From: Crocosphaera subtropica ATCC 51142
Lineage (GTDB): Bacteria > Cyanobacteriota > Cyanobacteriia > Cyanobacteriales > Microcystaceae
DNA length: 32,000 nt
NCBI RefSeq assembly: GCF_000017845.1
Contig: NC_010547.1
Location: forward strand, 150,001-182,000
Reading direction: 5' to 3'
Part shown: in pieces, positions 1-32,000 of the stretch
Layout of the letters: each line of letters begins with the position of its first letter
Position numbering within the stretch: the stretch's first letter is position 1
Translations under genes and position numbers: made by a program
The notes under the pieces: model-generated
Databases searched by the model: none
Told to the model about the DNA's origin: nothing
What the model saw: only the letters and a program-made list of their open reading frames with translations

Positions 1-97
1 AAGCATGACAACGAGAAGTGGTGGTTAATTCGTGATCCACCCCAACATCTTCGCTACCCCTCCGAGAATGGTGACGATTAATCCGAGTAACCCTCCG

Positions 98-442
98 TTA
101 AAGATACAAAACCAAACGTAATCCTTCATCGATCCTTTCCATCAAATCTTCATCTAAACAAGTTATTTTTTCAGTTAAAAAAGCTTTATCAATAGTGACA
201 ATTTGTGAAACATTCACTACTGAATCTTTTGGTAGTGAGGTTTGATTTCTTGGTAAATAAACATTGCCTGGAGCTTGGCTCAAGTTGAGATTTGAGGTCA
301 AAATAACAGCAATGACGGTTTGAATTTGACTGCGGTTAAACCCATCATCTTGAACCACTAAAATAGGACGACGATATCCAGGTTCACTCCCTACAGGAGA
401 GGGCAGATTAGCCCACCAAATATCCCCTCGATGAATCACCAT
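98..442 (-). CDS. mazF: Type II toxin-antitoxin toxin, PemK/MazF-family endoribonuclease
   Basis: 114-aa ORF starting MVIHRGDIWWANL, with the PemK/MazF-like pattern (GSEPGYRRPILVV..., LTSN). It overlaps the upstream small antitoxin ORF by 7 nt. Confidence 0.85.
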   Translation of the reverse strand: MVIHRGDIWWANLPSPVGSEPGYRRPILVVQDDGFNRSQIQTVIAVILTSNLNLSQAPGNVYLPRNQTSLPKDSVVNVSQIVTIDKAFLTEKITCLDEDLMERIDEGLRLVLYL

Positions 443-672
443 TGTTCTTTCTCTATCGAACTCAATTGCATTTGTGTAATGTCTTGGGGCAGTTGACTAT
501 CTGTATCTTGATAAACTTGATTAAGCTTTTCCGTGATTTGAGAAGAACGAGAATTTTTTAGATAAGCAGTAATGGCTTTAGTATAAAGTTCACTTCGACT
601 AATATGAAGTTTTTGAGCTAACTTTTCTGCTTCTGTAAAAATGTCATCAGGAATTGAAATTGCTGTTTTCAC
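436..672 (-). CDS. Antitoxin, ribbon-helix-helix (CopG/MazE-like) partner of the MazF toxin
   Basis: 78 aa. N-terminal KTAISIPDDIFTEAEKLAQKLHISRSELYTKAITAYL fits a strand-helix-helix fold. Overlapping operon arrangement with the toxin. Confidence 0.75.
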   Translation of the reverse strand: MKTAISIPDDIFTEAEKLAQKLHISRSELYTKAITAYLKNSRSSQITEKLNQVYQDTDSQLPQDITQMQLSSIEKEQW

Positions 673-746
673 GTTTATTGTCTCCTAACTATTTTCTAGT
701 ATAACTCAGTTATACCAAAAAAACTGTGAGCCAGAAATCACTTCTG

Positions 747-1391
747 TTAATCGCTGGGTCGAAGCCGTTCAAGTATTAGGTTTCTGAACTGTTTTAAAAC
801 TGATAAAACATCATACAGATCATTCCTTCTATTAATCAGAGAAAACAAATTAGATGTGGCATATCTAGGGATTTCTCCCAGTATCAACTTTATAAACAGA
901 AATTCACTTCCATTGAGAACTAATCCGTATATGGGGTTTTCTGAATTGGGTGCTGCTAACATATAAGCTAAGGCTTGGGGGATGGCTTTGGTAATCGAAA
1001 ATTCTGAATTTTTAGCTTCAATAACCGTAACCCATAGTTGTTCTTGAATAACTAATACATCAATAGAACCTTGAATGATCTCTCCTTGATCCTCTGCTGA
1101 CACCTTTATTCCGGTTTCTCCTGATACCCGAAAGGGGGGTTCATAAAACTGAGCTAAATCTAACAATAGAGACAACACTACCATTTTTACGATGCTTTCC
1201 ATTACTGGATATTCAAGTAAGTAAAAGTAATTGTTCTTAATACGATCTAATGCTTGTTTTTCAACACTACTAAGTTTCGGAAGTTCATCAAACCATTCTC
1301 TAAAAAAGTCTTCATCATCAACTTGTTGTAGTCTAAATTTAACTTTTAGATCATGAAGTTTTATTTTTCTAGCAGCAATGGCTTGTGTCAT
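747..1391 (-). CDS. PD-(D/E)xK-type nuclease-fold protein (restriction-endonuclease-like), function unknown
   Basis: 214 aa. SIDVLV ... VIEAKN spacing matches a D...ExK nuclease core. Recalled as a family common in cyanobacteria; not verified. Confidence 0.5.
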   Translation of the reverse strand: MTQAIAARKIKLHDLKVKFRLQQVDDEDFFREWFDELPKLSSVEKQALDRIKNNYFYLLEYPVMESIVKMVVLSLLLDLAQFYEPPFRVSGETGIKVSAEDQGEIIQGSIDVLVIQEQLWVTVIEAKNSEFSITKAIPQALAYMLAAPNSENPIYGLVLNGSEFLFIKLILGEIPRYATSNLFSLINRRNDLYDVLSVLKQFRNLILERLRPSD

Positions 1392-1456
1392 ATTACTTTT
1401 TCAAATTAGCTGTATAATTATAGCAAAAGTCATAGCTAACAACAAAAAAAAGAAAC

Positions 1457-2002
1457 ATGACAATATTAGCTAAATGGTCTATCGATGATTACCATCAGAT
1501 GATTGAAGCAGGGATACTGCGTGACAGAAGTGTGGAATTATTAGACGGGGAAATTGTTGAAATGAGTCCCGAAACCCCCATTCATTATACTACAGCCAAA
1601 CGAGGAACTAAATATTTAGAAACGTTACTGGAAGGAAAAGCGGATGTCCGTTTCAACGGGCCTATTACCTTATCCAACTCCGAACCCGAACCTGATATTG
1701 CTATTGTTCGACTACCAGAATCATCCTACTACAATCGTCATCCTCATCCTCAAGATATTTTCTGGATTATTGAAGTGGCTAAAACTAGCTTAAAAAAAGA
1801 CTTAGAAACTAAACTAAGCATTTATGCTGGAGAACAGATTCAAGAATATTGGATTATCGACTTATTAACTCAACAAATAATTGTCTTTAGAAATCCCCAA
1901 AAAGAGAAATATTGTCAACAATTTAAAATAGGAAAGGGAACAATTACACCACTAGCGTTTTCTAATATTGAGGTTTCTGTTGAGAAACTTTTACCCGCTT
2001 AA
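1457..2002 (+). CDS. Uma2 family (DUF820) endonuclease
   Basis: 181 aa. Typical Uma2 pattern: W(S/T)xxDY, GEIVEMSPE, EPEPDIAIV, IIEVAKTSLKKDLETKLSIYAGEQIQEYWIIDL. Confidence 0.85.
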   Translation: MTILAKWSIDDYHQMIEAGILRDRSVELLDGEIVEMSPETPIHYTTAKRGTKYLETLLEGKADVRFNGPITLSNSEPEPDIAIVRLPESSYYNRHPHPQDIFWIIEVAKTSLKKDLETKLSIYAGEQIQEYWIIDLLTQQIIVFRNPQKEKYCQQFKIGKGTITPLAFSNIEVSVEKLLPA

Positions 2003-2285
2003 GATAACATAACAAAAGTTACTCCGATTAATCCGTACTTTAACAGTTTAGGGCTTCCCAAAGGTAAAAAAAACACTAAACTATGGACTAAAAATATGAT
2101 GCTAGTGGTGAACAAATTTAATTCTTTCTGAAAGTCTGTCTGGGGCAAACTTCAGAGGAGAAGTTTTGGATTTAAGTAGGCTACTACAATTCACTATTAA
2201 GAGTACAATAATGAGGTTTTTCGTACTCTTAATTCTATCATTACTCACAACAAACCGTTATTTTTGAAAACTTAAAAACAGTTGG

Positions 2286-3731
2286 TCATAAAGAAACTCC
2301 ATTGAGAAAATTTTGAGGAGTCCAAGTACCATGAAATCCTTGGGGAAGATGATGAGTTAAGTAACATTTTGCTAGGGGAGAGTTAAGATTTTTAGCATCT
2401 AAAATCACTAAATAAGAGCGATGTCTAGAAGCATCATAAACCACTGACAATAAATAACCATTATCTTCTGCAACTTCCCCTTGTCGTGGGACAAAAACAG
2501 GTTCTCCTGCAAAACTTCTTTCACCTGGACTCCAAATCTGGTATTTCCCGTTCGATTGGTCATATTTCATGATCGCCTGAGTAGGAGCTTTATTGGTTGG
2601 TTGGGAGGCGACACTTAAATATAAATAACGATTTTCTTGCCCAACAAATGCTGGATGAACAGAAGGGAAATCACAGCTTCTTTCTAATAGGGGTTCACGA
2701 GTAACGGCTTTTGAGGATAAATCAAGGGTTATTTGCCACAGTTGTCCAAAAATTGGTTGTTCAAATGACATTTTATCCAGTTCCATTTTATCGTTCTCTC
2801 TTTGAGGAAAGGTATCAGAACAAATAGTTGTAAGATAAATTTTGTTGTTCAATTCCCAAGCATTCCCGTGATGGAAGCCAAAAAAGGCTTCTGTTTCTAA
2901 TATTTCCATCTGTTGACTATCACGAGAAATTATGATAATTTTAGCTGTATTTTGATCATCAAAAGTTAGACACTGTTCTAAACTTTTAATACCTAACAAA
3001 AAAGGTAAAGGATTTAATTTGAAAGGGTGTTTGATAAAAATATAGTAATTAGGAGTTACCAAAAAATCATGAAAAAGAGAAAAGCCATCCAGGGGACAAG
3101 AGGAGGATTTTATTGTTTCCCTTTGTTTATTTAATTCCCAGATAGTTAAAGTTTGGGGACTCATTCCAGACACTCCAAAATTTATAAAACTATGGTCAAT
3201 AATTCTGGGATGCGCTGAAAAAGTTTCTTGATTAAGTAAACCCTCTAAATCATCTATTCCGATAGTTTCCAAGGTTTCAGGATCTAATTGATGGGGAAAA
3301 CCACCTTCCCACATTGCCCATAATTTTCCTCCCCAATAAACAACATTAGTATTAGCTGCATTTTTCAAATTTGTATTAAAAATATTGGCTAACCACCCTC
3401 CTGATCTTTGAGTTCCAAATCCTCGATAAAGTATTTTATTAGCTTTTTGTTCTTTTAAATAACCTTCTGTGCGAATATAACGATTTTGAAAATAGATTTT
3501 TCCTTCTTGAAAGCGAAAAACACGCAACATCCCATCTGCATCAAAAACGTGACCAATAGATTCTCCTCCTACTTCAAATAGTCCAGGTCCATTGCGAAAT
3601 AATGTTCCTTGTAAATCTGGGGGGATTTGTCCTTCAATATCTTTAATTTGATAAGCGTATTCATTGGGTTGAGAAGTATACCCTTTTGCCCAGTCTTTTG
3701 CTAGTTGAGAAGGAGATGAAGTAACAATCAT
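2286..3731 (-). CDS. Carotenoid cleavage oxygenase (apocarotenoid oxygenase / RPE65 family)
   Basis: 481 aa. RNGPG start, conserved His-containing blocks (SAHPRI, FHDF, FGFHHGNAWE, GFHGTW) typical of the family. Confidence 0.9.
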   Translation of the reverse strand: MIVTSSPSQLAKDWAKGYTSQPNEYAYQIKDIEGQIPPDLQGTLFRNGPGLFEVGGESIGHVFDADGMLRVFRFQEGKIYFQNRYIRTEGYLKEQKANKILYRGFGTQRSGGWLANIFNTNLKNAANTNVVYWGGKLWAMWEGGFPHQLDPETLETIGIDDLEGLLNQETFSAHPRIIDHSFINFGVSGMSPQTLTIWELNKQRETIKSSSCPLDGFSLFHDFLVTPNYYIFIKHPFKLNPLPFLLGIKSLEQCLTFDDQNTAKIIIISRDSQQMEILETEAFFGFHHGNAWELNNKIYLTTICSDTFPQRENDKMELDKMSFEQPIFGQLWQITLDLSSKAVTREPLLERSCDFPSVHPAFVGQENRYLYLSVASQPTNKAPTQAIMKYDQSNGKYQIWSPGERSFAGEPVFVPRQGEVAEDNGYLLSVVYDASRHRSYLVILDAKNLNSPLAKCYLTHHLPQGFHGTWTPQNFLNGVSL

Positions 3732-3890
3732 TGAAATTTTATATAGCTTTTGAAAAACGTAATTTATAAAATTATAACTTACTTTTGTTCATTTATGTAA
3801 GATATGATATATCAAAATTTATAGAAATTTTCGTAATATACTAGTTTTGTGTTGGTATATCAGGAACAATTAATAATTAATTATTAATTA

Positions 3891-5978
3891 TTAATTATTC
3901 ACTTGCTTTACATAAGGAATATACAAAGTAAAGCTAACTCCTTTATTTAAAGAATTAAAACAAATTTTTCCACCTATGTCATTCATTACTTCTCGACTTA
4001 TATAAAGTCCTAATCCTATGCCTTGAGTTTCAGGTTTATTCGTGACAAAAGGCTCAAATAAATAATTTTCAATACTCGGATCAATTCCTAACCCATTATC
4101 CTTAATAGAAATAGACCAATAATTAGAATTAACTTCCGTTTCTAAGATTAGATTAGGAACAAAATTAAACTTCTTATTTTGAGCTTCAGCTAAAACATCA
4201 AAAGCATTTTCAATGATATTAAATAAAGGAATTTCTAACTTCTGCGGAATTTTGTTTACTTGCTCAAGTTGAGGCGAAAAATAAGTTTTAATTTGACTGG
4301 CTAATAAAGGAGAAGAATGATATTTGAGAACCGAGTTGAGAATAGCTTTTACAAACTGATTTGGACTCACTTCTATGTAAGTTATTCTTTGCTGAGAAGG
4401 AGATAGTAAAATTAGTTTAAAAATCATTTCTAATTTCTCAATTGGTTCCTGCAAACCTACCAACAAATCTAATAGTCGTTCATCATTTTTATAAGAATCG
4501 AGTACAGAATATTCAGATTCATCTAACATATTAATGATAGTAGCTAATCCATACTTAAGCTGATAAAGTGGATTTTTAAATTGGTGACAAAACCCAGCGG
4601 TCAGTCTTCCTAAAAAAGCTAATTTTTCTTGTTTAATTAATTGTTGCTGATTACGTTTATTGGTTTCTAATGCTTGAGTTAAAGAAATTGTTCTTTCTTC
4701 AACTTTTTGTTCCAAGTTTTCAATATGCTCTAAAATTCTTTCTCGAAAAATATATAAAATAGTAATGAGGAGAAAAATCACTACACTACTATTAGTGGCA
4801 GCAACAGGCAACCACCACCCCCACTGAAAACTCAACAACTGAATTTGGAGCAGGGCCACTATTATCAACAATCCAAAAAGTCCCACAATGACAATTAAAT
4901 TCAGAGGAGAGAAAAATAGTGATAGATAACGAAATCGCCAAATAATCAAACTACCGATCAAGCCCCAACCAGTGAGCCAAATTATTTCTAATCCCTCTGG
5001 TAAAGATTTTAAAGGAGGTAAACCATCAAGAACAGTGTGTAAAATATATTCACTAAAATTAGCTTGAATTTCTACCCCAAAAGCTTGACGTGGCGTTTTT
5101 CCGTCCCCTTGTTCACTAAAAGGAGTATAAAACAAGTCTCGCTTCTGAGAGGTTGTCCAGTATCCAATGAGAACAATCTTATCTTGGAAAAAATTAACAG
5201 GAATACGATTCTCATAAACCTCTGTCAAAGAGATTTGTTTAAATTGCTGCAATGGACGAATCCAACGCATTAACGTTTGATATCCTCCATCATCAGCCCT
5301 AATATATCCCCCAGTATTCTGATTAAAAATCGGAAATTCTACTTTGCCCAATTTTAAACGATTATTAGTTCCCCCTTCAGGAGAAATCCCCTCATTTTCT
5401 AAATATTTTTCAGCTAATAATAATCCTAAACTGGGAATGGCTGACTCTCCTGTTGTGGGAAACAAATTAGCTCGACGAACGACTCCATCATCATCAACCA
5501 CCACTGAAACATCTCCCACTCTTTGAAGATTATCGAGTGTATAAGGAGGTGCAATATAGGTAAAAAAAGGATCTCCTTCAATGCCAGTAAATTTTCCAAT
5601 TCCGTAGAGGTTAGACGTATTCTCAAAAACGGCTTTGAGTTCGTTTGAACCAGGAGGGACTGGAATATCTCTGACCATATCTAACCCAATCGCTCTGGGT
5701 TTTTGTTGAGCAATATTTTTTAGAGTTCTTGCTAATGTTCTATCATCAGGGGTAAAAGCAGGAAAGGTTTTGACATCTTCTTCAGTGATTTTGACAATAA
5801 CCACCCTATTTTGAGTTAATGAGGGGGCTGTTTTTTGAGTCATTTGATCAAAAAAATATAATTCGTTTTCTTGCCAAAATCCTGCGTATCGACAAATTAA
5901 GCTAATCAACACAGCACACAGTAAAGCAACAAAGAAACCTTTGTTCCCTCTTAATTTAGAAGTCCGAGAAATCTTCAT
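3891..5978 (-). CDS. CHASE2-domain sensor histidine kinase
   Basis: 695 aa. N-terminal TM helix plus a ~300-aa extracytoplasmic CHASE2-like region, three TM helices, a coiled coil, an H-box (GFCHQFKNPL), and HATPase N/G boxes (NIIENAFD, DNGLGI, GIGLGL). Confidence 0.85.
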   Translation of the reverse strand: MKISRTSKLRGNKGFFVALLCAVLISLICRYAGFWQENELYFFDQMTQKTAPSLTQNRVVIVKITEEDVKTFPAFTPDDRTLARTLKNIAQQKPRAIGLDMVRDIPVPPGSNELKAVFENTSNLYGIGKFTGIEGDPFFTYIAPPYTLDNLQRVGDVSVVVDDDGVVRRANLFPTTGESAIPSLGLLLAEKYLENEGISPEGGTNNRLKLGKVEFPIFNQNTGGYIRADDGGYQTLMRWIRPLQQFKQISLTEVYENRIPVNFFQDKIVLIGYWTTSQKRDLFYTPFSEQGDGKTPRQAFGVEIQANFSEYILHTVLDGLPPLKSLPEGLEIIWLTGWGLIGSLIIWRFRYLSLFFSPLNLIVIVGLFGLLIIVALLQIQLLSFQWGWWLPVAATNSSVVIFLLITILYIFRERILEHIENLEQKVEERTISLTQALETNKRNQQQLIKQEKLAFLGRLTAGFCHQFKNPLYQLKYGLATIINMLDESEYSVLDSYKNDERLLDLLVGLQEPIEKLEMIFKLILLSPSQQRITYIEVSPNQFVKAILNSVLKYHSSPLLASQIKTYFSPQLEQVNKIPQKLEIPLFNIIENAFDVLAEAQNKKFNFVPNLILETEVNSNYWSISIKDNGLGIDPSIENYLFEPFVTNKPETQGIGLGLYISREVMNDIGGKICFNSLNKGVSFTLYIPYVKQVNN

Positions 5979-6558
5979 TGGACAAAATGATACCTATTTG
6001 TTCTAGCAGTTGATGAAACTCAGTTTTAGATGTTTTTAGGCTCTCGACAAGGGCATCGTACCAAATGCCTCTTTCTGCTAACGATTTGCTGGAATCTCCT
6101 TCATTTAACGAAACTTTTCTAAAGGCAATGCGAATAAAACTACTACCATCGGCTTGTGAAGAACAAGGTAATTCCGCAGTTAGCACATAGTCTCCATTTT
6201 TCAGTTTCAGAGATTCGGGTAATTTTAGCCGTAATAGCCCTTTTTGTTCAACTTCAAGTGGTTTCTCCCATAAAGGAGATTCCACCAGCGGTTGTGTAAT
6301 AGAAATTTTCAGAGAAGATGAGGGAACCTCATACCACCAAAAAAGAAAAGTGGGTTGCTTTAATGCTGTTTTCCCGATATGATCTGATGGGGCTAAGATT
6401 TGAAATTGTGCTACACTTTCTCTACAACCTCGATTGGTTGTTGATTGGGTTTGTTGTTGTTCGTAACGTTTGTCTGGTTTATAAGTATTAGCAAAAACTT
6501 CAGAATGGGGAAACAGCGAGATAATCGAAATGAATGTTAAGCTAATCAAAAAACGCAT
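5956..6558 (-). CDS. DUF928 domain protein with signal peptide
   Basis: 200 aa. Signal peptide MRFLISLTFISIISLFPHSEVFA, then the DUF928-like pattern (NRGC..., LAPSDHIGKT, PTFLFWWYEVP, LKLPESLKLKNGDYVL). Its 3' end overlaps the start of the kinase gene by 23 nt. Confidence 0.75.
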   Translation of the reverse strand: MRFLISLTFISIISLFPHSEVFANTYKPDKRYEQQQTQSTTNRGCRESVAQFQILAPSDHIGKTALKQPTFLFWWYEVPSSSLKISITQPLVESPLWEKPLEVEQKGLLRLKLPESLKLKNGDYVLTAELPCSSQADGSSFIRIAFRKVSLNEGDSSKSLAERGIWYDALVESLKTSKTEFHQLLEQIGIILSNEDFSDF

Positions 6559-8887
6559 TAAAAAAATAGCCTTTTATGTGTTCATCTTTTATTTTAATCT
6601 TATCTTTATCATTTTAACGCAATCAAATACTTGGGGGCAAGTTAATTTAGACTTCATTAAACAACTATATCAGCAAGGAAAATATGGAGAACTTATTGAA
6701 CAGTTAGCTTCTCATCAAGATAATAAGAATCCACTTATTCATGAATATTTAGCCTCTAGTTATGAAGCAACAGGACAGCTAAATTCTGCGATTTTTCACT
6801 GGAAAAAAGCTCGTCAAGTGTATGAACAACACCACAATGTAAATAAAGTCGTAAAATTGAAACTGATACAAGCCCAATTAGAAATTGAAACAGGAGATCC
6901 TCAAGAGGCTTTACACTTGCTACAACAGGTTCCTGAATTGGTGGAAGCCGTTGCCCTCAAGGGAAATGCTCTGTTAGTGTTGGGGGAATATCAAAAAGCG
7001 ATCGCCAAATTTGACACGGCCTTGCAACAAGTTTTTGACCCCGATGTTCGTTTATCCCTTCTGAGCAACCTATCGCAAGCTTATCAAAAAAATACTCTTC
7101 GATTAAAGCAACAACAAGAACTCTTACTCCCAAACAACACAACGGAAAGCCAGCAGTTGGCCAGAGCCGTTCTTGAGAATCAGCAACTAGCTAAGACCAC
7201 AGCTAATCAAGCTTGGCAACTGGCACAAACATTCAATCAGCCTAATTATAGTACCGCAAGAGCTTGGTTAACCTGGCTTCCCTATCTCTCTAAAGAGAAG
7301 CAGCAAGAAACTTTGACAAAGGTGGAAACTGCCCTAAGCAATTTACCTTCTACCCATCAAACAGTGATGTTATGGCTCAATTTGGCAGATATTATTGATC
7401 ATCAAGAGCCAATAACACAAGCTAATGCGATCGCGCAAACCTTGAACGATTACCAAGGTATGGCCATTGCTAAAAGGAAATTAGGTCATTATTTTGAAAC
7501 TCAACAGCAGTATCCATTAGCCTTAGCCTACACTCAAGAAGCCCTTAAATATGCCCACGCACAACTAGCCCACGAGCAACTTTATCGCACTTCATGGCAA
7601 AAAGCTAGAATTTATGAGGCCATAGGAGAAAAAAAAGCAGCTAAACTGGCTTATGAGCAGGCGGTTTATAGTCTTAATAGAATACGCAACAAACTAATTT
7701 CAGCTTCTAAGAACATTCAATTTAATTTTCAAAAAGAAGTTGAACCCGTTTATCGAAATTATCTCTCTTTACTATTAGAAAATCCTACTTCTAAAAATCT
7801 TGATACTGTTACTCAGGTTTTTGACTTGTTACAATTAAGTCAACTGGAAAATTTATTTCAAGATAGTTGCTTTGATGAATCAGATAGGGGAATAGAACCT
7901 TCAGAGATTTTACAAAAGAACAAGATTGCTGTTATTAATACTATTATTTTACCGAATTCTCTGCATATTATTTTTCGTTTACCTCAAGGGAATAAATATC
8001 ATATTCAACAAAATATTACTTCTCAACAACTTAATCATAAAATAGAAGAGTGGAAAACAAATTTATTTAAAGTTACCACCAATGATTATTTAACCTCGTC
8101 TCAATATTTTTACGATTTATTACTCAGCCCTTTTGAACATAAATTTCCCTCATCTAAAGTGAAACAATTGCTATTTATTAATGACGGGTTATTAAAAAAT
8201 TTACCCATGTCAGCCTTATATGATCGTAAAAAGCAGGAATTTCTGATTGAAAAATTTCCTATCAGTAATAATTTAGGACAGCAATTTATAACGAATTCTT
8301 CAGACATTGAATCTCCAGTCATTGCTTTTGGTTTAACCGAATCTCGTCCCCCGATTAATAAATCTCTTCCTAATGTGACTAATGAATTACAGGAAATTAA
8401 GAACATTTGGGGAGGGAACACCTATCTGGATCAAGAATTTACGAGAGAGAGGTTCATAGAAATACTAAAAACGCAACGTCCCCAAATTTTACATATTGCC
8501 ACTCACGGCATCTTTACTGGGGTTTCAGAAACAACCTATTTACAATCCTATGATCAAATCATTGACTTAAATGATTTTGATGATCTTTTACAACGTCATA
8601 CTAATTTATCTTTATTAACTTTAAGTGCTTGTGAAACAGCAACGGGAAATGAAAAAGCAGTCTTAGGATTAGCTGGAGTCGCTATTAAACAGGGGATTCC
8701 TAATACATTAGGAACTTTGTGGCAGGTTCAAGATAATGTTTCTGCCCGACTAATTAGACAGTTTTATCAAAATATAGAAAATAATATTCCTCCCGTCAAA
8801 GCCCTACAACTAGCTCAACTTCGGGAGCTAGAAAATATCAGTCAACACCCTAGAAGTTGGGCAGCGTTTCTATTAATAGGTACTTAA
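6530..8887 (+). CDS. TPR-CHAT protein (caspase-like protease) with N-terminal signal anchor
   Basis: 785 aa. Basic N-terminus plus a hydrophobic helix, TPR-like repeats over ~380 aa, and a C-terminal CHAT domain with the His/Cys dyad contexts ILHIATHG and LSACETATG. Confidence 0.85.
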   Translation: MNVKLIKKRIKKIAFYVFIFYFNLIFIILTQSNTWGQVNLDFIKQLYQQGKYGELIEQLASHQDNKNPLIHEYLASSYEATGQLNSAIFHWKKARQVYEQHHNVNKVVKLKLIQAQLEIETGDPQEALHLLQQVPELVEAVALKGNALLVLGEYQKAIAKFDTALQQVFDPDVRLSLLSNLSQAYQKNTLRLKQQQELLLPNNTTESQQLARAVLENQQLAKTTANQAWQLAQTFNQPNYSTARAWLTWLPYLSKEKQQETLTKVETALSNLPSTHQTVMLWLNLADIIDHQEPITQANAIAQTLNDYQGMAIAKRKLGHYFETQQQYPLALAYTQEALKYAHAQLAHEQLYRTSWQKARIYEAIGEKKAAKLAYEQAVYSLNRIRNKLISASKNIQFNFQKEVEPVYRNYLSLLLENPTSKNLDTVTQVFDLLQLSQLENLFQDSCFDESDRGIEPSEILQKNKIAVINTIILPNSLHIIFRLPQGNKYHIQQNITSQQLNHKIEEWKTNLFKVTTNDYLTSSQYFYDLLLSPFEHKFPSSKVKQLLFINDGLLKNLPMSALYDRKKQEFLIEKFPISNNLGQQFITNSSDIESPVIAFGLTESRPPINKSLPNVTNELQEIKNIWGGNTYLDQEFTRERFIEILKTQRPQILHIATHGIFTGVSETTYLQSYDQIIDLNDFDDLLQRHTNLSLLTLSACETATGNEKAVLGLAGVAIKQGIPNTLGTLWQVQDNVSARLIRQFYQNIENNIPPVKALQLAQLRELENISQHPRSWAAFLLIGT

Positions 8888-9110
8888 TCCCCTCTCCTTC
8901 ACAAAAACAGCATCAAAATATTCTCCCGTACCAGTAGGAGAACTTACTTGATCGATAGTTGCAATAAATTAAATTTTTAATCTAAATTCTTAACTGATCA
9001 AAAATGGTTTCAAAAGAAGCTTGTTGCTCATAAGATGACTGAGTAAAATAGATTTGATCGGGTATTGATTGTTATACTGAATCTGATAATTACTAAGCAG
9101 ATATAGCAAC

Positions 9111-11720
9111 ATGATTAGAAAAAAAATTCAAAAGTTAATTTTGATCAGTTTTTTTATTCTATTACCGAATTATCTCACTAAGAGCTTAGCTCAAATAAGT
9201 CCAGATAATAATTTACCCCAAGCCTCTGAAGTCTTTTCTCCAGATGGACAATTTATGATTATTAATGGAGGAACTGAACGGGGTAATAATTTATTCCATA
9301 GTTTCTCAACATTCATCATTAATAATGGGCAGACAGCCTTCTTTAATAACTCCCCTAATATTACTAATATTTTTAGTCGAGTAACAGGGCTTACTCCTTC
9401 AATTATTGATGGTTTAATTACTAGCAATGGGAGTGTCAATTTTTTTCTGATGAATCCTAACGGAATTACCTTCGGTCCCAATGCTCAAATTGCACTAGGT
9501 TCTTTTTTTGCAACATCTGCCGACAGTATTACGTTTGCTGATGGACAGACATTTCAAGCTACGCCTGATCCTAACTCTCTTCTTAGCTTTGCAAGACCTA
9601 TTGGTGTCGGTTTAAATAATCCTGGGAAAATTGAGATTAAAGGCGCAGGACAACCATTTGAATATACTTTCTTTGAAGTTCCTATTTTACCTATTATTAC
9701 GCCCGAAAATTTACTCAATTTAACGGGATTGAGAGCATTCCCTGGTGCTGGAATCACTCTGGTTGGGGGAGAAATAGAGGTATCTCAAGCTGCTTTGGCC
9801 TCATTGGGAGGTAACTTGGCTTTAGTTAGTATCAAAGAAGGTTTTTATCATATTGACTCTCCAGAAATGTCTAACATTGCTAGATTTGCAGATATTAATA
9901 TATCTGGGTCAGCTTTAGGAATTTCAGGACTCGGAAATCAAGAATCGATCCTTTTATGGGGAAAAGATATTAATGTTAGAAATGGGTCTTTAATTTTTAA
10001 CCAGAATTTAGGCACATCTTCTACTGGCGATATAACTTTAAAAGCCTCTAATTCTATCAATATTAATAGTCAGTTCACACCAACTGTTATTCGGAATCTG
10101 ACACTAGGAACAGGAAATTCTGGTGGACTTAATTTTACGGCTCCTTCGATTTTTATTAAAGATTTAGTTGTTATTGATACGACAACTTTTAACACAGGAC
10201 AAGGCGGAAATGTTCAGCTTGAAGCTGAGAAACTCATGATTTCAGAATCTATTTCCGAGACAATTATCACAGGATTAGGAAGTTTTGTGACCACTCAAGC
10301 TGAAGGAGCAGGAGGGGATATCATAGTTGATGTTGGTGAGTTAATCCTTGAAAAAGGGGCCGGAATTGTTGCTTCTACCGGAGGACTTGGAGATGCTGGT
10401 GATATCAGTATTTCAGCAAGTAATATTACCATCGGCGAACTTAGTAAAAATTTTAATACTCCTGCTTTACTATCATCTGTTTCATTTGGATTAGGAAATG
10501 CTGGCAATGTTAATATCGAAACACAAACCCTTAAATTAAGCCAGGGGGGTGGGATTAGTTCTACTGCCGCTAGTGGGGGAAATGCTGGAAACATTACTAT
10601 TAATGCTAGTAGACGCGTTGAGCTAAGCCAATCTTCTTCTAATTCATTTTTTGAAAATTTTGAACGCTCTGAATTTGGTACCGAACTCAATTCATTTGAC
10701 TTTAGTAATGCTTCAACTATTGGGGGCATTAATTCCTTGGTTTCTCAACCTCCTCCAGAGCTACAAGAAATCTTTAACATTGAATCACAACCAACAGGAA
10801 ATTCTGGCAGTATAACTATTACAACTCCGAATCTAACCCTATCTAATAATGGGGTATTATCCGTTGCTAATTTTGGGACAGGACGAGCAGGTAACATCTC
10901 CATTAAAGCGAACAATATTATTTTAGAAGATAATAGTTTAATTTCTTCGAGCAGTTTAGCAGAAGATGGAGGAGATATTACTGTTGACACTAATAATCTT
11001 TACCTTGATACTAATTCAAGAATTTCAACAGAAGTAGGCATCACTATTCCTGAATTTAGTTCCCTTTTAATTCCAGAAGCTAGTGGCGGTAATATAAATA
11101 TTCGAGCAGATAAAGTTAATTTGAATAATGCTCTAATCGCTACCGATTCTCGAAGTGACAGTGGGGGTAATATTAATTTGAATTCGGAGTTTTTATTTTC
11201 AGAAAATTCGATAATTTCTGCCCGATCTACTGGTTCAGGAAATGGAGGCAATATTAATTTTACTGTAGGTAAGGGTATTGTTTTATTCGGAGAAAATGAA
11301 ATTATTGCTGAAGCAGTAGAAGGTAATGGGGGGAATATTTCTATTACTACTCCTGTCTTTTTACCTTCAGCTACCACTCGCATTTCTGCTTCTTCGTCTT
11401 TTGGTTTAGATGGCAATATTGATATACAAACTCCAGACAATAATCTACTTTCAGCTATTATTCCCATAAAAGCACAAATCCTAGAAATCGATGACTCAAT
11501 TACTCAAAATTGCTCTCCACAAAACCAAAATCGATTTGTTATTCCTGGCTCTGAAACTTTACCTCCTACTCCCGAAAATCTACCAGGTCGGATTATTGAA
11601 TATAATCCTCAAGAAGAAGAACTTAATACACCTATTCAACCCAATGCAGTTATTAAAACTGAAGATGAACAGATTTTATTGGTTAATTTATGTCTAAAAA
11701 GAAATGCTAGAACCTATTGA
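9111..11720 (+). CDS. Two-partner-secretion exoprotein (TpsA) with filamentous-haemagglutinin N-terminal TPS domain and beta-helix repeats
   Basis: 869 aa. Signal peptide, TPS-domain motifs (NLFHSFSTF, NIFSRVTG, NFFLMNPNGITFG), and many GNAGNIxI / GGNINI repeats. Confidence 0.85.
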   Translation: MIRKKIQKLILISFFILLPNYLTKSLAQISPDNNLPQASEVFSPDGQFMIINGGTERGNNLFHSFSTFIINNGQTAFFNNSPNITNIFSRVTGLTPSIIDGLITSNGSVNFFLMNPNGITFGPNAQIALGSFFATSADSITFADGQTFQATPDPNSLLSFARPIGVGLNNPGKIEIKGAGQPFEYTFFEVPILPIITPENLLNLTGLRAFPGAGITLVGGEIEVSQAALASLGGNLALVSIKEGFYHIDSPEMSNIARFADINISGSALGISGLGNQESILLWGKDINVRNGSLIFNQNLGTSSTGDITLKASNSININSQFTPTVIRNLTLGTGNSGGLNFTAPSIFIKDLVVIDTTTFNTGQGGNVQLEAEKLMISESISETIITGLGSFVTTQAEGAGGDIIVDVGELILEKGAGIVASTGGLGDAGDISISASNITIGELSKNFNTPALLSSVSFGLGNAGNVNIETQTLKLSQGGGISSTAASGGNAGNITINASRRVELSQSSSNSFFENFERSEFGTELNSFDFSNASTIGGINSLVSQPPPELQEIFNIESQPTGNSGSITITTPNLTLSNNGVLSVANFGTGRAGNISIKANNIILEDNSLISSSSLAEDGGDITVDTNNLYLDTNSRISTEVGITIPEFSSLLIPEASGGNINIRADKVNLNNALIATDSRSDSGGNINLNSEFLFSENSIISARSTGSGNGGNINFTVGKGIVLFGENEIIAEAVEGNGGNISITTPVFLPSATTRISASSSFGLDGNIDIQTPDNNLLSAIIPIKAQILEIDDSITQNCSPQNQNRFVIPGSETLPPTPENLPGRIIEYNPQEEELNTPIQPNAVIKTEDEQILLVNLCLKRNARTY

Positions 11721-13346
11721 AAAATAGGTAGTCTGCTCAAAATTCTCAGATACATCATTCAAGGGTTCTGCTATGCCTAAATTTATGTCTATTCCCTTAA
11801 TTTTCCAATGTAGATTAAGCCCAACACTTCCTAAAGTTGTAGGTTCTAATAAAATAGCTTCATTTCTTTTGTTCCAGACGTATCCAAAAGCCGCATAAGG
11901 ATTAATGGTGATTGCTCCTAAACTGGAACTTTTTAAAACTGTTTGTCTCAAATCAGCTTTGATATTGATTCCATTATCTCCACGACGTAAGTTTAAATCA
12001 TAGCCAGGAACTGTTGAAAATCCACCAATCGGAAATTGTTCTGAAGGCAAAACTCCAAAACTTTTTCCTAACGAAGAAGGGGTTAGTTGTAAGGAGCCAA
12101 ATAGAGAAAATAATAAGTTTTCATTTAGCTTTTCAAGCCAGTTAGATTGTAGTCGAAAGAGAACAAAAGGGTCTGAAGTCTCCGATAAAGAATCTCCACC
12201 AACCGTTATTTCTCCTCGATTAATCAATGCGCCTGTTGGCCATTTTTCTTCCCATGTTGTCCCTATTCTCAGGGTATAAATATCGTATTGACCATCAAGC
12301 GTTTGAGGAGAAAAAGAAAAACGTCTTCCTAACACGAATGTTTCACTTCGTTGCCAACCTAATTCTAAATCCACTCCTAAATCTGTTCGAGAACTTTTTA
12401 TTATGGGTTGTGTGATCTCTAAAAAAAATTTTTGGTACTCCCCTTCAATGTCAAAAGTTTCTAGTGGTTGACGAATCACCTCAGAATTTCCAATTTCATA
12501 GTGAAATTGAAAAGAAAGGCAATCAATTAAACACAAAGGAATTTGATAGTCTATCAAAGCTTGTTCACTTCCTTCTGAAACTATCCCACTTACGTCTAAT
12601 TTATCACTTTTTCCTGATAAATTGTTAGCAATAAACTGAAAATTTCCTGCCTCTTGACCTGAATTAAATGAACCATAGTTATTTCCTTGTAAATGAATTC
12701 GGTATTGCTCTCCTTGTTCAATTTTCAGTTTGAGATTAGAAAATTTTGGTAATGTTCCCTTTTGTAGCTCCGATTCAATTTTAGTTAAATTATATTTAAT
12801 TTTTAATAATTGTAGTCCTTCTAGAAGATCATCGACATTAAGTGGTTTTCCTGCTTGACGATGTAGCCAATTTTTAATTAAGCTATTCTCTATTTTTCTA
12901 CCAAAACCATCAGTAATGTCAATTTTGTCTAGTTCTCCTTCAATAACTTTTATAGTTACTACCCCCTGAGAAATATCTTGTTCGACTGGTGGATATGCTT
13001 CTGAAGTTAAAAAGCCTTTATTCCAATAAAATTGAGAGACTTCTCTAGCAATTTGCTGTAAATTAGATAAGGTAGCAGGTTGCTTTAGAAATTTTCGAGT
13101 TATCAGATTTAACTCTTCTGTTAAAAACTCACTATTTCCTTTAATAATTATCTTTTTTATTAATAGAGTTTCACAAAAAATATTTTTATCTTGCGATTCA
13201 ATAAACCTATGATTAGTTCTTAACTTTTCAGAAGCTACTAAATTTTGTTGCTGAAATAAAAAAATTACACTAAAGACTAAATAAAAACAGAATTGACTCA
13301 TTAAAACGACTAAAATCCAATAGGTTTTACTAAGAAGAATAGACAT
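11694..13346 (-). CDS. ShlB/FhaC/HecB-family TpsB outer-membrane transporter (POTRA + beta-barrel)
   Basis: 550 aa. Signal anchor, POTRA-like region (IIIKGNSEF..., VTIKVIEGELDKIDI), and a beta-barrel ending in an aromatic residue (SISF). Convergent with the TpsA gene; the 3' ends overlap by 27 nt. Confidence 0.85.
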   Translation of the reverse strand: MSILLSKTYWILVVLMSQFCFYLVFSVIFLFQQQNLVASEKLRTNHRFIESQDKNIFCETLLIKKIIIKGNSEFLTEELNLITRKFLKQPATLSNLQQIAREVSQFYWNKGFLTSEAYPPVEQDISQGVVTIKVIEGELDKIDITDGFGRKIENSLIKNWLHRQAGKPLNVDDLLEGLQLLKIKYNLTKIESELQKGTLPKFSNLKLKIEQGEQYRIHLQGNNYGSFNSGQEAGNFQFIANNLSGKSDKLDVSGIVSEGSEQALIDYQIPLCLIDCLSFQFHYEIGNSEVIRQPLETFDIEGEYQKFFLEITQPIIKSSRTDLGVDLELGWQRSETFVLGRRFSFSPQTLDGQYDIYTLRIGTTWEEKWPTGALINRGEITVGGDSLSETSDPFVLFRLQSNWLEKLNENLLFSLFGSLQLTPSSLGKSFGVLPSEQFPIGGFSTVPGYDLNLRRGDNGINIKADLRQTVLKSSSLGAITINPYAAFGYVWNKRNEAILLEPTTLGSVGLNLHWKIKGIDINLGIAEPLNDVSENFEQTTYFSIGSSISF

Positions 13347-13424
13347 TATAGCATTTTTGTGTCAAAATAGCATCATTTTTTACTTTAGACTAAATCTGCT
13401 AAATTTAAAAACATCTATTTTGGT

Positions 13425-13712
13425 GTGAGAACAAGTTTAAACAACGTGGGAAAGCGAATTAGCATCACTCTATCAGACGAAATTCTTGAGGATCTCGAAA
13501 TCTGGGCGCAGCAACGAGGTCAAACCGTCGCTGGACTGGCTGCACTTTTGGTTGAAAAAGCGGTTACAGAGGCTCAAATTAGCACGATTAAATTGAGTGA
13601 AGACACTTCAGCCTCTTTACGCGAACTAGCCAAAGAAGAAGGTTTAACACCTGCTGCTTTGGCTCAAAAACTTCTGGTTAAAGCTTTAAAACAGAAAGAC
13701 TATGACAAATAG
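13425..13712 (+). CDS. Small DNA-binding protein with two tandem ribbon-helix-helix-like units
   Basis: 95 aa. Unit 1 is KRISITLSDEILEDLEIWAQQRGQTVAGLAALLVEKAV. Unit 2 is IKLSEDTSASLRELAKEEGLTPAALAQKLLVKAL. The start is uncertain (GTG at 13425 or GTG at 13446). Confidence 0.55.
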   Translation: MRTSLNNVGKRISITLSDEILEDLEIWAQQRGQTVAGLAALLVEKAVTEAQISTIKLSEDTSASLRELAKEEGLTPAALAQKLLVKALKQKDYDK

Positions 13713-13743
13713 TTTAATGGTAGTGTATGGGAGATCATAATTA

Positions 13744-14400
13744 ATGCGACTTCATCTGTCTCTCGATTCGGAACACATTGTCCCTCCCAAAAAAATCCCT
13801 CAACACGATGAATGTGGGATTTTAATTGTCGAGGATGAAAAAATATGGCGACAAATTTATAAAATTAATCTTTTCAAACAGAGTAGTAACCGTAAATATA
13901 AATTCTATGAAGCCTCTAATGGACGAGAAGCTTTAACCCTGCTCGCACAGCATTCTTCTTCTATTAGAATCATTCTGCTCGATTTAGTCATGCCTACAAT
14001 GGAAGGCCAAGAATTTATTGAATTTTTGGTCACTAAATGGGGCCTTAGTCATTTAGGAATATTTGTTCTGACCGCCTATGGGAATGAAGAAACAATGCAA
14101 CAATCTCAGTTACGTGGAGTCCGAGCTTTTATTGATAAACAAAACATTAATTTTGAGCAAGTTTCTTTATTAATCGAACAATTTCTTGATATAGCTGAAA
14201 AACCAAAAGGTATTTCTACAGGATTTTATTTAGAAAATCGTCCCTCTTCGACAGGAGATCGTGAAGACATTTATCTACGATGGAACTTAGGGGAAGAAAG
14301 AGCCGAGGGGTTTCGTCTCGGACCAATTGAAGAAATAGAAGCCGTTGATTTGCCCAATTTGCGTACAGAGTTCGATATTGATCAGGCTCAGGAGCCTTAA
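13744..14400 (+). CDS. Response regulator: receiver domain plus an unassigned ~80-aa C-terminal region
   Basis: 218 aa. ILIVEDE acidic pocket, phospho-acceptor context ILLDLVMP, VLTAYG. No recognisable HTH output domain. Confidence 0.75.
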   Translation: MRLHLSLDSEHIVPPKKIPQHDECGILIVEDEKIWRQIYKINLFKQSSNRKYKFYEASNGREALTLLAQHSSSIRIILLDLVMPTMEGQEFIEFLVTKWGLSHLGIFVLTAYGNEETMQQSQLRGVRAFIDKQNINFEQVSLLIEQFLDIAEKPKGISTGFYLENRPSSTGDREDIYLRWNLGEERAEGFRLGPIEEIEAVDLPNLRTEFDIDQAQEP

Positions 14401-14787
14401 TTTCATAGCTGAAAATCTCTTCTGAGAACCTCTCCGAGCCAACATCAAGGATGACTCCCTCTTAGAATAGGTTGCTTTTTCTTCCTTTTTGAAGTAAGGT
14501 GACTATTAATGTAGAATGAGCATCTATATAGACTCATCTGAGGGTTACAATATTTTAAGTTTACACCATTAAATAAAAACTCTCCCTAACATCAGTTTTA
14601 AATCCTCAGAAAAAGCCTCATTCTCAGATTATAAAACATCACTCGCTTTTATCTAATGATTACTTTTTTCTGCTTCACAATTATCTTCTCTAACTTCTTT
14701 GACCCTCTCTTTATCGTTGAGTGTACGGCGAAGGATATCTCTACCTTGATTGCCTTCTGTCTATAAAAGGCAGTTTGAGAACAATAA

Positions 14788-15669
14788 TTGATGGAGAACA
14801 AAACAAAAATGACTACTTTATTACAATCCGCTGAGCAAGATTTTAGCACAGTAAAACTAAGTTTGGATTTTAATGTGTCTATTGCAGAAGGACTGCTACA
14901 AAGACTAGAGAAACTCACTGACGAAAAAGAAATCAAACGCTTTATTAAGCAGCACGGAGGGAAAAACTTTGTTGAGCCTTACACCCAAATCGCTACTTGG
15001 TATCGTTCTTTGACCCATGAATGGCAAGACCAGATCAGTTCTCTTCCTTTCTGGACTATTGAAAAGAATCAATGGGCTAAATTAGCACAGCTAAGTTTAG
15101 ACCAGCTAAAGGAATGGTATGAAGAAATTATGAGACTTTCAGAAGACAGTTCAGAAAAAAGTAATACCAATCTATTATCTCCAAGAATCTTGAATCAAAC
15201 TGTTGCCAAATTTCTTCCCAAGGCTCCTAAAACTTCTCTTAAGCTTGGACAACCTGTAGAGGATGAAGATTATGAAGTCTTGCTCAACATCAAGGACTAT
15301 GATTTCACACCTGAAACTTTAGAGGAATTTAAAACAGAAATCTCGGAACTTGCTAAGCAAGACCCTATTACAGAAGACTTATTTTTTCCTCTCGAAAAAC
15401 GAGGATTTGATCCGAATTTGATTCTTTCTCGAACTGATTGCCTTGTGCTTGAGAATCAAAAAGCTGTAGTTAAACTTGAGAAAAAGAATAAGGAAATAGA
15501 TACTCTTAATTCTCAATTTACACAAGTTAAGCAAGAACTTAATCAAAGTCAACAAAAAGTCGAGCAGTTGACCCACAACCTCAATCAACACCAACAACTA
15601 ATTAATCAACTCACAGAAAGATTGACTAAGCTAGAACAACAACGTACCCCAGTAGAAACCTTAGTTTAG
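14788..15669 (+). CDS. Hypothetical protein with C-terminal Q-rich coiled coil
   Basis: 293-aa ORF. The last ~70 aa have heptad-like periodicity (LNSQFTQVKQELNQSQQKVEQLTHNLNQHQQLINQLTERLTKLEQQ). No family recognised. Confidence 0.5.
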   Translation: MMENKTKMTTLLQSAEQDFSTVKLSLDFNVSIAEGLLQRLEKLTDEKEIKRFIKQHGGKNFVEPYTQIATWYRSLTHEWQDQISSLPFWTIEKNQWAKLAQLSLDQLKEWYEEIMRLSEDSSEKSNTNLLSPRILNQTVAKFLPKAPKTSLKLGQPVEDEDYEVLLNIKDYDFTPETLEEFKTEISELAKQDPITEDLFFPLEKRGFDPNLILSRTDCLVLENQKAVVKLEKKNKEIDTLNSQFTQVKQELNQSQQKVEQLTHNLNQHQQLINQLTERLTKLEQQRTPVETLV

Positions 15670-15998
15670 TTATCAACTGAAAATTGAACTGTGCACCGCT
15701 AAGCGGATCTCTTTGAGAGCGCTTACGACTAAGTATGAAGCAGACTTCTAGCACCAGAGATAGCTTATTTAACATAAGCTAACCCCAGATGGTGATTTAG
15801 GGGTACAATAGTTGATATCTTACACGCTTTAATGCAGAAGATGATGTCCACTCAGAGATTCACAGACAAAAGAAGCCATATAAATGCCGAAACGCCGTCG
15901 GCTTGGGGAAGTTTGACGGACGTTTCTAATATGAGGTTTCTTCCTGGGTACTCTCTGTTTCGCCAAAGGAGGTGACTTATAGAAGAGTAGGAAGTATT

Positions 15999-16111
15999 AA
16001 ATTTTTGAGGCGGTTAGCGTTGCGACGCTAAAGCTATAAATTTTTAGCCACAACACCTTTATGATAAGCGAAAGTTGTGGTCTACGCAATCTTTTTGTCA
16101 AATTTTTAGGC
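15999..16111. repeat. Three iteron-like direct repeats, AAATTTTT(G)AG(G/C)C
   Basis: AAATTTTTGAGGC at 15999, AAATTTTTAGCC at 16038 and AAATTTTTAGGC at 16100. They lie in an ORF-free region upstream of the Rep gene. Confidence 0.35.
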
Positions 16112-16604
16112 TTGATGCAAAAATTCAGCGTTAATTAGCGAAAAAAGGCTTATTTGTTGAAAATCTTACTATGAAGTGAGATATGCTCTTCATGCTTATT
16201 TTTTAAGCGTGAAAGAACATCATTCAATAAATCAACCAAACCGTCTCTAGCAGTGTCATCTGCCGTCTCTGAAGCTTACATCGATTGCATAGTTATTGAA
16301 AAAAAAAGAAAAGAAGCTGGAATGCTTTGTTATCGTGTCTTAATCTCCAATGAACCCACTACCAAAGTAATCAGTTGATGTCATTGAGAATGGCAACAAC
16401 AACAAAAGCTGGAAAAAATCATATTCCAGCGACATAGAAACATATACTTTTAAATCCTAGCTTTTGTTGCAAGGAAATAGTAGAGATTGAGATCACAAAT
16501 AAGGAACATCGTTAATAACAGTCATCTATCTGTTAAGGCTATGATCCTTAGATAACCGGTATCTCCAGCAGTACATCCCCACAAAACTGTAAGGAGAAAA
16601 AATT

Positions 16605-19600
16605 ATGAAATTCCCACAAATTGATCGCAATTTAGCTCAACGTCAGTTAGCTCTGTTAGGACACAACATCAACAAACCTGTGTACTTGCGATTTTTCTAC
16701 CCAAGTGACGATCCACGCAAAGACGGAGACTCAGGAAGAAAAGCAGACCGACTTAATTGGAACCAAATTGAACAGTACCAAAAAGAAGGACGTGGGGCTT
16801 ATGTGGTAGTAAATGGGGGTGGACATAAAAACTCCGATGTGACCCAAGGAACTGCAATTTTTATTGAGCATGATGACCTAGAAAAAGATATCCAACGCGA
16901 ACTTTGGAAGACATTGGAACTCCCCGAACCCACATTCCAAGTGGACACCGGTGGGAAATCTGTGCATTCCTACTGGGTATTTGAAACACCGATAGAGATA
17001 GAAAAATGGTCCCAGTTGCAAAAAGACCTCCTCGAATATGCAGATGGCGATCGCTCAATTAAGAACCCTGCGCGAGTAATGAGGTTAGCAGGGGGATGGC
17101 ACATATCCTATGATGAAAACGGAAACCCTATTTATAACCAAACAAAGATTATCTCTGCATCAGCCAAGACTTATAGTTTTGAAGAACTACGAGAACTGAT
17201 TCCAGAGAAAAAAGAACGGCTACCCCTAGTAGAAGCAGCCAACCACCGTGATTTTGTAAACAATGTTTCAGACAATTTAAGCACGTCTAGTTTACCACGA
17301 CATCCTGAGCAGATAAGTGTTCCCGTATCGTCGTCGGTTCCGTTGTTGCAATGTTGCCGAAAGGAAGTCAGGGAATGGGTAACTACAGGAGTTCCCAAAG
17401 GGTGTAAACGAAACGATACAGCAATTAATGTCGGCTTAGAACTGATTGCGGTTGAGGGATACTTGCAAACCATAGGGCAAAGTTACAGTGACTCAGCTGC
17501 TTCGTTGTTCCATGAATTCTGTCAACGTAGTGGGATGACGGCTTCAGAAGAGGATGAAAGATACCAATGGTGCCAAAAGACTAATAGTGACCCAAGTTGC
17601 CCTCCAGAAGCCATAGAAGCGTGTATTAGAGCATGGTATTGGAAGGAAGTGGTTCAACCTCAGAAACGACAGAATCAAATCTTGTCAGAGGGAAGACAAA
17701 AAACAGCAACTAAGGAGAATAAGAAAGAGGAACAACCTAAGATTAATCTCCTTGATGCAGTCAAAGAAATTATCAAAGAACTGCCTCAAGACTCATTGAG
17801 ATATATGGCCTTAATTAACTTAGCAGCCCGAACCGGTTATCAATACCGTGAAATAGAGTTATTAGCCAGAACCATAGAAAGAGAAGAAACCCTAGATGAA
17901 GAAACAGCAGAAGCGATCGCATCCTTATCAACAAACCTGAATCTATACCAACAACGATTAGACATCAGCCGATACTTAGAGAAAGACTTTGCAGGGTTAA
18001 TGATAGATGCAGCCAATGCGATGCCAACAGCCCCGGAGTATTTATTTAATACGCTATTGCCAGTTGTAGCCGCCTGTGGAGGAACGAGTTCAACAGTGGT
18101 GGCTAATGGGACAGGAGGATATGAACAGCCGTTGATTTTCTGGACGGGAAATGTGGCCCACTCAGGACAAGCCAAGACACCACCGCAACAGGTGATTATT
18201 AAACCATTGACTGACTTAGAAGCAGAAGCAGCCGATAAATACAATCTTTTGAAACGGGAATATGAACAAGATAAATCAGGGGATATTCCCAGTCCCACCA
18301 GGGAAAGATTCATGATGACTAATGTAACCATCACCACCAAGATGAGGATACATGGTGAAAATCCAAGGGGCTTATTGGAATATATGGATGAGTTATCCAG
18401 TGATTTTCGTCGGTTGAATCAATATAAGAAAGGAGGTGTAGGTGACGATAAAGAACAAGAATTAAGCTTCTTTAATGGTAGTTCGATTAGTTATGACCGC
18501 AGTGATTCTCGGTTATTCCTAGATAAAACCGCTTTAAGTAAAACCGGAACGATCCAATGGGATACCTTATCTAAGTTGATGGATAATTCTGGTTTTATCG
18601 AATCAGGATACATGGCCCGGTTCTTATTGTGTTCCATTGGGAATGCCCCAAAACGGTACTTAGACCTATTCCAAGAAACCAATGCGGTTCCCGACTTACA
18701 ACACAAGTTAAGGTGGCTCTATGAGCAAATGAGAGAATTACCCGAACAGACATATTTGCTAGACCACGATGCTAAAGTTTTATTTCAAGCATGGAACCAT
18801 ACCTTAGTGGATTTTGGCATCAGAGAATATAACCATGCCTTAAGTCTGGTCTATCCCAAAATAGAATGTTACACCCTTCGCTTGGCCTTATGGTTGCATT
18901 TAGTTAATTCCTTGTTACGAGGAGAAAAACCGCATCTAGTCATTGATGGGGAAACTATGAAAGCCGCCATTGAAATGGGTTCGTTTTACTTAGGTCAACA
19001 TCGACTCATTTTTACAAATACCGACTCCTCTAATGAGCTAGAAGGAATTTTACTAAAAATCCATACTAAAGCTCTCAATGTTTACCAACAGACGGAAAAG
19101 GGGGTTAGTGCCTCCTGGGCTAAGAAAAATTTTAACGCCCTCAAAAAAATGTCCACTGACCAAATACGCGCTAAATATTTTCAAGTTCTTGCTGGTAATG
19201 GTTACGGAAAATTAGAAGGGGTTGGAAAATCAATGAAATATATTCCCTTTGAACAACGATTTTGTTTTTCTGACACTCATAATCTAGAAGTTGATGATAG
19301 TTGCAAAAGTTCTGGTAATTCGATGGAGGTATCAATTGCCGAAATGCCTATCCAGACTTGCTTTAAAGAAAAAGTTGCTAAAATTGATGACTCAACGTAC
19401 TCGAAAATTATAGACAACATACTAGATAATCAAAGTGCTTGTGTTAGTGCTTCTACTACTACTACATTCCCTATCTCAGAATTGACTCCAAATAATCATC
19501 AACTTATCAACCAATCACAGTCAAAACTAGATGCTAAGTCGCTTACAGAGGTTGAGCCACCTCCTCAATCTGAAAATCAACCACCAAAAACGAATACAGA

Positions 19601-20222
19601 CATCGAGTGGTTAATAAAATTGTTAGAAGATTTGGAACAAGCTTATTCTCTTCATACTGGCGATGAGTGGCTTGCTTTATTAAGCGAAGCAGAAGAAAAA
19701 ATTAATGGTATCGATGGATTTGATCAACAGTACCCGAATTATTGGACTCGAATCTGGGCTGCTTTTCCTGATACAGAAGAGGAAACAGAATCGACCCCGA
19801 CACTCGATGAACTAAAATCCTTGCTATTAGCTTGTCAAACTTGGGTCCAACTCAAACAACTACAGAAACAACACCCAGAACTTTGCGTAGCTGCGTACAA
19901 AGCATTAACTCCATCTGAACAAACAAAATTAGATGCGATCGCTGCCACTGAGGTCAACCAAGAAGTTTACAAATATGTAGGACCACAGAGAAAAGTCGAT
20001 GGCGTGGAAATACAACCGGGAACCCTTGTCTACTTAGATCCGCAATCCAATCAGAAAAACCGTGTCCACTTAAGAGTTCGTCTGTTGCAAGGAATTAATC
20101 AAGGCTGGCAGAAAGTAGTCGAGATATCAAAAGATGCCCTGCAAGCCGTAGAAAAAGCCGTTAACGATGGGTTAGATGTCATCGAAGGGCAACAGAGTAA
20201 TCTACTCGACGAGATAAGTTAA
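16605..20222 (+). CDS. Replication protein: N-terminal primase-polymerase (AEP-like) fused to a DUF3987-type helicase/NTPase, with a long C-terminal extension
   Basis: 1205 aa. Strong SD (AAGGAG) 8 nt upstream. Prim-pol-like motifs FIEHDD, TGGKSVHSYWVF and ARVMRLAGGWH. Central Walker-A-like AHSGQAKT in a DUF3987-like region. S/T/P/Q-rich linker followed by a ~200-aa C-terminal domain. Confidence 0.75.
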   Translation: MKFPQIDRNLAQRQLALLGHNINKPVYLRFFYPSDDPRKDGDSGRKADRLNWNQIEQYQKEGRGAYVVVNGGGHKNSDVTQGTAIFIEHDDLEKDIQRELWKTLELPEPTFQVDTGGKSVHSYWVFETPIEIEKWSQLQKDLLEYADGDRSIKNPARVMRLAGGWHISYDENGNPIYNQTKIISASAKTYSFEELRELIPEKKERLPLVEAANHRDFVNNVSDNLSTSSLPRHPEQISVPVSSSVPLLQCCRKEVREWVTTGVPKGCKRNDTAINVGLELIAVEGYLQTIGQSYSDSAASLFHEFCQRSGMTASEEDERYQWCQKTNSDPSCPPEAIEACIRAWYWKEVVQPQKRQNQILSEGRQKTATKENKKEEQPKINLLDAVKEIIKELPQDSLRYMALINLAARTGYQYREIELLARTIEREETLDEETAEAIASLSTNLNLYQQRLDISRYLEKDFAGLMIDAANAMPTAPEYLFNTLLPVVAACGGTSSTVVANGTGGYEQPLIFWTGNVAHSGQAKTPPQQVIIKPLTDLEAEAADKYNLLKREYEQDKSGDIPSPTRERFMMTNVTITTKMRIHGENPRGLLEYMDELSSDFRRLNQYKKGGVGDDKEQELSFFNGSSISYDRSDSRLFLDKTALSKTGTIQWDTLSKLMDNSGFIESGYMARFLLCSIGNAPKRYLDLFQETNAVPDLQHKLRWLYEQMRELPEQTYLLDHDAKVLFQAWNHTLVDFGIREYNHALSLVYPKIECYTLRLALWLHLVNSLLRGEKPHLVIDGETMKAAIEMGSFYLGQHRLIFTNTDSSNELEGILLKIHTKALNVYQQTEKGVSASWAKKNFNALKKMSTDQIRAKYFQVLAGNGYGKLEGVGKSMKYIPFEQRFCFSDTHNLEVDDSCKSSGNSMEVSIAEMPIQTCFKEKVAKIDDSTYSKIIDNILDNQSACVSASTTTTFPISELTPNNHQLINQSQSKLDAKSLTEVEPPPQSENQPPKTNTDIEWLIKLLEDLEQAYSLHTGDEWLALLSEAEEKINGIDGFDQQYPNYWTRIWAAFPDTEEETESTPTLDELKSLLLACQTWVQLKQLQKQHPELCVAAYKALTPSEQTKLDAIAATEVNQEVYKYVGPQRKVDGVEIQPGTLVYLDPQSNQKNRVHLRVRLLQGINQGWQKVVEISKDALQAVEKAVNDGLDVIEGQQSNLLDEIS

Positions 20223-20423
20223 TCAGAGGTATTTCTCTCTAAATACTCATCAACGGCGACCCTTGCAAGTTCAGTGGGTCTGAGTCCCTTTGCCTCTGCC
20301 AGTTCTAAAAATTTAGGGTAATTCCGTTTAGATAATCTAATTCCAATAACTTTGCGGCATTCGGCTATCGGGTCTTTCTGAGAACTGTCCTACATCATTT
20401 CTGGGTTGTTCTTTAGCTGACAT
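20219..20423 (-). pseudogene. Possible frameshifted ribbon-helix-helix gene
   Basis: The minus-strand frame open over 20219-20389 encodes ...KVIGIRLSKRNYPKFLELAEAKGLRPTELARVAVDEYLERNTSD*, a complete RHH-like unit, but has no ATG/GTG/TTG start. An ATG at 20423 (MSAKEQPRND...) lies in another frame. A 1-nt shift near TCAGAAAGACCC would join the two. Confidence 0.3.
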
Positions 20424-20450
20424 TTGTTCTAAAAAGGATGGTACAAACTT

Positions 20451-21293
20451 ATGGTTGAACAAGAATCGAAAGCAGTTAATTCTATTGTTCTGGGAGTCGT
20501 GGAGTTGCAGGATTTGACTGACTCCGAACAAAAAGAACGATTAAGGCTAGAACGTCAGGTAGAACGTGCTTTTTATGTAGCTGGATGTGCTTTAGCCAAA
20601 CTAAAAACAGATAAATTATATCGTTCGACCCACTCAACATTTGAGGATTATTGCCAAGATAGATTTAGCTTCACCAGAAGGCACGTTAATTATTTGATTG
20701 CGGCTGCAGGTGTGGTTGACAATCTGAAAATGGGAACAAATTGTTCCCAAAATAATGAAGATGCGGAAAATTTGATTTTACCTACCACTGCTAGTCAATG
20801 TCGCCCTCTGACTGCTTTAGAGCCATTAAAACAAGTAGAAGCCTGGAGTGAAGCCATAACCCAAGCTGGCGGTAAAGTCCCTCCAGCCCGTATTGTCCAA
20901 GAAGTTGTACAGAATATGCAGCAACAGAAGAAAATACCCAACCCGTGGCATGTGGGGGAAGTAGCTCAGATTGTTGTCAAAGGGAACTCAGACCTCAAAG
21001 GAAAAGGCGGTTGTTGGGCTGTTATTGTTGCGGTGAATGATTTTAGTTGCTCTGTGCAACTATGGGACGGGGAATATCAAGTTAAACCAGAAAATCTCAA
21101 AGAATTGCCCTACTCCAATGAACAACAGAAGGAAATCAAGGAGTTAAGCGATCTCATATCGAAAATAAAGCTAGATGATATCGAACAACCAACTAGGGAT
21201 TTTTTGGCAGGATTAGGAAAAATTAATAGACCTTGGCTGACTGAATTAGAAAAGAGTATTTTAGAGTTTTTAGAAAAGAACTTTTTATCATAA
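20451..21293 (+). CDS. Putative DNA-binding protein (ParB/KorB-like HTH region) with C-terminal SH3-like segment
   Basis: 280 aa. YRSTHSTFEDYCQDRFSFTRRHVNYLIAAAGVVDNL resembles the HTH segment found in ParB-like plasmid/phage proteins. The family assignment is from memory only. Confidence 0.45.
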   Translation: MVEQESKAVNSIVLGVVELQDLTDSEQKERLRLERQVERAFYVAGCALAKLKTDKLYRSTHSTFEDYCQDRFSFTRRHVNYLIAAAGVVDNLKMGTNCSQNNEDAENLILPTTASQCRPLTALEPLKQVEAWSEAITQAGGKVPPARIVQEVVQNMQQQKKIPNPWHVGEVAQIVVKGNSDLKGKGGCWAVIVAVNDFSCSVQLWDGEYQVKPENLKELPYSNEQQKEIKELSDLISKIKLDDIEQPTRDFLAGLGKINRPWLTELEKSILEFLEKNFLS

Positions 21294-21521
21294 AAATTGA
21301 AATATTTTCTTTATATATCAAATATACATAGTAAAATTAGAAGCAGAAAAGAGTATTTTATTGTTAGTATATGATCTATCAAAAAGAAGATATAAAATAT
21401 TTTAAAAGTTTGTTAATATTTTAAATGGTAAAGAAAGTTATTAAAGAAAAAATAGTAACAACTACATAAAAATAAAACTTAAAAATATTATTGAAGTTTA
21501 CATTACTCCTACACAAAAATA

Positions 21522-22205
21522 ATGAATAAACAAGAAAATAGCTTAAGATTACCACCGACTATACCTAATATTAACCAAGAACTAGAACAAGCAATTACCT
21601 TACTCGGAAACCGAGTACAAACAGACTTAAAAGATAAAACTAAGAAAAAGTTAATAAAATTAGTGGGGGAGTATCCCACTAAAGAAACAGCGTATGAATG
21701 GAAACTATCACTAAAGCAAATAGTTAAAAAAAGTCCTATATTGCAAACTCCTAACCCCCGATCTGATACAACGTATACTACTTGTTCTTTACAAAAAGAA
21801 TCTCTAGATCGATATAGTAATGTACCTCAAAGTTTAGGAGAAACAAGAATAATACTAGATTATATAAAATATAAATTAAAGCATTACTATTTAGAGGATG
21901 AAGGACGGTACGATGAAATTTTTCTAAAACAATTAAAATATTGGTACCAATGGTTTCCTCATGATGTGAGAGAAGATGAATTCAGTAAAAAACTATTTAA
22001 AATTTGTTTAGGAGAAAAATCAAAAGAAACTTCTTCTGATTTTAATTACGTCAAGTACAAATATGATCTATTTCCAGAAATAATAACACCTTCTGAATCA
22101 GCTGAATTCATCGACCCTTTAGTACAATTGGCTTTATCAAAAGTGGATTGGAAACTATTAACAAAGCGATTATTAAAAACTTTAAATCTTGAAATTCGTA
22201 GCTAG
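21522..22205 (+). CDS. Hypothetical protein in an AT-rich insert
   Basis: 227-aa K/Y/N-rich ORF. Visibly lower G+C than its neighbours, and preceded by a 228-nt stretch that is almost pure A/T. Confidence 0.45.
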   Translation: MNKQENSLRLPPTIPNINQELEQAITLLGNRVQTDLKDKTKKKLIKLVGEYPTKETAYEWKLSLKQIVKKSPILQTPNPRSDTTYTTCSLQKESLDRYSNVPQSLGETRIILDYIKYKLKHYYLEDEGRYDEIFLKQLKYWYQWFPHDVREDEFSKKLFKICLGEKSKETSSDFNYVKYKYDLFPEIITPSESAEFIDPLVQLALSKVDWKLLTKRLLKTLNLEIRS

Positions 22206-22208
22206 CGC
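22201..22208 (+). promoter_or_regulatory. GCTAGCGC motif, copy 1
   Basis: Exact 8-mer, 36 nt upstream of ATG 22237. It overlaps the stop codon of the previous ORF. Confidence 0.5.
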
Positions 22209-22236
22209 TTATTAGCAAAAAAATTAAGAGTAACAA

Positions 22237-22626
22237 ATGATGTTAAAAGTTGTTATTGCTGCAAGTGAGGGCTTTGGAGATTATTATTTATTAGAGAGAG
22301 CGCTAGATAAAATCCTGAAAAACCATGTCGAAATTGAGTTACTATCCATCCATTCAAAAACCCTGAATCGAATTATCGACCTCTACGCTCGCAAACGAGA
22401 AGTAGTTACACGTCGATTCGTGCCTAATTTACTCAATCACGGCGAAAACGCCAAAAATATCGTTATTGAAGAAATCATCGAATACGCTTCTCACGCTATT
22501 TTATTCGTAGATGAAAACCAGGAATTAGACACGGTATTGACAAGGATTCGAGACAGTGGCTTACATTGGAGGGTCATTAAATATAAGGATGTACTCGCTG
22601 AGAAACTTTATAATCAAAAAGCTTAG
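22237..22626 (+). CDS. DUF2493/SLOG-like protein with degenerate nucleotide-binding loop
   Basis: 129 aa. The layout matches DUF2493: KVVIAASEGFGDYYLLERALDKIL ... EIELLS ... ASHAILFVDEN ... GLHWRVIKY. The usual SGGAxGxD loop is replaced by SIHSKTLN. Confidence 0.4.
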   Translation: MMLKVVIAASEGFGDYYLLERALDKILKNHVEIELLSIHSKTLNRIIDLYARKREVVTRRFVPNLLNHGENAKNIVIEEIIEYASHAILFVDENQELDTVLTRIRDSGLHWRVIKYKDVLAEKLYNQKA

Positions 22627-22676
22627 TGACTACAAACCTGGTATGATCAGGCACCCTGTGGTTGTGTTTTTATTCC

Positions 22677-22716
22677 TAGTTCTAGCTATATAATATTATA
22701 AAAATAGCTAGAACTA
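22677..22716. promoter_or_regulatory. Inverted repeat IR1: TAGTTCTAGCTAT-N14-ATAGCTAGAACTA
   Basis: Perfect 13-bp arms. The junction of the left arm and spacer forms TATAAT (22689-22694). The repeat ends 7 nt before ATG 22723. Confidence 0.5.
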
Positions 22717-22722
22717 AGTATC

Positions 22723-23367
22723 ATGCCTATAAAACAGTGCGCCTACGGATTTAGCTGTGCATCAATGATGATGCAATGGGATTTAGCCCCAGAAGATTGC
22801 CCTAACAAAGATGTGTGCGGAATAATCACGAAACTAACCGAAGAAGAAGAAATCGAACTCTATCAGGCTCGATTAGAGAATAATCGCCGCATTGTAGAGA
22901 GAATCCGTATCAATCAAGAACAAGCAGCTTTATGCCTTCTTCTTAATCGGGGGGATACCCAAACTTCTGAAAGTTTAGGAGTAACAGACACTTTAGCGGA
23001 ACTTCAAACAGCAATTTCTTTGCTAGAATCAACGATCAATGAACTAGATGAAGGATATATCGCTCCTGTCGGAGTAGAAGCACACCGTTATACTGTCAAA
23101 CGTCCCTACAATTGTTATGAGTACAATAAGCTTACCGCCAAAGATGCCATTTTCGAGCCTCAAACTAAGCACAATAAAGTAAAGGTTATCCATCTTTCCA
23201 AAGACGACGATCAGCGAAATATCAAAGGCAGAGCCGGAATAGAAAAAAGAAACAGACTCCTGGCTATCAAGAGACAAATCAAAGCAGCGACTGAATTACT
23301 GAATGAGGCTAGAGAAGCCGTTTCTAGAGAGTCAATAGATGAAGCAGTCACGAGGAAGATTACCTAA
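22723..23367 (+). CDS. Hypothetical protein (Cys-rich N-terminus, helical middle, basic C-terminus)
   Basis: 214-aa ORF bracketed by IR1 and IR2. No family recognised. Confidence 0.55.
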   Translation: MPIKQCAYGFSCASMMMQWDLAPEDCPNKDVCGIITKLTEEEEIELYQARLENNRRIVERIRINQEQAALCLLLNRGDTQTSESLGVTDTLAELQTAISLLESTINELDEGYIAPVGVEAHRYTVKRPYNCYEYNKLTAKDAIFEPQTKHNKVKVIHLSKDDDQRNIKGRAGIEKRNRLLAIKRQIKAATELLNEAREAVSRESIDEAVTRKIT

Positions 23368-23378
23368 TAATGGTATTG

Positions 23379-23416
23379 AGTTCTAGCTATTAATAACTTT
23401 ATATTTAGCTAGAACT
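23379..23416. promoter_or_regulatory. Inverted repeat IR2: AGTTCTAGCTA-N16-TAGCTAGAACT
   Basis: Perfect 11-bp arms with the same sequence as IR1. It starts 12 nt after the stop of ORF 22723-23367 and ends 7 nt before the GCTAGCGC motif at 23423. Confidence 0.5.
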
Positions 23417-23422
23417 AGAGCC

Positions 23423-23430
23423 GCTAGCGC
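23423..23430 (+). promoter_or_regulatory. GCTAGCGC motif, copy 2
   Basis: Exact 8-mer, 47 nt upstream of the terD GTG at 23470. GGAAAA lies 11 nt downstream of the motif end. Confidence 0.5.
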
Positions 23431-23469
23431 GGGGCTGTCTGGAAAATAAAACAATAGAGGTTTAAACCC

Positions 23470-24057
23470 GTGATCGAATTATCTAAAGGAATCGAACTAG
23501 ACTTCGAGAAAGCAATGCCTGAACTCGTCGCTGCTATGTTAGGCATGGGTTGGAATGTTAACAAAGACGACAGTACAGATACGACAGAAGACGACTTCGA
23601 CTTGGACTCATCTGTGTTTATGCTCGACAAGTCTGGGAAGTTACCTGACAAACATCATGTTGTTTATTACAACAATTTGAAATCCCCTGACAGCGAAGTT
23701 TGTATCGAACACATGGGTGATAACTTAACCGGTGCAGGAGAAGGAGACGACGAAGTTATCTTGTTCGATCTCAGAAAAGTCCCTGATTATATCCACAAGT
23801 TGGTTATCACTGTCACAATTCATCGGGCTCAAAAACGAAATCAGAATTTTGGCATGGTTGAGGATGCTTTTCTAAGGGTAGTCAACGTGAGTTCCAAAGA
23901 AGAAGTGTTGCGGTTCGATCTCGATGAGGAATTTACCCTAGAAACTTCTGTGATTTTGACTGAAATTTATCGGACTGACACCGGATGGGCAATCAAGGCA
24001 CTTGCCGAAGGTGTTGATGGTGGGCTTGACGAGTTGGTCAGTAAGTACACCGCGTAA
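23470..24057 (+). CDS. terD: TerD-domain stress protein
   Basis: 195 aa with a GTG start and AGAGG 9 nt upstream. TerD hallmarks are present: IELSKG start, DLDSSVFMLD, and the Ca-binding-type acidic loop GDNLTGAGEGDDEVI. Confidence 0.85.
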   Translation: MIELSKGIELDFEKAMPELVAAMLGMGWNVNKDDSTDTTEDDFDLDSSVFMLDKSGKLPDKHHVVYYNNLKSPDSEVCIEHMGDNLTGAGEGDDEVILFDLRKVPDYIHKLVITVTIHRAQKRNQNFGMVEDAFLRVVNVSSKEEVLRFDLDEEFTLETSVILTEIYRTDTGWAIKALAEGVDGGLDELVSKYTA

Positions 24058-24094
24058 CCTCTCGCAAACCCACTTAGCAACAGACTTTTAGCAC

Positions 24095-24142
24095 TCCGCA
24101 GCAACTACTGTTTCTCTTATAGAATACAGTGGTTGCTGCGGA
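24095..24142 (+). repeat. Hairpin repeat copy 1 (TCCGCAGCAAC...GTTGCTGCGGA family)
   Basis: 17-bp outer stem with one T-G wobble, plus a 4-bp inner stem and a CTTAT apical loop. It starts 38 nt after the terD stop. Confidence 0.8.
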
Positions 24143-24263
24143 TATTAGTGACCAAATCCTTTAGGTATAAAGTTACTCACTATGTCGTGGGTAACTCTAT
24201 ATTTTTGACAAAGATGTTCGATTTCTAATAATGCTGAAAATCTTGGTATTACTTTGTTTGAGG

Positions 24264-24315
24264 CTTCCGCAGCAACTACTATTTCTCTTATAAATTATAG
24301 CGGATGCTGCGGAAG
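24264..24315 (+). repeat. Hairpin repeat copy 2
   Basis: CTTCCGCAGCAACTACTATTTCTCTTATAAATTATAGCGGATGCTGCGGAAG. The 11-bp outer stem is perfect; the inner stem is degraded (A-A, T-G, A-C). Confidence 0.8.
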
Positions 24316-24386
24316 TATTGAACGCTTATCAGTTACGGAATAAAAGCTGATATTAGAATTAATAACTTAGGTTATAACTTTTTTCG

Positions 24387-24409
24387 GTCTACGAATCGTA
24401 GACTCTTTT
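24387..24409 (+). terminator. Weak intrinsic terminator
   Basis: GTCTACG-AAT-CGTAGAC stem-loop followed by TCTTTT. Confidence 0.4.
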
Positions 24410-24468
24410 AGAGGCTTCATTTTTTGCGCCAATCCTTTTCGGCAAAGTTTTAGTCATGTTGTTCTACC

Positions 24469-24476
24469 ACTAGCGT
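24469..24476 (+). promoter_or_regulatory. Near-match ACTAGCGT (CTAGCG core)
   Basis: Matches the motif at 6 of 8 positions, 40 nt upstream of ATG 24509. Confidence 0.3.
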
Positions 24477-24508
24477 TGGTTGGTCCGATAGTTAGAAAGA
24501 ATCAAAAA

Positions 24509-24988
24509 ATGCCACCAACAAGAGAATTCTCAGACCGAATCCCTGTCGGGCGACTAATTGTCCAGAAAGCTTGCATCGAGGTAGCCGTGGATAGATTAAA
24601 TGAAATCTACGAGGGAAACGAGATTGCTGCTTCTATTCTGTTAGAGTTGAAAATGGCTGCTAAATTAGCAGAGGTCTTTAATGAAACGTGGTCCTCAGTT
24701 TACTGGCTAGAAGCAAGGAAACGAACCCGCGATCGCGTAAAAATGACCCTGAAAGACATAGCAGCAAAAATAATCGACCATGTGGAAGAAGCTATGACAC
24801 TTTTTGATGAGCTTTGCGATGAACAAGACGTAAATCCAACATTGGAATTATCGAATCAATGGATCGCGTTTCAAGCAGGGCTAGACCTAATAAAAAGAGA
24901 CCTGCAATATCACGACGATTTTGTAAAGAGGAACTCTATTGAGTATTTGCCCATTATTAGACTCATCGAGGAAAATTCAAAAAAATGA
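24509..24988 (+). CDS. Hypothetical helical protein
   Basis: ATG 24509 is preferred over the TTG at 24476, because a CTAGCG-core motif lies 40 nt upstream of it. 159 aa. The stop overlaps the next start (ATGA). Confidence 0.55.
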   Translation: MPPTREFSDRIPVGRLIVQKACIEVAVDRLNEIYEGNEIAASILLELKMAAKLAEVFNETWSSVYWLEARKRTRDRVKMTLKDIAAKIIDHVEEAMTLFDELCDEQDVNPTLELSNQWIAFQAGLDLIKRDLQYHDDFVKRNSIEYLPIIRLIEENSKK

Positions 24989-25218
24989 AAGATATTGATC
25001 AATTGATCTCTGACCTGCGACTGGTTGGTAAGCTAAGTCATTCAGCTATAACCCATAATCAACGACAAGTTACCCACCTATGCTATCCCAGAAGTCAGAA
25101 AACACTGTGCGGACTGTGTTGTAAGACTTTGACATCAATAGACGTAGTTGGGTCAGAGATTTGTGCAAACTGCGAAAGAGTAGCCAAAAAACTACAGGCT
25201 AGCGCCAACAACAAGTGA
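24985..25218 (+). CDS. Small zinc-ribbon protein
   Basis: 77 aa with CGLCC ... CANC (CxxC-N17-CxxC). Translationally coupled to the upstream ORF through a 4-nt overlap. Confidence 0.55.
   Translation: MKDIDQLISDLRLVGKLSHSAITHNQRQVTHLCYPRSQKTLCGLCCKTLTSIDVVGSEICANCERVAKKLQASANNK
25198..25205 (+). promoter_or_regulatory. GCTAGCGC motif, copy 3
   Basis: Exact 8-mer, 46 nt upstream of ATG 25244, inside the last codons of the Zn-ribbon ORF. TGAAAA lies 11 nt downstream. Confidence 0.5.
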
Positions 25219-25243
25219 AAACTAAGCTTAAAGGAGCAAACCG

Positions 25244-25477
25244 ATGGAATTTCTAAAAGAACACGTAGCTGATTACCTATCAAACCATCCTGAGTTAGTT
25301 TCACCTTTTACCAGAGGGGATGAAGAAGCCCTAGAAACCGTTATCGAAAGTACCGAATTGCAGATCTTTATCAGTGAACAGAGAGACGGGAACCCAACCG
25401 ATAGCGATTATGATTGGCTCATCGAATCTGTCTGGGAATTGAGCGAGGATAAAACATTTATCGATGCGATCGCCTGA
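25244..25477 (+). CDS. Small, highly acidic protein
   Basis: 77 aa, rich in D/E. AAGGAG lies 9 nt upstream and GCTAGCGC 46 nt upstream. Confidence 0.55.
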   Translation: MEFLKEHVADYLSNHPELVSPFTRGDEEALETVIESTELQIFISEQRDGNPTDSDYDWLIESVWELSEDKTFIDAIA

Positions 25478-25483
25478 CAAAGT

Positions 25484-25534
25484 TTCCGCAGCAAGGACTA
25501 TTTTCTATAAGAGAAATAGAACTTGCTACGGAAG
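25484..25534 (-). repeat. Hairpin repeat copy 3 (inverted orientation)
   Basis: The reverse complement, CTTCCGTAGCAAGTTCTATTTCTCTTATAGAAAATAGTCCTTGCTGCGGAA, matches copy 1 at about 40 of 48 positions. Its one stem mismatch is a wobble only when read on the minus strand. Confidence 0.8.
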
Positions 25535-25601
25535 CTATATTCCTTACCCCGTCTGCAATAGAGAGTAATACGCAGTCATGTTTCATCGCCCTTTTTTTTT
25601 T

Positions 25602-25609
25602 GCTAGCGC
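25602..25609 (+). promoter_or_regulatory. GCTAGCGC motif, copy 4
   Basis: Exact 8-mer, 45 nt upstream of ATG 25647, immediately after a T10 run. TGAAAA lies 11 nt downstream. Confidence 0.5.
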
Positions 25610-25646
25610 AGGGTTGGTTTGAAAAGCAACTAGGTGAGGGCAATTC

Positions 25647-27302
25647 ATGCAAACCTTTCAAATCACAGTCGATAGTAATGTTTTAGAAAAAGCTAAACAC
25701 TTTTTCAATTCAGGATTGAACGATATTCTTAACGAACTTCTACAGAATGCCCGTAGAGCAAAAGCCTCCTGTATTTGGATTAGAACCTATATCGAAGACG
25801 GTATGCGCTTTTGTTCTATCATGGACGATGGAGAAGGCATTTTCAAAGAGGATGTCAGAATAGCTCTAGGTGGAAGTGATTGGGACTCTGAGATCCAAGA
25901 ATCAGAAAATCCTGCGGGATGCGGACTATTCTCGTTAGCAAACCGAGGATGCCAAATCGAGGCTAATGGAAAAAGAGTAAATATCACGTCAGAAGCCTTT
26001 ACCGGGAAAATTCCAGTAGCAATCGAAGAGACTGAATTTAGTAACGGAACAAGAATTGATTTTGTGCTTAACGCTGAAGAATCTGAAAGCCTTGAAGAAA
26101 CAGTCAATAAGGCGACTAAGTATTATTCTTTGCCAGTGTATTTCGAGCGTACCAGGATAAAGCGACGTGATTTCCTCGAAGCCGCTTTGTTCATCAAAGA
26201 ATGGTCTGGGCTACGGATTGGTGTCGTAGAAGAAACCTATTGTTGGCATGACGGAGAAATAAACTTTCATGGTCTTACCGTAGAGCAAAACTTTTCTCAT
26301 ATTCTTCTCAGTAAAGCCCGTGAAATTTATCGAGTAAAATACCTGACTACACGGATCGAGGTCATTGATTGCCCTGAATTAAAGCTCGTCTTACCTGCGC
26401 GGAAAGAAGTCGTGCAAAACGAGTTTCTAGCCCAACTTCAAGTGGAGTGTGAGCGCACGATTTACGAGTACATCCGCAAGTTATATGCACACCGACTCCC
26501 GTATCAGTCATGGGAAAAGGCAAAGACTCTAGGCGTTGACCTGCCTGAAGCAGAACCTAAGTTATACACCTGGGTTCCTGATTGCTTGGATAATTACAGT
26601 GGTTGTAATGGAGAGTTAGTCGATGTCAATGACCGATGCTTATTGGTCGATGTGACTGACGAAACCTATGACCTTGCTGATTACCACGTATTTGCCCATG
26701 CTTGGAACCGATCAGGGAACGGGATTCTCCTAGAGCCTGATCCCGATTATGCAGGGTATTCTTGGTATAATGCCTTGACCAAAATCGTGGACTTCTCGGT
26801 AATTGTCCAATTAAGGGACGAGAAAGAGCCCTTAGAACGGTGCATGAGAAGTACCAAGTTTCAGCGCCCAGACGATATCAGAATCATCTATTTCACTCTG
26901 AAGGGAAACGCTGATAAAGAACCATTAGCCAATAAACTATCCACTGACATTGCTTTCATTTCGGAACTCGATGACGGAATTTGGGGTGGAATCGAGGATG
27001 TGACCTTACTCATCACCAAGGATAGTGAAACCAACACCGAAACTCTCAATCGTCTTCTAATGAATGTTTACTTCCAAACAAGTGATTGTACTGATGAGTT
27101 TGGCTATGATACCCAACGAGAAATGTTCAGTAGCGAAATTAACCAACTGATCAACTCTGTTCTTCATGATGAAGACTACGCGAACCGCCAGAAGATAGCT
27201 GAATTAGCACAGAAGGTTCTAGCGTGGGAAACACCATACGGCAAAACAACTCAAATCACGATTAAGCCGGGTGGCAATATCGACGTAACATTCATCGACT
27301 AG
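25647..27302 (+). CDS. GHKL-superfamily ATPase (Hsp90/MORC-like Bergerat fold) with ~400 aa of unassigned C-terminal sequence
   Basis: 551 aa. N-box ILNELLQNARRA, G1 box DDGEGI, G2-like GCGLFS. Confidence 0.65.
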   Translation: MQTFQITVDSNVLEKAKHFFNSGLNDILNELLQNARRAKASCIWIRTYIEDGMRFCSIMDDGEGIFKEDVRIALGGSDWDSEIQESENPAGCGLFSLANRGCQIEANGKRVNITSEAFTGKIPVAIEETEFSNGTRIDFVLNAEESESLEETVNKATKYYSLPVYFERTRIKRRDFLEAALFIKEWSGLRIGVVEETYCWHDGEINFHGLTVEQNFSHILLSKAREIYRVKYLTTRIEVIDCPELKLVLPARKEVVQNEFLAQLQVECERTIYEYIRKLYAHRLPYQSWEKAKTLGVDLPEAEPKLYTWVPDCLDNYSGCNGELVDVNDRCLLVDVTDETYDLADYHVFAHAWNRSGNGILLEPDPDYAGYSWYNALTKIVDFSVIVQLRDEKEPLERCMRSTKFQRPDDIRIIYFTLKGNADKEPLANKLSTDIAFISELDDGIWGGIEDVTLLITKDSETNTETLNRLLMNVYFQTSDCTDEFGYDTQREMFSSEINQLINSVLHDEDYANRQKIAELAQKVLAWETPYGKTTQITIKPGGNIDVTFID

Positions 27303-27310
27303 ACAAGAGA

Positions 27311-27338
27311 GAGAGGAGGCTTCGGCCTCTTCTTTTTT
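27311..27338 (+). terminator. Intrinsic terminator after the GHKL gene
   Basis: GAGAGGAGGC-TTCG-GCCTCTTC stem with a TTCG tetraloop, followed by a T-run. Confidence 0.75.
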
Positions 27339-27431
27339 CCGACAAAATCCCGACGAAATCTAGCACGAAAAACCGACTAAGTTTAGGGCATTATAAAGTA
27401 ACCTATATCTCAGACTGGGCAAGGATTACAA

Positions 27432-27482
27432 CCTTCCGCAGCAGTTACTATTTTTCTTATATAAAATCGTGGTTGCTGCGGG
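27432..27482 (+). repeat. Hairpin repeat copy 4
   Basis: CCGCAGCAGTTAC ... GTGGTTGCTGCGG: a 13-bp stem containing three consecutive G-T/T-G wobbles, an A/T inner stem, and a loop containing CTTAT. Confidence 0.8.
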
Positions 27483-27502
27483 TAGCTTTTGATCTGTCAA
27501 TC

Positions 27503-27687
27503 GATTGCAGATTGCCGAGGGCAGATTGTAGATTGACCCCTGCTTGAAAGACAGTGGCTTGGGATTAAAGATTGTAGATTTTAGATTAATTGTTGATTGT
27601 TGAGGGTAGATTTCAGATTGACCAATGCTTGAAAGTCAAGGCTTGTTCTTACTTAATCTCCAATCTGCAATCTCCATTCTCCAATCT
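27503..27687. repeat. AGATTG / CAATCT repeat array upstream of dnaX
   Basis: About 9 forward (A)GATT(G) units lie in 27503-27620, and 4-5 inverted CAATCT units lie in 27655-27687. GATTGCAGATTG (27503-27514) is the exact reverse complement of CAATCTGCAATC (27661-27672). A ~31-nt direct repeat, AGATTGACCnnTGCTTGAAAG..GGCTTG, occurs at 27530 and 27615. Confidence 0.8.
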
Positions 27688-27698
27688 TTGGTCAGGAG

Positions 27699-27706
27699 CC
27701 TAGCGG
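27699..27706 (+). promoter_or_regulatory. Near-match CCTAGCGG (CTAGCG core)
   Basis: Matches the motif at 6 of 8 positions, 44 nt upstream of the dnaX ATG at 27743. Confidence 0.3.
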
Positions 27707-27742
27707 CTGGTCATCTTGACAAAGATATTAGGAGCCAGTCTT

Positions 27743-28861
27743 ATGCCCAACGTAAAAACAAAACAAGCTTTTCAACCGTGGCACTTAAAATATCGCCCTC
27801 AATCAATCAATGATTTGACGGGGCAAGACTCAGTACAAAAGGTATTGACCCGATTGATCACGGAAGATTCCGTACCTCAAGCCTTGTTGTTATCTGGGCC
27901 TAAAGGCACAGGAAAAACTAGCACTGCTCGGATTATTGCCATGAGTTTGAACTGTGAGAAAGGCGTGACCACAACGCCCTGTGGCGAGTGCAAGAACTGC
28001 AAAGCCATACAAAACGGTAACAGCTTAGACGTTGTAGAGCTTGATGCCGCTTCGCATAATGGCGTTGATGATATCAGAAAGTTAGTTGCTGATGCGGGCT
28101 ATGCTCCGTTCTCTGCGCGTACCCGTGTGTTTATCATTGATGAAGCCCATCAACTTAGTAATTCTGCACAAAATGCTTTTCTTAAGACCCTTGAAGAACC
28201 CAACAACCATACCAAGTTCTTACTAGCAACCACCGAACCTCACAAAATGCTAGAAACAGTGAGGAGTCGCTGTTTACCCCTTCGCTTCCGACCCATTTCC
28301 CAATCAGAAGTGGCGCAGCGACTAGAGGACATTGCTAAGAAAGAGGGAGTCTCCATTGATGATAGTTGCCTAGAAGCGATCGCCCGAAGTTCTAAAGGGG
28401 GGATGCGCGATTCGATTCAACTTCTCTTTGAGGTGTTTTGCCACAAAGAAGGAGACGAACCAGTCAAAGTCGATAAAGTCTATGAAGTGACGAAGGAGCT
28501 TAATCCCACGCAAGTTGAATTCTTGCTATCGGCGGTAGCTCAAGGAGATAGCTACAATTTAGTTCGGTGTTGCAACGCGATTGAAGAGTCAGCCCTCGAT
28601 ATCAACAAAGTCTTTGATGCGTTGTTGACTGCATGGACGGACGTTATGGCAGTTGTCCTAGGAGCCAACCCGAAGCAAATCGCCAAAACCTCAATTTTAG
28701 GTACAGAGAACTTAGAGACACTCAGTCAGAAACTCGACTTAACCATGCTGACAGTGGGGCTAGAAAAGTTAGACCAAGCTGAAAGACGCATTGCGACCTC
28801 TTCTAACAGTAGTCGCTGGCTGTTAGCTACTTTATTGTCCTTAGTCAATGGAGGTGAGTGA
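27743..28861 (+). CDS. dnaX: DNA polymerase III gamma-like clamp-loader ATPase (short DnaX, no tau C-terminal domains)
   Basis: ATG 27743 (AGGAG upstream) is preferred over the TTG at 27716. Walker A GPKGTGKT, Zn module CGECKNCKAI, Walker B FIIDEAH, and SRC motif VRSRCLPLRF. Only ~372 aa. Confidence 0.85.
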   Translation: MPNVKTKQAFQPWHLKYRPQSINDLTGQDSVQKVLTRLITEDSVPQALLLSGPKGTGKTSTARIIAMSLNCEKGVTTTPCGECKNCKAIQNGNSLDVVELDAASHNGVDDIRKLVADAGYAPFSARTRVFIIDEAHQLSNSAQNAFLKTLEEPNNHTKFLLATTEPHKMLETVRSRCLPLRFRPISQSEVAQRLEDIAKKEGVSIDDSCLEAIARSSKGGMRDSIQLLFEVFCHKEGDEPVKVDKVYEVTKELNPTQVEFLLSAVAQGDSYNLVRCCNAIEESALDINKVFDALLTAWTDVMAVVLGANPKQIAKTSILGTENLETLSQKLDLTMLTVGLEKLDQAERRIATSSNSSRWLLATLLSLVNGGE

Positions 28862-28862
28862 T

Positions 28863-29768
28863 ATGCTTTATGTCATCGCAGGAGACGACACCTTCCGAAA
28901 GTCAGAAAAGATCGCAGCAATCATCAAAGAAGGGGACTACGAAAGGTTTAATGTAGTTTCCCTCGAAGATGCGATTAGGGATGCACTGAGTCCAGGTCTG
29001 TTCTCAAAGAAAGCAATGGTATTTGAGGGCAAAGAGATTCCTTACAAGGATTCTAAGCCTTTAGAACCTGTTGTGAATAGTGAAAATGCCGTGATTCTCG
29101 ATATTACTTCTGTAGATGGTCGTACCAAGTTAGGTAAATGGCTAAACAAACAAAAGTGTGTTGAAAGAATCAACGCGCTAAACCAATTCCAAGAAGATAA
29201 AATCAAAGCCGAACTAGCGATGCGATCGCTTAAATTGGGACTTGACCTAAGTATCCATGCTAAACAGTATTTATTAGAAGCGGTTGGGCCAGACATTGGA
29301 AGAATGCAAAGAGAACTAGAGCTAATCAAAGCCTATTTCGGAGATGGTCAGGTTCTTGCCACAGAGTTACCGACGTTAGTACCGGATTATGCACAAACTA
29401 GCTACCAACTAGCAACAGCACTGACCGAATTCCCAAAGACAGTCTATGAACGGACTCAAAGTTTAATTGACCTTGGGATTCATCCATTGCAAATCTTGGC
29501 AACTCTTATCAATCGCATAGAAAAGCTTATGCTCACCGCCATTGGTATAGAGTCAGGGTTAGCAAGAGAACAGATAGCAGAGGAATTGCTGCACCTGCCC
29601 AATAATGGACGAGTATTCTACCTCATTAAAGACGTGGAATATCTCTCAGCAAAGCAACTACAGCAAGCTTTTGTTGAATTGTGCGGGCTTACTCATCGAC
29701 TGAAACGAGGCACTCAGACTGAGAGACTGCCTCTTGAATTGGCGCTGATTGCCTCAAAGTTAGCATAA
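28863..29768 (+). CDS. holA: DNA polymerase III delta-like subunit (HolA family)
   Basis: ATG 28863 lies 1 nt after the dnaX stop, with GGAGGTGAG upstream. MLYVIAGDD start, and collinear similarity by eye to HolA blocks (AKQYLLEAVGPDIGRMQRELELI, PLQILATLINRIEKL, LSAKQLQQAFVEL). Confidence 0.7.
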   Translation: MLYVIAGDDTFRKSEKIAAIIKEGDYERFNVVSLEDAIRDALSPGLFSKKAMVFEGKEIPYKDSKPLEPVVNSENAVILDITSVDGRTKLGKWLNKQKCVERINALNQFQEDKIKAELAMRSLKLGLDLSIHAKQYLLEAVGPDIGRMQRELELIKAYFGDGQVLATELPTLVPDYAQTSYQLATALTEFPKTVYERTQSLIDLGIHPLQILATLINRIEKLMLTAIGIESGLAREQIAEELLHLPNNGRVFYLIKDVEYLSAKQLQQAFVELCGLTHRLKRGTQTERLPLELALIASKLA

Positions 29769-29777
29769 CTATGCAAA

Positions 29778-29808
29778 AGCTAGGTTTTAGACCTGGCTAT
29801 TTTTTTTT
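29778..29808 (+). terminator. Intrinsic terminator after holA
   Basis: AGCTAGGT-TTTAG-ACCTGGCT 8-bp stem followed by A plus T9. Confidence 0.75.
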
Positions 29809-29892
29809 ATCTAGTTGTGGGGAAGCCACGCTTTCTACCTTCTTAAAAATCAGTGTGCGGAGTCGTTACTAGGTTGCTCCACGGAAAATAAC

Positions 29893-29900
29893 GCTAGCGC
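29893..29900 (+). promoter_or_regulatory. GCTAGCGC motif, copy 5
   Basis: Exact 8-mer, 42 nt upstream of ATG 29935. Confidence 0.5.
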
Positions 29901-29934
29901 GAATGTCAATGACAAGTTATTGGAGGCTTCGTTT

Positions 29935-30120
29935 ATGATTTGTCCAATCATTGCACAATATGCTCGTATCGTTGAAGTTCATCTCTTTCAGGAGTACGTT
30001 ACAATTTTTGTAGAAGGACGCGGTACTTTTCACGTTCGTATGCTAATGAGCAAATTAGCTTGTTCTTTAGAGGATAAGCCCTATTCTTCTTGTAACCGAG
30101 AAGACGGAATTCCTTTCTAG
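29935..30120 (+). CDS. Small hypothetical protein (61 aa)
   Basis: ATG 29935 is preferred: GGAGG lies 8 nt upstream and GCTAGCGC 42 nt upstream. The longer 29815 start would begin just after, and reads through the region of, the holA terminator. Confidence 0.5.
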   Translation: MICPIIAQYARIVEVHLFQEYVTIFVEGRGTFHVRMLMSKLACSLEDKPYSSCNREDGIPF

Positions 30121-30129
30121 GAAATTACT

Positions 30130-30154
30130 AGCCCTCGATAGGGCTTTTTTTTTT
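30130..30154 (+). terminator. Intrinsic terminator
   Basis: AGCCCT-CGAT-AGGGCT followed by T10. Confidence 0.8.
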
Positions 30155-30179
30155 GCTATTGTTGAATGAGAAAATAAAT

Positions 30180-30187
30180 GCTAGCGC
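30180..30187 (+). promoter_or_regulatory. GCTAGCGC motif, copy 6
   Basis: Exact 8-mer, 43 nt upstream of ATG 30223 and 26 nt after a terminator. Confidence 0.5.
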
Positions 30188-30222
30188 AAGATTAAACGAC
30201 CTTAAAAGATACCAGTGAAAAT

Positions 30223-30408
30223 ATGTGCGAAAACAGAGTCACCCTCAATATTTCTGAACGAGAGTTAGCCACTATACTGGCCTCTTTAGAATTATTCAGA
30301 AAGGAACGAGCAAAGGAAGACTTTAGACCATATTCAGAGCAATTCGAGGAAATTGAGCCTCTGACAGTTGAAGAAGTGGATAAGCTTACTGACTATCTGG
30401 AAAATTAG
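30223..30408 (+). CDS. Small hypothetical protein (61 aa) consisting of one RELATIL...EPLT domain
   Basis: The ORF sits between a promoter motif and a terminator. It is paralogous to residues 83-130 of the next gene product. Confidence 0.55.
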   Translation: MCENRVTLNISERELATILASLELFRKERAKEDFRPYSEQFEEIEPLTVEEVDKLTDYLEN

Positions 30409-30415
30409 AGAATTG

Positions 30416-30445
30416 GAGCTAGGTGTCATCCCAGCTCTTTTTTTT
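30416..30445 (+). terminator. Intrinsic terminator
   Basis: GAGCT(A)GG-TGTCATC-CCAGCTC followed by T8. Confidence 0.7.
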
Positions 30446-30448
30446 CAG

Positions 30449-30456
30449 GCTAGCGC
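30449..30456 (+). promoter_or_regulatory. GCTAGCGC motif, copy 7
   Basis: Exact 8-mer, 41 nt upstream of ATG 30490 and 4 nt after a terminator T-run. Confidence 0.5.
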
Positions 30457-30489
30457 CAGTTAAAGCGACCTTTATTCGCTTAAAAACTA

Positions 30490-31329
30490 ATGAGCAATCA
30501 AAATAAAGCATGGGATTTATATCTTAAGGGAAACAAGCTCGCAGAAGAACAGAAGATCGAAGAAGCGATCGCAGTCTATAAAGAATCAATTGATCTCTAT
30601 CCCCACCATGAAGAAGTTTATAATAACTTAGGGGTTCTTTACCATGACTTAGGCAAACACGAAGATGCAACCGCGTTTTTTGAGCAAGGAATTGCGATCG
30701 CCATGAGAAATACCAAGGCTCCCAGTCCTCAGTTTAATCCCAGAGAATTAGCCACGATATTAGTGGCACTCCGATTGTTCCAGAGAACGCCAAGTGTAAA
30801 GAAGCAACTATTAGAATATTTCGAGGAAACCGAACCCTTAACTGCGTCTGAGATAGATGAGTTATGTGAACGACTCAACTGTTCATGCTCAAGCACAGAC
30901 CTCGCATCCAAAACACTAAATATTAGTGAAAGGCTGACAGCGATCGGGGAAATCGAAGTTTTAATGGCTGAGAGTTACAGAATAAGGACATTGACTCGAA
31001 TTTGGGCTACTTTTCCTGAAATTACCTCAGTCGAATTTGCCGAGATTGAAGAAGGTACTGAGGTGGCACCAGGAACGATTGCTTTGACCGATATTCAGTT
31101 TATAAGCGAAGATTCTGCTACAGAGATTATCAAACGAAATAATCTTGAATTAGTCTCAGATCAATATCGTATAGAAGGGGATTCACTACAATTCTGGCAA
31201 TATCTCCTTTTATCAACATCGCCGACAGAAAAACTTATCGGTAAGCATGACCGTCCCGACGAGCTACCGAATCTTATCGATGTTATCGAACAAGTTTCCG
31301 ATCTGGGGAAACGCTTAGCAATCGACTAG
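30490..31329 (+). CDS. Hypothetical protein: N-terminal TPR pair, RELATIL...EPLT domain, unassigned C-terminal half
   Basis: 279 aa. TPR-like AIAVYKESIDLYPHHEEVYNNLGVLYHDLGKHEDATAFFEQGIAI. Central NPRELATILVALRLFQ...FEETEPLTASEIDELCERLN. Confidence 0.6.
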   Translation: MSNQNKAWDLYLKGNKLAEEQKIEEAIAVYKESIDLYPHHEEVYNNLGVLYHDLGKHEDATAFFEQGIAIAMRNTKAPSPQFNPRELATILVALRLFQRTPSVKKQLLEYFEETEPLTASEIDELCERLNCSCSSTDLASKTLNISERLTAIGEIEVLMAESYRIRTLTRIWATFPEITSVEFAEIEEGTEVAPGTIALTDIQFISEDSATEIIKRNNLELVSDQYRIEGDSLQFWQYLLLSTSPTEKLIGKHDRPDELPNLIDVIEQVSDLGKRLAID

Positions 31330-31360
31330 CGTCAGTAAACTTAGAAAGATTCATTTAACT

Positions 31361-31384
31361 AAGGGCATTATGCCCTTTTTTTTT
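31361..31384 (+). terminator. Intrinsic terminator
   Basis: AAGGGCA-TTA-TGCCCTT followed by a T-run. Confidence 0.8.
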
Positions 31385-31457
31385 GATGTAGGATGCACCT
31401 CCGACGAGTTACAGCGATTTTGATCAGTTATTTCGACAAATCAAAGAGGGGGAAAGG

Positions 31458-31465
31458 GCTAGCGC
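31458..31465 (+). promoter_or_regulatory. GCTAGCGC motif, copy 8
   Basis: Exact 8-mer, 43 nt upstream of ATG 31501. Confidence 0.5.
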
Positions 31466-31500
31466 CCACCTGAAAGGGAAATATCAGAGCAAAAAATCAA

Positions 31501-31701
31501 ATGAAGCAGTTTATCATCTTCTTATTGGCCATAGCCGTAGTAGTGACATCTATGGCTCTGTTCAAAGGCTATTTCATTAAAAATTATGGTGACGAGCCAT
31601 CATTTGAGCAGATTTGCTACGTTGGTCTTTTAACTATAGGTGGACTTAGTTTACCAATGGTGGTAATGACGATTATTACAACGCTGTTATCGGCGTTCTA
31701 A
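31501..31701 (+). CDS. Small membrane protein (two predicted TM helices)
   Basis: 66 aa with hydrophobic segments FIIFLLAIAVVVTSMALF and VGLLTIGGLSLPMVVMTIITTLLSAF. GCTAGCGC lies 43 nt upstream and a terminator lies downstream. Confidence 0.5.
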   Translation: MKQFIIFLLAIAVVVTSMALFKGYFIKNYGDEPSFEQICYVGLLTIGGLSLPMVVMTIITTLLSAF

Positions 31702-31717
31702 GAGGGAAAAAGACTAG

Positions 31718-31750
31718 GAGGAGATGAGTAATAGTCATCCTCTTTTTTTT
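31718..31750 (+). terminator. Intrinsic terminator
   Basis: GAGGA(GA)TGA-GTAATAG-TCATCCTC followed by T8. Confidence 0.7.
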
Positions 31751-31822
31751 GTAAGCGATTGTCACAAAAGATCACCCAGCGTCGCTTAAAATAATATGGA
31801 ATAAAGCGAGGTCGATTCATTA

Positions 31823-32000
31823 ATGCAAACCACAGGTTATTTTCTAGTCAACGGACAAAAAATAAAGGTGTTAGCCCGTGTACCCTTGAAGCCAAGGAAG
31901 GACGGAGCTTTTTGCCGGTCATTTAAGCTAAGGCACTCAGGCCGAGATGGAGAATGCTTTGAGGATGAGTCCACTTTTTTAGAGTCAGAACCTGCCGTAT
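31823..32000 (+). CDS. 5' part of an ORF that runs off the window
   Basis: ATG 31823 (MQTTGYFLVNGQKIKVLARV...) is open for 59 codons to the window edge. It is not in the supplied track because no stop is reached. Confidence 0.3.
   Translation, partial: MQTTGYFLVNGQKIKVLARVPLKPRKDGAFCRSFKLRHSGRDGECFEDESTFLESEPAV

What the first reader, a model, noticed from the sequence alone, without database searches (positions are those of the whole stretch)
22201..31465. GCTAGCGC: a strand-specific 8-mer fixed 36-47 nt upstream of at least eight start codons, suggesting an element-specific promoter or operator regulon
The exact 8-mer occurs 8 times (22201, 23423, 25198, 25602, 29893, 30180, 30449, 31458). 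Every copy is on the + strand, and I found none in the first 22 kb. Each lies 36-47 nt upstream of a + strand start (22237, 23470, 25244, 25647, 29935, 30223, 30490, 31501). Two variants with the CTAGCG core sit at the same distance from two more starts: 24469 to ATG 24509 (40 nt) and 27699 to ATG 27743 (44 nt). A given 8-mer is expected about once in 64 kb of two-strand sequence at even base composition, and less often for a six-G/C word in AT-rich DNA. After three copies (23423, 25198, 25602), a G followed by AAAA falls at exactly +12 to +16 from the motif end, and similar A-tracts lie within 1-2 nt for copies 22201 and 31458. Several copies follow directly after intrinsic terminators. The motif therefore marks the 5' ends of transcription units and supports revised start codons at 24509, 27743 and 29935. 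It does not resemble a standard sigma-70 -35/-10 pair. No dedicated sigma factor or RNA polymerase is visible in the window, so the factor that reads it is unknown.
Basis: seen in the sequence. Interest (0 to 1): 0.7.

Follow-up and report, generated by a model that had tools for sequence, protein, structure and literature searches.

The report
DNA mini-hairpin marking gene starts
The repeated 8-mer is real, and on the opposite strand it spells a known ultra-stable DNA "mini-hairpin" placed about 40 bases before more than 20 genes of a cyanobacterial plasmid-like element, so it is most likely a structured start signal for transcription read by a factor not yet identified.

Summary
GCTAGCGC occurs 8 times in the window, always on the + strand (0.28 expected), each copy 36-47 nt before a start codon.

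The window comes from the 430-kb linear chromosome of Crocosphaera subtropica (Cyanothece) ATCC 51142. The array continues past the window end, giving at least 22 sites in about 19 kb. The same motif, at the same distance from orthologous genes, is present in relatives as distant as about 60% protein identity and 53% GC.

Three findings are new:
- **Flanking bases covary as complements.** Position -1 pairs with +9 in 29 of 34 sites, and all four Watson-Crick pair types occur.
- **The reverse complement, GCGCTAGC, fits d(GCGNNAGC).** This is the extraordinarily stable "mini-hairpin DNA" known from N4 phage early promoters and from primase signals. It lies on the template strand of the genes. 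One lineage uses GCGTTAGC or GCGTAAGC instead.
- **A GA dinucleotide peaks 11 nt after the motif.** This is a likely start site and leaves leaders of about 24 nt.

Many copies abut the T-run of the upstream terminator, and no sigma-70 consensus is present.

Best reading (about 0.5): a template-strand hairpin promoter, N4-like in logic, with an unidentified reader. No start sites have been mapped. Rivals are primase signals, an ops/boxB-like element, and an operator.

The parts
22200..22209 (+). Site 1: a-GCTAGCGC-t. It overlaps the TAG stop of gene 21522-22205 and lies 36 nt before ATG 22237 (SLOG/YAcAr protein).
23421..23432 (+). Site 2: cc-GCTAGCGC-gg (4-bp stem), 47 nt before GTG 23470 (TerD). 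GA at 23442. The ortholog in L001 reads ac-GCTAGCGC-gt, a compensatory change.
24469..24476 (+). Variant site ACTAGCGT. The outer pair is swapped to A..T and the cGNNAg core is kept on the - strand. It lies 40 nt before ATG 24509. GA at 24487. Conserved in L001 and L002.
25197..25206 (+). Site 3: g-GCTAGCGC-c, inside the 3' end of gene 24985-25218 and 46 nt before ATG 25244. GA at 25217.
25601..25610 (+). Site 4: t-GCTAGCGC-a, directly abutting a T10 run and 45 nt before ATG 25647 (GHKL ATPase). GA at 25621.
27697..27708 (+). Variant site ag-CCTAGCGG-ct, 44 nt before ATG 27743 (dnaX-like and holA-like pair). GA at 27718. CCTAGCGGCT is conserved in the 70%-identity relative L019 although the flanks differ.
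29892..29901 (+). Site 5: c-GCTAGCGC-g, 42 nt before ATG 29935 (61-aa ORF). This motif+ORF+terminator module is absent from L001, L013 and L019.
30179..30188 (+). Site 6: t-GCTAGCGC-a, 25 nt after terminator 30130-30155 and 43 nt before ATG 30223. GA at 30198.
30448..30457 (+). Site 7: g-GCTAGCGC-c, 3 nt after a terminator T-run and 41 nt before ATG 30490 (TPR protein). GA at 30467.
31456..31467 (+). Site 8: gg-GCTAGCGC-cc, 43 nt before ATG 31501 (66-aa membrane protein). GA at 31478.
29778..29807 (+). Intrinsic terminator after the holA-like gene, conserved in all relatives. In L001, L013 and L019 its T-run is followed within 5-8 nt by the motif.
20451..21293 (+). cce_4937: no motif upstream, here or in the L024/L030/L034 family. 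Helical N-terminal part plus a KOW/Tudor-like barrel. Candidate regulator only.
16605..20222 (+). Rep-like protein with an AEP PrimPol domain (residues ~37-171) and a DUF3987 helicase. No motif upstream. It is the only nucleic-acid-synthesising enzyme seen in the element and a candidate hairpin reader.

Best explanation
Each copy is a gene-start signal for an independent transcription unit, that is, a promoter whose specificity element is a DNA mini-hairpin.

On the template (-) strand the motif reads 5'-N(1-3) GCG-CT-AGC N'(1-3)-3'. That gives two G-C pairs, a sheared G.A pair, a two-base loop (CT) and 1-3 extra variable pairs. I infer that this folds when the strand is single-stranded. That could happen by supercoil-driven extrusion, as at phage N4 early promoters, or because the element enters a cell as single-stranded DNA. 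A protein would then read the loop and closing pairs. RNA synthesis would begin 10-13 nt further on, at a pyrimidine-G-A, giving leaders of about 20-30 nt that hold the ribosome-binding site. Each unit ends at its own intrinsic terminator.

Shown: the motif, its strand and position bias, the covariation, the match to d(GCGNNAGC), its conservation across a family, and the GA peak.

Inferred: that it is a promoter, that the hairpin forms in vivo, the start site, and the strand that is read.

Unknown: the reading enzyme. Candidates are the element's PrimPol-helicase, the motif-less cce_4937 protein acting with host RNA polymerase, or a gene outside the sequence seen.
For: (1) Statistics and position. 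The window has 8 copies against 0.28 expected, all on the + strand. The Crocosphaera element has at least 22 sites, and I found about 70 distinct sites across relatives. These lie 36-50 nt before a start codon, whereas the distance to the upstream stop ranges from -20 to +129 nt.

(2) Where the space is lacking, the motif is embedded in the upstream gene (25198, 22201), which preserves the spacing to the next start.

(3) 15 of 70 sites have a T-run ending within 14 nt upstream. Several touch the terminator's T-run, leaving no room for another promoter. Nothing upstream is conserved, and the sigma-70 scan is at chance level.

(4) The motif is absent before the second gene of overlapping pairs (dnaX-holA, DUF6878-TIM barrel). 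It is also absent before - strand genes and inserted foreign modules (BrnTA, HicAB, IS, group II intron).

(5) Covariation.
- The flank pair -1/+9 is complementary in 29 of 34 sites.
- In the single Crocosphaera element it is complementary in 19 of 22 non-homologous sites.
- Mean extra pairs are 1.61 against 0.38 in shuffles (0 of 5000 shuffles reach it).
- On 46 distinct 14-mers the covariation score is 0.466 against 0.14 (0 of 500).
- The pair next to the 8-mer is Watson-Crick in 40 of 46, uses four pair types and has no G-U.

(6) 8-mer variants with complementary ends (CC..GG, AC..GT) sit before genes. TAGC-core variants with non-complementary ends do not.

(7) The reverse complement equals d(GCGNNAGC), the mini-hairpin DNA. 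The review reports a Tm of 76.5 C for the prototype GCGAAAGC and 4-5 C lower for the loop variants it measured; the GCTA loop found here is not among the values I read. The RNA form melts at 39 C. Its known natural uses are N4 promoters, G4 ori and RSF1010 ssiA. The L029 lineage uses GCGTTAGC or GCGTAAGC: the loop's G and A are invariant and the middle two bases change.

(8) N4 early promoters have the same logic: a GC-rich core with a sheared G:A, variable inverted repeats whose identity is irrelevant if pairing is kept, location on the template strand, and a fixed distance to +1.

(9) GA peaks at +11, and the GA-to-start distance has a median of 24 nt.

(10) One unit consists of the motif, about 60 nt and a terminator with no ORF (L022 14710), as expected for a promoter.
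Against: - No transcription start data exist for any site.
- No RNA polymerase, sigma factor or N4-like vRNAP was found from window 13.4 kb to the end of the element, or in six related loci.
- Stems are short (3-5 Watson-Crick pairs). Generic DNA parameters predict only -0.9 to -4.6 kcal/mol, so extrusion from duplex DNA is unproven.
- The centre-to-GA distance (14.5-17.5 nt) differs from N4 (11 nt).
- In one orthologous pair the motif-to-GAC spacing differs by 4 nt (L024 7414 against L026 6322).
- Two of the three known natural mini-hairpins are primase signals, and the element encodes a PrimPol.
- The wobble-versus-mismatch counts do not tell which strand folds.
Confidence: 0.5

Rival explanations
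1. Single-strand initiation (primase) signals. The mini-hairpins on the - strand would be recognition sites where the element's PrimPol-helicase (or a host primase) lays down primers. This would serve complementary-strand or lagging-strand synthesis, as at RSF1010 ssiA and the G4 origin. A dual role (primer plus mRNA), as reported for F-plasmid Frpo, is a variant of this idea.
For: - Mini-hairpins occur in G4 ori and in ssiA, which is read by the AEP-type primase RepB'.
- The N-terminus of the Rep protein at 16605 matches a solved PrimPol AEP domain at E = 2e-26.
- The regulon and its relatives encode a clamp loader, SSB and RNase H.
- All sites are on one strand, spaced 0.3-4 kb apart.
- Single-stranded DNA promoters in plasmid leading regions also affect complementary-strand synthesis.
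Against: - A priming signal has no reason to sit 36-50 nt before start codons in about 70 sites.
- It has no reason to be embedded in an upstream gene to keep that spacing.
- It has no reason to be missing before the second gene of overlapping pairs.
- From my own knowledge, known ssi signals are few per replicon and lie at origins.
Confidence: 0.15
2. A signal read after initiation. [quoted passage not shown] It would recruit an antiterminator, a ribosome-coupling factor or an endonuclease to each cistron of long read-through transcripts.
For: - ops (GGCGGTAGCGTG) shares TAGCG with the motif and forms a small hairpin in the non-template strand. RfaH is proposed to help ribosome loading on genes that lack Shine-Dalgarno sites.
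- Only 35 of 70 downstream genes have an SD-like tetramer.
- The motif-less conserved protein cce_4937 has a KOW/Tudor-like barrel.
- Covariation would also fit an RNA hairpin.
- Sites 22201 and 25198 lie within apparent operons, with no terminator before them.
Against: - Many sites touch the T-run of a strong terminator, and no upstream promoter is evident, so little RNA would contain them.
- The pairing register found by covariation differs from that of ops, and the base before the motif is not the C that the ops register needs.
- Across lineages the loop is UAGC, UAAC or UUAC on the + strand, which is not one stable RNA loop class (own knowledge). The - strand always fits cGNNAg.
- The RNA form of the mini-hairpin is far less stable.
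- The pair next to the 8-mer shows no G-U.
- No NGN-domain protein was found.
Confidence: 0.15
3. A double-stranded operator for a repressor or activator. Examples would be oriented 'stoperator'-like sites as in mycobacteriophage L5, or a Kor-type global plasmid regulon, acting on host sigma-70 promoters.
For: - The sites are oriented, intergenic, numerous and confined to one element.
- HTH and RHH proteins are encoded nearby (13425, 20451).
Against: - Complementarity of non-conserved flanking bases cannot be read by a protein on duplex DNA.
- No sigma-70 -10 or -35 element sits at a fixed offset.
- Roadblocks placed immediately after terminators would be redundant.
Confidence: 0.07
4. Recombination sites that bound mobile gene cassettes (integron attC-like folded single-strand sites), or a small repeated mobile or REP-like element.
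For: - The sites are strand-specific folded-DNA sites between co-oriented genes.
- One motif+ORF+terminator module is present in the window but absent from three relatives.
Against: - Gene order is conserved down to about 60% protein identity.
- The site is 10-14 nt long, not 57-141 nt (the attC length is from my own knowledge).
- No integrase lies next to the array.
- The tight spacing to start codons is not expected for such sites.
Confidence: 0.03

Closest known systems
Early promoters of coliphage N4, read by the virion RNA polymerase (PMC4496689; PMC13037366)
   Same: - A GC-rich core that forms a mini-hairpin with a sheared G:A pair.
- The core is flanked by inverted repeats whose sequence is free as long as they pair.
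- It lies on the template strand.
- It sits a fixed short distance upstream of the start.
- It bears no resemblance to sigma-70 promoters.
   Different: - N4 has 3 such promoters with a 3-base loop (GCGGAGC or GCGAAGC type) centred at -11. Here there are at least 22 per element, with a GCG-CT-AGC 8-mer, and the putative start lies 14.5-17.5 nt from the centre.
- No T7-like or N4-like polymerase gene was found.
- The host is a cyanobacterium and the element is plasmid-like, not a phage.
Mini-hairpin DNA d(GCGNNAGC)/d(GCGNAGC) (Hirao and colleagues; review PMC13037366)
   Same: - The - strand of every exact copy is GCGCTAGC.
- The L029 lineage has GCGTTAGC and GCGTAAGC.
- The variants keep the cGNNAg core.
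   Different: The physical stability of the CT-loop version in this context was not measured. The natural flanks add 1-3 further pairs.
Single-strand initiation signals read by primases (RSF1010 ssiA with RepB'; phage G4 origin)
   Same: - A mini-hairpin in single-stranded DNA sits close to the point where synthesis starts.
- An AEP-family primase is encoded by the same replicon.
   Different: Those signals are one or two per replicon, lie at origins and are unrelated to genes. Here the copies are many and each is tied to a start codon.
Frpo-type single-stranded DNA promoters in the leading region of conjugative plasmids (PMC11541004; bioRxiv 10.64898/2026.01.09.698686)
   Same: - Structured single-stranded DNA would allow expression of co-oriented early genes (ssb, anti-defence genes).
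- The gene content here (SSB, TA modules, restriction-related genes, TraD and ParAB next to the cluster in L030) resembles a leading region.
   Different: - Frpo is a hairpin of about 300 nt that mimics a duplex -35/-10 promoter for host RNA polymerase (own knowledge). This signal is 10-14 nt with no -35 or -10.
- Whether this region is ever transferred as single-stranded DNA is unknown.
ops element recognised by RfaH (PMC5995543)
   Same: - ops is a short oriented DNA signal that folds into a tiny hairpin.
- It shares the pentamer TAGCG with the motif.
- It lies upstream of genes with weak ribosome-binding sites.
   Different: - ops lies on the non-template strand, occurs once per operon, sits downstream of a promoter and has a different pairing register.
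- No NusG paralog was seen here.
Upstream conserved sequence (UCS) promoters of the yeast linear plasmids pGKL1/2 (own knowledge, not checked here)
   Same: A very short element-specific motif sits a few tens of nt before nearly every gene of a linear replicon.
   Different: Those plasmids encode their own RNA polymerase, and the motif is not a hairpin.

Membership tests
Mini-hairpin DNA d(GCGNNAGC) | Sequence GCGNNAGC (or the cGNNAg core) on one strand | tested here: met
   The reverse complement of GCTAGCGC is GCGCTAGC. In the window, 9 GCGNNAGC lie on the - strand (8 of them with a CT loop) against 1 on the + strand.
Mini-hairpin DNA d(GCGNNAGC) | Folds as two G-C pairs plus a sheared G.A pair, with exceptional thermal stability | not testable with these tools
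   Generic DNA nearest-neighbour folding gives -0.9 to -4.6 kcal/mol and favours the - strand by 0.4 kcal/mol. The special stability is not captured by conventional thermodynamic models.
N4 vRNAP-type hairpin promoter | GC-rich core flanked by variable inverted repeats that must pair | tested here: met
   criterion
N4 vRNAP-type hairpin promoter | Hairpin on the template strand at a fixed distance from +1 | tested here: inconclusive
   The stable form lies on the template strand of the downstream genes. GA peaks at +11 after the motif. No start site has been mapped.
N4 vRNAP-type hairpin promoter | A T7-like or N4-like single-subunit RNA polymerase encoded or carried by the element | tested here: not met
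   Pfam and PHROG scans of the element's proteins, and precomputed Pfam hits in six related loci, show none. Only part of the 430-kb replicon was seen.
N4 vRNAP-type hairpin promoter | Dependence on negative supercoiling and SSB | not testable with these tools
   An ssb gene belongs to the motif-bearing gene set in the L024, L026, L030 and L034 relatives.
Primase ssi signal (ssiA / G4 ori type) | Hairpin in single-stranded DNA, with a cognate primase on the replicon | tested here: met
Primase ssi signal (ssiA / G4 ori type) | One or a few copies at an origin, with placement independent of genes | tested here: not met
   At least 22 copies, each 36-50 nt before a start codon.
Sigma-70-type promoter | -35 and -10 hexamers with 16-18 nt spacing at a fixed offset | tested here: not met
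   The consensus scan is at chance level (39 found against 43 expected) and no hit is aligned with the motif. There is no information outside the 8-mer except the GA at +11.
ops / RfaH | GGCGGTAGnnTG on the non-template strand, with a C3:G8 hairpin register | tested here: not met
   By my own comparison, 6 of 8 bases match over ops positions 4-11. The base preceding the motif is variable (A3 C6 G4 T7), and covariation supports a different register.
Integron attC | 57-141 nt imperfect palindrome with R''/L''/L'/R' boxes, and an adjacent IntI integrase | tested here: not met
   The site is 10-14 nt long, no integrase is adjacent, and gene order is conserved. The attC criteria are from my own knowledge.
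Rfam RNA families | Match to any curated covariance model | tested here: not met
   No hit reached a gathering threshold in 13000-32000.

The most novel reading that the evidence does not exclude
A family of cyanobacterial plasmid-like replicons expresses some twenty genes from template-strand DNA mini-hairpins that are read by a non-canonical enzyme. That enzyme could be the element's own PrimPol-helicase acting as a hairpin-primed RNA synthesiser, or host RNA polymerase redirected by a new hairpin-binding factor such as cce_4937. This would let the genes be expressed from single-stranded DNA on entry into a new cell. It would be a second, independent invention of N4-style hairpin promoters, outside phages and at regulon scale.
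Probability: 0.2. Interest if true: 0.9.

Novelty: new variant of a known kind. Interest (0 to 1): 0.78.

Why it matters
Promoters read as folded single-stranded DNA are known from very few systems. The review read here lists N4 early promoters for transcription, and G4 ori and RSF1010 ssiA for priming (PMC13037366). The much larger Frpo hairpins of F-like plasmids are a further case.

Here the same physical device, d(GCGNNAGC), appears to organise a whole set of genes. These include a clamp loader, SSB, RNase H, a GHKL ATPase, TerD and several domains of unknown function. The device is conserved across hosts with 38-53% GC, and no matching polymerase is in sight.

If it is a promoter, three things follow:
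- A new transcription specificity would be defined in cyanobacteria.
- The question of who reads it becomes directly testable, because the signal is a 12-nt oligonucleotide.
- A compact, orthogonal, insulated expression part (hairpin plus terminator units) would be available for cyanobacterial engineering.

It also gives a precise rule for correcting start codons and finding small genes in these elements. Finally, it suggests that this part of the Cyanothece 51142 linear chromosome is a plasmid-derived module with its own expression programme.

Tried and rejected
- **Nucleotide searches.** Megablast of 20-32 kb against the plasmid and phage collections found nothing.
- **Literature.** A search for the 8-mer returned only cloning primers. 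A search for six cce_49xx locus tags found no paper.
- **Collection scans.** Scans of metagenome and viral contigs with the dnaX-like alignment found no relatives. Relatives came instead from homologs of cce_4955.
- **The GHKL ATPase as a guide to related elements.** Its homologs sit in unrelated contexts.
- **Distant relatives without the motif.** These were DUF3987 plasmids (Gloeocapsa, Chroococcidiopsis), a Nostoc plasmid with a cce_4937 homolog, an Acaryochloris plasmid with DUF488, and two phage-like contigs. No alternative enriched k-mer stood out in the two DUF3987 plasmids apart from HIP1 and iterons.
- **DnaA boxes.** The boxes of the published linear-chromosome oriC are not clustered in the window.
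- **PDB sequence searches.** Searches with cce_4937, cce_4938, the 214-aa protein and DUF6878 gave nothing useful.
- **Choosing the folding strand from wobble counts.** TG+GT = 8 and CA+AC = 10, which is uninformative.
- **Ideas considered and dropped:**
  - Chi/KOPS-like polar sequences and restriction sites (GCTAGC is NheI): these predict no link to start codons.
  - A sigma-54 -12 GC element: there is no -24 GG, and from my own knowledge cyanobacteria lack rpoN.
  - A T4-late-like single -10 element: this does not explain the covariation.

Full report
**Observation**

GCTAGCGC occurs eight times in the window (22201, 23423, 25198, 25602, 29893, 30180, 30449, 31458). All copies are on the + strand and none lies in the first 22 kb. 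Shuffles give 0.28 on average and never more than 2. Allowing one mismatch adds no further + strand site.

The distances to the next + strand start codon are 36, 47, 46, 45, 42, 43, 41 and 43 nt. A position-by-position count over 20 non-redundant sites shows that the information is confined to the 8 bases. Nothing upstream is conserved, and there is only a weak purine-rich patch downstream.

**Where the window comes from**

The holA-like protein is 100% identical to a Crocosphaera subtropica protein found on a 429,701-bp contig. This is the linear chromosome of Cyanothece ATCC 51142 (see PMC4674748). The genes are around cce_4937 to cce_4955.

Positions 1-13.4 kb hold ordinary cyanobacterial genes: a CHASE2 kinase, a CHAT protein and a TPS/ShlB pair. 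From 13.4 kb a co-oriented plasmid-like block begins, in this order:
- a ribbon-helix-helix protein and a response regulator;
- a 1205-aa Rep-like protein with a DUF3987 helicase, whose N-terminus matches a solved PrimPol AEP domain at E = 2e-26;
- cce_4937 and cce_4938;
- the motif-bearing genes: SLOG, TerD, small proteins, a GHKL ATPase, a dnaX-like and holA-like pair, and a TPR protein.

An identical Logan contig (L014/L022) extends 9 kb beyond the window. It carries ten more exact copies and two more CCTAGCGG variants, all on the + strand. Most are 36-50 nt before a start. The block ends at an IS element and toxin-antitoxin genes on the other strand. The element therefore has at least 22 sites in about 19 kb.

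**Conservation**

- In Crocosphaera chwakensis CCY0110 (L001) and Cyanothece sp. BG0011 (L002, L013), at 80-94% nucleotide identity, the motif is kept at orthologous sites while the flanks drift.
- In a relative with 70% HolA identity (L019), GCTAGCGC follows the holA terminator, 46 nt before the TPR gene. CCTAGCGGCT is kept 50 nt before dnaX although the surrounding sequence is unrelated.
- Homologs of cce_4955 led to metagenomic elements of 50-53% GC (L024, L026, L027, L030, L034). Their proteins are 31-63% identical. The shared core consists of the cce_4937-like protein, dnaX, holA, the GHKL ATPase, a 61-aa protein, DUF6878, a TIM-barrel protein and DUF488. These elements also carry RNase H and SSB. 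There the same GCTAGCGC (and ACTAGCGT before a 108-aa gene) sits 38-46 nt before these genes, on the + strand only.
- A still more distant element (L029) uses GCTAACGC or GCTTACGC in the same place.
- More remote relatives of single genes have no such motif. This covers Gloeocapsa, Chroococcidiopsis, Nostoc and Acaryochloris plasmids and two phage-like contigs.

**It is a hairpin**

The bases flanking the 8-mer are not conserved but are complementary to each other:
- The pair -1/+9 is complementary in 29 of 34 sites, and no shuffle in 20,000 reached this. The pair -2/+10 is complementary in 15 of 34.
- Within the single Crocosphaera element, 19 of 22 mutually non-homologous sites have the first flank pair. 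By my calculation, the binomial probability at p = 0.25 is about 2e-9.
- Over 62 distinct sites, the number of extra Watson-Crick pairs is 0, 1, 2 or 3 in 7, 20, 25 and 10 sites and never more. The mean is 1.61 against 0.38 in shuffles (0 of 5000).
- On 46 distinct 14-mers with the structure (((((....))))), the covariation score is 0.466 against 0.14 (0 of 500 shuffles). Versions with the partner slid by 1-3 columns score 0.03-0.15. The pair adjacent to the 8-mer is Watson-Crick in 40 of 46, with GC, CG, UA and AU all used and no G-U.
- One orthologous pair shows a compensatory change: cc..gg in the window against ac..gt in L001.
- The 8-mer variants found before genes keep complementary ends (GC..GC, CC..GG, AC..GT). 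TAGC-core 8-mers with non-complementary ends are never followed by a start at the right distance.

A protein bound to duplex DNA cannot sense complementarity of unconserved bases. The signal therefore has to fold as a single strand.

**Which strand**

The reverse complement of GCTAGCGC is GCGCTAGC. This matches d(GCGNNAGC), the 'mini-hairpin DNA' of Hirao and colleagues. According to the review PMC13037366:
- it has two G-C pairs and a sheared G.A pair;
- the Tm is 76.5 C for GCGAAAGC and 4-5 C lower for loop variants such as GTTA;
- CCGAAAGG still melts at 65 C;
- the RNA version melts at 39 C.

The lineage variants fit this reading. On the - strand they are GCGCTAGC, GCGTTAGC and GCGTAAGC, so the G and A of the loop never change and the middle two bases do. 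CCTAGCGG and ACTAGCGT keep the cGNNAg core with a swapped outer pair.

On the + strand the loops would be UAGC, UAAC or UUAC. To my knowledge these do not form one stable loop class. In the window, GCGNNAGC occurs 9 times on the - strand, 8 of them with a CT loop, and once on the + strand. The stable structure is therefore on the template strand of the downstream genes. The fixed CT loop implies sequence-specific reading by a protein.

**What it does**

The same review lists the known natural uses of mini-hairpins: the phage G4 origin (primase), RSF1010 ssiA (RepB' primase) and the N4 early promoters (virion RNA polymerase).

The N4 review (PMC4496689) describes a GC-rich heptamer centred at -11 with a sheared G:A. 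It is flanked by inverted repeats whose identity is irrelevant provided the hairpin is kept. It is read on the template strand after gyrase-driven extrusion stabilised by SSB. This is the same logic as seen here.

Four lines of evidence tie the signal to gene starts rather than to replication.
1. The distance to the next start codon is tight (mostly 38-47 nt), whereas the distance from the previous stop ranges from -20 to +129 nt.
2. Where intergenic space is lacking, the motif is written into the end of the upstream gene (22201, 25198).
3. The motif is missing before the second gene of overlapping pairs, before - strand genes and before inserted foreign modules.
4. 15 of 70 sites have a terminator T-run ending within 14 nt, and several touch it. 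This leaves no room for another promoter. The sigma-70 consensus scan is at chance level.

A second element supports a start site. A GA dinucleotide peaks 11 nt after the motif (28 of 68 sites; 54 of 68 within +9..+14, against 18 and 23 of 68 in control windows). In the 20-site count the base before the peak G is a pyrimidine in 12 of 20. The distance from GA to the start codon is mostly 19-32 nt, with a median of 24, enough for the Shine-Dalgarno-like sequences seen in half of the genes. One unit at the end of the element has the motif, about 60 nt and a terminator but no ORF.

My best explanation, at about 0.5, is a template-strand hairpin promoter heading each transcription unit.

**Who reads it**

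This is unknown. No RNA polymerase or sigma factor was found in the element or in six related loci. Candidates:
- **The PrimPol-helicase**.
- **cce_4937.** It is the one conserved core gene that never has the motif upstream, here and in the L024 family. Its AlphaFold model (mean pLDDT 78.6) has a helical N-terminal part and a small barrel. The barrel resembles Spt5 KOW and Tudor domains, with probability near 1 but weak E-values. The family has more than 500 members in cyanobacterial plasmids, and the members I checked have no motif nearby.
- **Host RNA polymerase with an unknown adaptor.**
- **A gene elsewhere on the replicon.**

The gene content resembles the leading region of conjugative plasmids: SSB, RNase H, a clamp loader, toxin-antitoxin modules and restriction-related genes. 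In L030, parAB and a TraD-family gene lie just beyond the cluster and the genes point towards them. In such leading regions, single-stranded DNA promoters are known (PMC11541004; preprint). This link is an inference only.

**Rivals**

- **Primase signals.** They are supported by the PrimPol and by the G4 and ssiA precedents. They do not explain the coupling to start codons. A dual role is possible.
- **An ops- or boxB-like element read after initiation.** It is supported by the shared TAGCG with ops (GGCGGTAGCGTG) and by the KOW-like domain. It is weakened by the abutting terminators, the different pairing register and the strand asymmetry of loop conservation.
- **A duplex operator.** This is contradicted by the covariation.
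- **attC-like cassette sites.** These are contradicted by the size of the site and by the conserved gene order.

**Limits**

- No experimental start sites were available.
- Only about 41 kb of a 430-kb replicon was seen.
- Orthologous sites inflate some counts, although the within-element and distinct-sequence statistics avoid most of this.
- The special stability of mini-hairpins is taken from the literature and was not computed. Generic parameters give only -0.9 to -4.6 kcal/mol.

**Novelty**

I found no paper linking mini-hairpins to cyanobacteria and none in the held library citing six sampled cce_49xx locus tags from this block. The physical motif and the hairpin-promoter idea are known. 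Its use at regulon scale in plasmid-like elements, without an N4-type polymerase, is not. I rate it a new variant of a known kind.

Noticed in passing
window 24095-24143, 24266-24313, 25485-25533, 27435-27482; L001 6442, 6613, 7941, 9888, 14082, 17118; L022 ~14800: A repeated hairpin of about 50 nt, TCCGCAGCA-(ACTACTnTTTCTCTTATAnAAT...)-TGCTGCGGA, sits in the longer intergenic gaps, sometimes just upstream of a motif copy. It looks like a small REP- or MITE-like repeat. Whether it is specific to this element is unknown.
   Followed up: partly
window 22677-22716 and 23379-23416: Near-identical perfect inverted repeats (TAGTTCTAGCTAT ... ATAGCTAGAACTA) bracket gene 22723-23367. This is the one gene inside the block that lacks the mini-hairpin. 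The first repeat ends 6 nt before its ATG and the second precedes motif 23423. Both are conserved in L001 and L002 and contain CTAGC. They may be an operator or an attenuator for a separately regulated gene.
   Followed up: partly
window 27509-27687: A local cluster of the hexamer AGATTG (5 copies on the + strand, then 3 on the - strand, in 180 bp, against 16 in the remaining 31.8 kb), with a 7-nt tandem AATCTCC. It lies just upstream of the variant site before dnaX. Similar CAATCTSC repeats precede the motif before ssb in L024, L026 and L030. It could be an iteron-like or regulator-binding array.
   Followed up: partly
window 16605-20222: The 1205-aa PrimPol (AEP) plus DUF3987 helicase protein resembles the Rep proteins of large cyanobacterial plasmids (46-47% identity to Gloeocapsa and Chroococcidiopsis plasmid proteins). 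This suggests a plasmid-type replication module on the linear chromosome. A published study placed that chromosome's oriC elsewhere, from DnaA boxes (cce_5168/5169).
   Followed up: partly
L022 14710-14790 (about 9.1 kb beyond the window end): An orphan unit: GCTAGCGC, about 60 nt holding only ATG-TAA, then a strong terminator. A second copy at 14947 has a strong SD but only a 6-codon ORF. These are either small RNA genes or remnants of deleted genes.
   Followed up: no
window 30223-30408 and 30490-31329: The 61-aa protein and the middle of the TPR protein share a domain (RELATILxxLxLF...EPLTxxExDxLxxxL). The same small protein is conserved (32-39% identity) in the high-GC relatives.
   Followed up: no
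window 24205-24232: The best sigma-70-like match in the region (TTGACA, 16 nt, AATAAT; 11 of 12) lies between two copies of the hairpin repeat, about 240 nt upstream of the ACTAGCGT variant and gene 24509.
   Followed up: no
window, 11 sites (e.g. 6998, 17047, 24729, 28376, 30565): The cyanobacterial HIP1 palindrome GCGATCGC is the most over-represented 8-mer (11 copies against 0.1 expected). Unlike the finding, it is palindromic and lies mostly inside genes.
   Followed up: yes
window 20451-21293: cce_4937 belongs to a family with more than 500 members in cyanobacterial plasmids (Nostoc, Calothrix, Stanieria and others), often in several copies per plasmid and sometimes fused to an ASCH domain. 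All are annotated as hypothetical, and some are misnamed cytosine methylase. The model shows an HTH-like helical part plus a KOW/Tudor-like barrel.
   Followed up: partly
L018 19215-19380 and L017 19572-19654: Direct repeats (5x TACGATGCCCGCGTCAA; 4x TCTAGAACCCC) lie just upstream of the DUF3987 rep genes of the Chroococcidiopsis and Gloeocapsa plasmids. They are probably iterons.
   Followed up: no

Follow-up and report, generated by a model that had tools for sequence, protein, structure and literature searches.

REP/BIME elements of enterobacteria and pseudomonads are short imperfect palindromes that lie strictly between genes, often just past stop codons or between the genes of an operon. 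They occur in both orientations, sometimes as inverted pairs, and combine a conserved stem with a variable interior; a role as mRNA 3' stabiliser or protein-binding site has been proposed for them. The RNase III sites of phage T7 (R0.3 to R18.5) form a group of about ten related hairpins, each ~20 bp long, interrupted by an internal loop and lacking a U-run, located between genes of one replicon and upstream of the next gene start. IncP-1 plasmids carry the KorB/KorA operators, a plasmid-wide set of about 10 identical intergenic palindromes near gene starts. Additionally, conjugative-plasmid leading regions contain Frpo/ssi, repeated structured intergenic elements upstream of one-directional genes, Frpo being a long hairpin with -35 and -10 elements in its stem (PMC11541004). 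The window, that is the whole stretch of 32,000 nucleotides of Crocosphaera subtropica ATCC 51142 analysed here, holds four copies of a hairpin that resembles REP/BIME and the T7 sites in the properties listed, and the role proposed for it below is the same as for REP/BIME. Unlike REP/BIME with their hundreds of chromosomal copies, this family was matched in a strict scan on one plasmid-like element only, lacks a 5' GTAG, has no RAYT gene in the loci examined, and consists of 46 nt with a hypervariable 4x4 segment and a coupling to a gene-start box. Unlike the T7 sites, the hairpins belong to a plasmid-like replicon of a cyanobacterial host and include inverted copies. With KorB/KorA the family shares a replicon-wide set of intergenic palindromes near gene starts, and with Frpo/ssi repeated structured elements ahead of one-directional genes in an array of leading-region type.

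The four copies and the features around them are listed in Table 1. A pattern search with CCGCAGCA-N30-TGCTGCGG matched at 24096-24141, 24267-24312 and 27436-27481 and found nothing in 100 shuffles, while a repeat search paired these three matches with an inverted copy at 25484-25535 bearing CCGTAGCA. The geometry of all four is 8 + 12 + CTTATA + 12 + 8 = 46 nt. The hairpins described in the earlier note were thus recovered, and gene positions confirm that each is intergenic and sits in the context claimed for it. Its statement that they are not classical terminators was likewise borne out, as no true T-run occurs on the 3' side of any of the four (at copy 4 there is only CTTTTG, weakly flagged by a terminator scan). 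The identity of an intrinsic terminator, a GC-rich stem directly followed by a U-run, is ruled out for the same reason, separate canonical terminators being in use.

Table 1. Positions of the hairpin copies and of the neighbouring signals in the window
Feature	Position	Strand	Remarks
Hairpin copy 1	24095..24142	+	gene-end copy, 38 nt past terD stop codon; 68.5 bits
Terminator-like hairpin plus T-run	24171..24206	+	downstream of copy 1
Sigma-70-like promoter TTGACA-16-AATAAT	24205..24232	+	between copies 1 and 2; 11/12 matches
Hairpin copy 2	24264..24315	+	upstream of ATG 24509; 66.7 bits
Degenerate box ACTAGCGT	24469..24476	+	32 nt before ATG 24509, downstream of copy 2
Hairpin copy 3	25484..25534	- (inverted)	8 nt past stop of 77-aa ORF 25244-25477
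GCTAGCGC box	25602..25609	+	70 nt past copy 3, 37 nt before GHKL start codon
Further GCTAGCGC boxes	22201, 23423, 25198, 29893, 30180, 30449, 31458	+	
GHKL gene intrinsic terminator, first part of long unit	27307..27338	+	GC-rich stem plus T-run
Conserved unstructured segment of long unit	27339..27431	+	13-unit alignment; CGAAATC.AGCACGAAAAA..GCTAAGTTTAGGGCATTATAAA..CTCTAT.TCAGTCTGG.TAAGGATTATAACC
Hairpin copy 4	27432..27482	+	3' end of ~170-nt repeated 'long unit', past GHKL gene terminator; 71.5 bits
MITE-like 193-nt insertion	27498..27690	.	rich in heptamer repeats (internal repeat D7); absent from L002 and L003
Degenerate box CCTAGCGG	27699..27706	+	36 nt before clamp-loader start at 27743

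Cyanothece sp. BG0011 and Crocosphaera chwakensis CCY0110 have about 35 copies in their related loci, and two more were found in a distant relative (L018 and L019), where the lower stem and a CTAT..TTATAA core are shared and the GHKL protein is only 39% identical. All of the ~40 copies are short, intergenic, imperfect palindromes, as REP/REPIN sequences are, and a covariance-model search over 145 kb revealed no decayed or intragenic copy. In a scan of a genome collection, matches were confined to three CCY0110 and five BG0011 contigs, all of plasmid-type context; the pattern was strict, requiring CTTATA and exact stems, so that restriction to the plasmid-like element is not fully proven and diverged chromosomal copies are possible. 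Each of the four window copies has been retained at the orthologous position in three genomes that are 84-90% identical. Copy 1 has the same sequence in BG0011 and is orthologous in CCY0110, whereas both 4-nt variable segments of copy 2 are completely replaced in CCY0110. Copy 3 is inverted in all three genomes, with covariance-model scores of 64.9 bits on the - strand vs 41.0 on the + strand; its lower stem carries a C->T change (CCGTAGCA), to which the BG0011 version adds a second (CCATAGCA), and the CCY0110 version is intact.

The anatomy of the family is highly regular. The lower stem (T)CCGCAGCA/TGCTGCGG(A) is invariant, with (T/C)CCGCAGCA as the family 5' end, and next to it lies a fast-evolving, badly paired 4x4 segment. 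An invariant C-G pair follows, then an AT-rich upper stem and loop, of which the 5' half (CTATTTTTCTTATA) is asymmetrically conserved. Across 35 distinct copies the length is fixed at 46-47 nt, and the lower stem is unchanged in 33-35 of them; between orthologues its conservation amounts to 97%, compared with 82-90% for the flanks and 62% for the 4x4 segment. The hairpins are a genuine conserved family. Their architecture, in which a stem of 8-10 bp is followed by a 4x4 internal loop, a further ~7 bp and a loop, matches that of the T7 RNase III sites, and like those sites the family consists of irregular ~20-bp intercistronic hairpins.

The copies fall into two placement classes. Gene-end copies lie 4-64 nt past stop codons in either orientation, in keeping with a function that depends on the symmetric lower stem only. 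In the other class, the hairpin closes a repeated ~170-nt long unit of terminator, conserved region and hairpin, of which 13 were aligned from three genomes. The conserved segment of the unit contains a CATTAT/CATAAT -10-like hexamer without a -35, and no consensus structure was detected in the 13 units outside the hairpin. A composite of terminator stem-loop and promoter-like region (the promoter being putative), flanking small ORFs of unknown function, with a unit/ORF order that differs between related genomes (here BG0011 and CCY0110), is reminiscent of the PeSL cassettes of T4-type phages (PMC2839356, PMC4122927). Unlike those cassettes, the unit has no T4 early-promoter consensus, has a further conserved hairpin after its promoter-like part, and resides on a replicon that is not a phage, as no matches were obtained in IMG/VR.

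Hairpin placement is also tied to a newly noticed gene-start box, GCTAGCGC, which occurs 8 times in the window against 0.28 expected, always on the + strand, and ~33 nt before almost every start codon. Hairpin copies usually lie 8-25 nt upstream of the box, and at least 12 of them are found 10-19 nt upstream. In relatives without the 193-nt insertion, CCTAGCGG is 23 nt past copy 4; of the three genomes compared, only this one has the insertion between copy 4 and its box. Furthermore, nearly every gene on the carrying element is followed by a terminator. The start of copy 2 is 32 nt past the -10 hexamer of the sigma-70-like promoter, so the copy would fall in the 5' leader of the ATG-24509 operon; the predicted start site of this strong promoter is placed ~25 nt upstream of copy 2.

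The carrier is best read as a family of cyanobacterial mobile elements of plasmid- or ICE-like type. Its one-directional gene array includes TerD, a GHKL ATPase, a clamp-loader pair, RNR, ParAB, TopoIII and a DUF3987 primase-helicase, and the array of small genes resembles the leading region of a conjugative plasmid. In the relatives, neighbouring genes are of SSB/ParB/TA/ArdC type. Little is understood of cyanobacterial plasmids and integrative conjugative elements. Most genes of the array are unknown, and a small set of conserved cis-elements, namely three hairpin families and the 8-nt gene-start box, appears to organise it; some of these persist between elements with protein identities below 40%.

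Taken together, the hairpin most likely serves as a gene-boundary mark for a protein or RNase. More precisely, a REP-like stem-loop at gene boundaries, specific to this element and recognised via its lower stem by a putative factor, is given a probability of about 0.4, and the protein-recognised hairpin that was among the roles proposed in the earlier note is still the best reading. We infer that the hairpin is transcribed and would then form a stem-loop of ~20 bp, whose invariant lower stem (UCCGCAGCA/UGCUGCGGA) may be recognised by a putative dsRNA-binding factor. Candidates for this factor are a processing enzyme of the RNase III type and a protein encoded by the element. As a possible outcome, transcripts of neighbouring genes would be separated and stabilised, in the manner of REP elements and the T7 sites. 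However, an invariant stem together with a conserved 5' half suits a sequence-specific DNA-binding site at least equally. Moreover, should GCTAGCGC be a promoter, the start site would come after many of the hairpins, and those of the long units have a terminator upstream of them. If one regulatory or processing machinery recognises both hairpins and box, they would offer an experimental handle on gene timing and insulation, a means of recognising such elements in metagenomes, and portable gene-boundary parts for cyanobacterial engineering.

A bias of wobble pairs had been put forward as a sign of selection on an RNA transcribed in the orientation of the element. The window copies do fold strongly on their own strand (-21.6 to -33.1 kcal/mol, z -5 to -8.8), and the opposite strand is nearly as strong (-18.5 to -29.3 kcal/mol). 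Of the six G-T pairs against one A-C counted before, the six G-T pairs are right, but the A-C number varies with the register chosen in the AT-rich upper stem and rises to 4 in the strictly symmetric one. Over 32 distinct 46-nt copies the ratio is 37 G-T to 28 A-C. Covariation equals that of shuffled controls (score 0.094 vs 0.100; paired 81.4% vs 81.3%), so nothing shows that pairing is selected instead of sequence. Orientation relative to genes is ~15:7, or 9:7 when seven duplicated units are counted once. On these three grounds, the argument for selection on RNA is unsupported. Rfam gave no match at the gathering score, with only chance miRNA matches at E>1; with covariation at shuffle level, a covariation-supported structured RNA of any Rfam family is unsupported.

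Rather unlikely is a double-stranded DNA operator, in which the palindrome binds an element-encoded global regulator, as in the KorB/KorA system of IncP, and either controls the adjacent GCTAGCGC-type gene starts or blocks read-through. This agrees with two invariant arms, an asymmetrically conserved 5' half, the lack of covariation, both orientations, the tight 8-25 nt spacing to the box, the ParB and HTH proteins encoded by the elements, and strict-scan matches on these plasmid-like contigs only. Yet KorB/KorA operators are contiguous palindromes of 12-13 bp. Here the two conserved arms have 28 bp between them (37 bp from centre to centre), a spacing uncommon in dimeric operators, and they can pair into a stable hairpin. 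An operator would have no need for arms able to pair perfectly, and gene-end copies without a nearby box or promoter exist, such as copy 1 and L006 3015.

It is improbable that the hairpin acts in single-stranded DNA, in the transferred or lagging strand, as an ssi-type priming site for a primase-helicase or as a site for another ssDNA-specific enzyme. A conserved lower stem with a free interior resembles the recognition of RSF1010 ssiA/ssiB, and the DUF3987 primase-helicase is encoded at 16605-20222, with a Prim-Pol in one relative. The leading-region-like context, with a coupling protein and a MobF relaxase nearby, fits as well (PMC11541004). On the other hand, a strand-specific site should hold one orientation, and about 7 of the 22 independent sites have the reverse one. 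The element is also far too short for an Frpo-type promoter, and no long hairpin surrounds the copies; an Frpo/ssi ssDNA promoter as such is ruled out, the 46-nt element having a ~20-bp stem without a TTGACA/TATAAT pair and no extended flank pairing. Quite improbable, too, is the broader proposal of a dedicated cis-regulatory code, made up of the hairpin families together with the strand-specific GCTAGCGC box and belonging to an undescribed family of cyanobacterial conjugative elements, with the palindromes acting in newly transferred ssDNA or in the first transcripts. If true, the element would encode a factor that recognises these compact sites and initiates priming or early gene expression, a small-hairpin alternative to Frpo-type ssDNA promoters.

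That the hairpin is a selfish MITE- or REP-like miniature palindromic repeat, spread within the element without function for it, is very improbable. Multiple copies in both orientations without covariation would suit such a repeat, as would chimeras of two 'left halves' (L003 7098, L008 230), an inverted tandem pair in L013, and IS605/IS607-type genes near hairpin copies. Against this stand the lack of target-site duplications in the flanks, of presence/absence polymorphism among the three genomes and of decayed or intragenic copies, as well as a lower stem kept in the relative at 39% protein identity. The earlier note had set its proposal against a selfish repeat dispersed in both orientations, also within genes; with no copy intragenic or decayed, orthologous sites kept and matches on plasmid-like contigs only, that picture does not describe the family. 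A MITE defined by TIRs, target-site duplication and insertion polymorphism is ruled out by the flanks and by the orthology of the four window copies. RAYT-associated REP/REPIN is also rejected, given no GTAG-type tetranucleotide by the stem, no dispersed chromosomal copies in the strict scan and no Y1/RAYT transposase among the annotated ORFs of the loci examined.

The orientation-specific RNA module of the earlier note, a long unit acting as a small-RNA gene or nut/put-like antitermination site with selected sense-strand wobbles, is very doubtful: all long units and copy 2 are sense and downstream of -10-like hexamers, the 3' arm TGGT tolerates transitions in its pairing partner, a terminator after nearly every gene would make antitermination useful, and the non-Watson-Crick pairs of the 13 units of this recently duplicated subfamily, and of it only, are all G-U and never A-C, but those units are recent paralogues whose G-U pairs are not independent events, inverted copies are conserved, and the family-wide pair ratio and the Rfam result speak against it.

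With outer ends of TCCGCAGCA/TGCTGCGGA instead of RYYYAAC / GTTRRRY, and no integrase gene adjoining the arrays examined, integron attC sites are ruled out. An unrelated palindrome from a gut metagenome has the same 9-nt stem and starts with GTAG.

A single palindromic element is present four times in the window, at the places where the earlier note had put it by inspection of the sequence. The pattern CCGCAGCA-N20-40-TGCTGCGG gives three matches in the window and none in 100 dinucleotide shuffles, and the inverted copy was tied to the other three by a repeat search of the window. All four copies share a 46-nt layout consisting of an 8-nt outer arm, 12 nt, CTTATA, 12 nt, and a second 8-nt outer arm. 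On their own strand they fold into stable hairpins (-21.6 to -33.1 kcal/mol, z -5 to -8.8), and the complementary strand folds almost equally stably. According to simple ORF calls, their neighbours are TerD, three small unknown ORFs, a GHKL ATPase, and a clamp-loader-like pair, and the intergenic location claimed for the copies is borne out by these calls. The statement that they are not classical terminators likewise holds; an intrinsic terminator was rejected, as a true U-run is absent after the hairpins.

The window contains HIP1 octamers, a cyanobacterial mark, and ordinary cyanobacterial genes occupy 1-16 kb. The toxin, secretion, and CHAT-TPR genes (see table) are ordinary cyanobacterial cargo left of the mobile-element part. 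Genes of mobile-element type, including a DUF3987 primase-helicase, an SLOG protein, TerD, GHKL, and a clamp loader, are found from ~16.6 kb on. A Cyanothece sp. BG0011 contig matches the region at ~90% identity and contig NZ_AAXW01000052 of Crocosphaera chwakensis CCY0110 at ~84%, and the exact GHKL protein was matched only in two Logan read-set assemblies. Related contigs also carry ParA/ParB, both ribonucleotide reductase (RNR) subunits, a TopoIII-like topoisomerase, and PAPS reductase, as well as a group II intron and an IS605-type tnpB. Distant homologues of GHKL, at 31-39% identity, are set in one-directional arrays with SSB, ParB, toxin-antitoxin pairs, and a type IV coupling protein, joined on a Sphingopyxis plasmid by a MobF relaxase; such arrays agree with the leading regions described (PMC11541004). 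Owing to the mobile-type genes and the leading-region-like arrays of GHKL homologues, we infer from sequence that the right half of the window is probably part of a conjugative plasmid or ICE.

When one genome per species was scanned, the hairpin turned up only in CCY0110 (three contigs) and BG0011 (five contigs), with one further match due to chance; the scan required CTTATA and exact stems, and copies at other places in these genomes may have escaped it. Looser matching yielded 35 distinct copies. With a covariance model built from them, the weakest member scores ~50 bits and noise stays at or below 22 bits, the gap between being empty in the 145 kb searched. The model also located a fifth copy on the source contig, ~1 kb past the window end. 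Copies are locally dense, with 10 in ~22 kb of CCY0110 contig 52 and six in 5 kb of one BG0011 contig. Two more members, 51-52 nt long with the same lower stem and a CTAT...TTATAA core, come from a distant lineage (L018 and L019) whose GHKL is only 39% identical, and the hairpin was not found in the more distant GHKL relatives L016, L021, L022, L265, L266, and L267. A phage origin was rejected, with no true member among the matches listed in three IMG/VR scans and no match in the phage collection. Among PLSDB finished plasmids, the DNA of the long unit (see below) and of 22200-25700 was unmatched. Rfam gave zero matches at gathering score and only chance miRNA-like matches at permissive E-values, no tRNA or tmRNA was found, and literature searches found neither the hairpin nor the GCTAGCGC box, an octamer upstream of start codons, described. 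A metagenome scan with bare stems returned, among the matches listed, no new true members, only chance matches and an unrelated gut-bacterial palindrome family. The latter is an abundant ~95-nt palindrome, GTAGCGGAGGTCTCCGGCC-TCCGCAGCA...TGCTGCGGA-GGCCGGAGACCTCCGCTAC, on contigs of ~53% GC, many labelled human-gut metagenome. It has the same 9-nt stem within a longer GTAG-initiated stem, a coincidence of the search pattern, and looks like a REP/REPIN-type element with 5' GTAG.

The copies occur in two main contexts. In class A, which includes window copies 1 and 3, the hairpin lies 4-64 nt past a stop codon in either orientation. In class B, which includes copy 4, a repeated unit of ~170 nt has the hairpin at its 3' end, after a canonical terminator with a T-run and a conserved, unstructured stretch of ~95-110 nt with a CATAAT-like hexamer; RNR alpha and small paralogous genes follow these units. 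The long unit resembles the PeSL terminator-promoter cassettes of T4-type phages (PMC2839356, PMC4122927). Copy 2 starts 32 nt past the -10 hexamer of a strong, unrelated sigma-70-like promoter (TTGACA-16-AATAAT); a sigma-70 promoter within the hairpin was ruled out, there being no consistent -35/-10 pair. Unit and gene order differ between BG0011 and CCY0110, and one long unit flanks the small-gene array on one side in the former and on the other side in the latter. Differences in gene content and order among the three genomes coincide with repeated intergenic modules (locus L005 versus L006/L011), and a one-gene indel has its end precisely at the GCTAGCGC box of position 30180 (window 29808-30179 versus 5083-5089 of L003, from a relative); module-mediated shuffling of gene content and order is suggested. 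Copy 4 of the window is parted from its GCTAGCGC box by 193 nt of inserted, repeat-rich DNA, which BG0011 and CCY0110 lack at the orthologous site. The sole PLSDB match of this insertion is a Nostoc sp. CENA543 plasmid, identical over 33 nt, and its AATCTGC heptamers also adjoin a GCTAGCGC box in L016. Only in BG0011, a 1.6-kb IS (L002 3965-5563, orthologous to window 24316-24318) lies 4-5 nt 3' of hairpin copy 2 and encodes a truncated MerR-like IS607-type recombinase N-terminus and a 410-aa TnpB/OrfB_IS605.

Coordinates of repeated elements, boxes, and cargo genes (window positions unless a related locus is named)
Feature	Position	Strand	Remark
Hairpin copies 1, 2, 4	24095-24142, 24264-24315, 27432-27482	+	
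Hairpin copy 3	25484-25534	-	25484-25535 in repeat search
GCTAGCGC box	22201, 23423, 25198, 25602, 29893, 30180, 30449, 31458	+	exact octamer
Degenerate GCTAGCGC box	24469, 27699	+	before ATG 24509 and ATG 27743
Second hairpin family, TAGTTCTAGCTAT-(AT-rich loop)-ATAGCTAGAACTA	22678-22716, 23379-23417		either side of ORF 22723-23367
Second hairpin family elsewhere	L004 6041/6742; L002 6469/7169; L009 5984; L019 108-139		
Third hairpin, GTCTACG-NNN-CGTAGAC	24387-24403; L001 1788; L006 2226; L007 4121; L005 5216; L012 3675, 4296, 4747		
193-nt insertion	27498-27690		GATTGCA/GATTGTA-type heptamer repeats, inverted ends; internal repeat 27504-27553 / 27589-27638
MazF/PemK toxin gene	98-442	-	
RHH antitoxin-like ORF	436-672		upstream of MazF/PemK toxin gene
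CHAT-TPR protein	6530-8887		
TPS-domain exoprotein	9111-11720		two-partner secretion pair
ShlB-type transporter	11694-13346		two-partner secretion pair
GAAGGGG(A)GGGGGAGG box	L264, upstream of genes at 4898, 14238, 14977, 17708, 18395, 24750		
Gut-type ~95-nt palindrome	L025, L031, L038, L040, L063, L084-L086, L142		plus ~30 other metagenome loci among matches listed

In 33-35 of the 35 copies the lower stem (T)CCGCAGCA/TGCTGCGG(A) does not vary, and one C-G and one T-A pair are invariant in the family. Just inside the lower stem, each arm has four hypervariable positions that are paired in no more than 40-70% of the copies; mismatches are frequent in the AT-rich upper stem. The 5' half CTATTTTTCTTATA is conserved far above the 3' half. 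Orthologue identity is 97% in the lower stem, 82-90% in the flanks, and 62% in the 4x4 segments, and in copy 2 the window and CCY0110 differ at every one of the eight variable positions. Because of strict intergenic placement, the lack of decayed copies, orthologous retention, and deep lower-stem conservation, the hairpin is a selected, element-specific gene-boundary palindrome. Its occurrence in either orientation after stop codons, together with a ~20-bp stem broken by an unconstrained internal loop, points to recognition via the symmetric lower stem rather than a strand-specific loop. Its placement and architecture recall those of REP elements and of the RNase III sites of phage T7. Several known classes were rejected: REP/RAYT (no GTAG, distribution not genome-wide), MITE (no duplications, no polymorphism), attC (core sites absent), and Frpo (hairpin too short, without promoter hexamers); around copy 4, no Frpo-like long hairpin forms.

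The favoured reading, with a confidence of roughly 0.4, is a putative transcribed stem-loop at gene boundaries, which would delimit or stabilise neighbouring transcripts, perhaps as a site of RNase III type or as a 3' hairpin with protein bound to it. The figure is no higher because no result separates RNA from DNA recognition. A duplex DNA operator for a global regulator is unlikely. A signal in single-stranded DNA that serves priming or early functions once the element has been transferred is rather improbable. A selfish repeat is improbable as well. Of the signs that the earlier note had attached to it, both orientations and a lack of covariation were found, and intragenic copies numbered zero in the covariance-model search of 145 kb. 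The same note had taken a wobble bias (six G-T against one A-C and one A-A) as a hint, from a small sample, of selection on RNA in the element's orientation. Among the 13 long units, which are recent paralogues, every departure is G-U; across 32 distinct copies the bias vanishes (G-T:A-C 37:28). In 35 sequences, pairing (81.4% versus 81.3%) and the covariation score (0.094 versus 0.100) equal those of column-shuffled controls, and no count of compensatory pairs exceeds that of the shuffles. For the long units, RNAalifold found the hairpin alone, with no compensatory pairs. A tally by hand of 24 independent sites (orthologues merged) gave ~15 sense, seven antisense, and two ambiguous, or ~9:7 once seven duplicated long units count as one. 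There is thus no statistical sign of selection on one strand's RNA, and an orientation-specific RNA module is improbable.

The GCTAGCGC box may be more notable than the hairpins. All eight instances in the window (expected 0.28) are on the + strand within 22201-31458, and the box stands 28-39 nt ahead of nearly all start codons in the mobile-element part. Among 78 distinct instances in related loci, 76 are on the gene strand, and the box-ATG spacing peaks at 33 nt. Partner -35/-10 positions are absent. A terminator T-run is often directly 5' of the box, and the hairpin commonly lies 8-25 nt 5' of it (53-70 nt for inverted copies). The box is found in L001-L019, L021, and L265, of which L016, L018, L021, and L265 are distant relatives, and is kept in elements whose GHKL is only 36-39% identical. 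Its TAGCG core may be loosely similar to the ops element GGCGGTAGCGTG. A second hairpin family has CTAT...ATAG in its upper part in common with the first, with a completely different lower stem, and in the distant L019 lineage it lies 30 nt from a family-1 copy. The third hairpin, which in most cases has T-rich sequence and then GCTAGCGC downstream of it, has the look of a set of related terminators. On the Sphingopyxis macrogoltabida plasmid NZ_CP009431 (L264), a different box, GAAGGGG(A)GGGGGAGG, precedes leading-region start codons by ~45-55 nt, and lineage-specific gene-start boxes may be a general feature of such arrays.
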